NCBI GenBank assembly: GCA_963717935.1
Contig: CAVQXP010000004.1
Span: 992,001 to 1,056,000 of the forward strand
DNA length: 64,000 nucleotides
Direction: 5' to 3'
Origin: Candidatus Eiseniibacteriota bacterium
Lineage (GTDB): Bacteria > Eisenbacteria > RBG-16-71-46
Shown here: positions 1 to 64,000 of the stretch, piece by piece
Layout of the letters: each line of letters starts with the position of its first letter
Position numbering within the stretch: position 1 is the stretch's first letter
Notes under the pieces: generated by a model
Databases searched by the model: none
What the model saw: the letters and a program-made list of their open reading frames with translations, nothing else
What the model was told of the DNA's origin: nothing
Translations under genes and position numbers: made by a program

Positions 1-369
1 CCGAACCCCTACCGCGTCGAGGCGCGCTGGGACGTGGGGCAGCGCGTGCGCGACCACTACCTGTGGTTCGCGAACCTGCCGAGGCGCTGCACGCTGCGGA
101 TCTACACGCTCGCCGGCGACCGGGTCTTCGAGACGCGCTTCGAGGGCTCGTCCTACCGGGGCGAGGGCGCGCGCGGGCTCTACGATCCGCGCACCGACCG
201 CGACGTGACGGCACCGTTCCTCTCGGGCGCCTCCTACGCCTGGAACATGATCACGAGCGAGGGGCAGGCGGTGGCGACGGGGCTCTACGTCTTCTCGGTC
301 GAGGACCTCGACTCGGGCAAGGTGTCGCGGGGCAAGTTCCTGATCGTGAAGTCGGACCGCGAGGACTGA
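1..369 (+). CDS. 5'-partial protein ending in a T9SS/FlgD-like C-terminal domain; paralog of 10065..12119
   Basis: Frame 1 is open from base 1: PNPYRVEARWDVGQRVRDHYLWF...IYTLAG...WNMITSEGQAVATGLY...KFLIVKSDRED, closely similar to the C-terminus of 10065..12119. Confidence 0.85.
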   Translation, partial: PNPYRVEARWDVGQRVRDHYLWFANLPRRCTLRIYTLAGDRVFETRFEGSSYRGEGARGLYDPRTDRDVTAPFLSGASYAWNMITSEGQAVATGLYVFSVEDLDSGKVSRGKFLIVKSDRED

Positions 370-384
370 GCGCCGGCTCCCCGG

Positions 385-2646
385 CTACGGCGACGGGGTG
401 GCGGACGGCCGCCGCGCGACGGCCGCGGCCCAGCGGTTGAACAGCCGCAGCGCCCGGTCCGCGGTGCGGAAGGTGGGCACGCCGCCCGATTCGAGCAGCG
501 CGGCCATCGGGTCGTAGAGGCTCCCCGCGTCCACCACCGCGACCCAGGGCTTCGTGGTCGCGTGATACAGGCGCACCAGGCGGTTCGCGATCGAGTCCTC
601 GCGGGTCAGGTCCTCGCCGTGAACCTCGCCCTTCACCAGCGTGTTGAGCGCCATGGTCATGGGCACGCAGCCGACCAGCCCCGCGTCCACGCCCGGGTCG
701 GCCAGCACCAGCCGCGCGATCTCCTCGTAGTCGGCGTCGCCGACGATAGGCGTGAGGTCCATCGGGTCGTGCACGCTGACGATCTCGGCGATGCGCGCGC
801 GCTTCAGCACCTCGCCGAGCGCGGCGACCGTGGCGGGGGAGAAGTCGGCGAGCGTGAACGCGCCCAGGTTGTCGGCGATGGCCACGCACTCGAAACCGGC
901 GTTGGAGAGCGCGCCGAACCGCCGGCCCGCGGGTCGACGGCCCCGCAGCGCGACGAACAGGCGCACCAGGTCCTCGAAGTCCTCGAGCGTGTCGGCCAGC
1001 ACGATGCCCGCGGTCTCGGCCAGCCGCCGGGTCACCGCGTAGTCGCCGGCGACCGAGGCGGTGTGGCTCGCGGCCGCGGCCGCGCCCGCGCTGGTGCGGC
1101 CCGCGCGGTAGAGGATGACCGTGCGCCCGCCGGCGACGATCCGGCGCGCGGTCTCGAGGAAGCGCAGCCCGTCGAGCGGGCGGAACCCCTCGAGGTACAC
1201 GGCGAAGATCTCGACGGCCGGGTCGTCCTGGAGGAAATCCAGGTAGTCGGCGGCGGTCAGGTCCATCTGGTTGCCGATGGTCAGGATGTAGCGCGGGTTC
1301 AAGGTCGCGAGCTTGTTCGCCTTCGAGACCGCGAAGGCGCCGCTGCCGGCGACGAACGCCACCGGGTGCTCGGCGCCGCGCGCCATCGGCATCTTGTGGT
1401 CGGGGATGAAGAGCGTGTTGTAGCGCCCGGGCACGGAGCGCACGCCCAGGCAGTTTCCGCCGTTGATGACCGGGCCGCCCCAGGCGGTGGCGCGCGAGCC
1501 GGCGATGGCCCGGCGCATGCGGGCGACGAGCGGTTCGCTCCCGGGCTTCTCCTCGAGCCCGCCGGGGATGAGGATGACGCTCTCGGCGTGCTGGCCCTCG
1601 GCGATCGCGGCGATGGCCTCGGGGGCCTGCGCGGCCGAGATGCTGAGGATGAGCAGGTCCTGCCGTGCGGGCAGGGCCTCGAGCGCGGGCACGCACTTCA
1701 CCCCGTCGATCTGCTCGGTCCCCGGCTTGACGATGGTGATGTCCGCGGGGGGGAAGCCGTCGCCGAGCAGGTTGCGCAGGATCTGCCGCCCGGGGTTCAT
1801 GCCCTTCTCCGACACGCCCATCACCGCGGCGGTGCGCGGCTGCAGCAGCCGCCCGATCTTCGCCACCGGACGCGGCGCCGGGAGCGCGGGTGCGGGGGGG
1901 CCGAGCTTGAGCAGGGCGTCGAGCGCGACGAAGCGCCCGTCCGCGAGCACGAGCGGGTTGATCTCGAACTCGGCGATGGGGTCGGGCACGAACGCCGCCG
2001 CCAGCTCGAGGAAGCGGCTCACGAGCTCCACGAGCCGGGCCAGCGGCACGAGCGCCGGGTGGCCGCGCCGCGGCTCGGTCACGAGTCGCACGACCGCGAC
2101 CTGCGCCAGCGCGCGCTCGATCTCCGCGGCGCCGGCGAGACCGGGCGAGAGCAGCGCGAGCGAGCGGTCGTCGCGGATGCTCTGCGCCAGGAACTCGGTG
2201 TGGATGCCGCCCGCGCCCAGCGTGACGACCGGGCCGAAATCGGCGGTCCAGCGCATGCCGAGCAGCAGCTCGTGGCCGGGCTCCGCCCGGTGGGGGATGA
2301 ACTCCATCAGCAGGAAGCCGTCCACGCCCTGCCCGGCGAAGCGCCGCTCCATCTCCGCGAGGCCGGCGCCCAGGGCTGCGGGCGTGTTGTCGAGGATGGC
2401 GACGCCGCGGGCCTCGGTCTTGTGGAGGATCTTCGGCGAGACCACCTTGAGCACCGCGCGCGTCCCCGGGAAGGGCGGCGGGCTCAGGCGCGCCGCATCC
2501 GCCGACCCCGCGAGCAGGATCCGCCGCGGGACGGGAAGGCCGGCGGCCTCGAGCAGGTCCATGCCCTCGGGTTCGGTCAGCACGCCCGCGGCGCGATGGC
2601 GGGCCGCCGCGAGCAGGTTCGAGACACGCGCCCGGTCGAGGCTCAC
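385..2646 (-). CDS. ADP-forming acetate/acyl-CoA ligase, single chain with ATP-grasp domain N-terminal and CoA-binding/ligase domains C-terminal
   Basis: LKVVSPKILHKTE and EFEINPL (ATP-grasp); GGNCLG, ASHTASVAG (phospho-His), SNAGFE; GTG start at 2646 overlaps the iorB stop. Confidence 0.85.
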   Translation of the reverse strand: MSLDRARVSNLLAAARHRAAGVLTEPEGMDLLEAAGLPVPRRILLAGSADAARLSPPPFPGTRAVLKVVSPKILHKTEARGVAILDNTPAALGAGLAEMERRFAGQGVDGFLLMEFIPHRAEPGHELLLGMRWTADFGPVVTLGAGGIHTEFLAQSIRDDRSLALLSPGLAGAAEIERALAQVAVVRLVTEPRRGHPALVPLARLVELVSRFLELAAAFVPDPIAEFEINPLVLADGRFVALDALLKLGPPAPALPAPRPVAKIGRLLQPRTAAVMGVSEKGMNPGRQILRNLLGDGFPPADITIVKPGTEQIDGVKCVPALEALPARQDLLILSISAAQAPEAIAAIAEGQHAESVILIPGGLEEKPGSEPLVARMRRAIAGSRATAWGGPVINGGNCLGVRSVPGRYNTLFIPDHKMPMARGAEHPVAFVAGSGAFAVSKANKLATLNPRYILTIGNQMDLTAADYLDFLQDDPAVEIFAVYLEGFRPLDGLRFLETARRIVAGGRTVILYRAGRTSAGAAAAASHTASVAGDYAVTRRLAETAGIVLADTLEDFEDLVRLFVALRGRRPAGRRFGALSNAGFECVAIADNLGAFTLADFSPATVAALGEVLKRARIAEIVSVHDPMDLTPIVGDADYEEIARLVLADPGVDAGLVGCVPMTMALNTLVKGEVHGEDLTREDSIANRLVRLYHATTKPWVAVVDAGSLYDPMAALLESGGVPTFRTADRALRLFNRWAAAVARRPSATPSP

Positions 2647-3215
2647 GCGGAGGCCCTCCAGCCCGCCTCGAAGGCGGCGAGGTTCACCTCCAGCGCGCGG
2701 TCGCCCTTGGCCCCGAAGGTCTGGCGGATGGCGCCGTCGAACGACTCGCGCCGGAGCGGCAGCAGGTGCGCCGCGGCGCCGACCATGACGGTGTTCTTGC
2801 ACAGCGCGTCGCCGGCCTCGCGGGCGAGCCGCTCGGCCTCGACCAGCACGGCACGCGGCAGGCGCCGCACCTGGGCCACGATCTCCTCCTTCGGCGGGTA
2901 GTCCGGGATGTTGACGAACGGATCCGCCGCCGTGACCACGGCGGCCGTGGGCGAGAGGTACGCCACGTAGCGCAGGCTCTCGAGCGGCTCCATGGAGAGG
3001 ATCAGGTCGGCCGTGCCGAGCGGGATGAGGTCGCTCGCGATGACCTGGTCGGAGAGCCGCAGGTGGGAGAGCACCGCTCCGCCGCGCTGCGCCATCCCGT
3101 GCACCTCGGACTGCTTCACCTGGAGTCCCTCGGCCACGGCGGCCCGGCCGATCAGCGCGGCCAGGGACAGCACGCCCTGCCCGCCCACACCCGCCAGCAT
3201 GATGTCGTATTTCAT
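2643..3215 (-). CDS. iorB: Indolepyruvate:ferredoxin oxidoreductase beta subunit
   Basis: MKYDIMLAGVGGQG...SEVHGMAQRGGAV...EPLESLRY; ATGA overlap with the iorA stop. Confidence 0.92.
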   Translation of the reverse strand: MKYDIMLAGVGGQGVLSLAALIGRAAVAEGLQVKQSEVHGMAQRGGAVLSHLRLSDQVIASDLIPLGTADLILSMEPLESLRYVAYLSPTAAVVTAADPFVNIPDYPPKEEIVAQVRRLPRAVLVEAERLAREAGDALCKNTVMVGAAAHLLPLRRESFDGAIRQTFGAKGDRALEVNLAAFEAGWRASA

Positions 3216-4828
3216 GACTTCTTCACCTCCACCTGCCTGCGCTTGCGGCGCGCCGTCTCGAGACACTCGCGCACGGCGATGACGACCGACAGGCCCCGGT
3301 GCGCGATCTCGCCGCGCAGCAGCTCGGCGATCTGCGGCACCTTGCGCGGCATGACCTCGACCACGTGCAGGTGCCCGGGTTTCACGCCCAGCCCGAGCAC
3401 GATGTCCTTCAGGCGTGAGGACGGCGCGATGGACTCCTGCCCGCCGGTCATGGCGGTGGTCTCGTTGTCGAGGATGATCAGCGTCATGTCGGTGTCCTCG
3501 TGCACGGCGTCGAGCAGCGGCGTGAGTCCGGAATGCAGGAACGTGCTGTCGCCGATGACCGCCACGGTGGGGCGGAAGCCGGCCTCCGAGGCGCCCTTGG
3601 CCATGCTGACCGAGGCGCCCATGCAGACGCACGACTCGATGGCGTCGTAGGGTGGCAGGGCGCCCAGGGTGTAACAACCGATGTCGGCGGTCACGATGCT
3701 CTCGGCCTGGCCCTCGAGCGCCTGCTTGAGCGCGTTGTACATGTGGCCGTGGGGACAGCCCTGGCAGAGCTGCGGAGGTCGCGTGGGGAGCGCCAGGTCG
3801 CCCAGGTCCGTGAGGGGCCGGGTCGGCAGTCCCAGCGCCGGGCGCACGTTGTCGGGCGTCAGCTCGCCCTCGGGGGGCACCTCGCCCGTCAGCTTCCCGA
3901 GGATGGGCAGCGGCGTGCCGAGCAGTCCGCGCAGCAGGCGCTCGACCAGCGGGTAGCCCTCCTCGAACACGAGCAGCCGCTTCACGTGCCCCGCCAGCCG
4001 GCGGATCAGGGCGAGCGGGAGCGGGTAGGCGCCGATGTGCAGGTGGGAGGGGCGGCTCTCGAGCCCGCTCACGTTCTCCTCGAAGTAGTTCCGCGCCAGC
4101 CCGGTGGTGATCACGCCCAGCTCGCGGTCGTCCGGGTTCAGCGTGAGCCGGTTCCAGCGGCAGTCCTCGCTCCAGGCGACCATCTCCTGCTGGCGGCCGA
4201 GCAGGTCGTGCCACTGGCGCCGGGCGTTGCTCGGCAGCAGGATCCACGACCGTGGCTGCGGGGCCTTGCGCACCGGGTTCTCGGGCCGCGGCTCGGCGGC
4301 CACCTCGATCGCGGTGCGGCTGTGCGCCAGCCGGGTCACCAGTCGCATCATCACCGGCACGCCGAAGCGTTCGGAGAGGTCGTAGGCCTCGAGCGTCATG
4401 TCGTAGGCCTCCTGCTGCGTCGCGGGCTCCAGGCACGGGACCCGCGCGAAATCGGCATAGAAACGGCTGTCCTGCTCGTTCTGCGAGGAGTGCATGCCCG
4501 GGTCGTCGGCGACCGCGACCACCAGCCCGCCGTGCATGCCCACCAGCGCCGCGTTCACGAACGGGTCGGCCGCGACGTTGAGCCCGACGTGCTTCATCGA
4601 GACCAGCGCCCGCCGTCCGGCGAAGCAGGCGCCGAGCGCCTCCTCCATCGCGGTCTTCTCGTTGGCGCACCAGGCCGCGAAGGGGCGGCCGTGCTTGCGG
4701 CGGTACTCGAGCAGGTACTCGAGGATCTCGGTGGCGGGCGTGCCCGGGTAGGCGTACGCCGAGGTCACCCCGGCGTGCACCGCGCCGAGCGCGACGCATT
4801 CGTCTCCTAGCAGGATCCTGCGGGGCAT
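3212..4828 (-). CDS. iorA: Indolepyruvate:ferredoxin oxidoreductase alpha subunit (TPP-binding; no C-terminal ferredoxin domain)
   Basis: YPGTPATEI, NEKTAME, MKHVGLNVAADP, SSQNEQD, LCQGCPH, DIGCY, GDSTFLHSG, DNETTAMTGGQ; GGAGG RBS before the ATG at 4828. Confidence 0.92.
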   Translation of the reverse strand: MPRRILLGDECVALGAVHAGVTSAYAYPGTPATEILEYLLEYRRKHGRPFAAWCANEKTAMEEALGACFAGRRALVSMKHVGLNVAADPFVNAALVGMHGGLVVAVADDPGMHSSQNEQDSRFYADFARVPCLEPATQQEAYDMTLEAYDLSERFGVPVMMRLVTRLAHSRTAIEVAAEPRPENPVRKAPQPRSWILLPSNARRQWHDLLGRQQEMVAWSEDCRWNRLTLNPDDRELGVITTGLARNYFEENVSGLESRPSHLHIGAYPLPLALIRRLAGHVKRLLVFEEGYPLVERLLRGLLGTPLPILGKLTGEVPPEGELTPDNVRPALGLPTRPLTDLGDLALPTRPPQLCQGCPHGHMYNALKQALEGQAESIVTADIGCYTLGALPPYDAIESCVCMGASVSMAKGASEAGFRPTVAVIGDSTFLHSGLTPLLDAVHEDTDMTLIILDNETTAMTGGQESIAPSSRLKDIVLGLGVKPGHLHVVEVMPRKVPQIAELLRGEIAHRGLSVVIAVRECLETARRKRRQVEVKKS

Positions 4829-5015
4829 AGAACCTCCGACCGGTGTGCGGCCGGGCCCGGGGGCGCCGCGGGCCGCGGAGCGCGGCGCCGCTCCGCGGCC
4901 GAGACCGCTTCCGGACCCTTCGTGACTCGACGGCGGCATCCTACGGGACGGTCGGCCGCGGCAGAAGGATACCGAAGGATACCCTCGCTGCCCGCGCGTC
5001 TTCGCGTGACTTGAC

Positions 5016-5044
5016 TTGACCCGCGCGGGGCCGACGGGTAACGT
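5016..5044 (+). promoter_or_regulatory. Putative sigma70 promoter of the TBDR-PorV operon
   Basis: TTGACC-17bp-TAACGT upstream of the ATG at 5078. Confidence 0.5.
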
Positions 5045-5077
5045 CACGCACCCTACAATCACGGGCCCAGCCACCCT

Positions 5078-7872
5078 ATGCGTCTACCGAACCTCGCACT
5101 CCTCCTCGTCGTCCTCGCGCTGAGCGCGGCGCCCGTCGCTGCCCAGGATCGCGGGAGCATCGCCGGGAAGGTCTCCGACAAGCGCAGCGGCCACGCGCTC
5201 GCGTTCGCCAACGTGACGGTGGTCGAGGCCAAGCGCGGCGTGCTGACCGACTCCGAGGGGCAGTTCCTCCTCTCGGGCGTGCCGCCGGGCACCTACGAGG
5301 TCCGGGTCCAGTTCCTCGGCTACAAGCCCGAATCGCGCGCCGGCGTCGTGGTCGTGGGCGGCAGGACGGCCAGCGCCAACTTCACGCTCGAGGAGCAGGT
5401 GGTCGCGACCACCAGGACGGTCGAGGTCTCGGCCGAGCGCCGCCTGGTCGAGACGCGCCAGGGCGCCACGGTCCGCAGCGTGAACGCGACCGAGATGCGC
5501 AACCTGCCGGTGCAGACCATCGGCGAGGTGCTCCAGCAGCAGGCCGGCATCACCACCGAGAACGACCAGATCCACGTGCGCGGCGGCCGCGCCGACGAGA
5601 CCATCTTCGTGGTGAACGGCGTCGCCAACCGCGACCTGGTGACCGGCCAGTCCACGGCCGGTCAGTTGAACGCCCGTTCGGTGGCCGAGGTCAACGTCGC
5701 CACCGGCGCGTACGACGTGCGCTACGGCAACGCCCTGTCGGGCGTGGTGGAGATCAAGCTGAAGGAGGGCGGCGACAAGGCCACCGCCGGCGTGACGCTG
5801 ACCAGCGGCTCCTACGGCGGCCGCAACGTCCAGGCCGTGGTCGGCGGGCCCGATCCGCTGTTCGGACCGCTGTTCCGCGCGCTCCGCCTCCCGGGCCCGG
5901 TCACCGGGTTGCTCGACGTCTCGGGCAGCCTGTACCAGACGCGCTTCCTGTCGCCGGGGGGAACTCCTGGAACGTCTTCCAGAACGTCTTCATCCCCGAG
6001 GACCACCAGCGGCTGCGGACGAGCTACGAGGACAGCTTCCTGGGCACGAGCTTCCGCTACGGCGACGCGTTCTCACCTTCGCGCGACAACCGCTGGGCGG
6101 GGCGCTACGCGCTCCTGTGGAAGCCCGGGCAGCGCGACAAGGTGACGTTCGATTTCAGCAAGCGCATCGCCATCGACCAGGGCTTCAGCCGGACCTTCAT
6201 CACCGCCACCGGCGACCAGGGCGACCCGTCCTACCCGTGGATCTGGGATCACCGCATCGATCACGCCGGCACCACGTTCGAGGACAACGTGCAGTCCTCG
6301 GTGGAGTGGCGCCGCACGCTCTCGACCACCGGCTTCACCGTCCTGCAGCTCTCGCGTTACTTCTACGCGCGGCGCGAGGACGTGATGGGCAAGATGTGGT
6401 GGGAGTACGAGCAGCCCGACGACTACTCCCTGCCCGCGTTCCTGCCGGACGGGCAGCCGGACCCGCGCCGGACGGACTTCTTCATCGACACGGGCGACGA
6501 CAACACCTGGTCGGACCGCCGCAGCACGAGCTATGGCCTGCAGTGGGGCCTGACCCAGCGCGTCAATCGCCATGAGCTGGAGGTCGGGCTCGAGCACCAG
6601 TTCCAGACGGTGCAGTACGTCACCATCACGAACCCCTGGGTCTACGACCCGAACGGGCTGGGCGAGGCGCACGACCTGTGGCGGGTGCATCCCTGGGTGG
6701 GCGATTTCTACCTGCGGGACCGGCTGGAGTACGAGGGCTTCACCGCCAACATCGGCCTGCGCGCCGACTACTGGTTCGTGGGGCGCGAGGCCGAACGGGC
6801 CATCGCGGACACCGCCAACACGAACATCAGCACCGGCGTGCGCGAGGACTTCTACAACGACACGCACTCGCTCTTCGGCCGGCGCTACAAGCTGCGCATC
6901 TCGCCGCGCGTGATCGTGGCCCATCCGATCACGGCCAACAGCAGCTTCTTCTTCAATTACGGCGAGTTCACCCAGAATCCGTCGTACCGCTACGTCTATT
7001 CGAAGCTCGCCTCGATCTCGAGCGAGTCGTTCCCGCTGCTGGGGAACCCCGACCTGAACCCGCAGGTCTCCGTGAACTACGAGGTCGGGGCGAAGCACCA
7101 GTTCCTGTCCACCACGGCGGTCAACGTCACGTTCTTCCAGAAGGACATCTACGATTATCCCTCGGCGACGACCTTCAAGCGCTCGCAGGGCGCCAGCCTG
7201 GTGGACATCTTCGTCTACCTGAACGGGCATTTCGCGCGCTCGAAGGGCTTCGAGATCGAGATCGAGAAGCGGCGCAGCAACTACTGGTCCGGCAAGCTGA
7301 TCTACACCTTCCAGCAGACCAAGGGGAAGAGCAGCGACCCCAACGAGCAGCGCGTGGTGCAGGAGAACGGCGGCGATGCGGCCGAGACCCGGCTCTCGGA
7401 GACCTTCGTCTCGTGGAACCGGCCGCAGAAGCTGACGCTGGGCTTCGACCTGCGCTTCGACGACCGCGCGCCCGAGCGCTTCGGGTGGTTCAAGCACTCG
7501 GGCCTCAACGTCTACGTGCAGGGCCAGACGGGCCGCGCCTTCACGCCCATCAACCTCTATTCCACGCAGGCGGCCACGCCCTACTCGAGGAACGCGCCCT
7601 TCCAGATCACGACCGACGTGCGCCTGAACCACTACTTCCGGTTCAGCGGGCACCGGCTCGACCTGAGCCTGACCGGCCTGAACGTCTTCAACAACCACCT
7701 CATCTACCGCGTGGACCGGGTGACGGGGCAGGGGCGCGTCTGGGGCAAGGGCGAGTACGATCCGGCGCTGTTCCCGCGCGTCGACGAGTACACCTACGTC
7801 TCCCAGCTCCTCGACCCCTCGAACTACGGACCCGGCGCGCAGTACCGCCTGAGCCTCGACTATGACTTCTAG
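5078..7872 (+). CDS. TonB-dependent receptor with N-terminal carboxypeptidase-regulatory-like domain; one frameshift at the G6 run 5956-5961
   Basis: Signal peptide, GSIAGKVSD..GVPPGTYEV, plug HVRGGRADE..GAYDVRYGNALSGVV; barrel continues in the frame of ORF 6142..7872 (GNPDLNPQ, terminal YDF); one extra G joins the two frames. Confidence 0.85.
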
Positions 7873-7882
7873 GGAGCGTCTG

Positions 7883-8869
7883 ATGCGCGGCCTCGTGCCG
7901 GCCCTCGTCCTCGCGGTGCTCCTCGCCGCGCCGGCGTCGGCGCAGTTCTCGCTCGGCCAGCAGCGCGCGGGCACGTCCTCGGGCACGTTCCTGAAGATCG
8001 GCATCGGGGCGCGCGCCGTGGGGATGGGCGAGTCGTTCGTGGCGGTCGCCAACGATCCGACCGCGATCTTCTGGAACCCGGCGGGGCTGGCCTCGATGCA
8101 GCGGCAGGAGATCTCCTTCAACCACCTGTCGTGGCCCGGTGACATCAACTACGAGCACGTCGCCTACGTGATGCCGGTGCGCCGGCTGGGCGGCTCGCTC
8201 GCCTTCCAGATGGGCGCGCTGTCGACGCAGATCGACGAGACCACCGAACTGCAGCCGTTCGGGACCGGGCGCTCGTTCTACTACTCGGACATCGTGGCGG
8301 GAGCGGCCTACGCGCGGCGCTGGACCGACAAGCTGCTCATCGGCGCCGGGCTGAAGTACGTGCGCGAGGACCTGGGCAGCGACGTGGGCGGCCCCGTGAC
8401 CAGCGCGCTCCTCGTCGACGTCGGTTCGATCTACTACCTGGGCTACGGCAGCGTGCGCATCGCCACCTCGCTCTGCAACTTCGGCGCCCAGCTCAAGCCG
8501 AGCGGCAATTTCATCTCGCCCGTGACCGGCGAGGAACGCTCCTACGACGGCTTCGACCCGCCCACGGTGTTCCGCTACGGCATCGCCTTCGAGCCGATCG
8601 AGAGCCAGCGCCAGAGGCTCACCACCTCGCTCGAGGTGAACCAGCCGTCCGACAACCAGCAGCTGGTGAAGCTCGGCCTCGAGTGGACCTGGGAGCGCCG
8701 GCTCGCCCTGCGCTCGGGCTACAACTTCAGCGCCGACGAGCTCAAGCTCTCGGCCGGCGCGGGCCTGTTCGCTTCGATCGGCCAGACCAAGGCCACGGTG
8801 GACTACAGCTACACCGACGGCGGATTCCTGGGTGGCATCAACCGGATCGCCCTGGGGATGAGGTTCTGA
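7883..8869 (+). CDS. PorV/PorQ (UPF0164)-family outer-membrane beta-barrel
   Basis: FLKIGIGARAVGMGESFVAVANDPTAIFWNPAGL, LALRSGYNF, terminal F; alternative start at 7862. Confidence 0.88.
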   Translation: MRGLVPALVLAVLLAAPASAQFSLGQQRAGTSSGTFLKIGIGARAVGMGESFVAVANDPTAIFWNPAGLASMQRQEISFNHLSWPGDINYEHVAYVMPVRRLGGSLAFQMGALSTQIDETTELQPFGTGRSFYYSDIVAGAAYARRWTDKLLIGAGLKYVREDLGSDVGGPVTSALLVDVGSIYYLGYGSVRIATSLCNFGAQLKPSGNFISPVTGEERSYDGFDPPTVFRYGIAFEPIESQRQRLTTSLEVNQPSDNQQLVKLGLEWTWERRLALRSGYNFSADELKLSAGAGLFASIGQTKATVDYSYTDGGFLGGINRIALGMRF

Positions 8870-10068
8870 TGCGGCGCGCGCTCGCGGTCCTGGCCCTGTT
8901 CGTCGCGGCCGGCGGGTTCGCCGGCTGCGGCGGGAACTTCGCGCTGCCCACGGAGAGCCGCGACAAGGTCATCCCCAGCGACAAGAGCTACCAGATGGTG
9001 GCCACCTGGACCGAGATGAACGGCGTCCGCGACATCCTGCTGACGCAGGGGACGGGCACGCAGCTCTTCGTGCTCTTCAACCACGGCGGCACGGGCACGG
9101 CCTCGCGCGGCGAGGTGCTGGCCTATGCGCGCCTCAAGCCCACCGGACCGCAGACACCGCTCCCGGACATCGGGTTCCAGGGGCTCTTCAACCCGGTCGC
9201 GGTGTGCGCGGGCGGCGACGGCGCGGGCCGGTCGGCCAACCGCATCTTCATCCTGGACCAGGGCGACACCACCCTGGCGCGGGTCAACCCCCTGACGCAC
9301 ATCTACGGCGACCCGACCGGGATCGGCACCCCCGAGATGGGGAAGTGGTTGCTGAACGACGTCTCCGACTTCGGCCTCTACTGCCGCGTGCGCGAGTACG
9401 GCCTGCTCGGCGGGGACACGATCAGCACCTTCATCGACACGACGATGGCCATCGTGAACGGCATCGCGGCCGACGCCCAGGGGCGCGTGTACGTCTCCGG
9501 CGCCTCGATCGTCTTCGTGCGCGACGTCCTGAATCCGGTCTTCAGGGAGCGCACGCTCCTGTGGCGCGTCAACCGCTACCTGCGCGGGCCGCGCTACCCG
9601 GGGGTCTACGACTACTTCATGCCCGGTTCCAGCTGGCACCTCGACACGACCTGGGTGGTGAACGGCGGCAGCGGCGTCGGCACGGTTCGGGACCCGCGTG
9701 GCATCTTCTGGGGGCCCTACGGCGGCGGGGCGGTCTACGCCGCGGATTTCGGCAAGAACTGGGTCCAGAAGCTGAGCGACCTCTTCCCGAGCACGGGCTT
9801 CTTCGCCATCGACCAGGCCGGTTCGGCGCTGGTCGAGCCGCTGGACGTCACGGCCGACCCGCAGGGCTTCATCTACCTCACGGACACCGGCAACCAGCGT
9901 GTCCTGCGCTTCGACGGCACGGGTGGGTTCGTCCAGAGCGTGAACGTGGAGCTGGACGCCTTCGGCCGCTCCCTGCTGAGCCCCGTCACGGTCGCGGCGG
10001 ATGACTCGCTCGTGTTCGTGGGCGACGCCGGCCTGGCCGAGGTGATCCGCTACAAGAGGCGGCCGTGA
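8869..10068 (+). CDS. NHL-repeat/beta-propeller lipoprotein
   Basis: Lipobox FAGC; repeats PRGI..VYAADFGKNWVQK, PLDVTAD..IYLTDTGNQRVLRFD, PVTVA..VFVGD; TGATG coupling to the porV-like gene. Confidence 0.75.
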   Translation: MRRALAVLALFVAAGGFAGCGGNFALPTESRDKVIPSDKSYQMVATWTEMNGVRDILLTQGTGTQLFVLFNHGGTGTASRGEVLAYARLKPTGPQTPLPDIGFQGLFNPVAVCAGGDGAGRSANRIFILDQGDTTLARVNPLTHIYGDPTGIGTPEMGKWLLNDVSDFGLYCRVREYGLLGGDTISTFIDTTMAIVNGIAADAQGRVYVSGASIVFVRDVLNPVFRERTLLWRVNRYLRGPRYPGVYDYFMPGSSWHLDTTWVVNGGSGVGTVRDPRGIFWGPYGGGAVYAADFGKNWVQKLSDLFPSTGFFAIDQAGSALVEPLDVTADPQGFIYLTDTGNQRVLRFDGTGGFVQSVNVELDAFGRSLLSPVTVAADDSLVFVGDAGLAEVIRYKRRP

Positions 10069-12119
10069 AGCCGTCCCTCCGGTCCGGCCTGGCTTCGGCG
10101 GCGCTGCTGCTGCTCTGTGCCCTGGCCCCGGCAGGGCCCGCGCGGGCCCAGGACGCCGTGGACCACCGTGGCCCGGCCCAGCCGGCGGCGGTCGCCGAGG
10201 TCATGGTCGACTCGATCCGCTACTCCACCAGGATCACCAACAACAACCTGGTGGGCATCACGCTCACGAACTACGGCTTCATCGGGAACAACTTCGTCTC
10301 CCGCTCGCCCTCGTTCGAATACCCGCTGGGCTCGAACAACGAGCACCTGGTGCGGGGCGGGTGGTGGATCGGGGCCCAGGCGATCGACGACCAGGGGGCG
10401 TTCACGGGCGTGTCCACCGGAGCGGTGGACGGCTCCCAGGGCAGCTCCGCGCAGGCGGCCACCGAGTACACGCCGGCGGGCCTCGAGCTCCGGGAGCGTT
10501 CCGCCCTCGCCAACAGCCCGGCCTACGACCCGACCGCCGTCAGCGAGGAGGACGTCATCGGTTTCTTCTCCGACGAGCCGGCGCGCCAGTTCAGCCCCGA
10601 GAACCACCGCCCGCTCAACCTCCTGCTGCGCCAGGAGAACTACGACTGGTCGTTCTCGGACTACGCGCACTTCAACATCTTCCACCTGGTCATCACGAAC
10701 ACGGGGCTGCCGCTGCGGAACGTCTGGGTGGGGATCTACGGCGAGCTGGCGAGCGGGACGCGGGCCGACTACAGCGTCTGGCCGCCGAGCTCGAGCTCGA
10801 GCACCACGGGCAGCTGGTTCAGGAAGAAGTGGGTCCAGTACGACGACTCGCTGCACCTCTTCCGCGAGCACTACTGCTTCAACCTGCCCGTGCCGGACGG
10901 CTGCAACCTGAGCCACGTGCCGGAGTGGGTGGGCTACAGCGTGCTGGGCGCCAAGCAGGGCGCCGGCACGGTCTCGGTGCTCCCGGAGAAGCAGGTGACC
11001 CTGGCGGCGTGGTCCTACGACCCGGGCAGCGCGCTGCGCGACCAGGATACCGAGCGCTATGACATCATGAGTTCGGGGCTGATCCAGGACCTGGCGGAGT
11101 CCCCCGATTTCCAGCCCTTCACGGGGGATCCCGTCGAGTTGCTCGCGGTCGGGCCGTTCGAGCAGATCGACCCGGGAGACAGCATCTCGGTGGACTTCGC
11201 CTTCGTCGGCGGCGCCGAGATCGAAGACATCCAGAAGCGCGCCAGGCTGGCCCGGCGCGCCTACGACCTCAACTACGTCGTGCCCGTGCCGCCGCCCTCG
11301 CCGCGCCTGAAGCTGGTGGCGCGCGAGCAGGCGGTGGATCTCTACTGGGATGATTCGCCCGAGAACGTCCCGGACCCGACCAGTCCCGACCCGCTCGACT
11401 TCGAGGGGTACAGGCTCTACCTCGGCGAGGACCGGCTGGATCTCAGGCGCATCGCCCAGTTCGACCTGGCGACGGCACCTCACGACAGCACCGGCTTCAA
11501 CACCGGCCTCGGCGCCTGCCGGCTGGCGGACCCGGTGACCATCGACGGCGTGCCCTACCAGTACCGCTACACGGTGCGCGGGCTGCGCGACGGCTTCCGC
11601 TACTTCGCCGGGGTCACCGCCTACGACCTGGGCACCCCGGACATCGAGCCGCTCGAGAGCGGCATCTCGCAGAACAAGACCCTGGTCATCCCCGGACTGG
11701 CGCCGGGGGAGACCGTGAGCGGCGTCACGGACAAGGTCATCGTCTTCCCGAACCCCTACCGGGTCGAGGCCCGCTGGGACGTGGGGCAGAGGGTCCGCGA
11801 CCACTACCTGTGGTTCTCGAATCTTCCCGAGCGCTGCGCGCTGCGGATCTACACGCTCTCCGGGGACCTGGTCTTCGAGACCGACTTCGACGGCGGCTCG
11901 TACGCGGGGCAGGGCGCGCGTGGCGTCTACGACCCGCGCCGCGAACTGGACGTGGAGGCCCCCACGCTCTCCGGCACGAGCTACGCGTGGAACCTGATCA
12001 CCCGCGAGGGCCAGGCCGCGGCCACCGGGCTGTACCTCTACTCGATCGAGGACAAGACCGGGAAGCGGCAGCGGACCGTGGGCAAGTTCCTGATCGTGAA
12101 ATCGGACCGGGAGGAATGA
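10065..12119 (+). CDS. Secreted protein with Fn3-like domain and T9SS/FlgD-like CTD, function unknown
   Basis: Signal peptide; VDLYWD..DFEGYRLY..YFAGVTAYD (Fn3-like); VFPNPY..IYTLSGDLV..W..TGLY..KFLIVK (CTD); GTGA overlap with the upstream gene. Confidence 0.8.
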   Translation: MKPSLRSGLASAALLLLCALAPAGPARAQDAVDHRGPAQPAAVAEVMVDSIRYSTRITNNNLVGITLTNYGFIGNNFVSRSPSFEYPLGSNNEHLVRGGWWIGAQAIDDQGAFTGVSTGAVDGSQGSSAQAATEYTPAGLELRERSALANSPAYDPTAVSEEDVIGFFSDEPARQFSPENHRPLNLLLRQENYDWSFSDYAHFNIFHLVITNTGLPLRNVWVGIYGELASGTRADYSVWPPSSSSSTTGSWFRKKWVQYDDSLHLFREHYCFNLPVPDGCNLSHVPEWVGYSVLGAKQGAGTVSVLPEKQVTLAAWSYDPGSALRDQDTERYDIMSSGLIQDLAESPDFQPFTGDPVELLAVGPFEQIDPGDSISVDFAFVGGAEIEDIQKRARLARRAYDLNYVVPVPPPSPRLKLVAREQAVDLYWDDSPENVPDPTSPDPLDFEGYRLYLGEDRLDLRRIAQFDLATAPHDSTGFNTGLGACRLADPVTIDGVPYQYRYTVRGLRDGFRYFAGVTAYDLGTPDIEPLESGISQNKTLVIPGLAPGETVSGVTDKVIVFPNPYRVEARWDVGQRVRDHYLWFSNLPERCALRIYTLSGDLVFETDFDGGSYAGQGARGVYDPRRELDVEAPTLSGTSYAWNLITREGQAAATGLYLYSIEDKTGKRQRTVGKFLIVKSDREE

Positions 12120-13615
12120 TGCGGCGCCTCGTCGTTGCCATCGCTCTGCTGGGCGCCCTGGCGGCGCTGCTCGCGGGCTGCGGGCCGAAGGGCACGCTGA
12201 AGCCCAACGTGCCGCCGGTGGCCAGCATCTTCATCCAGGGGCCGGTGGACACGGTCAACCACAACGTCCACCTCTACTGGTTCGGCACCGACCCCGACGG
12301 CTACGTGACGGGCTTCGACATCCGTTTCCTCAACCCGAGCGCGCCCGCCGACACGCAGTGGTCGTTCACGACCAAGACCGACTCGCTCTTCTCGATCTAC
12401 ACGCCGGCCGGATTCGCCATGCCGGCCTTCGAGGTGCGGGCCATCGACGACGGGGGCCTCAAGTCGGCCATCGCGCGCCAGGACTTCAAGTTCAGCAACC
12501 TGCCGCCCGCGGTCACGCTCCAGGACCGTTTCGGTCTCACGGACACGACCTTCGCGTCCGCCACCCTGCGATGGACGGCGAGCGACCCGGACGGGGACGG
12601 GACGAAGCTCCGCTTCCGCATCTGGCTCGACGGGGACGAGGCGAATGCCAGCCTGGCCGCGGGCTCGAGCTTCACCGTGCCGACCGCCCAGTTCCTGCAG
12701 GGCGGGCAGTTGCTCTCGGGCTACCGCCAGGCGTTCATCCAGGCAGTGGATGACGGCGGCATGCTCAGCCCGGTCGACAGCGTTCGCTGGTACGTGCGCG
12801 CCCCGGCGACGGGGGGCCACTACCCGCATTTCGGCAGGCTGCTCATCATCGACGACGTGCCCCGGCTCTTCTCCGCGAACTTCACCACGGACACGATCTA
12901 CTACAACAGCGCCGCGCGGAACCTGCTCCCCGGGGAGTACAGCATCCTCCAGATGGACTTCACGCAGCCGTTCCGCTCGGCGAAGGACCTCGAGCAGACC
13001 TTCAAGCTCTTCGACGCGGTGGTCTGGTACATCGGCGGGACGGCCGATTTCCGCACCTACGAGACCACGCTGGCGAACTACCAGGCCGGGCTCGCGGCCT
13101 ACCTGGAGGCGGGCGGCAACGTCTACCTGGACGGACAGGACCTGATCAACGGCCTGCACGCCCGCGGTCCCCTGAGCGGGGACTTCGTCTCCCAGTACCT
13201 GGGCAGCGACTTCCTGTTCCAGTACTACAGCCCGCTGGTGCAGGACTCGACCGCGGGGTGGTCGAACGCCAATCCCTCGTTCTTCGTGAGCCGCTGGGGG
13301 GACTCCCTCCGGGTGCAGCAGCTGGCCGTGGCGACCGGGTACAGCCTGGGCGGGTTCCGGGCCTTCGGGGTGAGGGACAACCAGTTCACCCTGATCAGGG
13401 CCGCTCTGGCGCCGCTGGGGTCGCTCCTGCCCTCCGGCATCCTCCCTCCGGAGGTCCCGGTCGCGGTGTCCGTGCCCCAGCCCTCGGGGGGGCGGTTCGT
13501 CCTGGTCACGTTCCCGCTGCGGGCCGCCTCCACGCCGCCCCTGACGATGCCGCAGTACTATACCGTCCACCGGTTCATGGCCAAGGTCTTCCAGGAGTTT
13601 GGCCTCGCCCCGTAA
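12116..13615 (+). CDS. Lipoprotein with Ig/Fn3-like repeats and a C-terminal alpha/beta domain, function unknown
   Basis: Lipobox LAGC; two WxxxDPDG / AxDDGG repeats; LLIIDD; ATGA overlap with the upstream gene. Confidence 0.8.
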   Translation: MMRRLVVAIALLGALAALLAGCGPKGTLKPNVPPVASIFIQGPVDTVNHNVHLYWFGTDPDGYVTGFDIRFLNPSAPADTQWSFTTKTDSLFSIYTPAGFAMPAFEVRAIDDGGLKSAIARQDFKFSNLPPAVTLQDRFGLTDTTFASATLRWTASDPDGDGTKLRFRIWLDGDEANASLAAGSSFTVPTAQFLQGGQLLSGYRQAFIQAVDDGGMLSPVDSVRWYVRAPATGGHYPHFGRLLIIDDVPRLFSANFTTDTIYYNSAARNLLPGEYSILQMDFTQPFRSAKDLEQTFKLFDAVVWYIGGTADFRTYETTLANYQAGLAAYLEAGGNVYLDGQDLINGLHARGPLSGDFVSQYLGSDFLFQYYSPLVQDSTAGWSNANPSFFVSRWGDSLRVQQLAVATGYSLGGFRAFGVRDNQFTLIRAALAPLGSLLPSGILPPEVPVAVSVPQPSGGRFVLVTFPLRAASTPPLTMPQYYTVHRFMAKVFQEFGLAP

Positions 13616-13646
13616 GTGGTTGAGTCCTGCGGTCTAGCACCCCCGG

Positions 13647-13680
13647 ACGCCCGGGCCCGCTCGAAGCGGGCTCGGGCGTT
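13647..13680 (+). terminator. Hairpin after the envelope operon
   Basis: ACGCCCGGGCCCGC-TCGAA-GCGGGCTCGGGCGT stem with one G-U pair; weak T tail. Confidence 0.55.
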
Positions 13681-13694
13681 ACTCGTTTATCCGC

Positions 13695-13723
13695 TTGGGA
13701 CTTAGCCCCAGTCCTGCTACAGT
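13695..13723 (+). promoter_or_regulatory. Putative extended -10 sigma70 promoter
   Basis: TTGGGA-17bp-TACAGT with TGn immediately before the -10. Confidence 0.4.
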
Positions 13724-13876
13724 TACCGCGGTCTAGGTTCGTCTCGTTCCCCGCTTTCGCGGTTCCTCGGACCGCTTAAGACTCCGGCTTGGCCGCAGGG
13801 AGGTTAACGCCCGAGTTATATCCTGTCCCCCGACCTGCTCCGTTCGGACGTCCTGCTCAACAAGGGGTGTGACATC

Positions 13877-15883
13877 ATGACTAAGGCTGCAACCTGGATT
13901 CTCAGCGCACTGCTTCTCACCGCCCTCGTGGCGATGCCGGCTCTGGCGGGGCAGTATCCGCCGACCTGCGCGGACTCGATCAGCATCTGGAACATCCAGA
14001 ACCCCGCGGCGCCCTGTCATCCGGTCGACACGGACACCGTCTGGGTCGGCATCGGTGGCGTCGTCACGGCGCTCGACACCAAGACCTCGGGCGTGGGCTT
14101 CTACATGCAGCTCTCGGGCGGGGGCCCCTACACCGGCATCAACGTGTTCACCGCGAACACGATCTGGCCCGTCGCAGTGGGCGACAGCGTCATCGTCCGG
14201 CCCTCCAAGGTGACGGAGTACGGCGGCGAGACGGAGATCGCCGCGCTCGACGGCTCCTTCGGCGCCAACCTCAAGGTCTACAAGGTCCTCGGTCCGACCG
14301 CCCTCCCGCCGTTCTACGAGGGGACCACGACCGACTTCAACACCCTGGCGACCAATACCGCCCTCGAGCCGTACGAATGCGGCCTCGGCAAGGTCCTTCC
14401 GCGCGGCGGGCCGCTGCGCGTGGCCCGGGTCTACTACGCCGCGTTCTCGGTGGTGGACAGCGCGTGCACGAGCGGTATCTGCGACTCCGTGTACGTGAAC
14501 ATCACCACGCTCCCGAACCCCAGCCTCGGCGTGCCGCCGCTCAACACCACGCTCTCGTACGTCCAGGGCATCGTGAGCCAGAGTGCCGCCGGCTACGCGA
14601 TCAAGATGCGGGACGACAACGACTGGTATCCCTCGGTGAATCCGCCGGTGGTCGCGGACGCCTACGCGATCAAGGACGACAGCGTCCGCGTCGTCTTCGA
14701 CAAGCAGGTGACCCAGGCGAGCGCCGAGGACGCGAGCAACTACTCGCTGGCGACGTTCGGGGCGACCGTGAACTCGGCCACCCTCGAGCCCAACGGCTCG
14801 TGCGTGATGCTCAACATCACGAACGGTCTCGGCCACGGCGTCAAGGAGACGGTGAACGTCAGCGGCGTGGTGGCCGTGGTCAACGGCAAGGCCATGGTGG
14901 GCATCATGTCGAGGACCTTCTGGAATGGCCTCACGCCCATCGCGGACATCCAGGCGCCGGACCCCGCGAGCCTGCTGGCGGACCCCTGCCTGGATCGCTC
15001 GCTCTTCGCGGGCCTGGGCTCTGCAGCCGGCGCCGAGAAGGTCACGTACCGCGGAGTCTGCACGGCCGCCTTCCCCGGAGGCCTCTACTACGTGCAGGAC
15101 GCCTCGAGCCCGACGCGCGCCGGCCTGGCCACCTACGCGCCGATCATCCCGCTGGTCGTGGGGCGCCAGTACCTGCTGGTCGCCAACATCCAGGAGTACT
15201 ACGAGGAGACCGAGTCGCTGTACAACGTGTACGTGCGCGACGAGGGCGTGGCGACCCCGCCGACCCCGGTCGTCCAGACCGCCGCCGTGCTGCGTGACGC
15301 GACCTGCGATGCCTCCCAGTCCATCACCAACGGAGAGGACTACGAGGGCATGCTGGTCCGGATGAACTGGGTGATGTCGCTCGCCGACACCACCGTGCCC
15401 GGCTACGGCTTCGACGTGGCCGATCCTCCGTATTCCGCCTACACGGACTCGATCCACATCCGCAACGTGCAGTCCAGCGCGGGCTGGACCTACGCGGCCG
15501 TCCCGGACATGCTCCTGGACGTCACCGGCATCCTGACCTACAGCTTCGCCACGATGCAGGTGGCACCGCGCTTCGACTCCGACTTCGTGGATCACGGGGC
15601 GCTCGACGTGCCGCCGGGGACGCTCTCGAAGGTCTCCTTCTCGGCCTACCCGAACCCGGCCCGCGTCACCAAGGTGAGCTTCGCGCTTCCGAAGCAGTCC
15701 GTCGTGGACCTCTCGGTGTACGACCTGTCGGGCCGCAAGGTCGCCTCGCTTGCCAGCGGTTCCATGCCCGCGGGACAGTACACGCGTGACTGGGACGGCG
15801 GCGGCGCCGGTGCGGGCGTCTACTTCGTCCGCCTCCGGGTCGATTCGGAGACCTACAACATCCGCACCGTCAGCCTGAAGTAG
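13877..15883 (+). CDS. Secreted protein with tandem YhcR-like OB-folds, an Ig-like domain and a T9SS/FlgD-like CTD
   Basis: Signal peptide; GFYMQ..GINVF..VGDSV..VTEYGGETEI and YYVQD..IQEYYEETE..EDYEGMLV; CTD YPNP..VYDLSGRKV..WDG..GVYFVRL. Confidence 0.75.
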   Translation: MTKAATWILSALLLTALVAMPALAGQYPPTCADSISIWNIQNPAAPCHPVDTDTVWVGIGGVVTALDTKTSGVGFYMQLSGGGPYTGINVFTANTIWPVAVGDSVIVRPSKVTEYGGETEIAALDGSFGANLKVYKVLGPTALPPFYEGTTTDFNTLATNTALEPYECGLGKVLPRGGPLRVARVYYAAFSVVDSACTSGICDSVYVNITTLPNPSLGVPPLNTTLSYVQGIVSQSAAGYAIKMRDDNDWYPSVNPPVVADAYAIKDDSVRVVFDKQVTQASAEDASNYSLATFGATVNSATLEPNGSCVMLNITNGLGHGVKETVNVSGVVAVVNGKAMVGIMSRTFWNGLTPIADIQAPDPASLLADPCLDRSLFAGLGSAAGAEKVTYRGVCTAAFPGGLYYVQDASSPTRAGLATYAPIIPLVVGRQYLLVANIQEYYEETESLYNVYVRDEGVATPPTPVVQTAAVLRDATCDASQSITNGEDYEGMLVRMNWVMSLADTTVPGYGFDVADPPYSAYTDSIHIRNVQSSAGWTYAAVPDMLLDVTGILTYSFATMQVAPRFDSDFVDHGALDVPPGTLSKVSFSAYPNPARVTKVSFALPKQSVVDLSVYDLSGRKVASLASGSMPAGQYTRDWDGGGAGAGVYFVRLRVDSETYNIRTVSLK

Positions 15884-15902
15884 CGCACAGGCTTCATCCC
15901 TG

Positions 15903-15930
15903 CGGCCGGGCCTCTTCGGAGGCCCGGCCG
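15903..15930 (+). terminator. Perfect 12-bp hairpin with cUUCGg loop
   Basis: CGGCCGGGCCTC-TTCG-GAGGCCCGGCCG, 20 nt after the stop codon. Confidence 0.7.
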
Positions 15931-16004
15931 TCGGTCTTCCGGGCGGGCGGCGCCGCGCCGGCGGGGGCACGCGTCGCGGCCGGGCGGAGTCCCCGGCCGC
16001 CTGA

Positions 16005-16034
16005 TTGCGCCTGGCTTCGGGGCGCTCCTATAAT
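16005..16034 (+). promoter_or_regulatory. Sigma70 promoter of the E2-lipB operon
   Basis: TTGCGC-18bp-TATAAT. Confidence 0.6.
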
Positions 16035-16152
16035 CCGTCGCTCGTGTCGGGGTCGGCGGGCTGCGGTCCGCCGGCGCCCGTCCGTTCGCCGCTCTCCGCT
16101 GCAGGAAGACCCTGACCCCCCTGGCCCAGGCGCCCGCGCTCCCGGAGGTCCG

Positions 16153-17478
16153 ATGCCCATCTCGATCGTGGTGCCCCAACTCGGCGAGAGCGTCGCGGAG
16201 GGGACCGTCTCGAAGTGGTTGAAGCAGGTCGGCGAGCGGGTGCGCAAGGAAGAGCCGCTGGTCGAGATCCAGACCGACAAGATCAACGTCGAGCTGCCCT
16301 CGCCGGCCGAGGGGGTGCTCGAGGCGATCACGGTGCCCGAGGGCACGACCGTGCTGGTGGGCACCGTGATCGGCGTGCTGGGGAGCACGGCCGCAGACGG
16401 CGCGTCCGCCCCGGCGAGCGCGGCGTCCGTCGCCGCGGCTCCCGCGCCCGCTCCGGCCGCAGCGGCGAGTGGCGCCGGGGCGGCACCGGCGAGCGCGCCC
16501 GCCGCCTCGGAACCCGCGGGGGATTCGGCGCGCGCGGGGAACCTCTCGCCCGCGGTGCGCAGACTCATGCGCGAGCACAACGTCGCGATGTCCGAGATCG
16601 CCGCCATCCGCGGCACCGGCCTCGCCGGCCGGGTGTCGCGCGACGACCTGCTCGAGTACCTGAAGGGCCGCACCACGCCGCCCGCGGCCACGCCCGCCGG
16701 GCCGCCGCGCCCGGCCGCCACGCCGCCCGCCGCGGCCCTGCCCGGGCTCGCCCCGGCCGCGCCGGGCGGGGCGGCCGGCCCCCGCGAGGAACTCATCCCC
16801 TTCAGCAAGGTGCGCAAGCTCATCGCCGAGAACATGATCCGCGCCAAGCACACCGCCGCGCACACGCACTGCTTCGACGAGGCGGACCTGAGCGCCATCG
16901 CGGCCCTGCGCCGGGAGTGGGCGCCGAAGCTCGATGCGCAGGGCGTGCACCTCACCTACATGCCATTCTTCATCAAGGCCGCGGTGCTGGCCCTGAAGGA
17001 GTTCCCCTGGGTGAATGGCGAGGTGCGGGGCGAGACGATGGTGGTCAAGCACTACTACAACATCGGCGTCGCGGTGGGGCGCGAGGAGAAGGGGCTCATC
17101 GTCCCCAACCTCAAGGACTGCGACAGGAAGAACCTGGTGCAGCTCGCCGGCGAGGTGAACGACCTCGCGGGGCGCGCCCGCTCCGAGCGGCTCAGGCCCG
17201 ACGAGATCGCGGGGGGCACCTTCAGCATCACGAACGCCGGCGTGTACGGGGCCCTGAACTCCGCGCCCGTGATCAACGTGCCCGAGGTGGCGATCCTGGG
17301 CGTGCACAAGATCGCGGAGCGTCCCGTGGCGCGCGGCGGGCAGGTCGTGATCCGCCCCATGATGAACGTGGCGCTCGGCTTCGACCACCGCGTGGTGGAC
17401 GGCGAGCTGGCGGTGAAGTTCCTGCGCCGCGTCTGCGAGCTGCTGGAGAGGCCGGAATTGCTCTGGTTCTACGCGTGA
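16153..17478 (+). CDS. 2-oxoacid dehydrogenase E2 (dihydrolipoamide acyltransferase) with a single lipoyl domain
   Basis: Lipoyl motif QTDKINVE, E3-binding LSPAVRRL..GTGLAGRVSRDD, catalytic FDHRVVDG; substrate specificity not assignable. Confidence 0.93.
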   Translation: MPISIVVPQLGESVAEGTVSKWLKQVGERVRKEEPLVEIQTDKINVELPSPAEGVLEAITVPEGTTVLVGTVIGVLGSTAADGASAPASAASVAAAPAPAPAAAASGAGAAPASAPAASEPAGDSARAGNLSPAVRRLMREHNVAMSEIAAIRGTGLAGRVSRDDLLEYLKGRTTPPAATPAGPPRPAATPPAAALPGLAPAAPGGAAGPREELIPFSKVRKLIAENMIRAKHTAAHTHCFDEADLSAIAALRREWAPKLDAQGVHLTYMPFFIKAAVLALKEFPWVNGEVRGETMVVKHYYNIGVAVGREEKGLIVPNLKDCDRKNLVQLAGEVNDLAGRARSERLRPDEIAGGTFSITNAGVYGALNSAPVINVPEVAILGVHKIAERPVARGGQVVIRPMMNVALGFDHRVVDGELAVKFLRRVCELLERPELLWFYA

Positions 17479-18227
17479 GCGGGATCCTCTCCGTCTGCCA
17501 TCTCGGGCCCACGCCCTATCGCGAGGGGCTCGCGCTCCAGGAAGCGCTGGTGCGGCGGCGCGCGGCGGCGCGAGACGGCGGAGCGGAGGCGACGGACTGG
17601 CTGCTCTTCCCCGATCATCCGCCGGTGCTCACCGTGGGGCGGGGCGGGAGCGAGCAGAGCCTGCGCGTGAGCCGGGAGTCCCTCGCCGCGCGCGGCGTCG
17701 AGCTGTTCGAGGTCACCCGCGGCGGCGACATGACCTGGCATGGTCCGGGGCAGCTCGTGGGCTACCCCATCGTGGACCTCGAGGCCCGCGGGCGTGACCT
17801 GCACCGCTACCTGCGGGACCTCGAGGAGGTCCTGATCCTGGCGCTCGAGCGCTGGGGCGTCGCCGCCCGGCGCGTGCCCGGCCGCACCGGGGTCTGGGCG
17901 GGGGAGGAGAAGATCGCCTCGCTCGGGATCGCGGTGCGCCACTGGGTCGGCTACCATGGGTTCGCCCTCAACGTGGCGCCGGACCTGGGGTTCTTCGAAC
18001 TCATCCATCCCTGCGGGCTGCGCGGCATCCAGATGACGTCGGTCGCCGCGAGGCTCGGGGCCGCGACCCCGCCGCCGGGCGAGGCCCGCCGCGAGGTGGC
18101 CGGGCTCCTGGCCCGCCGCCTGGGCCACGAGGAGATCCGCTGGGTGCCGGCCGAAGAGGTCCGGAACCTGGCAGCCGGCATCGAAACCAGCACGCCCGCA
18201 CACACCACGGCACACCACGCCGCCTGA
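17475..18227 (+). CDS. lipB: Octanoyltransferase
   Basis: HPPVLTVGR, RGGDMTWHGPGQLVGYP, KIASLGI, HGFALN, PCG; GTGA overlap with E2. Confidence 0.93.
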   Translation: MSGILSVCHLGPTPYREGLALQEALVRRRAAARDGGAEATDWLLFPDHPPVLTVGRGGSEQSLRVSRESLAARGVELFEVTRGGDMTWHGPGQLVGYPIVDLEARGRDLHRYLRDLEEVLILALERWGVAARRVPGRTGVWAGEEKIASLGIAVRHWVGYHGFALNVAPDLGFFELIHPCGLRGIQMTSVAARLGAATPPPGEARREVAGLLARRLGHEEIRWVPAEEVRNLAAGIETSTPAHTTAHHAA

Positions 18228-18275
18228 GGCGGCTTCCCGACCACCGGGGCAAAGGACCCCCGAAAAGGAGAACGC

Positions 18276-18617
18276 ATGCTCACGATCACCGACGCCGCCA
18301 GCCGCAAGCTCACCGAGGTCATCCGCCAGCAGGGCGAGCACGGCGGCGAGGTCTACGGTCTCCGCCTGAGCGCCGCCCCCGGCTGCTGCTCGGGCGCCCA
18401 GTACGGCATGTCGCTCGCGAAGCAGGCCGAACAGGGCGACTGGGAGGCCGAGTTCGGCGGCGTGAAGGTGCTGGTGGACCCCGAGAGCGCTCCGTTCCTC
18501 AAGGGCGTGTCCATCGACTACGTCGAGACGCCCGAGGGCTCGGGCTTCACCATCAAGAACCCGAACGCCGTCGAGAATCCCGAGGGCGGCTGCGGGTCCG
18601 GCTGTTCCTGCGGTTGA
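18276..18617 (+). CDS. A-type Fe-S carrier (IscA/HesB/ErpA family)
   Basis: ITDAA, GCCSGAQY, VLVDPES..IDYVE..GFTIKNPNA..CSCG. Confidence 0.9.
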   Translation: MLTITDAASRKLTEVIRQQGEHGGEVYGLRLSAAPGCCSGAQYGMSLAKQAEQGDWEAEFGGVKVLVDPESAPFLKGVSIDYVETPEGSGFTIKNPNAVENPEGGCGSGCSCG

Positions 18618-18627
18618 GGAGACGGCG

Positions 18628-19773
18628 TTGACCACCTCCCCGGATCCCGGATCGCGCGCGCTGCCCTTCGCCGGGTTCGCCGCGCTCCCGGCGGGGGAGA
18701 TCCGCGAGCGCATCCAGGCCGCGAAGCGCAAGCTCGGGCCGCGCCTCGTCATCCTGGGACACCACTACCAGCGTGAGAGCGTGGTCGAGTTCGCCGACTT
18801 CCGCGGCGATTCCCTCAAGCTCTCGCAGCTGGCCGCGGGCCAGCAGAAGGCGGAGTTCATCGTCTTCTGCGGTGTTCACTTCATGGCCGAGTCCGCCGAC
18901 ATCCTGCGCCGCCGGGGGCAGTCCGTGCTCCTGCCCGACCTCAAGGCCGGTTGCTCGATGGCCGACATGGCCGGCGGCGAGGACGTGGAGGAGGCCTGGG
19001 AGCGGCTCGTCGCGGCGCACGGCGACACGCTGCTGCCCGTCACCTACATGAACTCGACGGCCGAGCTGAAGGCCTTCTGCGGGGCGCGCGGGGGCGTGGT
19101 CTGCACCTCGTCCAACGCCCGCGCCGTGCTCGAATGGGCCTGGGAGCGCAGGCCGCGCGTGTTCTTCTTCCCCGACCAGCACCTCGGCCGCAACACCGCC
19201 TTCGCCATGGGCGTGCCGCTCGAGCACATGACCGAATGGGACTGGCGGTTCGAGGACCTGGACCACGTCAACGCCCCCTGCTACGAGGCGGACCGGCGTC
19301 TCATCCTGTGGCGGGGTTTCTGTTCCGTGCACACGAAGTTCACGAAGCAGGAGGTGGACGAGGCGCGCGCGGCGGACCCCGGCGTGAAGGTGCTGGTCCA
19401 TCCCGAGTGCCCGTTCGACGTGGTGCGCGCCGCGGACCTGGCCGGCTCGACGGAGTTCATCATCGAGCAGGTGCGGCAGGCGCCGGCCGGCACGCACTGG
19501 GTCATCGGCACCGAGATCAACCTGGTGCGCCGGCTCGCGCTCGAGTACCCGGAGCAGCGGATCCAGTCGCTCCAGAAGAACGTCTGCCCCTGCGCCACCA
19601 TGAACCGCATCGACCCCGCGCACCTGCTGTGGACGCTCGAGAACCTGGTCGAGGGGCACCTCGTCAACGTGGTGCAGGTGCCGGAGACCGTGAAGCACTA
19701 CGCCCGGGTGGCGCTCGACCGGATGCTGAGCCTCAAGGGCCCCGGCGCGTCCGGCCCGATGGCAAGGGACTAG
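18628..19773 (+). CDS. nadA: Quinolinate synthase
   Basis: LGHHYQR, FCGVHFMAE, GCSMAD, YMNS, PDQHLGRN, HPEC, GTE; TTG start with GAGGAG RBS. Confidence 0.95.
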   Translation: MTTSPDPGSRALPFAGFAALPAGEIRERIQAAKRKLGPRLVILGHHYQRESVVEFADFRGDSLKLSQLAAGQQKAEFIVFCGVHFMAESADILRRRGQSVLLPDLKAGCSMADMAGGEDVEEAWERLVAAHGDTLLPVTYMNSTAELKAFCGARGGVVCTSSNARAVLEWAWERRPRVFFFPDQHLGRNTAFAMGVPLEHMTEWDWRFEDLDHVNAPCYEADRRLILWRGFCSVHTKFTKQEVDEARAADPGVKVLVHPECPFDVVRAADLAGSTEFIIEQVRQAPAGTHWVIGTEINLVRRLALEYPEQRIQSLQKNVCPCATMNRIDPAHLLWTLENLVEGHLVNVVQVPETVKHYARVALDRMLSLKGPGASGPMARD

Positions 19774-19775
19774 AC

Positions 19776-20714
19776 GTGCCCGACGAACCGGTGAAGCCGG
19801 AGGCGCCGGCCGGCGCCGGGGTCGCGGGGCCCGGCTTCCGCCGGCTCCCGCCCTGGCTCAAGACCGCGCTGCCGGGCCGGGGCGAGTACGCGGAGACCCG
19901 CGCCCTGCTGCGCGCGCAGCGCCTGGCCACGGTGTGCGAGGACGCCCGCTGCCCCAACCTGGGCCACTGCTGGGAGCGCGGCACGGCGACCATCATGATC
20001 CTGGGCGAGTCGTGCACGCGGCGCTGCGGTTTCTGCGCCGTGGGCCCGGGCAAGCCCGATGGCTTCGTGGACTGGGATGAACCGCGCCGCGTGGGAGAGG
20101 CCGTGGCCGCGATGGGCCTGCGGCACACGGTCATCACGTCGGTGACCCGCGACGACCTGAAGGACGGCGGGAGCACGATCTTCGCGATGGTGGTCCGCGA
20201 GATCCGCCAGCGCTCGCAGGCCGCGATCGAGGTGCTCATCCCCGATTTCCTCGGGCACGCCGAAGACCTGCAGCGGGTGATCGAGGCCCGGCCCGACGTC
20301 ATCAACCACAACGTCGAGACGGTCGAGCGCCTGCACCCGACGGTGCGCCCGAGCGCGCGCTACCACCGCTCGCTCGAGGTCCTGCGGCGGGTGCGGGAGA
20401 GCGGTGCGGGGATCAAGACCAAGTCGGGGATCATGCTCGGCCTGGGCGAGACCGACGAGGAGGTCGAGCAGACGCTCGTGGACCTGCGCGCGCACGGCTG
20501 CGACCTGCTCACGATCGGCCAGTACCTGCGGCCGGCGCCGGACCGCCTGCCGGTGGTCGAGTACGTGCACCCGGACAAGTTCGCCTTCTGGAGATCGCGC
20601 GCGGCCACGCTGGGCTTCGAGAACACGGCGAGCGGCCCGCTGGTGCGCTCCTCGTTCCACGCGGACGAACTGGCGGGAACGGTGCGCGCGGGGGAGTCGA
20701 GCCGGCCGGCGTAG
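19776..20714 (+). CDS. lipA: Lipoyl synthase
   Basis: CEDARCPNLGHC, CTRRCGFC, TSVTRDDL, NHNVETV, GPLVRSS. Confidence 0.96.
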   Translation: MPDEPVKPEAPAGAGVAGPGFRRLPPWLKTALPGRGEYAETRALLRAQRLATVCEDARCPNLGHCWERGTATIMILGESCTRRCGFCAVGPGKPDGFVDWDEPRRVGEAVAAMGLRHTVITSVTRDDLKDGGSTIFAMVVREIRQRSQAAIEVLIPDFLGHAEDLQRVIEARPDVINHNVETVERLHPTVRPSARYHRSLEVLRRVRESGAGIKTKSGIMLGLGETDEEVEQTLVDLRAHGCDLLTIGQYLRPAPDRLPVVEYVHPDKFAFWRSRAATLGFENTASGPLVRSSFHADELAGTVRAGESSRPA

Positions 20715-20737
20715 CGCGTCGGGCCCGGTCCGGCGGT

Positions 20738-21223
20738 TCAGGCCGGCTCGAGGTCCTCGGGCGCCAGGGTCAGCAGGATCCGCCCGCTCCCCGGGCCCAT
20801 CCCCCGCGGGCAATGGATCCTCACGAGCATCCCCGGGGAGAGGCCCTGCTCGACGCCGGTCAGGTAGCCGGCCAGTTGGCCGAGAAGCGGCTGGTGCCCG
20901 ACGACGAGGATGTGGCCCGCCGTCACGCCCTGCCCGGTGAGCGCGTCCAGCACCTCCGGGGGCTCGCGCTCGGGCTCGAGGGCGCCGAGGATCTCGACCG
21001 CGACCGGCGGAGCGGCCGCCCGCGCCACGATCCCGGCGCTCTGCTGCGCACGCGCGTAGGGGCTCGAGAAGGCCCGGTCGGGGCGCCAGGCCTCGTCGGC
21101 GAGGTGCGTGGCGAGCGACGCGAGCCCGCGCACGCCCGCGGGCGAGAGGGCGCGCTGGCGGTCGCCGGCCGCCCCCGCGGGGAGCGCCTGGCCGTGCCTG
21201 AGGAGGTCGAGGACGATGGCCAC
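20738..21223 (-). CDS. sixA: SixA-like phosphohistidine phosphatase
   Basis: LLRHGQA, DRQRALS, SSPYARAQQS, VVGHQP; start approximate. Confidence 0.8.
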   Translation of the reverse strand: MAIVLDLLRHGQALPAGAAGDRQRALSPAGVRGLASLATHLADEAWRPDRAFSSPYARAQQSAGIVARAAAPPVAVEILGALEPEREPPEVLDALTGQGVTAGHILVVGHQPLLGQLAGYLTGVEQGLSPGMLVRIHCPRGMGPGSGRILLTLAPEDLEPA

Positions 21224-21400
21224 GGCCCGAGCGTCGCGGGGGCGAAGCAGGTTGTCAAGGTCGGGCGTTGGGCCCGGCGCTCGGATCCCGCGCCACGCCG
21301 TCCGGAGGGCCCCCCACCGGTTGCGGCCCCGGGTGGCGTCCGATAGGTTCACGCGTGAGCCTTGTCCGTGGCCGCCTGACTCCGGGAGCGCGCCTTCCCC

Positions 21401-24400
21401 ATGACCAGCCGATTCCTCGACCTGCTGCGCGAGCGCGTACTGTTCTTCGACGGTGCCATGGGCACCCAGCTGCAGGCGCGCGAGCTGAAGGCCGGCGATT
21501 TCGGCGGTGCGCGCTGGGAGGGCTGCTTCGACCACCTCTCGCTGACCCGGCCGGACGTGGTCGAGGACGTGCACGCCGCCTACTTCGAGGCCGGCGCCGA
21601 CGTGGTCGAGACCAACTCCTTCCAGGCCTCGCGCGTGCGCCTCGAGGAATGGGGCCTCGGTGAGAAGACGCTCGAGCTGAACCGTGCGGCGGCGGCCATC
21701 GCGCGCCGCGTGGCGGACCGCTTCGAGCGCGCCGACGGCCGCCCGCGCTTCGCCGCGGGCTCGATGGGGCCCTCGGGCTACCTGCCCTCGTCGGAGGACC
21801 CGGAACTGGGCCGGCTCGGGCTCGAGGACCTGGTGGCCGCCTTCCTGCCCCAGGCGCAGGGCCTGGTCGAGGGTGGCGCCGACCTGCTCATCCTCGAGAC
21901 CAGCCAGGACATGCTCGAGCTGAAGGCGCAGATCCTGGCCGCGCGCGAGGCCTTCGCCGCCACCGGCCGGCGCCTGCCGCTGCAGTGCTCGGTCACGCTC
22001 GATCCGGCCGGACGCATGCTGCTCGGCACCGACATCGGAGCGGCGCTGGCGACGCTCGAGGCCATGGGGGCCGAGATCGTCGGTCTCAACTGCTCGACCG
22101 GCCCCGACCTGATGCGCGACGCGGTGCGCCACCTGGCGCAGAACGCCGGCACGTTCCTGCACGTCATCCCGAACGCGGGGCTGCCCATCAACGACGGCGG
22201 GCGCACCGTGTTCCCGATGCAGCCGGGCCCGATGGCCGGGGTGCTGCGCGAGTTCGTCGAGGAGTTCGGCATCAACCTCGTGGGCGGCTGCTGCGGCACC
22301 ACGCCCGAGCACACGCGCGCGATGGTCGCCGCCATCGGCCGGCGCGCGCCGGGGAAGCGCCCCGGCCGCTCCGGCTGGTCGCTCTCGAGCGGCATGACCG
22401 CGACCGCGCTGAGGCAGGAGCCGCGCCCGCTGCTGATCGGCGAGCGGCTCAACACCCAGGGCTCGCGCAAGGTCAAGGCCCTGGCGCTCGAGGACCGGAT
22501 CGAGGACATGGTCCCGATCGCGCGCAGCCAGGTCGAGGGCGGGGCGCACGTGCTGGACGTGTGCATGGCGTTGACCGAGCGCACGGACGAGGCCGCCATG
22601 CTGCGCCGGCTCACCCGCAAGCTCTCGCTCTCGGTCGAGGCCCCGCTGTGCTTCGACTCGACCGAGCCGCGCGCGCTCGAAGAGGCGCTCAAGGCCTGCC
22701 CGGGCGCGGCGCTGGTCAACTCCATCAACCTGGAGAACGGCCGCGAGCGCGTGGACGCCGTGATGCCGCTGGTCGTGAAGTACGGCGCCGCGGTCATCGC
22801 GCTGACCATCGACGAGCAGGGCATGGCGAAGAGCGCCGGGCGCAAGCTCGAGGTGGCGCGCCGCCTCCACGACCTCGTGACCCGCGAGTACGGGCTCCCC
22901 GCGGAGCGGCTGGTGTTCGACCCGCTCACCTTCACGCTGGCGACCGGCGACGCCGAGTTCCAGCGCTCGGCCCTCGACACGCTCGAGGGCATCCGCGCCA
23001 TCAAGGCCGCGCTGCCCGGCGTGCTCACCAGCCTCGGTGTCTCGAACGTCTCCTTCGGGCTCTCGAAGGAGACGCGTGCGGTGCTCAACTCCGTGTTCCT
23101 CTACCACGCGGTGCGGGCGGGGCTCGACATGGCCATCGTGAACCCGGCCGACATCACGCCCTATGCGGATCTCGCGGAAGACGACCGGCGGCTGGCCGAG
23201 GACCTGATCCTCGACCGCGATCCGCAGGCGCTCTCGAAGCTCATCGCTCACCTGGACGGCCGCTCGCCGGCCCTGCGCGTGCGCCAGGACGAGGCCGGGG
23301 AGGCCCTGCTGCCCGTCGAGCAGCGCATCCACCAGCAGATCCTCCACCGCCGGCCCGCGGGGATCGAGGCGCTGGTGGACGAGGCGGTGACGCGGCAGGA
23401 CGCCGTGACGGTGCTGAACAGCGTGCTGCTCCCCGCCATGAAGGAGGTGGGGGACAAGTTCGGCTCGGGCGAACTGATCCTGCCCTTCGTGCTGCAGAGC
23501 GCCGAGGTCATGAAGAAGGCCGTCGCCCGGCTCGAGACCTACCTCGAGCGGAACGCCGACGTCACGAAGGGCCGCGTGGTGCTGGCCACGGTCCACGGCG
23601 ACGTGCACGACATCGGCAAGAACCTGGTGAAGACCATCCTCTCGAACAACGGCTACACGGTGATCGACCTGGGCAAGCAGGTGCCGGTGCAGACCATCCT
23701 CGCGAAGGCGCAGGAGGTGGGCGCCGACGCCATCGGCCTGTCGGCCCTGCTGGTCTCGACCAGCAGGCAGATGCCCGCGTGCGTGGCGGAGCTGCACCGC
23801 GCCGGGCTCCCGTACCCCGTGCTCATCGGCGGCGCCGCCATCAACCGCAACTTCGGCCGGCGTGCCGCGCTGGTGGGCGACGAGCACGTCTACGAGCCGG
23901 GCGTGTACTACTGCAAGGACGCCTTCGAAGGCCTGGACACCATGAACGCGCTCATGGACCCGGCGCAGCGGGCGGCGCTGGTGGGGCGTGTGCGGAGTGA
24001 AGCGCTCGAGTTCCGCGCGAAGGCGCCCGGGCTCGCGGCGCGAGAGGCGGCGGCGGCGGCGAAGCAGGGCGACTTCCGGGTGAAGGTGTCGCGGGAGGCC
24101 GCCATCCCCGTGCCGCCCTTCTGGGGCGCGCGCGTCACGCCCACGAGCGGGGTCCCGTTCGCCGGGATGTTCGCCGGGATGGACCTGAAGACCCTCTACC
24201 GCCTGCACTGGGGCGCGCGTGGCAGCGGCGCGGAGTACGAGCGGCTCATCCGCGAGGACTTCGAGCCGCGGCGCCTGCGGCTCGAGCGCGAGGCCGAGAC
24301 GCGGGGCTGGCTCGAGCCGCGCGCCGTCTACGGCTACTTCCCCTGCCAGAGCGAGGGGCAGGACCTGGTCGTCTACGATCCGGCCGCATTCGCCCCCGGC

Positions 24401-24895
24401 GCGCCCGGCCCGCGGGGCAAGATCGAGGAACGGGTGCGCTTCACCTTCCCGCGCCAGGCCGGCCGCGAGGGGCTCTGCCTCTCGGACTATTTCCTGCCGG
24501 TCGAGAGCAGCCGCTTCGACGTGGTCGCCTTCCAGGTGGTGACCGTGGGAAGCGGCGTGGACGAGCTGGGCGAGCGCCTGAACGCGGCGGGCGAGTACGC
24601 CGAGGCGCTCTTCACGCACGGCCTCGGCGTCTCCGCCGCCGAGGGGCTCGCCGAGTGGCACCACCGCAAGGTGCGCGCGGAGCTGGCGCTCGGTGAGGAG
24701 CGTGGCAAGCGCTACTCGTTCGGCTACAGCGCCTGCCCGGACCTCGCCGACCAGCAGAAGCTCTTCCGCCTGCTGGCGCCCGAGAGCGCGATCGGCGTGA
24801 CGCTGACCAGCGCCTGGCAGCTCGTGCCCGAAGCGAGCACCTCGGCGATCATCGTCCACCACTCCGAGGCCATGTACTACATGGTGCGGGAGTAG
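21401..24895 (+). CDS. metH: Cobalamin-dependent methionine synthase
   Basis: DGAMGT, GLNCSTGP, GGCCGT, IGERLN, DVHDIGKNLV, RYSFGYSACPD. Confidence 0.97.
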   Translation: MTSRFLDLLRERVLFFDGAMGTQLQARELKAGDFGGARWEGCFDHLSLTRPDVVEDVHAAYFEAGADVVETNSFQASRVRLEEWGLGEKTLELNRAAAAIARRVADRFERADGRPRFAAGSMGPSGYLPSSEDPELGRLGLEDLVAAFLPQAQGLVEGGADLLILETSQDMLELKAQILAAREAFAATGRRLPLQCSVTLDPAGRMLLGTDIGAALATLEAMGAEIVGLNCSTGPDLMRDAVRHLAQNAGTFLHVIPNAGLPINDGGRTVFPMQPGPMAGVLREFVEEFGINLVGGCCGTTPEHTRAMVAAIGRRAPGKRPGRSGWSLSSGMTATALRQEPRPLLIGERLNTQGSRKVKALALEDRIEDMVPIARSQVEGGAHVLDVCMALTERTDEAAMLRRLTRKLSLSVEAPLCFDSTEPRALEEALKACPGAALVNSINLENGRERVDAVMPLVVKYGAAVIALTIDEQGMAKSAGRKLEVARRLHDLVTREYGLPAERLVFDPLTFTLATGDAEFQRSALDTLEGIRAIKAALPGVLTSLGVSNVSFGLSKETRAVLNSVFLYHAVRAGLDMAIVNPADITPYADLAEDDRRLAEDLILDRDPQALSKLIAHLDGRSPALRVRQDEAGEALLPVEQRIHQQILHRRPAGIEALVDEAVTRQDAVTVLNSVLLPAMKEVGDKFGSGELILPFVLQSAEVMKKAVARLETYLERNADVTKGRVVLATVHGDVHDIGKNLVKTILSNNGYTVIDLGKQVPVQTILAKAQEVGADAIGLSALLVSTSRQMPACVAELHRAGLPYPVLIGGAAINRNFGRRAALVGDEHVYEPGVYYCKDAFEGLDTMNALMDPAQRAALVGRVRSEALEFRAKAPGLAAREAAAAAKQGDFRVKVSREAAIPVPPFWGARVTPTSGVPFAGMFAGMDLKTLYRLHWGARGSGAEYERLIREDFEPRRLRLEREAETRGWLEPRAVYGYFPCQSEGQDLVVYDPAAFAPGAPGPRGKIEERVRFTFPRQAGREGLCLSDYFLPVESSRFDVVAFQVVTVGSGVDELGERLNAAGEYAEALFTHGLGVSAAEGLAEWHHRKVRAELALGEERGKRYSFGYSACPDLADQQKLFRLLAPESAIGVTLTSAWQLVPEASTSAIIVHHSEAMYYMVRE

Positions 24896-24994
24896 GGTAG
24901 ACTCCCCTGGCATCGCCCCACCCGGAGTGATTCCCCGATGCCTCCGTCCGTGCCCCAGGACCCGATGTCGCCCCCGCACGAGGAGAAGAACCAC

Positions 24995-25201
24995 ATGACG
25001 TTCCGCGTCGAGGTCGAACGGGAGACCGACGGCCGCTGGCTTGCCGAGATCCTTGAGCTGCCGGGCGTGCTGGCCTACGGGCCTTCCGCAGCGGAAGCCG
25101 GAGCAAGGGCCCAGGCGCTGGCGCTTCGCGTCGTGGCCGACCGGCTGGAACACGGCGAGGCCGGCCCGGACCTGCTGAGCATCTCCTTCACCGCCGCCTG
25201 A
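24995..25201 (+). CDS. hicB: Short HicB-family antitoxin
   Basis: EVERETDGRWLAEILELPGVLAYG; GAGGAG RBS. Confidence 0.8.
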   Translation: MTFRVEVERETDGRWLAEILELPGVLAYGPSAAEAGARAQALALRVVADRLEHGEAGPDLLSISFTAA

Positions 25202-25410
25202 TGCGATGGGGGAGCGCCCCCGCACGCCAGGTCCTCTCGGCCCTGCTGAGGACGGGGTGGATCATCAAGAGATCGTCCGGGTCCCACTTCGTCCTCGCCC
25301 GGCCCGGATGGGCGGACTTCGTCTTCGCCTTCCACCATCGCGAGGAGATCGGTCCGCGCATGCTCTCGAGGATCGCGAAGCACACGGGGTTGCGGCCCGA
25401 TGACCTCTGA
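25201..25410 (+). CDS. hicA: HicA-family mRNA interferase toxin
   Basis: LLRTGW..RSSGSHFVL..H..EEIGPRMLSRI; TGATG coupling. Confidence 0.8.
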   Translation: MRWGSAPARQVLSALLRTGWIIKRSSGSHFVLARPGWADFVFAFHHREEIGPRMLSRIAKHTGLRPDDL

Positions 25411-25469
25411 CCCGGCGGGATGATCCGGGGATTGCCACGCGTGGGCGATTCCGTGCTAGCCTTTGCGCC

Positions 25470-26093
25470 ATGCGCATCGAACCGGTGACGCTCGAAGGCG
25501 CGCACGTCCGGCTCGAACCGCTCTCGCTCGAGCGGCACGCCGATGGGCTGCTCGAGATCGGCCTCGACCCGGAGTTGTGGCGCTGGACCATCGTGAAGGT
25601 CGAGACGGCCGCGGACCTGCGCCGCTACCTCGAGAGGGCCCTCCAGGACCAGGACGAGGGGCGCGCGCTGCCGTTCGCCACCGTCGAGCGGGCCAGTGGC
25701 CGCATCGTGGGGAGCACGCGCTTCATGGCGATTGCAGTCCCCCACCGGCGCGTCGAGATCGGCTCGACCTGGATCGCGAAGCCCTGGCAGCGCACCACGG
25801 TCAACACCGAGGCCAAGTACCTGATGCTCCGCCACGCCTTCGAGGCCTGGGGCTGCCAGCGGGTCGAACTCAAGACCGACTCCCGCAACGAGCGCTCGCG
25901 GCGGTCCATGCTGCGGCTCGGGTGCGTGGAGGAAGGCACCTACCGCAAGCACCTGGTCACCGAGCGGGGCGAGGTGCGCGACACCGTCTACTACAGCGTC
26001 GTGGACGACGAGTGGCCGGCGGTGAAGGCGCGGCTCGAGGGGCTCCTGCGGGCCCGTGGACCCACGCTGGAGGCGGGCCCGCAGGGCGGCTGA
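25470..26093 (+). CDS. RimJ/RimL-type GNAT N-acetyltransferase
   Basis: VGSTRF, VEIGSTW, NTEAKYLML, KTDSRNERS, EG..R. Confidence 0.9.
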   Translation: MRIEPVTLEGAHVRLEPLSLERHADGLLEIGLDPELWRWTIVKVETAADLRRYLERALQDQDEGRALPFATVERASGRIVGSTRFMAIAVPHRRVEIGSTWIAKPWQRTTVNTEAKYLMLRHAFEAWGCQRVELKTDSRNERSRRSMLRLGCVEEGTYRKHLVTERGEVRDTVYYSVVDDEWPAVKARLEGLLRARGPTLEAGPQGG

Positions 26094-26099
26094 CGTCGC

Positions 26100-26129
26100 G
26101 CGGCCCGCCCGGTGCTTCGGGCGGGCCGC
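26100..26129. terminator. Hairpin between convergent genes
   Basis: GCGGCCCGCCCG-GTGCTT-CGGGCGGGCCGC. Confidence 0.6.
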
Positions 26130-26145
26130 CGCCGCTTCCGGTCCG

Positions 26146-28452
26146 TCAATCGCCCGTCGGACGCGAGACCGGGAGGTTCGTGGCGGGTGCGGGCCTGGCG
26201 GCCGCCGCGCTGCCAGCGCCCGGATCGCGCTGGAGCTGCCAGGCGCCCTGCAGCACCGCGTCCACCAGCCCGACGCAGTGCTGACGCGACCAGTTCCAGC
26301 AGTCGAACCCGCTGAACACCACCGAGCCGCAGTCGCGGCCACGGTAGAGGGTCATGACGGGGTTGACGATGCGGTCCTTCTCCGGGTGCGCGCCCGGCGG
26401 AGGCAGGTAGTCGCCGGTGGCGACCATGAGCGTGTCGAGCACGGACACGTCCCGGGCGCACCACGGTGCCGGGTTCCAGTCGTCGAGGATGCGGTTGGGC
26501 TTGCTCAGGTACTCGAGATAGAGCCCGCGCACGCTGTACAGCGGGTTGCCGACGTAGAAGTCGCCGGGCGTGCGGAAGGGCCAGATCGGATCGCTCGCCG
26601 GTTGTTTCGGGTACAAGGTCACCGGCAGGAGCCCGACCAGGGAGCCGCTCTGCAGGAACGGGGCCCGGTTGACCCTGAAGAACGACGGACCGAAGCACTT
26701 GAATTCGCTCTGCCAGTGGGCCAGGTCGTACATGAAGCGGCCAGGGCCCAGGTCGGGCAGCGTGCCGAACGACGAGTAGGTCCGCGTCTGGTTGGAGTCG
26801 TTGAGCATGCTGTTCCAGGCAGCGCTCGTCGCGTTGCCGAAGCCCCCGCCCACCGCCCAGAGCTTCCCGCCGCTCTCGACCCAGGTCGCGAGCGCGCTCT
26901 GCCGGTTCATCGCGGACATGTAGCGCAGGGCCGCTGCGGAGCCCGTGCCATCCACGATCCAGACGATGTGCCGGTAGCGCCCCAGGACTTCGAGCGGGAG
27001 GGTCGGGTCGGCCAGGTCCCGCCGCGTGCCCAGCGTATCGAACCGGTAGCCGTGGAAGATCCCCTGTGGGCTCAGGCAGCCCGGCGGCGTCATGCGCCAG
27101 GGCTTCCCGCCGACGGCGAACAGGAACGTGTCCAACTCGGCCGCGGTCGGCCAGGGACCGTACGGGGCCCGGAGCGTGTCGGGCCTCGAGACGGAGACGA
27201 TCTGGTCCGGGTTGAAGCGCGTGTCGTCCACGATCAGCAGGTCGCGGTCGAAGACGGGGTTCACCAGCGTGAACTCCACGACGCCGAGGCTCACCCGCTC
27301 GAGTCGGTCCCGGGCCTCGACGTAGAGCCGGTGCGTGCCGGTCAGGCGGTGCACGCCGGTCTGGTCCAGCGTGGCGGAGGTGGTGGCGAGATCCCACGCG
27401 CTCCAGTGCGCCAGGTCGAACCGGCCGCGCCGCGGGGTCTCGTCGTAGACGTCGGCGATGTCGAGCGCCCAGCGATAGCCGCTGGCCGCGTTGCCGTACC
27501 AGTTCACGGTCAACGGCCGGAGTGCGGATGCCTGGATGCGGACCACCTGGCTCGAATCCACGGCGTCGGGGGGCAAGCCCCACGCGTACTGGTAGTAGAA
27601 GGTCTCGTTGAACAACGTGAGCCGGGGGCCCGGGGCCCACCCCACGCTCATCAGCAGCACGTTCTTGTCGAGGCTGAAGACCGGGTCGTAGGCCCCGTCC
27701 CTGTCGAGCGCCGTGATGGCGAACAGATACTCCGTGTTGGGCGTGAGGCCCGTCAGCCGGAGGCTCGTCGAGCCGCCGTCGCACGAGTCCCATCCGGCGA
27801 ACGCGGGAGCGAACTGCCGGCGCAGCGAATCGGGGTCGATGAGCCATGCCTGCCAGGGGACCTCGGGGCCGCGCTTCCACAGCTTGTACTTGTACTCCGC
27901 GGGCAGTCCCCGGCGGCCGTCGGGGTCCGAGCCGGTCCAGTGGATCGGGAAGTCGGGAGGCACCGTGGCTGCCAGGAGCCGGCTCGGGTGAGGCGAGGTG
28001 ATCTCCACCGTCGGCGCGACGTTCTCGTCGAACAGCGCGACCGCGGCGGGCTCCGATACCGCGCCGCGGTCGTCCACCGCGCGCACGGCGAAGAACTCGA
28101 AGTCGTCACGGAGGGGCCGCGAGGCCGCGGCGGCGCTGCGCGCAGCGCGGCGGAAGCCGAGCGTCTGCTCGCGCTCGGTGACCGCGGTCCAGCCGCTCTC
28201 CCGGTCCAGGGCGGCGAGTTCCCGGGTCACGAGGTAGTGGTCCACGCGGCCGTCCGGGTCGGTGGCGGTCCAGTGAAGCCGGGCGGTGACGCTCTCGCCG
28301 TCCCCGCCGGAGACGGAGGGGCGCTCGATCCGGACTGCGGGAGGCTGATTCGGCGGCCCGATGGTGCTCTGGAGTCGCTTGCCGCAGCCAGGGGCGACCA
28401 CGGTCACCGCGATCAGGGCACAGAGCGCGGCTGGACGCATGGGATGGAGCAT
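26146..28452 (-). CDS. Large lipoprotein with Fn3-like repeats, related to 12116..13615
   Basis: AAGGAG RBS; lipobox-like APGC; WTATDPDG, VRAVDDRG, WTGSDPDG, LLIVDD. Confidence 0.8.
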   Translation of the reverse strand: MLHPMRPAALCALIAVTVVAPGCGKRLQSTIGPPNQPPAVRIERPSVSGGDGESVTARLHWTATDPDGRVDHYLVTRELAALDRESGWTAVTEREQTLGFRRAARSAAAASRPLRDDFEFFAVRAVDDRGAVSEPAAVALFDENVAPTVEITSPHPSRLLAATVPPDFPIHWTGSDPDGRRGLPAEYKYKLWKRGPEVPWQAWLIDPDSLRRQFAPAFAGWDSCDGGSTSLRLTGLTPNTEYLFAITALDRDGAYDPVFSLDKNVLLMSVGWAPGPRLTLFNETFYYQYAWGLPPDAVDSSQVVRIQASALRPLTVNWYGNAASGYRWALDIADVYDETPRRGRFDLAHWSAWDLATTSATLDQTGVHRLTGTHRLYVEARDRLERVSLGVVEFTLVNPVFDRDLLIVDDTRFNPDQIVSVSRPDTLRAPYGPWPTAAELDTFLFAVGGKPWRMTPPGCLSPQGIFHGYRFDTLGTRRDLADPTLPLEVLGRYRHIVWIVDGTGSAAALRYMSAMNRQSALATWVESGGKLWAVGGGFGNATSAAWNSMLNDSNQTRTYSSFGTLPDLGPGRFMYDLAHWQSEFKCFGPSFFRVNRAPFLQSGSLVGLLPVTLYPKQPASDPIWPFRTPGDFYVGNPLYSVRGLYLEYLSKPNRILDDWNPAPWCARDVSVLDTLMVATGDYLPPPGAHPEKDRIVNPVMTLYRGRDCGSVVFSGFDCWNWSRQHCVGLVDAVLQGAWQLQRDPGAGSAAAARPAPATNLPVSRPTGD

Positions 28453-28723
28453 CGGATTCTCCTTCGATCGTGTTCGACATGTCCCGGTCGTGGACATGGC
28501 AAGAAGGCAGGCAGCGCCCTCGATGAACCTCGCTTTCCCGCCCGGTCGAAGGTCATGACCCTGTCAAGAATCATATATCATCAGGGGCGCGTCGGATATG
28601 ACGATCTTCACTCCGCTGCGGGCGCAGGAGTCGCGCGAAGGGGCCCCGGAGCACGCGCCCTGCCACCCGACGCACTGCGGCCCGTCCCGGGTGCGGGGTG
28701 GGCCGCGGCGCTCGCAGGCGGGT

Positions 28724-31471
28724 CTACGTCTCGCGGGGCTCCGGCGCCTCGGGGTCGAGCCCGAGGTCCGCGATCGCCCGCGCCACGGCCGCCGGCTCGA
28801 CCTGGCCCTCGCGCGCGAGCGCCGCGAGCGTGGCCACCACGATGTGCTCGGCGTCCACCTCGAAGTGCCGGCGCAGGGCCTCACGCGTGTCGCTGCGGCC
28901 GAAGCCGTCGGTGCCGAGCGGGGTGAACGAGCGCGGCACCCAGCGGGACACCATGTCGGGCAGGGCCTTCAGGAAGTCCGAGGCTGCGATGACCGGGCCC
29001 GGCGCGTCGCCGAGCGTGGCCGTCACGTAGGGGATGCGCGGCGCCTCGAGCGGGTGAAGGCGGTTCCAGCGCTCGACGGTGAGCGCCTCGTTCCGGAGCT
29101 GCTGGTAGGACGTCACGCTCCACACGTCGGCCGCGACGTCGTAGCGCTCCGCCAGATCTCCTGCGCCCGCAGGGCCTCGCGCAGGATGACGCCGCTGCCG
29201 AAGAGCTGCGCGCGTCTCGCGCCGCTCGCCGCCCCTCGCGGAAGAGGTACAGGCCCCGGAGGATGCCCTCCTCCACGCCGTCGGGCATCGGCGGCCATGG
29301 GGTAGTCCTCGTTGTAGAGCGTCAGGTAGTAGAAGACGTCCTCGCCCCTGCGGTACATGCGCTCGAGGCCCTCGCGCACGATGACCGCCGTCTCGAACGC
29401 CCAGGCCGGGTCGTAGGCGAGCAGGTTCGGGATGACCGAGGCGAGCACGTGGCTGTGGCCGTCCTCGTGCTGCAGCCCCTCGCCGTTGAGCGTGGTGCGG
29501 CCCGCGGTGGCGCCGAGCAGGAAGCCGCGCCCGCGCGCGTCGGCGAAGGCCCAGGCGAAATCGCCGGTCCGCTGGAAGCCGAACATCGAGTAGAAGACGT
29601 AGAAGGGGATCATGGGCTCGCCGTGCGTGGCGTACGACGTGCCCGCCGCGGTGAACGAGGCCATCGAGCCGGCCTCGGTGATGCCTTCCTCGAGCACCTG
29701 CCCGTCGGCCTTCTCGAGGTAGGAGAGGTAGACGTTCGAGTCCACGGGCTCGTAGCGCTGCCCGCCCGCGGCGTAGATGCCGACCTCCTTGAACAGCACC
29801 TCGAGGCCGAAGGTGCGCGCCTCGTCGGGGATGATGGGCACGACGCGCCGGCCCCAGGCGGGATCGCGGATCAGGTTCCGCAGCAGCTTGGCGAAGGCCA
29901 TGGTGGTCGAGACGGCCTGGTCCGCGCGCGTGCCCTCGAAGAACTCGGCGAACACCGCGTCCTGCGGCTTCGCCAGCGGCTGCGCGCGCACGATGCGCCG
30001 GGGCAGGCAGCCGCCGAGCCGGCGCCGGCGCTCGATCAGGTAGCTTCACCTCGGGGCTCTCCGGTCCCGGGTGGTAGTAGGGCGCGTCCTTGAGCCGGTC
30101 GTCGGGGATGGGCAGCTGGAGCCGGTCGCGGAACTTGCGCAGCTCCTCCTCGTTCATCTTCTTCTGCTGGTGCGCGACGTTGCGCGCCTCGGTGGTCCCG
30201 CCCAGCGTCCAGCCCTTGACGGTCTTGGCGAGGATGACCGTGGGCTTGCCCTTGAAGTTCACCGCCGCCGTGTAGGCCGCGTAGAGCTTGCGGTAGTCGT
30301 GCCCGCCGCGGCGCAGCTTCTTCAGCTCGTCGTCGCTCAGGTGACTCCACCAGCTTGAGCAGCCGCGGGTCGCGTCCGAAGAAGTGCTGGCGGATGTAGG
30401 CGCCGTTCTCGATCGAGTAGCGCTGCCACTCGCCGTCCACGGTGTCGTTCATGGCCTCGACCAGCACGCCGTCGTAGTCCTGCGCGAGCAGTGGATCCCA
30501 CTCGCGGCCCCAGATGACCTTGATGACGTTCCAGCCGGCCCCGGTGTAGAGCGCCTCGAGCTCCTGGATGATCTTGCCGTTGCCGCGCACCGGGCCGTCG
30601 AGCCGCTGCAGGTTGCAGTTCACGACGAAGGTCAGGTTGTCGAGCCCCTCGCGGCCCGCGAGCGCGAGCCCGCCGGAGCGACTCCGGCTCGTCCGTCTCG
30701 CCGTCGCCGAGGAAGGCCCAGACGCGCTGCTTCGAGGTGTCGGCGAAGCCGCGGGCGTGCAGGTAGCGGTTGAAGCGCGCCTGGTAGACCGCGTTGAGCG
30801 GGCCCAGTCCCATCGAGACCGTGGGGAACTCCCAGCAGTCGGGCATGAGTCGCGGGTGCGGGTAGGAGGAGAGCCCGAGCCCGCCGACCTCCTGGCGGAA
30901 GTGGTCGAGCTGCTGCTCGCTGATGCGGCCCTGCAGGAAGCCGCGGGCGTAGATGCCGGGCGCGGCGTGGCCCTGGAAGAAGACCTGGTCGCCGGGCGCG
31001 TCGTCCTTGCCGCGGAAGAAGTGGTTGAAGCCCATCTCGTAGAGCGAGGCGCTCGAGGCGTAGGTGGCCAGGTGCCCGCCGAGGCCGGGGAACAGCGTGG
31101 TTGGCGCGCAGCACCATGACCACGGCGTTCCAGCGGATGATGCGGCGGATGCGGTGCTCCATCTCCTCGTCGCCCTGGAAGGGCGGCTCCTGCTCGGGGG
31201 AGATGGTGTTGATGTAGCGCGACTGCACCAGCCCCGGCAGCCCGATGTGCAGCATGCGCGCCCGCTTGAGCAGCTTGCGCAGCAGGAAGTCGGCCCGCTC
31301 GTGCCCGTGCGTCAGGACGACGCCGTCCAGCGCCGCGGTCCACTCGCGCGTCTCGACCGGGTCGGGGTCGGGCAGCTGCCGCTTGAAGCCGTCCAGCTGG
31401 CCGAGCCGGTAGCCCTCGCCGGGCTCGAGTTCGTCGTGCTCGCTCAGCGCCTCGTCGTCGGTGATGCCCAT
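28724..31471 (-). pseudogene. aceE: Pyruvate dehydrogenase E1 (homodimeric type) with about 7 frameshifts; possibly sequencing artefact
   Basis: [77 protein letters not shown] and LGTDGFGRSD are spread over alternating frames. Confidence 0.9.
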
Positions 31472-31648
31472 GGGGCCTCGTTCTCTTCCGGGTCTGCGCG
31501 GCCGTGTCCTTCGACGTTCGGATGCGGCGGGGGCGGTCCCGGCGCACGTTCCGGAGCCGGAGCCCGCAGGATAGCGCAGGAACCGCCCGGCCGCCCCCCT
31601 GCAGGCTGTCCGGGGCTGCCGGGCGGTGCCCCCGCCGCCCCCGCGGGC

Positions 31649-34012
31649 CTACGACGTCTGCGGCTGGTGCCGGTCGAGGGCCTCGCGCAGCTTCTGCGCG
31701 ACCTGCTGGATGCGATAGGGCTTGGCCACGAAGCTCATCGCGCCCGCCGCCACCCACGAGGACTGGCTCTCCACCGTGGCGTAGCCGCTCGCGATGACGA
31801 CCGGCAGGCCCGGCATCAGCTTCCGCACCTCGCGCAGGACACTCTCGCCCGAGATGCCCGGCAGGGTCAGGTCAAGGAGCATCACGTCCACGTGTGGCTC
31901 TCCCTGGCGGAGGATCTCGAGCGCCTGTTCCCCGGTCTCCACCGCCAGCACGTCGAAGCCGTGAAGTTGCAGGCCGGTGCGCGCCAGGGCCCGCAGACCC
32001 GGTTCGTCATCCACGACCAGCACGGTCTCGTGGCCGTGGGCGGTCGCCGCGGCGGGCACCAGCAGCGGCGCCTCCTCGGCCGTGTCCACCGGGAAGACCG
32101 CGCGGAAGGCGGCTTCGCCGGGCCCGGTCGCGGTGACGAGCCAGCCCCCGTGCGCCCGGACGATGTCCTCCACGATGGTGAGCGTGAGCCCGGCCCGGTC
32201 GGGCGACGGCTCCACCGCGCGTCGGGCCGGGCTGCCCGGCGTGGTGCGCAGCTCCAGGGCGACGGCATGGCGCGGCTCGCCCGCGCCGCGCGTCTCCTCG
32301 GGCGGGCGCGGCTGCTCGACCAGGCGTGTCACGAGCGTGAGCGTGCCGCCGGCGCCGATCCGCTCGCGCGCCTCCTGGACGAGATTGACGAGCACCTGCT
32401 GCAGGAGCAGCGAATCGCCGAGCAGCAGCGGCAGGTCGGGCTCCAGGCGCAGCGCCAGGGACGTGGACGGGTCGAGCGCGCTGCGCAGCACCTGGTAGGC
32501 GTCCTCGACCACGCGGTTCAGGTGCAGGGGCAGTCGCTCGAAGCGGGCGTTGCGGCTGAAGTCCAGCAGTGCCTGGGTGAGGCGCGAGGCCCGCTCCGCG
32601 GCCCCCACGATCTGGACCGCCGGCTCGTGCCGCGGATCGGGCTCGGGGGTCTGCTCGAGCAACAGGGCGCCGAAGCCGAGGATGGTGCCGAGCAGGTTGT
32701 TGAAATCGTGCGCGACCCCGCCGGCGAGCCGGCCCATGCTCTCCATCTTCTGCGCCTGCGTGAGGCGGCGCTGCATCACCCAGCTCGCGGTGATGTCCTC
32801 CGCCGTGAGGACGCGGCCCACCACGGCGCCGTGCGCGTCCCGCAGCGGGCCGGCGTAGGTGCGCAGCACGCGCAGGGGCTCGCGCAGCTCGGCGACGTAC
32901 TCCTCGGCCTGCTCGCTGGTGAGGCGGGGGACGGACTCGCCGGCCACGCCGCCCTGCAGGATCCGCCGCAGGTCGGGCGTGGTCCTCGCCAGCGGCGTGC
33001 CGGGCCGGATGGGCTCGTCGAGCCGGAGCATCTCGGCCAGGCGACGGTTGCACAGCGCGACCTCCGCCCGTCCGCGCCGCAGGCGCGCCACCAGCACGCC
33101 CGTGGGGCTCGCGTCGAGGATGTGCTTCAGGTGGGCGCGCGACTCGGCCAGTTCCTGCTGGAGCGCGTCGCTCGCTCTCAGGTCCTCGATGAACCCGTGC
33201 GCGCGGTCGGCCCAGGTCTGCTCGCCGCGCACCGGGACCACGTGGTTCACCAGGTGGGGCAGGTCACTCCGGTCGCGGTGCACGCCGGTGAAATGGATGT
33301 CGAAGGGCCTGCCGGTGGCGACGCCGGCGCGGAACTCGGCGCGCACGCGCTCCTGGTCGCCCGGATGCACCAGTTCGTCCCACGCTCCGTGCTGCTGCAG
33401 CAACCCCGCGGGCTGGTGCCCGAAGAGCTGCTCGACCGCCGGGCTCACCTCGAGCAGGCGCTCCTCGGGCAGCGCCAGGGTCCAGGCCACGCCCGGCAGC
33501 ACCTCGGCCGCCGCGCGATGCAGGTCCTCGACCGCGCGCAGGGCGGCGCGCGCGCGCAGCGTGGCGGTGGTGTCCTGCAGGTGCAGGAGCACGCGTCCAT
33601 GCGACAGGCGCAGCGCCTCGACGTGGCACTGGAGGGGCTGGCCCTCGATGTCCGTCACCGTGACCTCGTCGCGCACCACGTTGGTGGTGCCGTGCAGTCG
33701 CTGGGGCACGCTCGCGCCGCCAAGCACGCGGGCCAGCAGCGTCGACTCGAGCACCGAGCGGCCCTGCAGCCGCCCGTCGGGCACGTGCAGCAGGCGGTCC
33801 GCGGCGGCATTGGCCATCAGGACGGTGAAGTCGGGCCCGAAGAGGATCATCGGGTCCGCGGTGGCCTCGAAGAAGGGCGTGAGCCCGGGGTCCGCCGGGG
33901 GCGGTCCGCCCCCGCTCTCGCCGGGGGAGGGATGGCGCGCGGACGCGAGCCCGATGATCAGGGGATGCGAGGCGAGGAAGTGGAAGATGGTCTGCAGACC
34001 GATGAACCTCAT
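31649..34012 (-). CDS. Multi-PAS hybrid sensor kinase/receiver with degenerate HATPase domain
   Basis: PAS-like repeats (W..LVHPGDQE), H-box [11 protein letters not shown], receiver VVDDE..LLDLTLP..KPY; start uncertain. Confidence 0.85.
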
Positions 34013-34290
34013 GACGAGCCTCGAGGGTGCCGCAACCGTCGAGTGCGAGTCGGAACGAGGCTGATGCTTCCACCTGCGGAGAGCAGGGTCAAGGTGGGCC
34101 ACGAGCCCGCGCGGAACGCGCTCGGAACGGGCCGGTCCCGGGGCGGCGACGGACCCGCACGCGCCTGCCTGAGGGTTCCCACGCGCACCTCCTCCGTAGG
34201 ACTGCGGACGCTGCTCTCCTCATCGGTACGGACTCCACTCTTCCGATGTGACTCTTCTCGCTTTGGACCGCGCCAAATGCACTTCTTTCC

Positions 34291-34319
34291 TTGACGCGCA
34301 TCCGACCGCTGCCTAGTGT
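34291..34319 (+). promoter_or_regulatory. Putative sigma70 promoter
   Basis: TTGACG-17bp-TAGTGT. Confidence 0.45.
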
Positions 34320-34350
34320 GCGCCATCCGCGAACGGAGCGACCCTTCCGG

Positions 34351-34458
34351 ATGATTCCCCGCGACGCACCCCGGTCGAAACGCATCCGCGCGCTGGGCCT
34401 GCCTTCCGGAGGCCTCGACAGCGCGCTGGCTGCCGCGCTGCTGCTCGAGCAGGGGCAT
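34351..34458 (+). pseudogene. N-terminal remnant of a PP-loop (ThiI/MnmA-like) ATPase
   Basis: RIRALGLPSGGLDSALAAALLLEQG, after which similarity stops. Confidence 0.6.
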
Positions 34459-34560
34459 CCGGGTCCGGGGGGTGGGCGGTTCCGCCGCAACTCCCGTGGC
34501 GCCGGCCGCGCTCTGACGCGCGGCGGTCGCGGGTCGTGTCGCACCAGGAGGCTGCGTCCC

Positions 34561-36768
34561 ATGCGTCGCTACGATTTCATCGGAACCCCGCGGTCCCGCC
34601 GTGCGGCCCCGGCCGCGTGGCTGGCGGCGGGCCTGGCACTCGCGGCCGTGGCCCCGGTGCTGGCCGCCGAGGCGAAGCCGCGCTCGGCGTTCGCCGACAC
34701 GACGAAACCGGTGCTGTTCCTCCAGGAGACCGTGGTCACGGGCGCGCGCTACCCGCGCGTCTACTTCGAGTCGCCGCAGTCGCTCTCGTTCGTCAGCCGG
34801 CAGATGCTGCGCGAGCAGACGCCCCTCGTGCTCGGTGACGTGCTGGCCGCGCTCCCGGGCGTGGACAGCAACAAGGACAGCCCCTGGGAGCAGCGTCCGT
34901 CGGTCCGCGGGCTCACCGGCCAGCGCGTGCTCGTGCTGGTGGACGGCAGCCCGATGAACAGCGTGCGCGGCAACGGCCCGCATCCGTCGCTCCTCGACCC
35001 CACGCAGGTGGAGCGCATCGAGGTCGTGCGGGGCCCGTCATCGGTGGCGTACGGCTCCGACGCCCTCGGCGGCGTGATCAACATCATCACCCGTGAGCCC
35101 CGCTTCCTCGGGGCCAGTGAGGTCCTGCACGGCTCCGCCAGCCTCGGGGGCAGCGTCAGCGGTCTGCCCGAGCGGAACGGCTCGCTGGAGTTCTCGACCC
35201 GCGTGCGGAAGCTCTCCGGGTTCTTCTCGGGCAGCGGGCGCAAGTCCGACGATTTCCGGAACGCGGACGGCACGGTCCCGCACTCGAGCTTCAGCGACTG
35301 GAACGCATTCGCCAACCTGCGCTACGACCTGACCGAGCGCCTCGCGCTGAAGGGCGGCTACCAGCTCTACCGCGCCAGCAAGGTCGGCATCCCGGGACTG
35401 GACGTCGCCGTGCCGGGATACTCACAGACCTTCCAGTTCAAGCACTACGACCGTGACTTCGCCCACCTGACGCTCGATCATCAGTACACCGAGTCCTCCT
35501 GGCTGGCGAGCACGCGCATCAAGACCTACTGGCAGCGGGAGCACCGCAACTTCTACTCGGACATCGGCGTCACGATCCCGATGGGGCCGGGGGTGAACGG
35601 ACAGCTGACCCTCCTGAAGGACCGCATCCTGGACCTCGACACGTACGGCCTGCAGGTACAGATGACGTCCTGGAAGACCGCGCTCTTCCGGTTCAGCACC
35701 GGCGTCGATGCCTCGCGGGACATGACGGGCGGGACCAACCTCGAGCTGCAGAGGCTGGAGACTCCCTTCGGGGACTCCGAATCGCTGATCACGTCCGCTT
35801 CGGTGCCGACCGGGCGCTTCGACAACTATGCCGGTTTCCTGCAGGGCGAGTTCTTCCTCGCGCCGCGATGGACCGTCAACGCCGGCGGGCGATACACGCA
35901 CTATCGCTACCGCACCGACTACACGCTCATGCAGCCGGACTTCTACTTCCAGCCACGCAGCCGCGATGACGATGCGCTCTCGGGCTCGCTGGGCCTGGTC
36001 TACAACCCGATCGCGGACCTGCACCTCACGGCGAACGTGGCGAACGGCTACCGCGAGCCCAACGCGCAGGATCTCTTCTTCAGCGGACCGGGCTCGGTGG
36101 GCTTCGTGCTGGGAAACCCGGACCTCAAGCCCGAGCGCAGCGTGTCCTACGACGTCGGGCTGCGCTGGGGGCCGGGCACGCTGGCCATCTCGGGCAACCT
36201 GTTCTACTCGACGTTCAAGGACCTCATCAATGCGTTGCCCTGCCATCCGGCGCCGGCCGAGGCGATGGGCGACAGCGCCTACCGCTACGTGAACATCGCG
36301 ACGGCCACGATGTGGGGCGGTGAGGCCGAGGCGGAGTGGCGCTTCCACCCGCGGTGGACGGCGCGCGCCGGGATGGCGGGCACGGTGGGGGACATCACGA
36401 ACCGGGCGGCGATCCTCGAGGTCTACGGCATCAGCGCCGACCGGGTCCCGCTGGAGCTGGTGCCGCCGTTCCGGGGCTCGGCCTCGCTGCGCTGGACCGG
36501 GCCCGCCCGCCGCCTCTGGGCCGAGGCGGGTGCGCGCTACTCGTGGCGGACGAACCGGCTGCCGCCGGTCACGCCCGGGGCGGAGCAGCTCACCGCCTTC
36601 AAGAAGGAATGGATCGTCGGCGACCTGTCCGCCGGGACCCGGCTGGAGACCGGCCAGAGCCTCGTGCTGGGCGTGCGGAACTTCACCGACCGCCGCTACC
36701 GGCAGCCGCTGGGCTCGGTGGTTGAGCCGGGCGCGACGTACTACGTCTCGCTGAGCAGCGACTTCTAG
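34561..36768 (+). CDS. TonB-dependent receptor (heme/B12/siderophore class)
   Basis: TonB box ETVVTG, PSVRGL..VLVLVDG, ERIEVVRGPSSVAYGSDALGGVINIIT, YREP..NPDLKPE, terminal F. Confidence 0.92.
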   Translation: MRRYDFIGTPRSRRAAPAAWLAAGLALAAVAPVLAAEAKPRSAFADTTKPVLFLQETVVTGARYPRVYFESPQSLSFVSRQMLREQTPLVLGDVLAALPGVDSNKDSPWEQRPSVRGLTGQRVLVLVDGSPMNSVRGNGPHPSLLDPTQVERIEVVRGPSSVAYGSDALGGVINIITREPRFLGASEVLHGSASLGGSVSGLPERNGSLEFSTRVRKLSGFFSGSGRKSDDFRNADGTVPHSSFSDWNAFANLRYDLTERLALKGGYQLYRASKVGIPGLDVAVPGYSQTFQFKHYDRDFAHLTLDHQYTESSWLASTRIKTYWQREHRNFYSDIGVTIPMGPGVNGQLTLLKDRILDLDTYGLQVQMTSWKTALFRFSTGVDASRDMTGGTNLELQRLETPFGDSESLITSASVPTGRFDNYAGFLQGEFFLAPRWTVNAGGRYTHYRYRTDYTLMQPDFYFQPRSRDDDALSGSLGLVYNPIADLHLTANVANGYREPNAQDLFFSGPGSVGFVLGNPDLKPERSVSYDVGLRWGPGTLAISGNLFYSTFKDLINALPCHPAPAEAMGDSAYRYVNIATATMWGGEAEAEWRFHPRWTARAGMAGTVGDITNRAAILEVYGISADRVPLELVPPFRGSASLRWTGPARRLWAEAGARYSWRTNRLPPVTPGAEQLTAFKKEWIVGDLSAGTRLETGQSLVLGVRNFTDRRYRQPLGSVVEPGATYYVSLSSDF

Positions 36769-36780
36769 GTCGTCGCAGGA

Positions 36781-36814
36781 CGAGCGGGGCGCCTCACCCG
36801 GGGCGTCCCGCTCG
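36781..36814. terminator. Hairpin between the convergent TBDR and cytochrome operon
   Basis: CGAGCGGGGCGCC-8nt-GGCGTCCCGCTCG, 13 bp with one G-U pair. Confidence 0.55.
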
Positions 36815-36862
36815 CGATCGATCGATGTGCCGGCCGCGTCCGACCGCCGGCGCGACGTTCTC

Positions 36863-37915
36863 CTACCGCCTGAGCCCCGCACCGCTCATGGCCCGCTGCA
36901 CGTGGGCGGCCGTCAGGCCCGGCTGGGTCGGGCCCTGGATGTACTCGATCGCGGACCGCAACAGTCCCACGATGTACTTCGGGTTGTGGACGCCGTGGCT
37001 GCGGTCCTCCTTGGCCAGCAGCAGGTTCCACACCGCGCCCGCCGAGTCGGCCGAGGTCTTCACCGACTGCGGCGCGCCGTCCGCCATGAGGTTCGCGGCC
37101 ACGAGGCGCGCCTCGAGATCCGTGATCAGGACGTCCACGCTGTCCTGGGAGAAGTCGTCTCCGACCTGGCTGAAGTCGGAGATCTCGCCGTGGCACTTCG
37201 CGCAGGCCGCGGTGTTGAGGATCTCGGCCTCCCCCTCGCCCCACGCCATGTTGAACGAATGCCCACCGACGACGTTCTGGCTCGTCGTCCTCATGTGACA
37301 GTCGAGGCACCCGTCGACCGTCGCCGAACGGTGGTTCGACCGCTCGTAGGTGTAGCCGGCGTACTCGTAGCCGTTCGAACCGATCAGCATGTCGCCCTGC
37401 GGACCGTGGTGCGGGCCGAAGCGGCTGGTCAGCGTCGTCTGTGCGGTGACGTACGTGCTGACGTTGCGCCGCGACTGGTGACAGGCCACGCAGAGATTGG
37501 CGGCCTTCAGGTCGTACGTCGCGCCATTCTGGAGCGTCGCCACGGCCGTCCAGCGAAGCGCGAAGTCACCGTTGGTGTGCGGCGCGTGGCAGGTGAAGCA
37601 GTGGATCGACGTCGGATTCTCGATCTCGCTGGGAGCCGTCGTCCCGGTCGCCCTTGCCACGAAGCCTTCGCTCGTGTGGCAGCCCTTGCACTCGCCGTCG
37701 TTCTCGTTGAGGGTCTCGCCCGTCGCGTGCTTCGAGTGCTCCCACTGCTGGGTCGCGGCCACCAGGAAGGTGTTGGCGTCACCGTGACACTCGAAACAGC
37801 TCTGCGGCCCCGCCACCACCTGTTCGACGCGCGTGATATTGCGCGAGCAGGCCGCGAGCGCGAGGCCCACTGCGGCGCTGACCACGAGCGCCAGGATCCT
37901 CTTGAACACCACCAT
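36863..37915 (-). CDS. Hexaheme c-type cytochrome lipoprotein
   Basis: Lipobox LAAC; CFECH, CKGCH, CFTCH, CVACH, CLDCH, CAKCH; C-terminal DRSHGVHNPKY. Confidence 0.92.
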   Translation of the reverse strand: MVVFKRILALVVSAAVGLALAACSRNITRVEQVVAGPQSCFECHGDANTFLVAATQQWEHSKHATGETLNENDGECKGCHTSEGFVARATGTTAPSEIENPTSIHCFTCHAPHTNGDFALRWTAVATLQNGATYDLKAANLCVACHQSRRNVSTYVTAQTTLTSRFGPHHGPQGDMLIGSNGYEYAGYTYERSNHRSATVDGCLDCHMRTTSQNVVGGHSFNMAWGEGEAEILNTAACAKCHGEISDFSQVGDDFSQDSVDVLITDLEARLVAANLMADGAPQSVKTSADSAGAVWNLLLAKEDRSHGVHNPKYIVGLLRSAIEYIQGPTQPGLTAAHVQRAMSGAGLRR

Positions 37916-37957
37916 CAGCGTATCCTCCTCGGTAGGGCATTCGACGTACTTCGCAGG

Positions 37958-39517
37958 CTACTTCAGGTGCAGGTCGTATCCGACGTCGATCCGCAGCACG
38001 TTCGCGGTGTAGTAGCGATCCAGCAGGATGTAGTCGTCGTAGTTGTAGGCGTTGTACCGGATCTCGATGTGGTAGTCGTTCGACAGGGTATAGGTGCCCT
38101 CCAGGAACACGATCGACTTCTCGATGTCCAGGTCCCCGCGGACATCCACGTAGGTCGCGCCGCCCGCGAGATGCAGATTCGTGATCCGGTCGAACTCGAT
38201 CCGGCCCGTCACGAACTGGCTCTCGGTGTGGAAGCCGCCCGCGCGGTCCACGTAGTCGTCGGTCGAGAAGCTGTAATCCCCCGAAACGGCTCCCCAGCCC
38301 TCGCGGTCGTACCGGCCGAAGGCGGTCGCGACCTCTCCGTCGACCGAGACGGCGATGTCGGGAAACTCGCGCTCGCGCCTCGAGTAGCCGCCACCCAGGA
38401 CGACGCCGTCGCGGGGCCGCACCTGGAGCCTCGCGCGGATCTGGGAGGCCTCGACGTCCTTGAGGAGGGTCAACTCCTCCTGGTCCTGCTTGACGCGGCT
38501 CGCGTAGTCGACCCTGGCGTTCACGGATCTCCCGTAGCGAAACGCCGTCCCGACGCGCCAGTCTTCGTAGCGGGTGAGTGTCCGGTCGTCGTCGTTGGTC
38601 TCGTAGCCGTAGCTGCCGCTGACCTGGCCGTACCTGTAGAACCAGGTCGCGTCGAGGTCGTTCTGGAACCGGTCGGTCTTGAGCCGCGTCGACCTGTCGT
38701 CGACGCGGTTCGCGTCGAAGCGGTAGCGGAGCTGGAAGGCGTCGACCGGCTGGAGGGTCCCGGCGTACTGGAAGTTCGCCAGCGTGTATTCGAGGTCCGT
38801 GCCGGACAGCCTGCGACTGCCGTAGGCCGCGCGCAGCAGGTGGGTCCACTTGTCGTAGAACGCGCAGGGCGTGTAGAGCCTGGCCGACACGACCTGCCCC
38901 GTGCGGTTCGCCGCCGGATCGAGCTCGTCGGTGTAGCCGGAGGCGCGATAGCTGATCGCCCCGCCCCTCCGATCCTTGTGGACGTCCGCCGTCACCTCGC
39001 CGCTCTTGAGGGCGTTGTCGTAGCGCGTCCCGAGCACGCTCCCCGTGCCGGAGGGGAACGGCAGGCGGTTCCCGTCGCGCGTCAGGGAGTTGAAGGCCCC
39101 GGAGAGTCCCAGCCAGCGGACCGGAGTGAAGCGGGCTCCCGCCTTCCAGTCCACGCGCCGGGCGTTGACGCCGCCTTCGGGGGAGAAGATCTGCCGGTGC
39201 TGGTCGAGGCCCGCCGTGAGCTTGAACGTGCCCGGCACGCGGTAGACGAGATCGCCCTGGCGCGCGTCCTGGTTGATGTCCCGCAGGTCGAGCGCGAAGT
39301 AGTGGCGGGGATCGAAGGTGCCGTTCAGGCGGATCTGGGCGAGGGAGAACCCGTCGTGGACGTCGTAGGTCTCCTGGACGGCGGTGCGGTCTCCTGCCTC
39401 GTTCATGATGATGCCGCCCAGCTTCACCGTGCCGTCGAGCGTCCCCGCCGAGGGTGCGGACGCGGCGAGCGTGACGACGAGCGTGACGCAGGCGGCCGTG
39501 ATCGTCGTCGTTCGCAT
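37958..39517 (-). CDS. MtrB/PioB-like outer-membrane beta-barrel porin
   Basis: Signal peptide, alternating Tyr/Gly-rich strands, no plug domain, located between two multiheme cytochromes. Confidence 0.75.
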   Translation of the reverse strand: MRTTTITAACVTLVVTLAASAPSAGTLDGTVKLGGIIMNEAGDRTAVQETYDVHDGFSLAQIRLNGTFDPRHYFALDLRDINQDARQGDLVYRVPGTFKLTAGLDQHRQIFSPEGGVNARRVDWKAGARFTPVRWLGLSGAFNSLTRDGNRLPFPSGTGSVLGTRYDNALKSGEVTADVHKDRRGGAISYRASGYTDELDPAANRTGQVVSARLYTPCAFYDKWTHLLRAAYGSRRLSGTDLEYTLANFQYAGTLQPVDAFQLRYRFDANRVDDRSTRLKTDRFQNDLDATWFYRYGQVSGSYGYETNDDDRTLTRYEDWRVGTAFRYGRSVNARVDYASRVKQDQEELTLLKDVEASQIRARLQVRPRDGVVLGGGYSRREREFPDIAVSVDGEVATAFGRYDREGWGAVSGDYSFSTDDYVDRAGGFHTESQFVTGRIEFDRITNLHLAGGATYVDVRGDLDIEKSIVFLEGTYTLSNDYHIEIRYNAYNYDDYILLDRYYTANVLRIDVGYDLHLK

Positions 39518-39529
39518 TCGGGCACCGTC

Positions 39530-40495
39530 CTAGAACTTGTGGCAGCCGACGTTGAAGCAGCCCTGGCCCCGAAGCGACTCGCTCAGGAACAGGCGGCTGG
39601 TGTACGAGCCGTGGATGTCCGTGTGGCAGCCGTTGCACGGCACGCCCGCCCATCTCGTCCCGTGCATCGGGTTCGAGTCGTGGCGGGGGACCGAATGGCA
39701 CTGCGTGCACAGCTGGAAACGGGGCGCTTCGTAGGGCTGCTTGAGCATCCTCGGCAGGTGCGAGCCGTGTGGTTCGTGACATGTCATGCACCCGCCCTCC
39801 TCCGTCGAGTAGTCGACGGTCGCCGGGTGCTCGAACGGGAACGGTCCCTCGAATTCGCCGTGGCACTTCATGCAGACGTTCGTGCCGTTCGACGCCAGCG
39901 GGCGTCGCGTGGCGTCGAGGGTCAGGTGGCACTCGCTGCACTTGACGATGCCGTCCTTCACCGGGTGGTGGTACGACCTGGCGAACTGGCCCTCGACGTC
40001 CCTGTGGCACCCGAGACACAGACCACTCTCGGCTTGCCGAAGGAGCGCCGGATGCTTCGACGCGTGGACGCGGTGGCACGCGCTGCAGTTGACGTCATTC
40101 GTCGCATGGACGTTCTTCTCGAGCATGTTCTGCTGGTGCGCGCTCTGGTGGCACGCCGAGCACAGGCGCGCCTCGGCGGCGGCGCTGGCCCCGGCCGGAC
40201 GGGTCATGGCGTACGCGCCCGGGTCCTCCTCCCAGTGACGGCGGTCACCGGCGTGGCAATCCGTGCAGGCGATGCGTGCACCGGGGCCATCGAGCCCGTC
40301 GCCGGGCAGCCGGTGCCCGGTCGTGGCGAGAGTCGTGTCCTGGCCGGTGTGACAGTCGAGGCACACCTTGCTCACGCGGGGGTTGTCCCGCGCGAGCGAC
40401 TCGCCCCCGGGTGCGAAGCACAGCGCGCCCAGCAGTGAGCACGCGAGCAGAGACGGGAACACGCAGCGGGAGGGGATCCTGTCGGAGACGGGCAA
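39530..40495 (-). CDS. MtrA/DmsE-family multiheme cytochrome c (10 CxxCH plus 1 CxxxxCH)
   Basis: CLDCH, CTDCH, CSACH twice, CLGCH, CSECH, CMKCH, CMTCH, CTQCH, CNGCH; GPFPFEHP, HTDIHGS; terminal CFNVGCH; TTG start after GGAGGGAG. Confidence 0.92.
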   Translation of the reverse strand: MPVSDRIPSRCVFPSLLACSLLGALCFAPGGESLARDNPRVSKVCLDCHTGQDTTLATTGHRLPGDGLDGPGARIACTDCHAGDRRHWEEDPGAYAMTRPAGASAAAEARLCSACHQSAHQQNMLEKNVHATNDVNCSACHRVHASKHPALLRQAESGLCLGCHRDVEGQFARSYHHPVKDGIVKCSECHLTLDATRRPLASNGTNVCMKCHGEFEGPFPFEHPATVDYSTEEGGCMTCHEPHGSHLPRMLKQPYEAPRFQLCTQCHSVPRHDSNPMHGTRWAGVPCNGCHTDIHGSYTSRLFLSESLRGQGCFNVGCHKF

Positions 40496-40683
40496 CGCGA
40501 CTCCCTCCGGAAGAGGGGTGAGGACGAAGGCCTCCCCGTCGCGGCGCCGGGAGCGGTGCGTCGCCGCCGCCGGGTGCGCGGCAGCGGATGACCCGGCAGG
40601 GCCGCGATCGTGCGTGAAGGATGGAAGAGGCATGAGTCTCGGAATGCCTTCCAGGGCACCAGGAACGCGGCCAGACGGAAGTC

Positions 40684-40729
40684 AGGATACTGAAAAGCCA
40701 CCGGGGTGTCTACGTAATAACACGTATAC
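40684..40729 (-). promoter_or_regulatory. Sigma70 promoter with an overlapping palindromic operator for the cytochrome operon
   Basis: Minus strand TAGACA-17bp-TATCCT; palindrome GTCTACGT-N6-ACGTATAC at 40708-40729. Confidence 0.55.
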
Positions 40730-40946
40730 CTTGGGCGTAGTCCTCCCGCCGTTGCCGGCGGCGGATCATGGCCGTTGTCTGCCGACGGGAGCGCCCCATC
40801 CACGTGGGGCCGCAGGGCTCGCGGGAGTCGATTCAGTCTGGTCCATGACCGGCGCAAACGGGCCCGTCCTCACGGACCCGTCAACTTCGACGGGCATCTG
40901 GCCGATAACGCCAGAGCCGCAATCACGACTCCGGGAGGACGCAGCT

Positions 40947-41759
40947 ATGACCGACCCCGATGCGGCGCAGCGTGCGCGCGAGTGGCTCGAACGGCAGTTG
41001 GCCGAGTTGGGTCAGCTACGCAACGCAACGCGGCGCGACCCGAACTTCAAGACGTGGCGGCAGCAGACCCTTACGGTGATCCAGCGCGTCTGGCCTGGCG
41101 AGGCACGCCGGGTGGACCGCTTCCGCCGGATCCCGTTCACTCCGCCGACCCCGCACGCCACGGCCGCCCAGGCGCGCGACGGCTACGAGCGCGGCTGGGG
41201 CGAGGCCGGCGTGCTGCTGCGCGAGTTCCTCGCCGAGATCAACGTGCTCGGTCTGCCGCAGGTCCGGGCGGCCGGGACGTACGCGGGCTCGGAGACCGAG
41301 GCGGCGATGGGCTCGATGCCGACACTGCACGGTCAGGATGCGCCGTGGCCGAGGGTGGCGACAGCGCTGGCGGACGCGGGTGAGCCCGCCGCCCTGCAGC
41401 CGAAGGACGACGGGTTCGGAGACGACATCGGACGTGCCATGGACCGGCTGCTGAGCCGCTCGCCCGTCTTCCGCGCCTCGACCTCCATCCCGCGGCCTGC
41501 GCCCGCGGATGCGGCTCCCGAGCCGGGCTCCCCGGCGGCGGAACTGACGCGGCTCGCGGACGAATTGGAGACGCTGGGGCTCTCCCCGACGCGCGCCGGT
41601 TCGGCGCGGGCGGCGCTGCTCGCGCTGGCGCGGGCGGCGCAGTCGGAGGCGCCACCCTGGGAACTGGTGGGCGAAGTGCTGGGGCACGCCGGCGCCACGC
41701 CGGCGCTCGCGCGGCGCGTCCTGCCCCTGCTGCTCGAGTTCATCGCGACGGCAGCCTAG
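40947..41759 (+). CDS. Hypothetical helical protein
   Basis: GGAGG RBS, GC-rich third codon positions; NFKTWRQQTLTVIQRVWP; no family recognised. Confidence 0.7.
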   Translation: MTDPDAAQRAREWLERQLAELGQLRNATRRDPNFKTWRQQTLTVIQRVWPGEARRVDRFRRIPFTPPTPHATAAQARDGYERGWGEAGVLLREFLAEINVLGLPQVRAAGTYAGSETEAAMGSMPTLHGQDAPWPRVATALADAGEPAALQPKDDGFGDDIGRAMDRLLSRSPVFRASTSIPRPAPADAAPEPGSPAAELTRLADELETLGLSPTRAGSARAALLALARAAQSEAPPWELVGEVLGHAGATPALARRVLPLLLEFIATAA

Positions 41760-41838
41760 GCCGGCCCTCGCCCGGGAACGGGCCTCGTCACGCGCGCACC
41801 CTGTGCTATCCTGCGGCTCCTCAGGGGCCCCGCACGAG

Positions 41839-42195
41839 ATGAAACCCGATCGCCATACCATCAAGTCGCAGGAAGCGCCGGAGCTTGCCCAACGGCTCGC
41901 TCGCGACCGCAACCACCAGGAACTGCACCCCGGGCACCTGCTCGCCGCCCTCCTGCAGGAGCCCGGGGGCACGGTCGCCGCGGTGCTCGAGAAGCTCGGC
42001 GTACAGCGCCAGCGACTGCTCGACCAGACCGTCGAGGCGCTCGATCGCCTCCCCGGGTGCAGGGCGGAACGAAGTACGTGGGCGAGAGCCTGCGCCTCGT
42101 GCTCGAGGCCGCCGAGCAGACGGCAGACCGGCTCAAGGACGACTACGTCAGCGTCGAGCACCTGCTCATGGCGCTTGCGGGCAGCAGGGGAGACG
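41839..42195 (+). pseudogene. clpB: Truncated, frameshifted ClpB N-terminal domain
   Basis: TIKSQEA..AQRLA..NHQELHPGHLLAALL, a frameshift near 42055, then LEAAEQTADRLKDDYVSVEHLLMAL; no AAA+ domain follows. Confidence 0.8.
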
Positions 42196-42418
42196 CGGAG
42201 TTTCGGGGGTCATTCCCACCTCGAGATGACCCTGACTCGGAATCCCTTTGACCGCGAGGACGGCTTCATGCTCCACTGGACAGGTTCATCCAAGACTCCT
42301 CCCGGCACGGGTTGACGGGCTCCGACACCACCCGGTTCGAGCGGCAGGCCTCCGGACGACCCGCCACCCTGCGCCCACGGTTTCCCGGGTCTCCACATCG
42401 AGCGGTGCGCGGACCTTC

Positions 42419-43669
42419 ATGAAGACCATCCTCTTCGTCGATGACAGCCCGGCCGCGTCGTATGGCGGATCGAAGCGCGTCCTGGTGGACGTCGTCACCC
42501 GTCTCGATCGTTCCGTCTGGCGCCCGCACGCCGCCTTCCGCACGGACGGGCCGTACCGGGCCGACCTCGAGGCGGCGGGTGTTCCCACCCTCGTCTATGG
42601 CCCGACGGCGCCACGCTCCGCATCACGCCCGCGCCCCGCCGGGATCCACCGGCTCGGGCTCGACACCACCTCCGAGGGGACGGTGCGCCGGAGCGCCCTG
42701 CGCCGCCTCCTGTGGAACGGGCGAACGGCCTTCCACTATGCGTGGCGGGACCGCCTCGTGGCGCGGGGACTGTGTGCCGCGCTCCCCCGTGGCATTTCCC
42801 TGGTGCATTACAACTCCCGCATGGTGGACGGCTATGAATGGGCGCACGTGGCGCGGTCTCTCGGCGCCGCGCTGGTGATCCATGATCACGAGGTGTGGCG
42901 GGAGCCGACGCTCGCGTATCGTCTCGTGGCTCGCCAGGCCGCGTGTCTCGTCTGCCTGACCGGGGAGCGCGCGGCTCTGGTGCGCGAGTTCTGCGGGGAC
43001 TCGGTCCGGACGGCGGTGGTTCCCAACGGCATCGACCTGGAGGCCATGGCGGCCGGGCGCCAGCCGGAGAGAGTCGCGGCGCTGAAGGCGGAGCTGCGGG
43101 GCCGCCCACTCCTCGTCACGGCGGCGCACTACCAGCCCTGGAAGGGGCAACTCCCGGCACTCGACGCGGCGGCCCGGCTGGTCGCCGGAGGCCACTCGTT
43201 CCTCTGGAGGTTCTGCGGGCACCCGACGGACCCGGCGTACTTCGAGGCCGTCCGGGCCAGGGCCGAATCCCTTGGCCTCCAGGACCACGTCGTCGTCGAT
43301 TCACAGCGGGACGACGTGCCGGCGCTGCTCGAGGTCGCCGACCTGGCGGTGCACACCGCGATCGAGCCGGAACCGTTCAGTCTCTTCATCCTCGAGGCGA
43401 TGGCCTTTGGCGTGCCGATCGTCGCGGCACGCGCCGGCGGGCACACGGAGGTCGTCCGCCAGGGCGTGGAGGGACTCCTCTACACGCCGCGCGATGCCAC
43501 CGCGCTGGCGGAGGCGGTCGCTGCGCTGCTCGCGGACCCCGCGCTCGGCCGGAGATTCGGCACCGCGGGCCTGGAGCGTGTCCGCGACGCCTACACCATC
43601 GCCACCCAGGTGGAGCGCCTCGAGGCGATCTACCGGGAGGCCGTCCTCAGACCAGCGCCCCGGGCCTGA
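42419..43669 (+). CDS. GT4-family glycosyltransferase
   Basis: YGGSKR, VVPNGID, PWKGQ, EPFSLFILEAMAFGVPIVA. Confidence 0.9.
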   Translation: MKTILFVDDSPAASYGGSKRVLVDVVTRLDRSVWRPHAAFRTDGPYRADLEAAGVPTLVYGPTAPRSASRPRPAGIHRLGLDTTSEGTVRRSALRRLLWNGRTAFHYAWRDRLVARGLCAALPRGISLVHYNSRMVDGYEWAHVARSLGAALVIHDHEVWREPTLAYRLVARQAACLVCLTGERAALVREFCGDSVRTAVVPNGIDLEAMAAGRQPERVAALKAELRGRPLLVTAAHYQPWKGQLPALDAAARLVAGGHSFLWRFCGHPTDPAYFEAVRARAESLGLQDHVVVDSQRDDVPALLEVADLAVHTAIEPEPFSLFILEAMAFGVPIVAARAGGHTEVVRQGVEGLLYTPRDATALAEAVAALLADPALGRRFGTAGLERVRDAYTIATQVERLEAIYREAVLRPAPRA

Positions 43670-43739
43670 GCGAAGCCGGCCCGCGAGGCTGCCGCGCCCG
43701 GCTGGTCCCGCGAGGACCGCCAGTGTCCTTCCGGCCCCC

Positions 43740-44723
43740 TCAGTCCCGGGACGGCGGCGCTTCGCCGTCCGGCTTCGGCGGCGGCGGCCCCCCGCGCCCC
43801 CTCACGGACCCGAAGAGGCGCTTGCCGGCCGCCCGCAGGATCCTCGCCGGGGCGAAGTCGTAGCGGAGGCTGGTGAACAGGCAACGAAGTGCCGCGCGCC
43901 GATCGTGGTGACGGTCGAGATGGTCCCGGCCCAGGGCCCACATGCGACGGGCGTAGATCCGGCGGTAGAGGGGGTTCCCCGTGTCGGCCAGCGGTCGATG
44001 ATGGTGCTCGAACAACTGCTCGTACGCGTTCAACAGCCGGGCGAGGTCGGACGTGATGCTTCCCCCGGTCTTGATGTACCGGTACAGGGGGCCCGGAGCA
44101 TAGGCGGCGATCACACCGGCACGGAGCATCCGGATGCCGAGTTCCCAGTCCTCGTAACAACGGAACGCGGGATCGTAGCCGCCGATCCGGAGCAGCATCT
44201 CGCGCTTCAGCAGCATCGTCCGCTCGACGAAGTTGCGCTCGAGCATGGCGGGGAGCCAGTCGGAAGCCGGGCCCTTCGGGGGAGTGCTCGCGAAGACCTG
44301 ACCACCGTCGGCGCCCACCCGCACGATGTCGGTGATGCACCACTCTGCCCCGGGCGTGCGCTCGATAGCGGCCAACGAGCACTCCAGCGCGAGCGGATCG
44401 AGCGCGTCATCCGCGTCGAGGGGGACGATCCACTCCCCGCGAGCGTGTCGGATCGCGGTGTTCCGCGCACCGGAGACGCCTGCGTTGCGCTGCCGGATGG
44501 CGGCGGAGAGCCTCCCCTCGGCCAGGAGCCGCTCGAGCGCCTGCGGTGTCCCGTCCGTGGAGCCGTCGTCCACGGCGATCACCTCCAGCGCCGGGAGGGT
44601 CTGGGCCTCGACGGAGCGGACCGCGCGCTCGAGCGCGTCCGCGCAGTTGTAGGCCGGGAGGCACACGGTGATCGAGCCTCGCGCGGGCGGACCGGAGGCG
44701 TGCCCCGGTGCGTGGTCGTTCAT
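43740..44723 (-). CDS. GT2-family glycosyltransferase
   Basis: VCLPAYN, VDDGSTD, NAGVSGARN, LDADD, EDWEL. Confidence 0.92.
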   Translation of the reverse strand: MNDHAPGHASGPPARGSITVCLPAYNCADALERAVRSVEAQTLPALEVIAVDDGSTDGTPQALERLLAEGRLSAAIRQRNAGVSGARNTAIRHARGEWIVPLDADDALDPLALECSLAAIERTPGAEWCITDIVRVGADGGQVFASTPPKGPASDWLPAMLERNFVERTMLLKREMLLRIGGYDPAFRCYEDWELGIRMLRAGVIAAYAPGPLYRYIKTGGSITSDLARLLNAYEQLFEHHHRPLADTGNPLYRRIYARRMWALGRDHLDRHHDRRAALRCLFTSLRYDFAPARILRAAGKRLFGSVRGRGGPPPPKPDGEAPPSRD

Positions 44724-46288
44724 GGCAGCCTCGTGCGATCCCGCCCCGCTCCGACGAGCGGAAGCACGGCCCACAGGCGACGGATCTCCGCGGCGCCCAG
44801 CGAGAGGTACACCGAGCCCGCGAGCGCGAGCATCCCGCCCAGCATGCCGGCGATCAGGACGCTGGCGAGGCTGCCCTGGTAGACGGGCCGCAGCAGCCAG
44901 AGCAGCGCCAGCCCGGGCGCCGCCCCGAGCACGGCCCTCGGCATCGTCCGATAGACCTCCCCGGGCGAGGGGAAGGCCGGATCCAGCCGCCGCGCGAGGA
45001 TGACCATGACCAGATTCTTGCTGACCAGGGCGAAGCTGTTGCCGAGGGCGAACCCGAGGATGCCGAGCCCGAATCCCAGTGCGAGGATCAGACTCACGGC
45101 GACGTTGCAGACCGCCACGCTGATGTCCGCGGTCGCCACCCATCCGATCCGGCCGCGGGCCGTCAAGGCCATGAACACCGGGCTCAGCGCGCCCTCCACG
45201 ACCGCGGGCGCGAGCATGGCGATGAGGTACATCGGCGAGTCCGGATAGTCGGGTCCGACCCATCGCAGCAGGAACAGGTCGCCGCAGATGCAGGGCGTGA
45301 AGCAGGCGGGCACGGAGATGGCGGTCATCACCGCGATCGTGCGCAGCAGCGCGCTCCGGCTGCGCACGGCCTGCCCCTGGGCCTCGAGCATCGTGAAGAG
45401 GGGGGTGAGCCCCGAGGTCAGGGCGAAGATCAACCCCAGCACGATCGGCGTCCAGCGTGCCCCCAGCGAATAGTGCGTGATGGCCGCCGGCCCGTAGAGC
45501 CGCCCGATGAAGAGGTTGTCCGCCGCGACGTAGAGCAGGATCGCGATCTGCGAGATCAGCGCGAAGCCTCCATAGCGAAAGAGGTCCCGGCGGATCCCGG
45601 GCCCGCCAAGCTGGAAGGCCGGGAGGACGGGCCCCACCGTTCCCCTGCGCTGGGCGAGCACGGCCACCGTCAGCATCCCCACCAGCTCGATCACGACCAT
45701 GGCCCCGCCGTAGACCGGCAGGTGCGGACCGAAGAGCGTGAAGGCCGCGAGCACGATCACCAGGCGCACCCAGCCCTGGACGAGCTGGACACGCGAGACC
45801 GTGGCCAGGCGGCCGGTGACGTAGATGGGGACGGCGAGCACGATGGCGAGGTCCGTGATGACGGCGGCGACGATCTGGAGCCCCACGCCGAAGGCAGCCT
45901 CCGGCCGCACCGCCTGGTCGAGATGGAGGAACGCCGTGATCGGCCAGGCCAGCGCCAGTCCGACCAGGAGCACGACGGACCGGAGGATCGCGGTGAGCCA
46001 GAAGCCCGACGCGTAGTACTGGCGTGCCCGCTCGTGCTCGCCGGCGTGATGGTTCAGCGTGACGTAGCGTTGCATCGCGGCGCCGACCCCGCCGCGCAGC
46101 AACGAGAGATAGTCGTACAGCGAGCCGACCACGACGACCAGGCCGTAGAGCTGCGCCTTGAGGTTCGAGAGGATGAACGGTGTCAGGATGAGCCCGACGA
46201 CCAGCGTGGACACGCGCGCCGCCACCGCCATGACGGCGTTGCGGGACGCGTGCGATGCGAGGTCACGGGACGGGGCTGTCGAACTCAT
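44720..46288 (-). CDS. Wzx/MOP-family polysaccharide flippase
   Basis: Many hydrophobic segments; LTPFILSNL..YGL, ADNLFIG..G..ITHYS. Confidence 0.82.
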   Translation of the reverse strand: MSSTAPSRDLASHASRNAVMAVAARVSTLVVGLILTPFILSNLKAQLYGLVVVVGSLYDYLSLLRGGVGAAMQRYVTLNHHAGEHERARQYYASGFWLTAILRSVVLLVGLALAWPITAFLHLDQAVRPEAAFGVGLQIVAAVITDLAIVLAVPIYVTGRLATVSRVQLVQGWVRLVIVLAAFTLFGPHLPVYGGAMVVIELVGMLTVAVLAQRRGTVGPVLPAFQLGGPGIRRDLFRYGGFALISQIAILLYVAADNLFIGRLYGPAAITHYSLGARWTPIVLGLIFALTSGLTPLFTMLEAQGQAVRSRSALLRTIAVMTAISVPACFTPCICGDLFLLRWVGPDYPDSPMYLIAMLAPAVVEGALSPVFMALTARGRIGWVATADISVAVCNVAVSLILALGFGLGILGFALGNSFALVSKNLVMVILARRLDPAFPSPGEVYRTMPRAVLGAAPGLALLWLLRPVYQGSLASVLIAGMLGGMLALAGSVYLSLGAAEIRRLWAVLPLVGAGRDRTRLP

Positions 46289-46608
46289 CGTGCCCCTGCG
46301 GGGCGGGCCGCCCGGAGACCGGATCGCTCGCGCGATCGGCGGGCGGGTCCGCCGCGGCATCGCCACGGGGTCGGCTTCGGTCCATTCGGGGAGGTCATGC
46401 CGTGGTCTCGCGATCGCGTCCGTGGTGGGGCCGGGTCCGCGCCACCGGAGGACTGCGCCACGCGCGCTGCGGTCGCCCCGGGCGGGACCCTCTCGGCCGG
46501 GCGCGGCGTCCACCGGTGACTCGAGTGATGGCGGAGAGGAAACCCGACCTGCATGCGCGTGTCAACGGTCCGGTGACCCGGCGCCCCGCGGGTTCGGTCA
46601 TCCGCCGG

Positions 46609-47940
46609 TCACTCCCCGAGGTCCGCGGCCTTCACCCAGTCGCGGTGCTTGCCGCGGCCGCGCCGCTCGAAGCGGGGCACCACACGCACCTCGACCTGCA
46701 AGCCCAGCCCGCGCGAGACCTCGTAGCGGATCTCCCGTGCCACCGCGTCGCTCCAACCCTCGCCCGCGGTCACGCGCAGCTCGAGACGCCCGCCGGGGAA
46801 CTCGACGAACTGGTACTCGCGCACCTTCCCCGACTTGGCGTGGTGGCGGAAGATGTAGTAGGGGAGTAGCCCGCTCACGACGCGGCCATCGGGCAGCGTG
46901 ATGGCCGCGCCCGCCCGGCCCTGGAGCACGCCCAGCCGTGGCAGCGCGCGCCCGCACGGACACGGGTCGGGCGCGGGCCCCACGAGATCGCCGATCCGGT
47001 AGCGGATCAGTGGCTGGACCCGGTTGTGCAGGTCGGTGAGCAGGATCTCGAACAGGCCCACGCCCACCGGCTCCAGGTCCACCACCACGGACTCGACCGG
47101 CACGTGCATGCCGCCGGCCTCGCACTCGAAGCCCGCCACGCCCGCCTCGGCGCAGCCGTAGGAGTCCACCACGCGGCAGCCGTAGGTCTCGCCCAACCGC
47201 TCGCGCTGGTGCGGTCGCAGCATCTCGGCGGTGGTGATGACCGCGCGCCAGCCGAGCGCGCGCCCGTCCAGGCCCTGCGCGCGGGCCAGCTCCGTGAACT
47301 GCATGACCGCCGAGGGGTAGCCGAAGCCGAAGCGCGCCGGGTGGCGCCGGAGGTCGTCGTAGAAGGCCCGCGCCCGCGCCGGGTCGGTCTCGAAGGCCGA
47401 GAAGCGCCGGCGGTTGAAGAAGCCGTCGCGCAGGCCCGCCTGCCGGCGGCCCGCCCGGTCGAGCGCGAGCCCCCAGAAGTAGGCGTAGGGGTCACCGACA
47501 TCGAGCCCGTGCCAGCGCCAGCCGCGGAAGACGTTGGCGTGGGCGTGCGCCCACGAGAGGTGACCGCGAAGGACCGCGACCGGCGTGCCGGACGAGCCCG
47601 AAGTGGTGGCCTTCACGCTGCCACGGGGAGCGTGCGTCGAGAGCAGGGCCCCCGGGTGCTCCTGCACGTCGCGTTTCTCGAGCGGCGGGATCCGGGCCCA
47701 GTCCGCGGGGTCGCGCAGATCGTCCGGTGAGAAGCCGAGCTTCGACCAGCGCTCCCGGTAGAAGGAGACGGTCTCGAAGGCGTGCCGCGCCAGCGCGCGC
47801 TGGCGCTCCCACTGGAGCGCCAGCAACCGCTCGAGCGGCCAGCCCTGGCTCGCCTCCAGCTCCCGCAGCACCGCCACGACCGGCTCGCCGCGCCACTGCT
47901 GGGCGCCAAGGTAGAGCCGGCGGGCCAGACCAGCGTTCAT
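46609..47940 (-). CDS. CapK/phenylacetate-CoA ligase family protein
   Basis: TTSGSSGTP, GYPS, DSYGCAE, TDLHN..PLIRYRIGD. Confidence 0.88.
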   Translation of the reverse strand: MNAGLARRLYLGAQQWRGEPVVAVLRELEASQGWPLERLLALQWERQRALARHAFETVSFYRERWSKLGFSPDDLRDPADWARIPPLEKRDVQEHPGALLSTHAPRGSVKATTSGSSGTPVAVLRGHLSWAHAHANVFRGWRWHGLDVGDPYAYFWGLALDRAGRRQAGLRDGFFNRRRFSAFETDPARARAFYDDLRRHPARFGFGYPSAVMQFTELARAQGLDGRALGWRAVITTAEMLRPHQRERLGETYGCRVVDSYGCAEAGVAGFECEAGGMHVPVESVVVDLEPVGVGLFEILLTDLHNRVQPLIRYRIGDLVGPAPDPCPCGRALPRLGVLQGRAGAAITLPDGRVVSGLLPYYIFRHHAKSGKVREYQFVEFPGGRLELRVTAGEGWSDAVAREIRYEVSRGLGLQVEVRVVPRFERRGRGKHRDWVKAADLGE

Positions 47941-47998
47941 CGGGGCCTCCTCCCTGAGTCTCTCCGCCAGGTCCCACGGGCCCGGACGGGCACTCCCC

Positions 47999-49315
47999 TC
48001 ACACGGCGCTGCGCTGCGGCGTGTAGAAGACCACCTTGTTCTTGGGCGGGCGCTTGGCCCGCAGCAGTGCCTGGTTGGCGGCGCGCCACAGGTCCTCGCC
48101 GCTCGTCGCGTGGTCCGGGAACAGCGCCACGCCCACGCTCATCGTCACGCCCACCGTGTGCCGCCTGCGGTCGAGTCCCTCGACCTCGACGCCGAGGCGC
48201 TCCACGACCGAGCGCAGGCGCTCCGAGACCGTCACCACGTCGTGGGCGTGCACCGGCGAGGTGAGCAGGATGGCGAACTCCTCGCCGCCCCAGCGCGCCA
48301 CCGTGTCGAACGGACGCACGCCGCGGCTCAATGACTGCGCCACCTGCACCAGCACGTGGTCGCCCGCCCCGTAGCCGAAGGCGGTGTTGAACGACTTGAA
48401 GTCGTCGATGTCCGCGATGCACAACGCCATCGAGTTGCGCTCGCGCTGGGCGCGCGCCATCTCGTTGCGCAGCTGCAGATCGAAGTACGAGCGGTTGTAG
48501 ACCGTGGTGAGGGGGTCGATGAAGATCAGCTTCTCGATCCGGGTGGCGCGCTCCAGCACGCCTGCGCAGGAGTCGGCGAGCAGGGCCACCAGGGCCAGCG
48601 CGTCGGGGGGGAAGCGCTCGGGCTCGCGCGACAACACCTCGATCAGCCCCATCGGCCGGCCCTCGCTCGAGGCGGCAGCGGCGATCACGACCGAGCGGAT
48701 CCGGCGCCGTCGGCCCTCGACCGCGAGCGCGGGACAGTGCTCCGTGTCGGGGCAGTAGAGCAGCACGTCGGGCCGCTCGCGCGCCTCGGCGGCGAGCGCG
48801 GAGGAGAGCGGCTCGGGGCCCGTGGCCTCGTCGCCGGGCGGGATGAAGCGGACCTCGCTGGCGCCCAGCAGCTCGCGACCCGCGTGGTCGAGCTGCTCGA
48901 TCAGCCCGCCGCGCGCCTCGCCGGAGCGCGGGTCGGAGGCGAGCATGGCCTCGTCGAGCCGCAGCAGCCGGCGCACCTGATCGAGCCCGGCCTGGGCCTG
49001 GCTCGGCAGGCTCGAGCGCGGCACCACCAGCAACCCCGAGCGCTCTAGCGGGCCCGGCAGTTCGAGCGTGATGACTCCGAGGGCGTCGCGGGTCTGCCAG
49101 CGCAGGGTGCGCTTGCCGTTCTCGGCCACGGGCACGCGCCGCACCGCGCCGGTCCCCTCCAGGCGCGCGAGCGCATAGAGGGCGGCCTCTTCCAGCTTGG
49201 CGGAAACGCCGGTCTGCAGCGCGCGCTGGACGAGCCGGCGGTCGGTGGGAGGCAATTCGTCCAGCGGGAGCAACCGTTCGATCAGTTCCCGGAAGTCGAT
49301 CGCCTTCTGTCGCAT
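47999..49315 (-). CDS. GAF-GGDEF diguanylate cyclase
   Basis: DPLTTVYNR, DIDDFKSFN, I-site RPFD, active site GGEEF; alternative start at 49345. Confidence 0.9.
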   Translation of the reverse strand: MRQKAIDFRELIERLLPLDELPPTDRRLVQRALQTGVSAKLEEAALYALARLEGTGAVRRVPVAENGKRTLRWQTRDALGVITLELPGPLERSGLLVVPRSSLPSQAQAGLDQVRRLLRLDEAMLASDPRSGEARGGLIEQLDHAGRELLGASEVRFIPPGDEATGPEPLSSALAAEARERPDVLLYCPDTEHCPALAVEGRRRRIRSVVIAAAASSEGRPMGLIEVLSREPERFPPDALALVALLADSCAGVLERATRIEKLIFIDPLTTVYNRSYFDLQLRNEMARAQRERNSMALCIADIDDFKSFNTAFGYGAGDHVLVQVAQSLSRGVRPFDTVARWGGEEFAILLTSPVHAHDVVTVSERLRSVVERLGVEVEGLDRRRHTVGVTMSVGVALFPDHATSGEDLWRAANQALLRAKRPPKNKVVFYTPQRSAV

Positions 49316-49556
49316 GGGGCGTCCTTGCCTCGGTTCCGATGCCATCGGGCGCGGTCCTCCGGACCCATTGACGAGAAGCAATCCCACGAGGTGCTGGGCC
49401 CGCAGATCCCGATGCGGAGCGACACTAATGTTAGCACAGCCCCGCGGCCCGGGGCCGGAGCCGATGACCGGCGCGGGGCGTCCCGGGGCGCCCGCGGGGC
49501 CGTTCGCCGGGCCGCGACTGGGGCATCTGGCCCACGCGGGGCCCGCTACGGCGGGG

Positions 49557-49667
49557 CTAGCGGAAGAGGGTGAAGCGCAGGACCACCAGCAGGAAGAGCA
49601 GGACCAGGTAGAACTGGACGAAGTACAGGGCGAAGCGCTTGGTCCTGGTCATCTTCACCGGGGGCAT
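49557..49667 (-). CDS. 36-aa single-TM small protein, not in the ORF track
   Basis: MPPVKMTRTKRFALYFVQFYLVLLFLLVVLRFTLFR; GAGG RBS; starts 7 nt after the upstream stop; every third codon position is G/C. Confidence 0.8.
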   Translation of the reverse strand: MPPVKMTRTKRFALYFVQFYLVLLFLLVVLRFTLFR

Positions 49668-49674
49668 GGCCGCC

Positions 49675-50964
49675 TCACGTCCTCACCTTGGTCACGACGC
49701 CCTTCATGACCTCGTTGTAGCGCACGACGCCGAGCAGGCGGTCGCGGTGGTCCACGACCGGCAGCAGCCGGTAGTGGTATTTCGCGAACAACTCCTGCAG
49801 GTCGTCCCGCAGATCCTCGGCCTCTGCGCTCACGACCGGGGAGATCATGATGTCGCCCACGAGCGCGTCGTCCTGCGCCAGCACCAGGTCGCGCAGGTCC
49901 ACCACGCCCTCCAGCACGCGCTCCTCGCCCTCGACCACGTAGACGTACGAGATGCTGCCGGCCTCGCGGCCGGAGCGGCGGATGTCACCCAGCACCTCGC
50001 CCACGCGGCTCTCCCTGCCGACCGCGAGGACGTCCGGCGTCATCAGCGAGTGGGCCGTGACCTCGCGCTCCGAGAGGATGGCATGCAGCCGTCGCGCGGT
50101 CTCGGCGGGCAGCATCTTCGTGAGCTCGGTCACGTGGGCATGGGGCAACACGGTGAAGAGGTCGGCGAGCTGGGCCACGTTCATCTCCGAGAGCACGGCT
50201 CGCGCCCGCTCCTCGCGCATGTCGGCGATGATCTGGCGCTGCGCGCGCGGCTCGGCCTCGAGCAGCGCCTCGGCCGCGGTCTCCGAGTCGAGCGCCGAGA
50301 ACAGCGCCTCCTGCTCCTTGCCGGAGAGCTCCTCGAGCGCGTCGGCCAGATCCTCGGGCGGCAGGTCCACGAGCTGCTTGCGCGTCACCGAGAGCAGCAC
50401 CTTGTCGGTGGTGACCGCGTCCTCGACGTTGAGCGGCTGGACGTACTTCCAGGTGATCAGGTTCTCCTTGAAGAGCTGGAGCCACCCGAGGTGCCAGCGC
50501 CGCAGGAAGCCGTTGAAGGAGGTGTCCACGTGGACGACGGCCAGGCGGCCGCGGCTCTCCAGCAGCTGCACGTCGTTGACGGCCTCGACGCGCCGGCCGT
50601 CGATGTCGAGGATGGTGCGCCCGACCAGGTGGTTCTCGAGCAGCATCCAGCCCGGCTGGTCCACGAACGGGGGATAGGCCTCGCCCTCCTCGGGCGGCTG
50701 CACGAAGATGGCGTCGTCCTCGATGCGCAGCACTCGCTTCCAGGGCACGAACTCGTTGGGCTTGCCCCAGCCGTGCTCGAGGTAGATCCCGACCGCCTCG
50801 GGATAGGGCTCGTTGAGCGAGAAGACCAGGTCGTCCACCTTGCCGATGCGGTCGTGGATCTTGCCCTTGCAGACCGGGCGGTGGATCAGCTGCGAGAAAT
50901 AGAGGAACCGGAACTCGCCCGGCAGCTCGAGGTTCTTCAGGCTCTTCTGGTTCGTCGCTGCCAT
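49675..50964 (-). CDS. Soluble PRC-barrel + MgtE N-domain + CBS-pair protein without TM domain
   Basis: IGKVDDLV, ILDIDGRRV..VNDV, LPPEDLADALEEL, SLMTPD, YVYVV..GVVDLRDL, LPVVD..LLGVV. Confidence 0.85.
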   Translation of the reverse strand: MAATNQKSLKNLELPGEFRFLYFSQLIHRPVCKGKIHDRIGKVDDLVFSLNEPYPEAVGIYLEHGWGKPNEFVPWKRVLRIEDDAIFVQPPEEGEAYPPFVDQPGWMLLENHLVGRTILDIDGRRVEAVNDVQLLESRGRLAVVHVDTSFNGFLRRWHLGWLQLFKENLITWKYVQPLNVEDAVTTDKVLLSVTRKQLVDLPPEDLADALEELSGKEQEALFSALDSETAAEALLEAEPRAQRQIIADMREERARAVLSEMNVAQLADLFTVLPHAHVTELTKMLPAETARRLHAILSEREVTAHSLMTPDVLAVGRESRVGEVLGDIRRSGREAGSISYVYVVEGEERVLEGVVDLRDLVLAQDDALVGDIMISPVVSAEAEDLRDDLQELFAKYHYRLLPVVDHRDRLLGVVRYNEVMKGVVTKVRT

Positions 50965-50976
50965 GGACGTCTCTCG

Positions 50977-52293
50977 CTAGGAGTGTGGGAAGAGCCCCGG
51001 GAAGAGGGTGCTGAGCGCGAACATCGTCGAGGCGATGATGATGACGATGACGATGCTCCAATTCACAAGGTTCTGCCAGCGCGAATTCACGTACTTGCCC
51101 ATGAAGCCCCGGTCGTTGAGGAGCAGGATGAGGAAGACGAGGCAGACCGGCAGCAGGGTCACCGCCACCACCTGGACGTACATCGTGATGGTCACGAGCG
51201 GAGCGCCGGGGATGAGCACCACGGCGCCGCTGGTGAGCAGCATGCCGAGGTAGGCGAGGTAGAACCACGGCGCGTCCCGCACGCTCCGGTTCAGCGAGTG
51301 GGCCCAGCCCATGACCTCGCCCAGCGCCCAGGACGAGGACAGCGAGATGCACAGGGCTCCGAGGAAACCCGCGTCGAACAGGCCGATGGCGAAGAGTTGC
51401 TGGGCCAGGCGGCCCTGCCCGTGCGGCAGCAGGGGCACCAGCGCGTCGGCGGTCTGCCGGGCGTCCTCGATCGCGAGGGGGGGTGTGTGGTAGTGGAAGG
51501 CGGCACCCGTCGTGATGATGATGAACACGGCCACCACGCAGGTGATGATCGCTCCGGCCAGCGTGTCCCACTTGCCGAAGCGCACGTCGTGGATGTCGAG
51601 CCCCTTGTCCACGACCGAGGACTGCTGGAAGAACAACTGCCAGGGCGTGATGGTCGTGCCCACGATCGCGAGGATCATGAACAGGAGCCCCGCGGTGAAG
51701 CCGCCCGGGATCTCGGGCCACACGAAGCCGCTGGCCACCTTGTTCCAGCCGGGTGCGCCGGGCGCGTTCATGGCCCACAGCGCCGCCGGGATGTAGACCA
51801 GGTTGAAGACGCAGAAGAAGAGCGTCAGCTTCTCGAAGGTCCAGTAACGCCCGGTCAGCACCACCGCGAAGAGGATGGCCGTCACGCCCAGGAACGTGAT
51901 CCAGGGCGGCACGCCGAAGATGCTCGCCGCGGCCGTCATGCCGATGTACTCGGTGATGAGCGTGAGCCAGTTGACGACCGCCAGGTCGATGATCGAGAAC
52001 CAGCCCCAGAACGGCCCGAACCCCTCGAAGACGGCTTCGGCGTGCCCGCGCTTGGTGACCGCCCCCAGGCGCACGGTCATCTCCTGGATGTAGTAGGCGA
52101 TCGGGACCAGCAGGACGAAGATCCAGAGCAGGCTGAAGCCGTACTTCGACCCGGTCACGGCGTAGGTGGAGATGCCACCGGCGTCGTTGTCGGCCACCAT
52201 GGTGATGATGCCCGGGCCCAGCACGGCGGCGAAGATCGCCACCTGACGCCGGAAACGCGAGAGCTTGTGGATGCTCTTGCTGAGCCAGTACAC
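50977..52293 (-). CDS. NRAMP-related Mg2+ transporter (NRMT type)
   Basis: GPGIITMVADNDAGGISTY, IQEMTVRLG, GTTITPWQLFFQQS; start approximate. Confidence 0.88.
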   Translation of the reverse strand: MYWLSKSIHKLSRFRRQVAIFAAVLGPGIITMVADNDAGGISTYAVTGSKYGFSLLWIFVLLVPIAYYIQEMTVRLGAVTKRGHAEAVFEGFGPFWGWFSIIDLAVVNWLTLITEYIGMTAAASIFGVPPWITFLGVTAILFAVVLTGRYWTFEKLTLFFCVFNLVYIPAALWAMNAPGAPGWNKVASGFVWPEIPGGFTAGLLFMILAIVGTTITPWQLFFQQSSVVDKGLDIHDVRFGKWDTLAGAIITCVVAVFIIITTGAAFHYHTPPLAIEDARQTADALVPLLPHGQGRLAQQLFAIGLFDAGFLGALCISLSSSWALGEVMGWAHSLNRSVRDAPWFYLAYLGMLLTSGAVVLIPGAPLVTITMYVQVVAVTLLPVCLVFLILLLNDRGFMGKYVNSRWQNLVNWSIVIVIIIASTMFALSTLFPGLFPHS

Positions 52294-52446
52294 GTGCACC
52301 TCGGGGTGGGGCCTGGGGTGGGCGCAGGCCCATGCAGCCTGGCGCAGGCGGACCGAGCGCAGGGTAGGCCGCGACCCCGCGGGCGGCAAGCAGAAACGCG
52401 CCGGACGCGCGGCGGATCGCGACGTGCCCCGCGATCCGGAACCCGC

Positions 52447-52476
52447 TTGACACCCCGCGACGGTGGCCGATACGGT
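52447..52476 (+). promoter_or_regulatory. Putative sigma70 promoter of the ptsN operon
   Basis: TTGACA-18bp-TACGGT. Confidence 0.5.
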
Positions 52477-52523
52477 GCGAGTCCCAAGATCGGCTGTACG
52501 GCCGCCACGGAGTACTCCCCGCC

Positions 52524-52997
52524 ATGAGGCTCTCCGAGCTCCTCAACCCGAACGCGATCAGCCTGCGCCTGAAGGGCCGCACCAAGCGCGAGGTGCTGGT
52601 CGAGCTCGTCGACCTGCTCGAGTCCAGCCATGGTTTCGCGAGCCAGGGTGAGATCCTCGACCGCGTGCTGCGGCGCGAGGCCATGATGTCCACGGGGCTC
52701 TTTCCCGGCGCGGCCATCCCGCACGGCAAGGCCCGCTCGGTGGACCGCATGGCGGCCGCCTGCGGTCTCTCGCCCGAGGGCGTGGATTTCGAGTCGGAGG
52801 ACGGTCAGCCGACCCACCTGTTCGTGCTGCTGGTCTCGCCCGAGAACGCCACCACGCCGCACGTGCGGCTGCTCGCGAACATCTCGCGCCTGTTGAAGAA
52901 CGACTCCGTGCGCGAGGGCCTGCTCGCGGCGCGCAGCCCGGAGGCGTTCCTGGCGATGGTGCAGGGCGGCGAGAGCGCCTTCATCCCACAGGGCTGA
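52524..52997 (+). CDS. ptsN: PTS EIIA (Ntr/Fru-type)
   Basis: REAMMSTG..AIPHGK, GVDFESEDG, HVRLLANISR. Confidence 0.85.
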   Translation: MRLSELLNPNAISLRLKGRTKREVLVELVDLLESSHGFASQGEILDRVLRREAMMSTGLFPGAAIPHGKARSVDRMAAACGLSPEGVDFESEDGQPTHLFVLLVSPENATTPHVRLLANISRLLKNDSVREGLLAARSPEAFLAMVQGGESAFIPQG

Positions 52998-53034
52998 CGC
53001 CCGGCCAGGGCCACCGGTCGGGACGGGGGACACG

Positions 53035-53688
53035 GTGCACTTCCTCGATGCCTGGGTGGCGTTGCCGCCCCTCGACCTCTTGCGCCTCGCCGCTCCCGCC
53101 GCACTGCTGCTGATCGCGGTGCTGGTGCCCGGCCGCGTGACGGCACGGCTCGCCACGCTGGGCCTGGCGGTCTCGCTCCCGTTCCTGCGTGAATCGGGCG
53201 CCTCCGCCTGGGTCACCGCGGGCTGGGTGCTGCTCTGGCTCGCGATCGCCTGGCAGGCGGGACTGCCCTCGAAGCGCACGGCGCGCTCCGGCGCGCGGTG
53301 GGGGGAGATCGAGTCGGGCGCGGTGGGGCTGCTGCTCGGGTCGGCGTTGCTGGCGCTGCTCATCGCGGGGGTGGCGCGGCTCGACCTCGACGCCGCCCCG
53401 ACGCGGCAGTGTTCCCTTGGCGTGCTGCTCGTCAGCCTTGGTTTCCTGCACCTCATGCTGCGGCGCCATGCCGTGCGCGCCGCCACCGCCTTTGCGGCGA
53501 TGGGGCTCGGCCTGCAGCTGCTGCAGGCCGCCGTGCGCACGGTCGTGACGACCGGCGGCGAAGCCCTCGATGGACTGCCGCTCCTCGCCACCGCGCTGGC
53601 CGTGGTGGTGGCGGTGCGCATCGGCGCGGCGCGCGTCACCACGGCCGGCTCGGCGTGGGTGAGCGATGCCCACGACCTGCATGACTGA
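53035..53688 (+). CDS. Membrane protein, remotely NuoK/MrpC/HyfE-like
   Basis: About 7 hydrophobic segments; LGFLHLMLRRHAVR resembles the NuoK GxxGxLxRRN motif. Confidence 0.55.
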   Translation: MHFLDAWVALPPLDLLRLAAPAALLLIAVLVPGRVTARLATLGLAVSLPFLRESGASAWVTAGWVLLWLAIAWQAGLPSKRTARSGARWGEIESGAVGLLLGSALLALLIAGVARLDLDAAPTRQCSLGVLLVSLGFLHLMLRRHAVRAATAFAAMGLGLQLLQAAVRTVVTTGGEALDGLPLLATALAVVVAVRIGAARVTTAGSAWVSDAHDLHD

Positions 53689-53691
53689 GCC

Positions 53692-55026
53692 ATGCGCTTC
53701 CTGAGCCACCTGGTCCCCGGACCCCGCCCCGTCGGCGGACTGCTGTGCGCGGCCGGTCTCGCGCTCGTCGTCCTGCCCGCGCGTTTCGCCCCGGCGCTCG
53801 GGGTCGAGCTGCTCGCGGCCGGGTTCTGGTGGTGGGCCCGCGCCAGCGACGAGCCCGCGTTCCAGGTGCCCCGCTGGAGCTGGCTGCGCCGCCCCGCGAC
53901 CGCGCTGTGGCTGGCGGCGGCCATCGAGGTGGCACTGCCCGGGCCCGCCGCCGGCCTCCCGGTGCCGCCCGCCACGCTCGCGTTCTGGTCGCGGGTCGAA
54001 GCCATCGCGATCGTCTGGGCGGCGCTCGAACTGCTGGCGGCGCTGCCGCTGGCGCGACCGTTCTCGGACCTGCCGGGCCCGCTCATCGCGCACGGCGCAT
54101 GGCTGCCGGCGCTGCTGCCCGCGGCGGGATTCGTGCTGCTCTGGCGCCTGGCGCCGCGCTGGCTGGACGTGGACGACGTGCGCGAAGCAGCCGCGGTCCT
54201 GCTGCTGCTCACGGCGGCGTTGGCCGCGCTGCGGGCCTACGGGCGGCGGCGCTGGACCGCCGGGTTGCGCTGGCTGGTGGTCTTCGACAGCGCGCTGGCG
54301 GGCGTGCTCCTGTCGAGCGGTGCGGTCCCGCCCTGGATCGTGGTGGTGCTCTGGAGCGGCGCTTTCGGCACGCACGCCTACCTGCTGGCCGCGGAGCTCG
54401 GGGGGGCGACCCCGCGCCGCGGCCCGGTGATGGCGATGCTGTGGCGCACGACATCGTGGATCTCGACCGCGGCACTGGGCTGGCCGCTGCTCGCCGCCGC
54501 GGGCAACCTGAGCCCGCGCCGCGCCGTCCTCACGCTGGTCTGCGGCGGCATCCCGATCGCGCTCGCTTCGTGGGTGAACGTGGCTCGCCTGGTCGAGGCC
54601 CCCGAGCGCCGCGCGCTCGCCCGGCCGATCTTGTGGCTCACCCCGAGCCGCATGGCCCCGGCCGTACTGCTCTCGGGCGTGCCCCTGGCGCTGGCGAGCG
54701 CGTGGTGGGTGGGCTTCGCGCCGAGCTGGCTCTTCGCCCTGCTCGCGCTGGTGCCCGCGTTCGTGGGCGGATCGCTCGGCCTGCTCGCCGTGCGTCCCGC
54801 CGAGGCCGGCCGCGGGGCGCGCGCGGGTCAGATCGCCCAGCATGTCGCGCGCCGCCTGTTCCGCCTCGTGGTCGGTCTCGAGCGCGCGCTGGTCTCGGGA
54901 GCGGTGCGCCTGGCGCGGGTGCTCGCCACCCCGCTGCGCGACCTGCACACCGGTGACGCGCAGGAGTACGTACTCTTCCTCGTCGGGGTGGCCGTGCTCG
55001 CCATCCTGTTGCCCCTGCTGCGATGA
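53692..55026 (+). CDS. Polytopic membrane protein with a NuoL/MrpA-like C-terminus
   Basis: Long amphipathic helix, then LRDLHTGDAQEY and a final TM. Confidence 0.6.
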   Translation: MRFLSHLVPGPRPVGGLLCAAGLALVVLPARFAPALGVELLAAGFWWWARASDEPAFQVPRWSWLRRPATALWLAAAIEVALPGPAAGLPVPPATLAFWSRVEAIAIVWAALELLAALPLARPFSDLPGPLIAHGAWLPALLPAAGFVLLWRLAPRWLDVDDVREAAAVLLLLTAALAALRAYGRRRWTAGLRWLVVFDSALAGVLLSSGAVPPWIVVVLWSGAFGTHAYLLAAELGGATPRRGPVMAMLWRTTSWISTAALGWPLLAAAGNLSPRRAVLTLVCGGIPIALASWVNVARLVEAPERRALARPILWLTPSRMAPAVLLSGVPLALASAWWVGFAPSWLFALLALVPAFVGGSLGLLAVRPAEAGRGARAGQIAQHVARRLFRLVVGLERALVSGAVRLARVLATPLRDLHTGDAQEYVLFLVGVAVLAILLPLLR

Positions 55027-56231
55027 GCGCGCGCGCCCTGCTCGGAGATCCCGCCCTGCCCGTGGCGCTTGCGTTGGTCGCGGCCCTGCTCCTGGTCGCG
55101 TCCGAGCGTCGGCGGCGCCCGCTCTTCGGCTCGCTGGGCCTGCTGCTCGCGCTCGTGCCCTGCGCGCTGGTGCTCGCGCGGCTCGAAGCGGTCGGCTGGG
55201 CCCTGGCACCGCTGGTGGCCGCGCTCGTCGCCGCCGCGCTCGCCCGCGAGCGCCCGGACCCGCTTCCCGGCGAGTGCGCGCTCAAGCTGGTCTGGGTGCT
55301 GGGTGGTGCCTTCGCCCTCACCGCCGTGGGGCTCGCGCTGCTGACGCTCGCCACCGGCGTGACCGCGCCGCTCGAACAGTGGAGTGTCCTGCAGCTGGGC
55401 CTCTCGCAGCGCATGGTGTGGGCGGTGGCGCTGCCGCTCACACTGCTCGCGGGCGTGGTGCTGCTGGGGGGGGCGCCGTTCCACTTCTGGGTGGCCGACC
55501 TGCTCCAGGGCGCGCCCTCCGCGCTCGCGCCGCTGGCGGTCGCGGTCCTGCAGGGCCTGGGCGCGATGTGGCTGGTCCGGCGTCTCGAGGGCGTCGAGGT
55601 GTTCGGGGGCGGTGCCGTGCTGGCGGGCACTCTGCTGCGCACCGCCGCGATCGCCGCGTTCCTCGCCGGCGCGGGGACGCTCCTGTCGCAGCGCCGGCCC
55701 GAGCGGCGCGTGGGCACCCTCGCGAGCCTGCAGGGCGGGCTCGCGCTGGCCGCGCTCGCCGTCGCCGTGGGGCGCGGCCAGCGCGACGCGATGGTCTCCG
55801 CCTGGCTCGTGCCCTGGGCCGCGCACCTGGCGCTGGCGCTCTCCGGTGCGACGTTGCTCGCGCGGCTCACCCCCGCAGACCCGGTGGCGGGCGCGCCCGG
55901 AGGCCACCTGTTCCGGCGCCATCCGCTGAGCGCGTTCGCCGGCCTCTATGCGCTCCTTTCGCTGGCCGGCGCGCCGGGGACCCCGGGGGCGGGCCTCTGG
56001 CTCGAGATCGCGCGCGGGCTCGCGGCGAGTGGCAGGAACGGGCTCCTCATCGCGCTCGCTCTCGGCTGGCTCGCGGCCTTCGCCACCGTGATGCGCGAGC
56101 TGCGCGAGGGTTTCGGCGCGCCCACGGCGGTGCGGCCCGAGCGCAACGTGCCCATGCCGATGCGCGCCGCGCTCTGGGTGAGTGGCGCGGGGCTGGCCGT
56201 GCTGGGAGCAGCGGGGCTGGTACTGCGGTAG
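55023..56231 (+). CDS. Degenerate NuoN/MrpD-like antiporter-fold protein
   Basis: ECALK, APFHFWVADLLQGAP, LLSLAGAPGTPG; ATGA overlap. Confidence 0.72.
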   Translation: MSARALLGDPALPVALALVAALLLVASERRRRPLFGSLGLLLALVPCALVLARLEAVGWALAPLVAALVAAALARERPDPLPGECALKLVWVLGGAFALTAVGLALLTLATGVTAPLEQWSVLQLGLSQRMVWAVALPLTLLAGVVLLGGAPFHFWVADLLQGAPSALAPLAVAVLQGLGAMWLVRRLEGVEVFGGGAVLAGTLLRTAAIAAFLAGAGTLLSQRRPERRVGTLASLQGGLALAALAVAVGRGQRDAMVSAWLVPWAAHLALALSGATLLARLTPADPVAGAPGGHLFRRHPLSAFAGLYALLSLAGAPGTPGAGLWLEIARGLAASGRNGLLIALALGWLAAFATVMRELREGFGAPTAVRPERNVPMPMRAALWVSGAGLAVLGAAGLVLR

Positions 56232-56295
56232 CGGTAGTGGAGCGCGATCCGCCGCCGAAACGAGCGGACGGGGACGCGATCGGGGCCCCGCGGGG

Positions 56296-56344
56296 AAGTT
56301 GGTGCGCCGCCTGGGACTTGAACCTGGAACCTGCTGATCAGGAG
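56296..56344 (-). repeat. Degenerate direct repeat of the tRNA-Lys 3' half (att site)
   Basis: AAGTTGGTGCGCCGCCTGGGACTTGAACCTGGAACCTGCTGATCAGGAG versus 59002-59050: 49 nt, 5 mismatches. Confidence 0.92.
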
Positions 56345-56428
56345 ACCCTGACCTGCCGCCAGCCCGGCGACCAGCGTAGACTACCGTCTCTTGTTCTCAA
56401 CGAATGTGCACCGGGAGGATGATCGACG

Positions 56429-58651
56429 ATGTCCCCCAGCACGCGGCCGGAGACTCAACGTCCGCCGTCCACCTCCGTCCCGTCGCTCGGGGAGCCCGTG
56501 GATCAGACGGTTCACCGGACCGAAGCCCTGGCGCTCGCGTCCGTGCTGCTGCTCGCGCTTGCGGCGCGCCTGCCCCTGCTGAGTTGGGGATTGCCCGACG
56601 TCCTCGAGGAGGCCATTCCCTTCTGGGTCGCCTGGGATATGTGGGGCTGGCATTCCGACTGGCGTCTCGGCCTCGACCCCGGCTTCTTCCGCTACCCCAG
56701 CCTGGTGATCTACCTCCAGCTCGCGGCGCAGGTGCTGCACTACGCCGCACTCCGGCTCACGGGATCGGTCCACTCGGTCCAGGAGTTCTACGCGGTCTTT
56801 CAGGCCGCGCCAGGGCCCTCGCTGGTGATCGCGCGCTCGATCACGGCCGCCTTCGGCGTGCTGACGCTGTGGCCGGCCTGGGCGCTTGCACGGCGCGCCG
56901 CCGGGCCGCGGGCCGCGGTGCTGGCGATGCTGCTGCTGGCGCTCCACCCGGTCCTGCTCGCCCGCTCACAGCTCGTGGAAGTGGACCTCCCGCTCACGTT
57001 CTTCACCACCTGGGGCCTGCTGCTTGCGGTACGCTTCACGGAGCAACCGTCGGCGCGTCGCGCGCTGGGGATGGGGCTGGTCGCGGGGCTCGCGACCTCG
57101 TGCAAGTACACGGGCGCGATGCTGCTCGCGCCCGCGCTGGTGGCGATTGCGATTGCGCGCCGAGTCGAGCCCACGGGCCCTGCGCCCGCTCGGGCCGGGG
57201 TGGGCGCGTCCGGACGCCGTCCGGCCCCGGCGCACGCGCGATCGGGCGTCGCGCGCGGGCCGGCGCGCTGGACGGCATCGCGCCCGGCGTGGGCGCTCCT
57301 CTGTGGCGCCGCGCTGCTCGTGGCGTTCCTCGCCTCCTCACCCTATGTGCTGATCGACCGCGCAGCGTTCATGCGTGACCTGCTCGACGAGCGGCAGCAC
57401 ATGGCCCTGGGTCACTTCGGCGTCACCGGAGGCCCCGCGCTCTTCGGCTACGCGCGTGAGTGGTTCGCGACGCTCATGGGATGGCCGCTCGGGATCGCAT
57501 CGCTCGCCGGGCTCATGTGGTTCGTAGCGCGCCGACGCCCATGGGCGCTGGTGCTGGCCGGCTTCCTGTTGCCATACGTGGCCATCGTGGGTTCCTGGAA
57601 CACGCAGGCCGAGCGCTACCTCGTCCCGCTCGTGCCGCTCAGCGTCGTGGCCGCGGCGGCGCTGGCCGTTGCCGTCATTGAAGCTGCCGAGGCCCGGCTG
57701 GTGCGCCGGCGGGCCGCGACCGAGGGCCCCGGGGCGCCCGCCCCCGGGCAGGCGCGTCCCGCCGCCGTGGTAGGGATCGCGCTCGCGGCTCTGGCGTTGG
57801 GCGGACCGCTGGCGCTCCGGCTGCCCGCGGTATACGCGAGCCGCGAGCCCGACACACGCACGCGCGCGCGCGAATGGATCGAAGCGAACGTGCCCGCAGG
57901 CTCGCTCATCCTGACCGAGGCCTACGGTCCCGACCTGTTCACCGCGATGCGGTACCGCCGGCTGAAGCGGAGCCCGCGCACGGTGCGTGACATGCTGAAG
58001 CGCCTCCACTACGAGCGGCCGATCTATGCGGTACTCGACCTGCCTGTCTTCCAGGTCACGCCTGAGCGCTCGGCCCGCTTCTACTCCGTGCGCGCCCACT
58101 CGCTCGCGGACATCGTGATCGTGAGCAGTTCGGTGCGCGACCGTTACCGTTTGGCGCCGGCGCGCTTCGGCCCCCAGCTTGCGTTCTACGACAGCCTCGA
58201 AGCCGGCTGGCGCAAGCTTCAGGTGTTACGCCCCGGGCGTGGTCCTGGCCCCGAGCTGGTGATCTACGGGAATCCGCGCGCGCTGCCGCCGTTCGCCGCC
58301 CGACGCGACCTCGGTCCAGCCGAGCCGGTCGCGGTGGCTGGGGCGCTCACGGGGGCCGAGGGCGCGTACTACACGCAGCTCGCGCTCAACTACGAGGTCT
58401 TCGGGCACCGCGAGCAGGCCAAGCAGTGCTATCTCCGCGCGCTGGAGGACGGCCGCGACGACCCGGCCAACTACGTGTTGGCCGCCACCTGGCTCTCGAT
58501 CCTGATGTGGCGCGAGCAGGGGCGTGATGCGGCCATTCGGGTGCTCGCGACCGCCGAACGGAACGCAACGGACCCCCGCGAGGTAACGCAGCTCGCCGCG
58601 CTGCGCGCCTCGCTTGAGTCGGCGGTCGCGAGCACGCCTGTCGAACCTTGA
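56429..58651 (+). CDS. GT-C (ArnT/PMT, GT39/83-like) membrane glycosyltransferase with TPR-like tail
   Basis: WGLPDVLEE, FFRYPSL, ARSITAAFG, GLATSCKYTG, SSPYVL, ERYLVP, DTRTRAREWI. Confidence 0.8.
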   Translation: MSPSTRPETQRPPSTSVPSLGEPVDQTVHRTEALALASVLLLALAARLPLLSWGLPDVLEEAIPFWVAWDMWGWHSDWRLGLDPGFFRYPSLVIYLQLAAQVLHYAALRLTGSVHSVQEFYAVFQAAPGPSLVIARSITAAFGVLTLWPAWALARRAAGPRAAVLAMLLLALHPVLLARSQLVEVDLPLTFFTTWGLLLAVRFTEQPSARRALGMGLVAGLATSCKYTGAMLLAPALVAIAIARRVEPTGPAPARAGVGASGRRPAPAHARSGVARGPARWTASRPAWALLCGAALLVAFLASSPYVLIDRAAFMRDLLDERQHMALGHFGVTGGPALFGYAREWFATLMGWPLGIASLAGLMWFVARRRPWALVLAGFLLPYVAIVGSWNTQAERYLVPLVPLSVVAAAALAVAVIEAAEARLVRRRAATEGPGAPAPGQARPAAVVGIALAALALGGPLALRLPAVYASREPDTRTRAREWIEANVPAGSLILTEAYGPDLFTAMRYRRLKRSPRTVRDMLKRLHYERPIYAVLDLPVFQVTPERSARFYSVRAHSLADIVIVSSSVRDRYRLAPARFGPQLAFYDSLEAGWRKLQVLRPGRGPGPELVIYGNPRALPPFAARRDLGPAEPVAVAGALTGAEGAYYTQLALNYEVFGHREQAKQCYLRALEDGRDDPANYVLAATWLSILMWREQGRDAAIRVLATAERNATDPREVTQLAALRASLESAVASTPVEP

Positions 58652-58769
58652 GCGACCTTGCGATCCTCGAACAAGCGCCAGCTCTCACGTCCTCCGCAGC
58701 AAGTCTGGGCGCGTGCGCCGGGTTCCGCTACCGCCCGAGGTGCCCGCCGAGTGCCGGGGGCGGGTCGGA

Positions 58770-58959
58770 CGACTCTCTCCGTTTCGGGACGCGTGCACGT
58801 TCAACCAGCGTGTCCGGAGGCTCACTCTCCGCGCTCCAGGCAGTGCGCGATCATGGCAGCATCGCGGTGACGGAGCGCTACGGGAAGATCGGCGATGATC
58901 TCGTGCAACGCGAGGCGCGGCGGCTCGCAGAGTACCGCGTGCGGGGGACGACAGCGTGA
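58770..58959 (+). pseudogene. C-terminal remnant of a tyrosine recombinase/integrase
   Basis: GGSLSALQAVRDHGSIAVTERYGKI matches the box II pattern (LGHxxxxxTxxY); the HxLRH motif and upstream domains are absent. Confidence 0.7.
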
Positions 58960-59005
58960 AAACTGGACCGAAAACGGGACCAACGCCCCGCCGCGATTCG
59001 TAAGT

Positions 59006-59081
59006 TGGTGCGCCGCCTAGGACTTGAACCTAGAACCTACTGATTAAGAGTCAGTTGCTCTACCAATTGAGCTAGCGGCGC
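59006..59081 (-). tRNA. tRNA-Lys(CTT)
   Basis: GCGCCGCTAGCTCAATTGGTAGAGCAACTGACT-CTT-AATCAGTAGGTTCTAGGTTCAAGTCCTAGGCGGCGCACCA, 76 nt with encoded CCA. Confidence 0.97.
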
Positions 59082-59484
59082 GACACTGGGCTGCGAGGCT
59101 GCGATCGAGGGACATCCGGCAGGTGTGGCCTGGCGCACCACCATCCGTGCAGGTACTGCCGACTCGACATCGGGACGGCAAGCCTGCTCACCCCGCCACG
59201 CATCGGACACGTGGACGGGAAACTTACCCGGAAACCGCCCACCCCGCAAGCCTGCCAGCGCGGTCCGTGCCTCGGACCGCCCGGCCGGGCGGTCCCGGAG
59301 GGGCGCCGAGACGATCCCCGCGCGGCGCGAGCCGGTGGTGGCGTGTCCGCGGCGGGCTGATAGAATCAGGACCGTGCGCGCCCGCGGCCGGCGGTGGCCC
59401 GAACGGCCACGACTCGCGCCGAGTGTGGCGGGATTCCCCTCCAGCCGACGGGACATTCATCGGACGCCCGGAAGGAGCTCCTCG

Positions 59485-61068
59485 TTGAGATGGTCCCTGC
59501 CCGTCCTGCTCCTCCTGGCGCTGCTCCGGCCGGGTTCGGCGCTGGCGGCCGCGCCGAACCCGGCCGCGCCGCTGGAGCTCTCCCTCTACTACTGCCTGGA
59601 TCTGCGGAAGGATGGCGAGGTCCGCGAGCTCGAGCGGGTCTGGCAGCGCGCGGCGGCCGCCGGCTACACCAGGGTGATGCTGGCCGACGTCCACTTCGCC
59701 CGCCCGAGCGCCATGGACGGACATTACCGGGCGAACGCCGCGCGCGTGCGGAGTCTGGCGGCCCGGCTCGGCCTGGCGATCGTGCCCGGCGTGTTCCAGG
59801 TGGGCCGCTCGAACGTCATGCTGGGGTGCGATCCGAACCTCGCCGAGGGCGTGCCGGTCCGGCGCGCCCGCTTCGTGGTGCGCGGTGGTGAAGCGCGGCT
59901 GGTCGCCGACCCGCCGGTATCGCTGGGTGGCCGGCCGGAATGGGCGGACCCCGCCGTGCAGCTGGCCGGCGCGGTGGCCGTCACCAGCGACAACGCCGGA
60001 CGCGCCCGCTTCCGCCTGCGGGTGCGCGTCGCACCGTTCCGCTGCTATCACGTCTCGGTGAAGGTGCGCAGCCGCGGCTTCTCGGGCGCGGCGCGGATCA
60101 ACGTGCTGGGCGGCCGGCGGGCGCTGAATTTCATGCGGTCGCTCGACATCCTGCCCACGCAGGACTGGCGGAGCTACGACGTCGTCTTCAACTCCCTCGA
60201 CCATCGCGGGCTCGAGATCTACATGGGCCTGTGGCAGGCGGCGCGAGGCCGGCTCGAGTGGACCGACTGGCGGATCGAGGAGGTCGGTCTGCTCAACGTG
60301 CTGCGCCGTGCCGGCGCGCCGTGCGTGGTCGAGGGCCGCGTGGAGGGCCGCGACTACGAGCCCATCCACGACCCGGGACTCGAGCGGGCGCGCGGCACCG
60401 GCGCCTACTCCGAATGGCACGAGCCGCCGCGGATCCGCACGGGGCTCCCCGACGGCACGGAGTTGCGGGTGTCGTGGTACCACCCGGTCTTCTTCTTCGG
60501 GGGGAAGACGACCTGCTGTCCTTCGGACCCGGGGACCTTCGCCCTGCTGCGCGAAGAGGCCGCACGGCTGCGGGAGCTCTGGGGCGCCTCCGGTCACCTG
60601 TTCATGCACAACGAGATCCGCTGCCTCGGCTGGGACGCCTCGTGCGCGGCGCAGGGGAGGACCGCCGGCGGAGTGCTCGCGGCGCACCTGCGGCGCTGCC
60701 GCTCGCTGGTCACCGGGACCCAGGTCTACGCCTGGAGCGACATGTTCGATCCGTTCCACAACGCCCACGCCGGCTACTACCTGGTGCACGGCGATCTGGC
60801 ACGCTCCTGGGAAGGGCTCGGCCGCGACGTCATCATCCTCAACTGGAACTCCGAGTACCGTGCCGAGTCGCTGCGTCTCTTCTCGCGGCGGGGCCACCGC
60901 CAGATTATCGCCGGCTACTACGACGGCGATCCCGCCGGGATCCGGGACGCGCTGGCCGCCGCGCGCGGCGTGCCGGGGGTCATCGGTGTGATGTACACGA
61001 CCTGGCAGGGGCGCTACGACGACCTCGAGAGGTTCGCGCAGCTCGTGAGAGGGGCCAGGCGGGACTAG
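59485..61068 (+). CDS. Secreted glycoside-hydrolase-like protein (TIM barrel with inserted CBM-like domain)
   Basis: AAGGAG RBS plus TTG, signal peptide; MHNEIR, WSDMFDP, ILNW, GVMYTTW resemble GH20-like barrels. Confidence 0.6.
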   Translation: MRWSLPVLLLLALLRPGSALAAAPNPAAPLELSLYYCLDLRKDGEVRELERVWQRAAAAGYTRVMLADVHFARPSAMDGHYRANAARVRSLAARLGLAIVPGVFQVGRSNVMLGCDPNLAEGVPVRRARFVVRGGEARLVADPPVSLGGRPEWADPAVQLAGAVAVTSDNAGRARFRLRVRVAPFRCYHVSVKVRSRGFSGAARINVLGGRRALNFMRSLDILPTQDWRSYDVVFNSLDHRGLEIYMGLWQAARGRLEWTDWRIEEVGLLNVLRRAGAPCVVEGRVEGRDYEPIHDPGLERARGTGAYSEWHEPPRIRTGLPDGTELRVSWYHPVFFFGGKTTCCPSDPGTFALLREEAARLRELWGASGHLFMHNEIRCLGWDASCAAQGRTAGGVLAAHLRRCRSLVTGTQVYAWSDMFDPFHNAHAGYYLVHGDLARSWEGLGRDVIILNWNSEYRAESLRLFSRRGHRQIIAGYYDGDPAGIRDALAAARGVPGVIGVMYTTWQGRYDDLERFAQLVRGARRD

Positions 61069-61102
61069 CCCGGACCCCGCGATCCGGGACGGTGCGGCAG
61101 GC

Positions 61103-61131
61103 TTGGAATGCCGCCGGCCATCGCATATGAT
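61103..61131 (+). promoter_or_regulatory. Putative sigma70 promoter
   Basis: TTGGAA-17bp-TATGAT. Confidence 0.45.
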
Positions 61132-61325
61132 GCAGTTCGCCTTGCAACAAGCCCGGACGCGGGGAGGAGAACCTGCGACTGGGCTGGCGCGGTGTCCGGG
61201 ACGGCCTGCTGGGAGCCGCGTTGCGCGAAGCGCCCGGGGACCCCGCTCCGGCATGGAGAGTGCATAGTCCTGTGGTCCTTTCCTTCCGTCCCACCGCCAC
61301 CGGCCGCGAGGTGATAGGAGAATCC

Positions 61326-63245
61326 ATGCGCATCACGCTCTTCATCCCGTGGAGGAAGTTCCAGCGCCGGGTAGCCACGGTCCTGGGATCGGCCGGTGTG
61401 GCCCTGCTCGTCGCCGGCACGCCCGCGTGGGCCGCCACGTACTACGTGGCCCCGGGCGGCAATGACTCCAGCCTGGGCACCTCCCTGGCCACGGCCTGGC
61501 GGACGCTGGCCAAGGCCAACAGTTCGCTCCTGCCCGGCGACGTCGTCCTCATCCAGCCCGGCACCTACAGCGACGGCATCGTGCCGGCGCGCGACGGCGG
61601 CGCGACCAGCCGCATCTCCTATGTCGGTTCGCTGGCCTCGCCCGGCGTGGTCGTGGTCGCCCTGATCGACCTCACCGGGAGGTCCTACATCTCGGTCAAG
61701 GGCGTCACCTCGGCCGGGAACGCGACCCTCAACGCCACCATCGGGGAAGTCGCGGCGCAACGCGACAGCCTGCTGTACGTCTCGGTCTCGGGTTCCCTGA
61801 GCATGTGCGGGGCGTGGTACTGCCACATCGGCCGCTCCACCATCGGAACGGGGGACCCGACCGACAAGTTCCGCATCGACCTCCAGGGCGGTACTCCCGA
61901 GACCACTCCGAATGCCGCCATCACCAAGGGCTGCTCGGTCGTGGACAACGCCTTCAACCTCGGGGGCATCACCGGTGGCGCGATGATCTCGCTCGCCCAC
62001 ATGCGGGAGTGCATCTTCAGCCGCAACACCTTCGAACTCAGGGCTCCCGTCGGCAATGCGGACACCCACTTCTTCATGAACTACCGCGTCAAGAACTGCA
62101 GCTTCATGGACAACCGGTTCACCTGCCTGAACCTCGGTTCGGGAACGCTCTACGGGATGTACCTCCGCGACTCGAGCAGGTACAACGTCTTCGTGAGGGA
62201 TACGGTCGTCCTGCACCCGTCCAGCACGAGGGGGATTGCAGTGCAGGTCGCCGCCGCCGGAGCCTTCAACGACTGGCGCACGGCTGGAGACGGGCTCGGG
62301 AGCTGCGCCTACAACGAGTGGCACGACTGCTATTTCAAGGTGGACGAGAACATCCACGCCACGGCCAAGATCCACGGCTGCAAGTTCTTCGGCAACACCT
62401 TGATCACGAAGAATACGACGGATTTCTGGGCCGACAGCCTCACGATGCGGCATAACACCTTCCTCACCACGAATGACTGGCGGGCCGCCGAGTTCGATGC
62501 CAGGAACACCAACTCCACCATCAGGTCCAACATCTTCTATGCGACCGGCCCGAGCTCGTACGGGGTGATGCAGCTGGCGAGCACGTCATCGGAACGCAGC
62601 GACAGCAATCTGGTCTACGCTCCCGGTGCCGATCCCAACCGGGCGGTCTACAATCGGACGAATTCGGTCAGTTGCAGGGTCGGTCCCGGCTGCTCGTGGT
62701 GCGACCTCTATGGCAAGGACTGCCGCTCCCAGTGGGGCGATCCGCAGTTCACGAGCGTCTCCTGGGCCAGTCCCGACGTCACGCCGCGCACCGGCTCGAT
62801 CGCCCTCTCGGCAGACCTCTGGCCCGACGGCTACGTGGGTGCGATCCGCCCCGGCGCTTCCATCGGGGACCTCACCCCGCCCACCGCGATCGGGGATCTC
62901 GCGTTGGCCCTGATCTCGGACCACACCATCGTGCTGCGCTGGACGGCGACCGGCGACGACTGGACGACGGGGCAGGCGAGCACGTACGACCTGCGCTGGT
63001 CGAACCAGCCCATCACGGCGTTGAACTTCGACGCGGCGACGCCGGTCGGGATCCAGCCGGTCCCCGCCGTCGCGGGCACCCCGCAGAGCTACGTGCTGAC
63101 CGACCTGACCCTGTCGACCGACTACTACTTCGCCCTGCGGGTCGTGGACGAGAGCGGCAACTGGTCCGAACTGAGCAACGTGCTCGCGGCGACCACGAAG
63201 GCGACCGACACCGTCCCGCCGGCACCCATCACCTTTGAGCCCTAG
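61326..63245 (+). CDS. Secreted right-handed beta-helix (pectate-lyase-like/DUF1565) protein with C-terminal Fn3
   Basis: ATYYVAPGGNDS..WRTLAKA..PGDVVLIQPGTY; Asn-ladder repeats; LRWTATGDD..YYFALRVVDESGNWS. Confidence 0.8.
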   Translation: MRITLFIPWRKFQRRVATVLGSAGVALLVAGTPAWAATYYVAPGGNDSSLGTSLATAWRTLAKANSSLLPGDVVLIQPGTYSDGIVPARDGGATSRISYVGSLASPGVVVVALIDLTGRSYISVKGVTSAGNATLNATIGEVAAQRDSLLYVSVSGSLSMCGAWYCHIGRSTIGTGDPTDKFRIDLQGGTPETTPNAAITKGCSVVDNAFNLGGITGGAMISLAHMRECIFSRNTFELRAPVGNADTHFFMNYRVKNCSFMDNRFTCLNLGSGTLYGMYLRDSSRYNVFVRDTVVLHPSSTRGIAVQVAAAGAFNDWRTAGDGLGSCAYNEWHDCYFKVDENIHATAKIHGCKFFGNTLITKNTTDFWADSLTMRHNTFLTTNDWRAAEFDARNTNSTIRSNIFYATGPSSYGVMQLASTSSERSDSNLVYAPGADPNRAVYNRTNSVSCRVGPGCSWCDLYGKDCRSQWGDPQFTSVSWASPDVTPRTGSIALSADLWPDGYVGAIRPGASIGDLTPPTAIGDLALALISDHTIVLRWTATGDDWTTGQASTYDLRWSNQPITALNFDAATPVGIQPVPAVAGTPQSYVLTDLTLSTDYYFALRVVDESGNWSELSNVLAATTKATDTVPPAPITFEP

Positions 63246-63388
63246 CCTGGACCGTTCATGACGCGCTGCTGCGGACGCGATCTGACCGTGGTCCTCCCGC
63301 ATCCTCGCGACGCAGGTCACGAAGGGTCCATGCTGGCCCGGGATCCGGGCTGCCCGTGCGAACGCCGGGCCCTGCGGAGCGCACGACC

Positions 63389-64000
63389 ATGATGATGGCG
63401 GGGGAGGGCGACGGGCCCGGCGGACCCGCCCGGGACCGCGCTGGCGTGGGACGTGCCGGCGGTCTCGCCTGGCTGGTGCTGGGCCTGCTCCTGATCGTCC
63501 CCATCTGGTGGGGCACGGCCGCGACCTTCCCGTGGGAGAGCGACAACATCGCGCCGGGCTCGGTGCTCAGGGGGATGGCGGTGCATTTCGGCCCGGGCTG
63601 GTACTCGACCTACGGGCCCCTGCCGTACTACCTGACGGCCGCCGCGTACGCTCCGCTCCTGGCGGTGCTCAAGCTCACCGGCGAGTTGGGACGGCCGAGC
63701 AGCGTCTATCCGTTCGGCTTCGCGCATCCGGATGCCGCGATCGCGGCCCTGGTCATCCTGGCCCGGCTCGTCACGCTCCTGTTCGGGCTCGGTACCGTCT
63801 GGCTCGCGGCGCGCCGCGTGGTGCAGGAGGAGGGATCCGCGGCCGCCTGGCTGGTGCCGGTGTTCTTCCTGGGCTCGATCCAGTTCGCGTTCTACACGCG
63901 CGCCTCCAACGTGGACGTGCATGCCCTGTTCTGGCTCTGGCTCGCGGTCGAGCTGGTCGAGCGCGCCGCCTCATCGCGGCAACTGGCCTTCGGGGCGGCG
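63389..64000 (+). CDS. 3'-partial GT-C-like membrane protein
   Basis: Open to the window end: WESDNIAP, YGPLPYYL, LARLVTLLFG, NVDVHALFW. Confidence 0.65.
   Translation, partial: MMMAGEGDGPGGPARDRAGVGRAGGLAWLVLGLLLIVPIWWGTAATFPWESDNIAPGSVLRGMAVHFGPGWYSTYGPLPYYLTAAAYAPLLAVLKLTGELGRPSSVYPFGFAHPDAAIAALVILARLVTLLFGLGTVWLAARRVVQEEGSAAAWLVPVFFLGSIQFAFYTRASNVDVHALFWLWLAVELVERAASSRQLAFGAA

Follow-up and report, generated by a model that had tools for sequence, protein, structure and literature searches.

A likely compact porin-cytochrome conduit of the MtrAB type, with an OcwA-like third component, in Candidatus Eisenbacteria and allied candidate phyla

Gram-negative bacteria use porin-cytochrome conduits to respire minerals and electrodes; to our knowledge MtrCAB of Shewanella is the only one of them whose structure has been solved. 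Its genes are arranged in the order mtrC-A-B, and in the outer cytochromes MtrC and OmcA ten hemes are distributed over two pentaheme domains that alternate with two beta-barrel domains. MtrA, PioA and MtoA belong to one family, the barrels of the PioAB and MtoAB systems are about 800 aa long, and members of the OcwA/NrfA lineage were hitherto known as surface reductases of Gram-positive bacteria. MtrB is described as a barrel of 26 strands (PMC7198977), the same number being predicted for PioB and MtoB (PMC10654088), and in one report the systems having an outer multiheme partner are reducers, PioAB and MtoAB being described there as having none (PMC6344600). The Geobacter clusters (OmaB-OmbB-OmcB, ExtABCD and others) combine a periplasmic multiheme cytochrome with a porin-like barrel and, on the outside, a lipoprotein multiheme cytochrome whose heme count is other than ten (PMC4245776, PMC6148476); they are stated to be non-homologous to Mtr (PMC6344600). 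OcwA of Thermincola potens (6I5B; PMC6703420, 10.1101/2022.02.24.481543) is presented as a cell-surface terminal reductase (PMC6703420), and a study of Zixibacteria RBG-1 reports a co-located MtrA-like decaheme and MtrB-like porin (Castelle et al. 2013, PMC3903129).

We have analysed a 64 kb stretch of DNA, here called the window, in which three consecutive minus-strand ORFs, A, B and C, lie where the original prediction had placed them, with GC3 values of 0.89-0.94 and intergenic gaps of only 12 nt (A/B) and 42 nt (B/C), indicating a tight operon (Table 1). The counts of ORFs and motifs confirm the three-gene operon with 16 CxxCH motifs and one atypical motif that had been claimed, ten CxxCH and CFNVGCH (Cx4CH) being found in A and six CxxCH in C. 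A six-frame scan of the window, covering stop-to-stop segments of at least 80 aa, found CxxCH confined to the A and C ORFs, and the clustering of heme motifs is thus not due to chance. The nearest relatives of the locus are Candidatus Eisenbacteria metagenome-assembled genomes (MAGs), in keeping with the probably uncultured lineage that had been suspected, and the host is an uncultured bacterium of soil or sediment. A search for ccm/ccs and quinol oxidoreductase genes, which had also been proposed, came back empty: among the 33 neighbouring window ORFs scanned, neither cytochrome c maturation nor quinol dehydrogenase genes were seen.

Table 1. Features of the A-B-C operon and their positions in the window
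Feature	Position	Strand	Basis or remarks
Sigma-70-like promoter match, upstream of A	40684..40712	-	1 site vs 0.2 expected; 9/12 matches; weak
Shine-Dalgarno-like GGAGGGAG, 5 nt 5' of the TTG start of A	40501..40508	-	read from sequence
Predicted Sec signal peptide of A (MPVSDRIPSR, hydrophobic core, GGESLA, then RDNP)	40391..40495	-	translation inspected by eye
Gene A, multiheme cytochrome, 321 aa from TTG, MtrA/DmsE-like, periplasmic or barrel-inserted	39530..40495	-	motifs, homology
CFNVGCH (Cys313-X4-Cys318-His319), candidate 11th heme site of A	39539..39559	-	motif, conservation
Gene B, outer-membrane beta-barrel, 519 aa, 26 strands, short loops, MtrB-like fold (predicted)	37958..39517	-	AlphaFold2, Foldseek
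Gene C, hexaheme lipoprotein, 350 aa, OcwA/NrfA-like C-terminal helical region	36863..37915	-	motifs, profile matches
Lipobox cysteine of C, Cys23 (LALAAC followed by SRNITRVE)	37847..37849	-	C23, R25, T28 invariant
DRSHGVHN (residues 304-311), C-terminal helical region of C	36983..37006	-	common to OcwA, NrfA

The longest ORF of A spans 39530..40633; we have taken the TTG at 40495 as the start, and the homologues of A align from residue 1 of this start. Judged by its sequence, A is a clear homologue of MtrA, as had been predicted: it matches TIGR03508 (DmsE family) with E 3.2e-48 over profile positions 3-257 of 258, the score of 164.4 bits lying under the curated cutoff of 192.2, and it matches the MtrA chain 6r2q_A with E 6.2e-23, or E 3.5e-40 when a profile is used, the alignment covering all ten hemes. 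Beside the ten CxxCH, ten non-motif histidines are invariant in 27 aligned sequences, and A thus displays the decaheme-family pattern of some ten CxxCH in about 300 residues with ten matching distal histidines. Unlike MtrA, A carries an additional C-terminal tail of roughly 25 residues, which the MtrA alignment stops short of and on which CFNVGCH sits. C313, C318 and H319 are invariant (27 sequences), and all but one of 62 adjacent A homologues carry a terminal Cys-Xn-Cys-His, in which n is 4 in 55 cases, 2 in three, 1 in two and 6 in one; within these sequences the atypical motif is preserved at the C-terminus throughout the family. Because the motif is kept in 61 of the 62, with canonical CxxCH in its place in three, this Cys-X4-Cys-His probably carries a putative 11th heme. 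Only ten non-motif histidines are invariant in the 27 sequences, and therefore no distal ligand was identified for this heme; the CxCH of two relatives is a further point against heme binding at the tail, and we know of no CxCH that binds heme via both cysteines.

B, which has no heme motifs and had been predicted to be an MtrB-like barrel, is confidently modelled as a barrel of MtrB-like fold with 26 strands (AlphaFold2 pLDDT 84.0, pTM 0.73; no plug or N-terminal domain). The first condition named as refuting the original prediction, a middle gene that encodes no barrel, therefore does not hold. The best PDB match of this model in Foldseek is MtrB (6r2q_B, E 1.7e-15, TM 0.77), the runner-up being LptD (E 5.7e-8, TM 0.50), and barrels of similar size, LptD and TonB receptors among them, match with E around 1e-7. 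A short helix in the loop joining strands 1 and 2 of the model is likewise described for MtrB, but the surface loops of MtrB are said to extend about 45 Angstrom (PMC7198977), whereas the widest inter-strand gap in the model is of 14 residues and the long extracellular loops over the cytochrome, an MtrB trait, are absent. Indeed B is shorter than MtrB, as had been claimed (519 aa against 649 residues in the MtrB chain of 6r2q), because its loops are short and not because its strands are fewer. A significant sequence match to MtrB is absent: B has no Pfam or NCBIfam matches, the MtrB/PioB models PF11854 and TIGR03509 included, and its profile found nothing among the PDB sequences even at E 10. 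Eight of 25 B homologues match PF11854 (MtrB_PioB), with a best E of 3.1e-7; an hhalign comparison of the B family with a canonical MtrB/PioB protein, taken from an Eisenbacteria MAG, gave only 41.6% probability over 86 columns, and the kinship of B with MtrB is therefore drawn mainly from the predicted fold.

C agrees with the hexaheme lipoprotein bearing an NrfA/HAO-like DxSxGxHN tail that had been proposed, having six CxxCH, a lipobox cysteine and DRSHGVHN. Across 25 sequences C23, the six CxxCH and six further histidines are invariant, as are D304, R305, S306, G308, H310 and N311; a lipoprotein signal (hydrophobic stretch, small residue, Cys) was recognised by eye in all 58 listed C homologues, in which the post-lipobox segment C-[SDET]-R-x-[IV]-T is kept across phyla. 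The profile of C matches OcwA (6i5b_A, 4.4e-6) and NrfA (6.3e-4 and 9.9e-4), residues 201-331 aligning to OcwA 379-498 with the D-x-S-x-G-V-H-N stretch and the helical bundle included, and DRSHGVHN falls on 'DGSNGVHN' of 6i5b_A and on the equivalent NrfA stretch. The structural model of C is poor (pLDDT 46.9), only helices 257-273, 289-303 and 312-327 exceeding about 64. An MtrC/OmcA-type decaheme is ruled out by the six CxxCH in 350 aa and by the lack of any TIGR03507 (MtrC/OmcA) match to C, whose match to Pfam MtrC-MtrF_II-IV is partial (31.0 bits, cutoff 30; profile positions 75-168 of 176). From its sequence, C most likely belongs to the OcwA/NrfA lineage and not to that of MtrC/OmcA; with six hemes in 350 aa it is unlike the four-domain decaheme MtrC. 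It also differs from OcwA, which has nine hemes, two of them five-coordinate, a Gram-positive host and no porin, whereas C has six hemes, six spare invariant histidines, a lipid anchor and a barrel partner.

The arrangement is shared by related loci in Eisenbacteria, Krumholzibacteria, Latescibacteria, Zixibacteria and allies, all from MAGs and none from a cultured organism. In a synteny set of 66 related loci, in which denominators vary by comparison, all 58 loci with room have an A homologue immediately upstream of B, 56 of 60 have a C homologue downstream of it, and 49 of 52 show the full A-B-C order; judged from these sequences, several candidate phyla share the module. The Zixibacteria loci L058-L065 belong to the family, and in Zixibacteria the C position is filled by proteins with 13 to 16 hemes, which are homologous to C in their C-terminal half. 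The MtrA and MtrB homologues of Zixibacteria RBG-1 are probably the same module, the short barrel, the hexaheme lipoprotein and the C-terminal motif not being mentioned in the text passages of that account (PMC3903129), and our literature search found no description of a compact A-B-C subfamily. In one Eisenbacteria MAG a canonical MtrB/PioB-type protein of 738 aa, with only marginal similarity to B, adjoins the compact cluster. With MtrCAB the operon shares three components including a lipoprotein multiheme cytochrome, in a different gene order; with PioAB and MtoAB it shares a same-family decaheme gene followed by a barrel gene with 26 predicted strands, but C is present here. The Geobacter clusters have a comparable set of three parts, from which the operon differs in that A is a true MtrA homologue.

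Taken together, these results make it likely that A, B and C form a compact porin-cytochrome conduit of the MtrAB type, the third member of which is OcwA-like. B would be the outer-membrane barrel sheathing A, and A an MtrA-like chain of ten bis-His hemes across the membrane. If A is oriented like its counterpart in the solved Mtr complex, its N-terminus is periplasmic and its C-terminus is exposed on the cell surface, and the Cys-X4-Cys-His of the tail would probably hold the 11th heme where the barrel opens to the outside. There C, the lipid-anchored hexaheme, would most likely dock and pass electrons to acceptors that are insoluble or large, for example Fe(III) and Mn(IV) minerals or humic substances, the quinol-oxidising entry point lying presumably outside the window.

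Electron flow through A, B and C is probably outward, a direction that is unproven. We consider it unlikely, if worth weighing, that the same conduit runs inward, so that Fe(II), reduced minerals or humics outside the cell would supply the respiratory chain with electrons, in the manner of PioAB and MtoAB. TIGR03508 spans MtrA, PioA and MtoA alike, and direction cannot be read from sequence; yet the neighbours of some relatives are of CymA/NapC-like, CbcL-like and giant multiheme kinds that are typical of reducers, namely a NapC/NirT tetraheme and an octaheme directly upstream of the cluster (L031), a protein with 19 hemes and a fused cytochrome b domain (L020) and 35- to 42-heme proteins upstream (L009, L011, L047). 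CymA-type proteins are also found in the Mto cluster. Iron-oxidation and iron-reduction markers are reported together in MAGs of Eisenbacteria, Krumholzibacteriota and Zixibacteria (PMC9769843, PMC8478452), which agrees with inward flow, but the oxidisers PioAB and MtoAB are described as working without an outer multiheme partner (PMC6344600), whereas a C homologue follows B here at nearly all loci.

Somewhat more doubtful is a location of C on the inner leaflet of the outer membrane, from which it would feed the N-terminal heme of A, the tail of A being the exposed end of a conduit that, like MtoAB, has two components and to which C is added as a periplasmic adaptor. The lipobox alone does not tell the leaflet, Asp or Glu occupies position +2 in many C homologues, no surface-lipoprotein secretion system was identified near the operon when the neighbouring window ORFs were scanned, and the additional C-terminal motif of A could serve as a terminal site. 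Against this, the size of the 13- to 16-heme Zixibacteria counterparts suits extracellular wires better than a periplasmic adaptor, and the closest solved relative of the tail of C is OcwA, with its described place at the cell surface (PMC6703420).

It is improbable that C is instead a catalytic NrfA/OcwA-type reductase of nitrite, hydroxylamine or another small molecule, to which A and B only supply electrons, as DmsEF do to DmsAB. The profile matches to NrfA and OcwA and a score of 26.5 bits on Pfam Cytochrom_C552, just over its cutoff of 24.1, fit such a role, as does the in vitro reduction of nitrite and hydroxylamine described for OcwA (PMC6703420); but C has no CxxCK, the similarity is restricted to the C-terminal helical region, with weak E values for NrfA, and the six invariant non-motif histidines for six hemes are consistent with bis-His ligation throughout, coordination itself not being readable from sequence. 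That B is an ordinary porin or transporter, the cytochromes periplasmic electron carriers and the genes mere neighbours is very hard to credit, for while B has no family match and its fold search also returns LptD and TonB receptors, MtrB leads that search by seven orders of magnitude, the 26-stranded model has neither plug nor N-terminal domain, and the gene order is held across phyla.

The conduit reading can be extended, more tentatively and with the balance of probability against it, to a lineage-wide system of Eisenbacteria, Krumholzibacteria, Latescibacteria and Zixibacteria in which a loop-less 26-strand barrel encloses an undecaheme wire. The tail heme would replace both the long loops of MtrB and the MtrC docking surface and would plug into an OcwA-type surface cytochrome, whose C-x-R-x-I-T segment may thread into or along the barrel and thus bring C to the surface. 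If this were true, abundant uncultured phyla of soil and sediment would be electroactive via a module that marker-gene tools only half recognise. B escapes the Pfam and NCBIfam models for MtrB/PioB, and therefore marker surveys that use such models may undercount electroactivity in these four phyla.

The A-B-C family would thus have retained MtrA and the 26-strand sheath, stripped the loops, added a probable 11th heme and put an OcwA/NrfA-lineage cytochrome in the place of MtrC. If so, the outer partner of the conduit would be shown to be interchangeable, and with B a barrel smaller by roughly 25% would be at hand for structural studies and for moving conduits into other hosts. For the organisms themselves, these results suggest that electron exchange with minerals is within the capacity of several little-known candidate phyla.

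Three consecutive ORFs on the minus strand span 36863-40633 in the window, the G+C content of which is ~71%, and their GC3 of 0.89-0.94 is as high as expected of genuine genes. They encode an MtrA-like cytochrome (A), a predicted MtrB-like barrel (B) and a hexaheme lipoprotein (C). The start of A was placed at the TTG at 40495, since this codon is preceded by GGAGGGAG with a 5-nt spacer and the alignment with homologues from other genomes begins at that same residue; 40495 is also the end coordinate of the original prediction. The intergenic gaps amount to 12 nt (A/B) and 42 nt (B/C), a strong GAGGAGGA lies upstream of C, and a terminator scan gave nothing beyond chance expectation. The 16 CxxCH motifs plus one atypical motif counted beforehand are exact, as A contains ten together with a C-terminal CFNVGCH, C contains six and B none. 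This is not a chance cluster: a six-frame scan of the whole window found no CxxCH elsewhere in stop-to-stop segments of at least 80 aa.

Coordinates of the conduit operon and of other features in the window
Feature	Position	Strand or orientation	Remark
Gene A	39530-40495	minus	321 aa from TTG
Gene A, longest ORF	39530-40633	minus	open frame
Gene B	37958-39517	minus	519 aa
Gene C	36863-37915	minus	350 aa
TonB-dependent receptor	34291-36768	convergent	flanks operon
Hybrid histidine kinase	31649-34102		flanks operon
Two ORFs, jointly TonB-dependent-receptor-like	5078-7872		4-nt overlap
PorV-like or UPF0164 outer-membrane protein, NHL-repeat protein, then three 600-680-aa ORFs	7862-15883		
Three ORFs in the region of highest G+C	53035-56231		G+C 0.769
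Strongly negative AT skew	54001-56000		-0.445

B has no family match in Pfam or NCBIfam, its 25-sequence profile matches no PDB sequence up to E 10, weak PF11854 (MtrB_PioB) matches occur in 8 of the 25 homologues (best E 3.1e-7), and hhalign of the B family against a canonical 738-aa MtrB/PioB-type protein resulted in 41.6% probability over 86 columns. Its fold is clearly predicted. The AlphaFold2 model (mean pLDDT 84.0, pTM 0.73) comprises a signal helix followed by 26 strands, and a Foldseek comparison with the PDB places MtrB first (6r2q_B, from the Shewanella Mtr complex; E 1.7e-15, TM 0.77) and LptD second (E 5.7e-8, TM 0.50), so that the predicted fold agrees with the original assignment of B as a barrel. 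MtrB is described as having 26 antiparallel strands and surface loops of up to ~45 Angstrom (PMC7198977), and 26 strands are also predicted for PioB and MtoB (PMC10654088). B had been noted to be shorter than MtrB; indeed, no gap between strands exceeds 14 residues in the model, which indicates that the short length results from missing loops and not from a reduced number of strands, this being 26 in both. On sequence grounds the B homologues form a tight, separate family: when 1.84 billion representatives were searched exhaustively with the profile (E up to 0.001), 181 clusters were recovered, and among the best 150 of these the full-length proteins have 504-557 aa, none being longer.

A matches the DmsE/MtrA decaheme family of NCBIfam (TIGR03508) over profile positions 3-257 of 258 with E 3.2e-48, its score of 164.4 bits being below the curated cutoff of 192.2. 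Its sole strong match among PDB sequences is MtrA (6R2Q chain A), with E 6.2e-23 when the sequence of A alone is used and 3.5e-40 with a profile of 27 sequences. The deposited molecule name of this chain is evidently wrong in the match table. All ten CxxCH motifs and ten further histidines are invariant in the 27-sequence alignment, which is the pattern expected of ten bis-His hemes, and by inspection the protein starts with what looks like a Sec signal peptide.

The alignment with MtrA ends at a conserved HGS, beyond which A has a tail of ~25 residues (ending G-C-F-N-V-G-C-H-K-F) that MtrA lacks; the canonical MtrA-type protein of an Eisenbacteria MAG likewise ends right after HGS...LFL, without such a tail. 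Of 62 A homologues whose gene immediately precedes that of a B homologue, 61 carry a terminal Cys-Xn-Cys-His, with n=4 in 55, n=2, the canonical CxxCH, in three (L058, L059 and L062), n=1 in two and n=6 in one. The exception is locus L050, in which both A and B are broken. In this Krumholzibacteria MAG (L050:7146-9568) the A and B matches each lie in two pieces in different frames, corresponding either to pseudogenes or to assembly frameshifts. In another locus (L038:3087-7946) the frame that contains the A homologue stays open upstream, to a length of 1619 aa, being either a real fusion or a mere open frame in G+C-rich DNA.

In tetraheme cytochrome c3, Cx4CH is known to attach heme c, and the C-terminal Cys-X4-Cys-His of A probably binds an eleventh heme. 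The canonical CxxCH spacing in three relatives argues for this reading. Against it, the CxCH spacing of two homologues is odd, and no sixth ligand for an eleventh heme could be pinpointed, since A has only ten spare invariant histidines and the B family alignment contains no invariant His or Met. Less probably, the tail is stapled by a disulfide and serves to present a histidine.

When 25 homologues sharing 56-84% identity with C are aligned, the six CxxCH motifs, the lipobox Cys23, six further histidines (63, 113, 169, 195, 219 and 310) and D304-R-S-x-G-x-H-N311 are invariant. Pfam returned generic multiheme matches only, namely Cytochrom_C552 (26.5 vs 24.1) and, at the cutoff (31.0 vs 30), a partial match to MtrC/MtrF domain II/IV. 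As a single sequence C has no significant match in the PDB (OmcS 0.013, NrfA ~0.04-0.06), usable matches being obtained from the profile search alone, namely 6i5b_A with E 4.4e-6 over residues 201-331, followed by NrfA entries at 6.3e-4 and 9.9e-4. Entry 6I5B is OcwA, reported as a nine-heme cell-surface terminal reductase of Thermincola potens that is organised like NrfA and has a three-helix bundle at its C-terminus (PMC6703420, 10.1101/2022.02.24.481543). The AlphaFold2 model of C is poor (mean pLDDT 46.9), with reasonable confidence in three C-terminal helices only. Low pLDDT is usual for multiheme proteins modelled heme-free. C contains no CxxCK. An identity as MtrC was discarded, as no OmcA/MtrC family of NCBIfam matches C and its profile leads to OcwA and NrfA. 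Judged from its sequence, C is a hexaheme lipoprotein of the OcwA/NrfA lineage, and the hexaheme lipoprotein with an NrfA-like tail that had been proposed is thereby upheld. The lipid Cys is visible by eye in 58 of 58 C homologues, 44 of which are flagged by a lipobox regular expression that is too strict. Across phyla the stretch that follows it keeps the pattern C-[SDET]-R-x-[IV]-T-x-V-E, with C-[SDET]-R-x-[IV]-T kept from Eisenbacteria to Ignavibacteriales, and this stretch might be a sorting signal or a barrel contact.

A scan of one genome per species resulted in 66 related loci, all from MAGs, which the submitters label as Eisenbacteria, Krumholzibacteria, Latescibacteria, Zixibacteria, Ignavibacteriales or unclassified bins, and in a few cases as Gemmatimonadota, Fibrobacteraceae, Vicinamibacterales or Hyphomicrobiales; every named homologue is annotated as 'hypothetical protein' and stems from a Candidatus Eisenbacteria MAG. 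Using tblastn, an A homologue is found directly upstream of B in every one of the 58 loci that offer at least 900 bp for it, a C homologue downstream in 56 of the 60 that offer at least 1000 bp, and both in 49 of 52; the four loci without C are L024, L032, L061 and L065. Six CxxCH are present in 51 of the 56 C homologues whose 3' end is complete and five in three, and in two (L063, L064) the C-like module is the C-terminal half of a protein with 13-14 hemes; L061 and L065 encode 16-heme proteins at the position of C. The outer partner thus varies while A and B stay. In one Eisenbacteria MAG (L004:11035-14184) the compact A-B-C cluster is followed immediately by a canonical pair, composed of a second decaheme, which belongs to the DmsE/MtrA family (255 bits, above cutoff), and a second barrel, a 738-aa protein of MtrB/PioB type (213 bits vs a cutoff of 240), which indicates that the two conduit types coexist in one genome.

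Of the genes that flank the operon, the TonB-dependent receptor and the hybrid histidine kinase recur only in the two nearest relatives (L001 and L003) and were therefore not counted as parts of the system. The original prediction had proposed a search for ccm/ccs genes and a quinol oxidoreductase; Pfam identified no cytochrome c maturation gene and no quinol oxidoreductase or dehydrogenase among 33 GC3-selected ORFs of the window, and no other ORF carries CxxCH. Among the relatives, likely upstream components are in some cases encoded next to the cluster. In a Krumholzibacteriia MAG, A-B-C is directly preceded by a NapC/NirT-family tetraheme (E 5e-66, below cutoff) and an NrfB/DmsE-like octaheme (L031:5613-6992), so that a single cluster would encode the whole chain from membrane to surface. 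In L020:4227-6857, a protein with 19 hemes and, at its C-terminus, a cytochrome b domain of the formate dehydrogenase gamma type, an architecture like that of Geobacter CbcL, is a candidate inner-membrane quinol oxidoreductase adjoining the conduit. A similar ORF of 873 aa and 19 hemes lies at L028:10652-13273. Furthermore, NrfH-like membrane hexahemes are found near the cluster in L019 and L024, and giant multihemes with 35-42 CxxCH just upstream of the conduit in L011:3556-6756, L009:4195-6732 and L047:3201-6365 (Eisenbacteria-type).

Elsewhere in the window, the first of the two overlapping receptor-like ORFs carries CarboxypepD_reg and Plug domains and the second an OMP_b-brl_3 barrel, the pair being either a split gene or a frameshift. 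The region with the PorV-like or UPF0164 protein possibly represents a neighbourhood of type IX secretion cargo; its three 600-680-aa ORFs have no Pfam match, and neither have the three ORFs of the region with the highest G+C.

In the Shewanella complex the barrel is reported to expose heme A10 and MtrA residues 284-306 to MtrC at the cell surface (PMC7198977). By analogy, A would run through B so that its C-terminus faces outward, the conserved tail and the probable eleventh heme on it would be located at the loop-poor outer mouth of the barrel, and C would dock there. An outer multiheme partner is described as a mark of mineral reducers, PioAB and MtoAB being without one (PMC6344600), and the cluster neighbours in the relatives are of reducer type; on these grounds our best guess is that electrons flow outward, in a conduit family that is reversible in principle.

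Among known systems, the Uet cluster of Tenderiales was considered for its undecaheme and hexaheme proteins and set aside, as it is described with a different architecture, in which the barrel has 28 strands, the undecaheme is extracellular and the hexaheme is periplasmic and encoded elsewhere in the genome (10.1101/2022.05.06.490989). MtrA/MtrB homologues were noted in Zixibacteria in 2013 (PMC3903129), and iron-cycling genes of Eisenbacteria and allied lineages appear in surveys made with FeGenie (PMC8478452, PMC9769843). The MtrCAB distribution survey (PMC8805035) does not mention these phyla, with five of six taxon terms having no occurrences. In the literature consulted we found no description of the compact barrel, of an OcwA-like hexaheme lipoprotein partner or of the C-terminal motif of A, although the supplementary figures of PMC3903129 might show the cluster. 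It is likely that the compact conduit is under-counted by model-based annotation.
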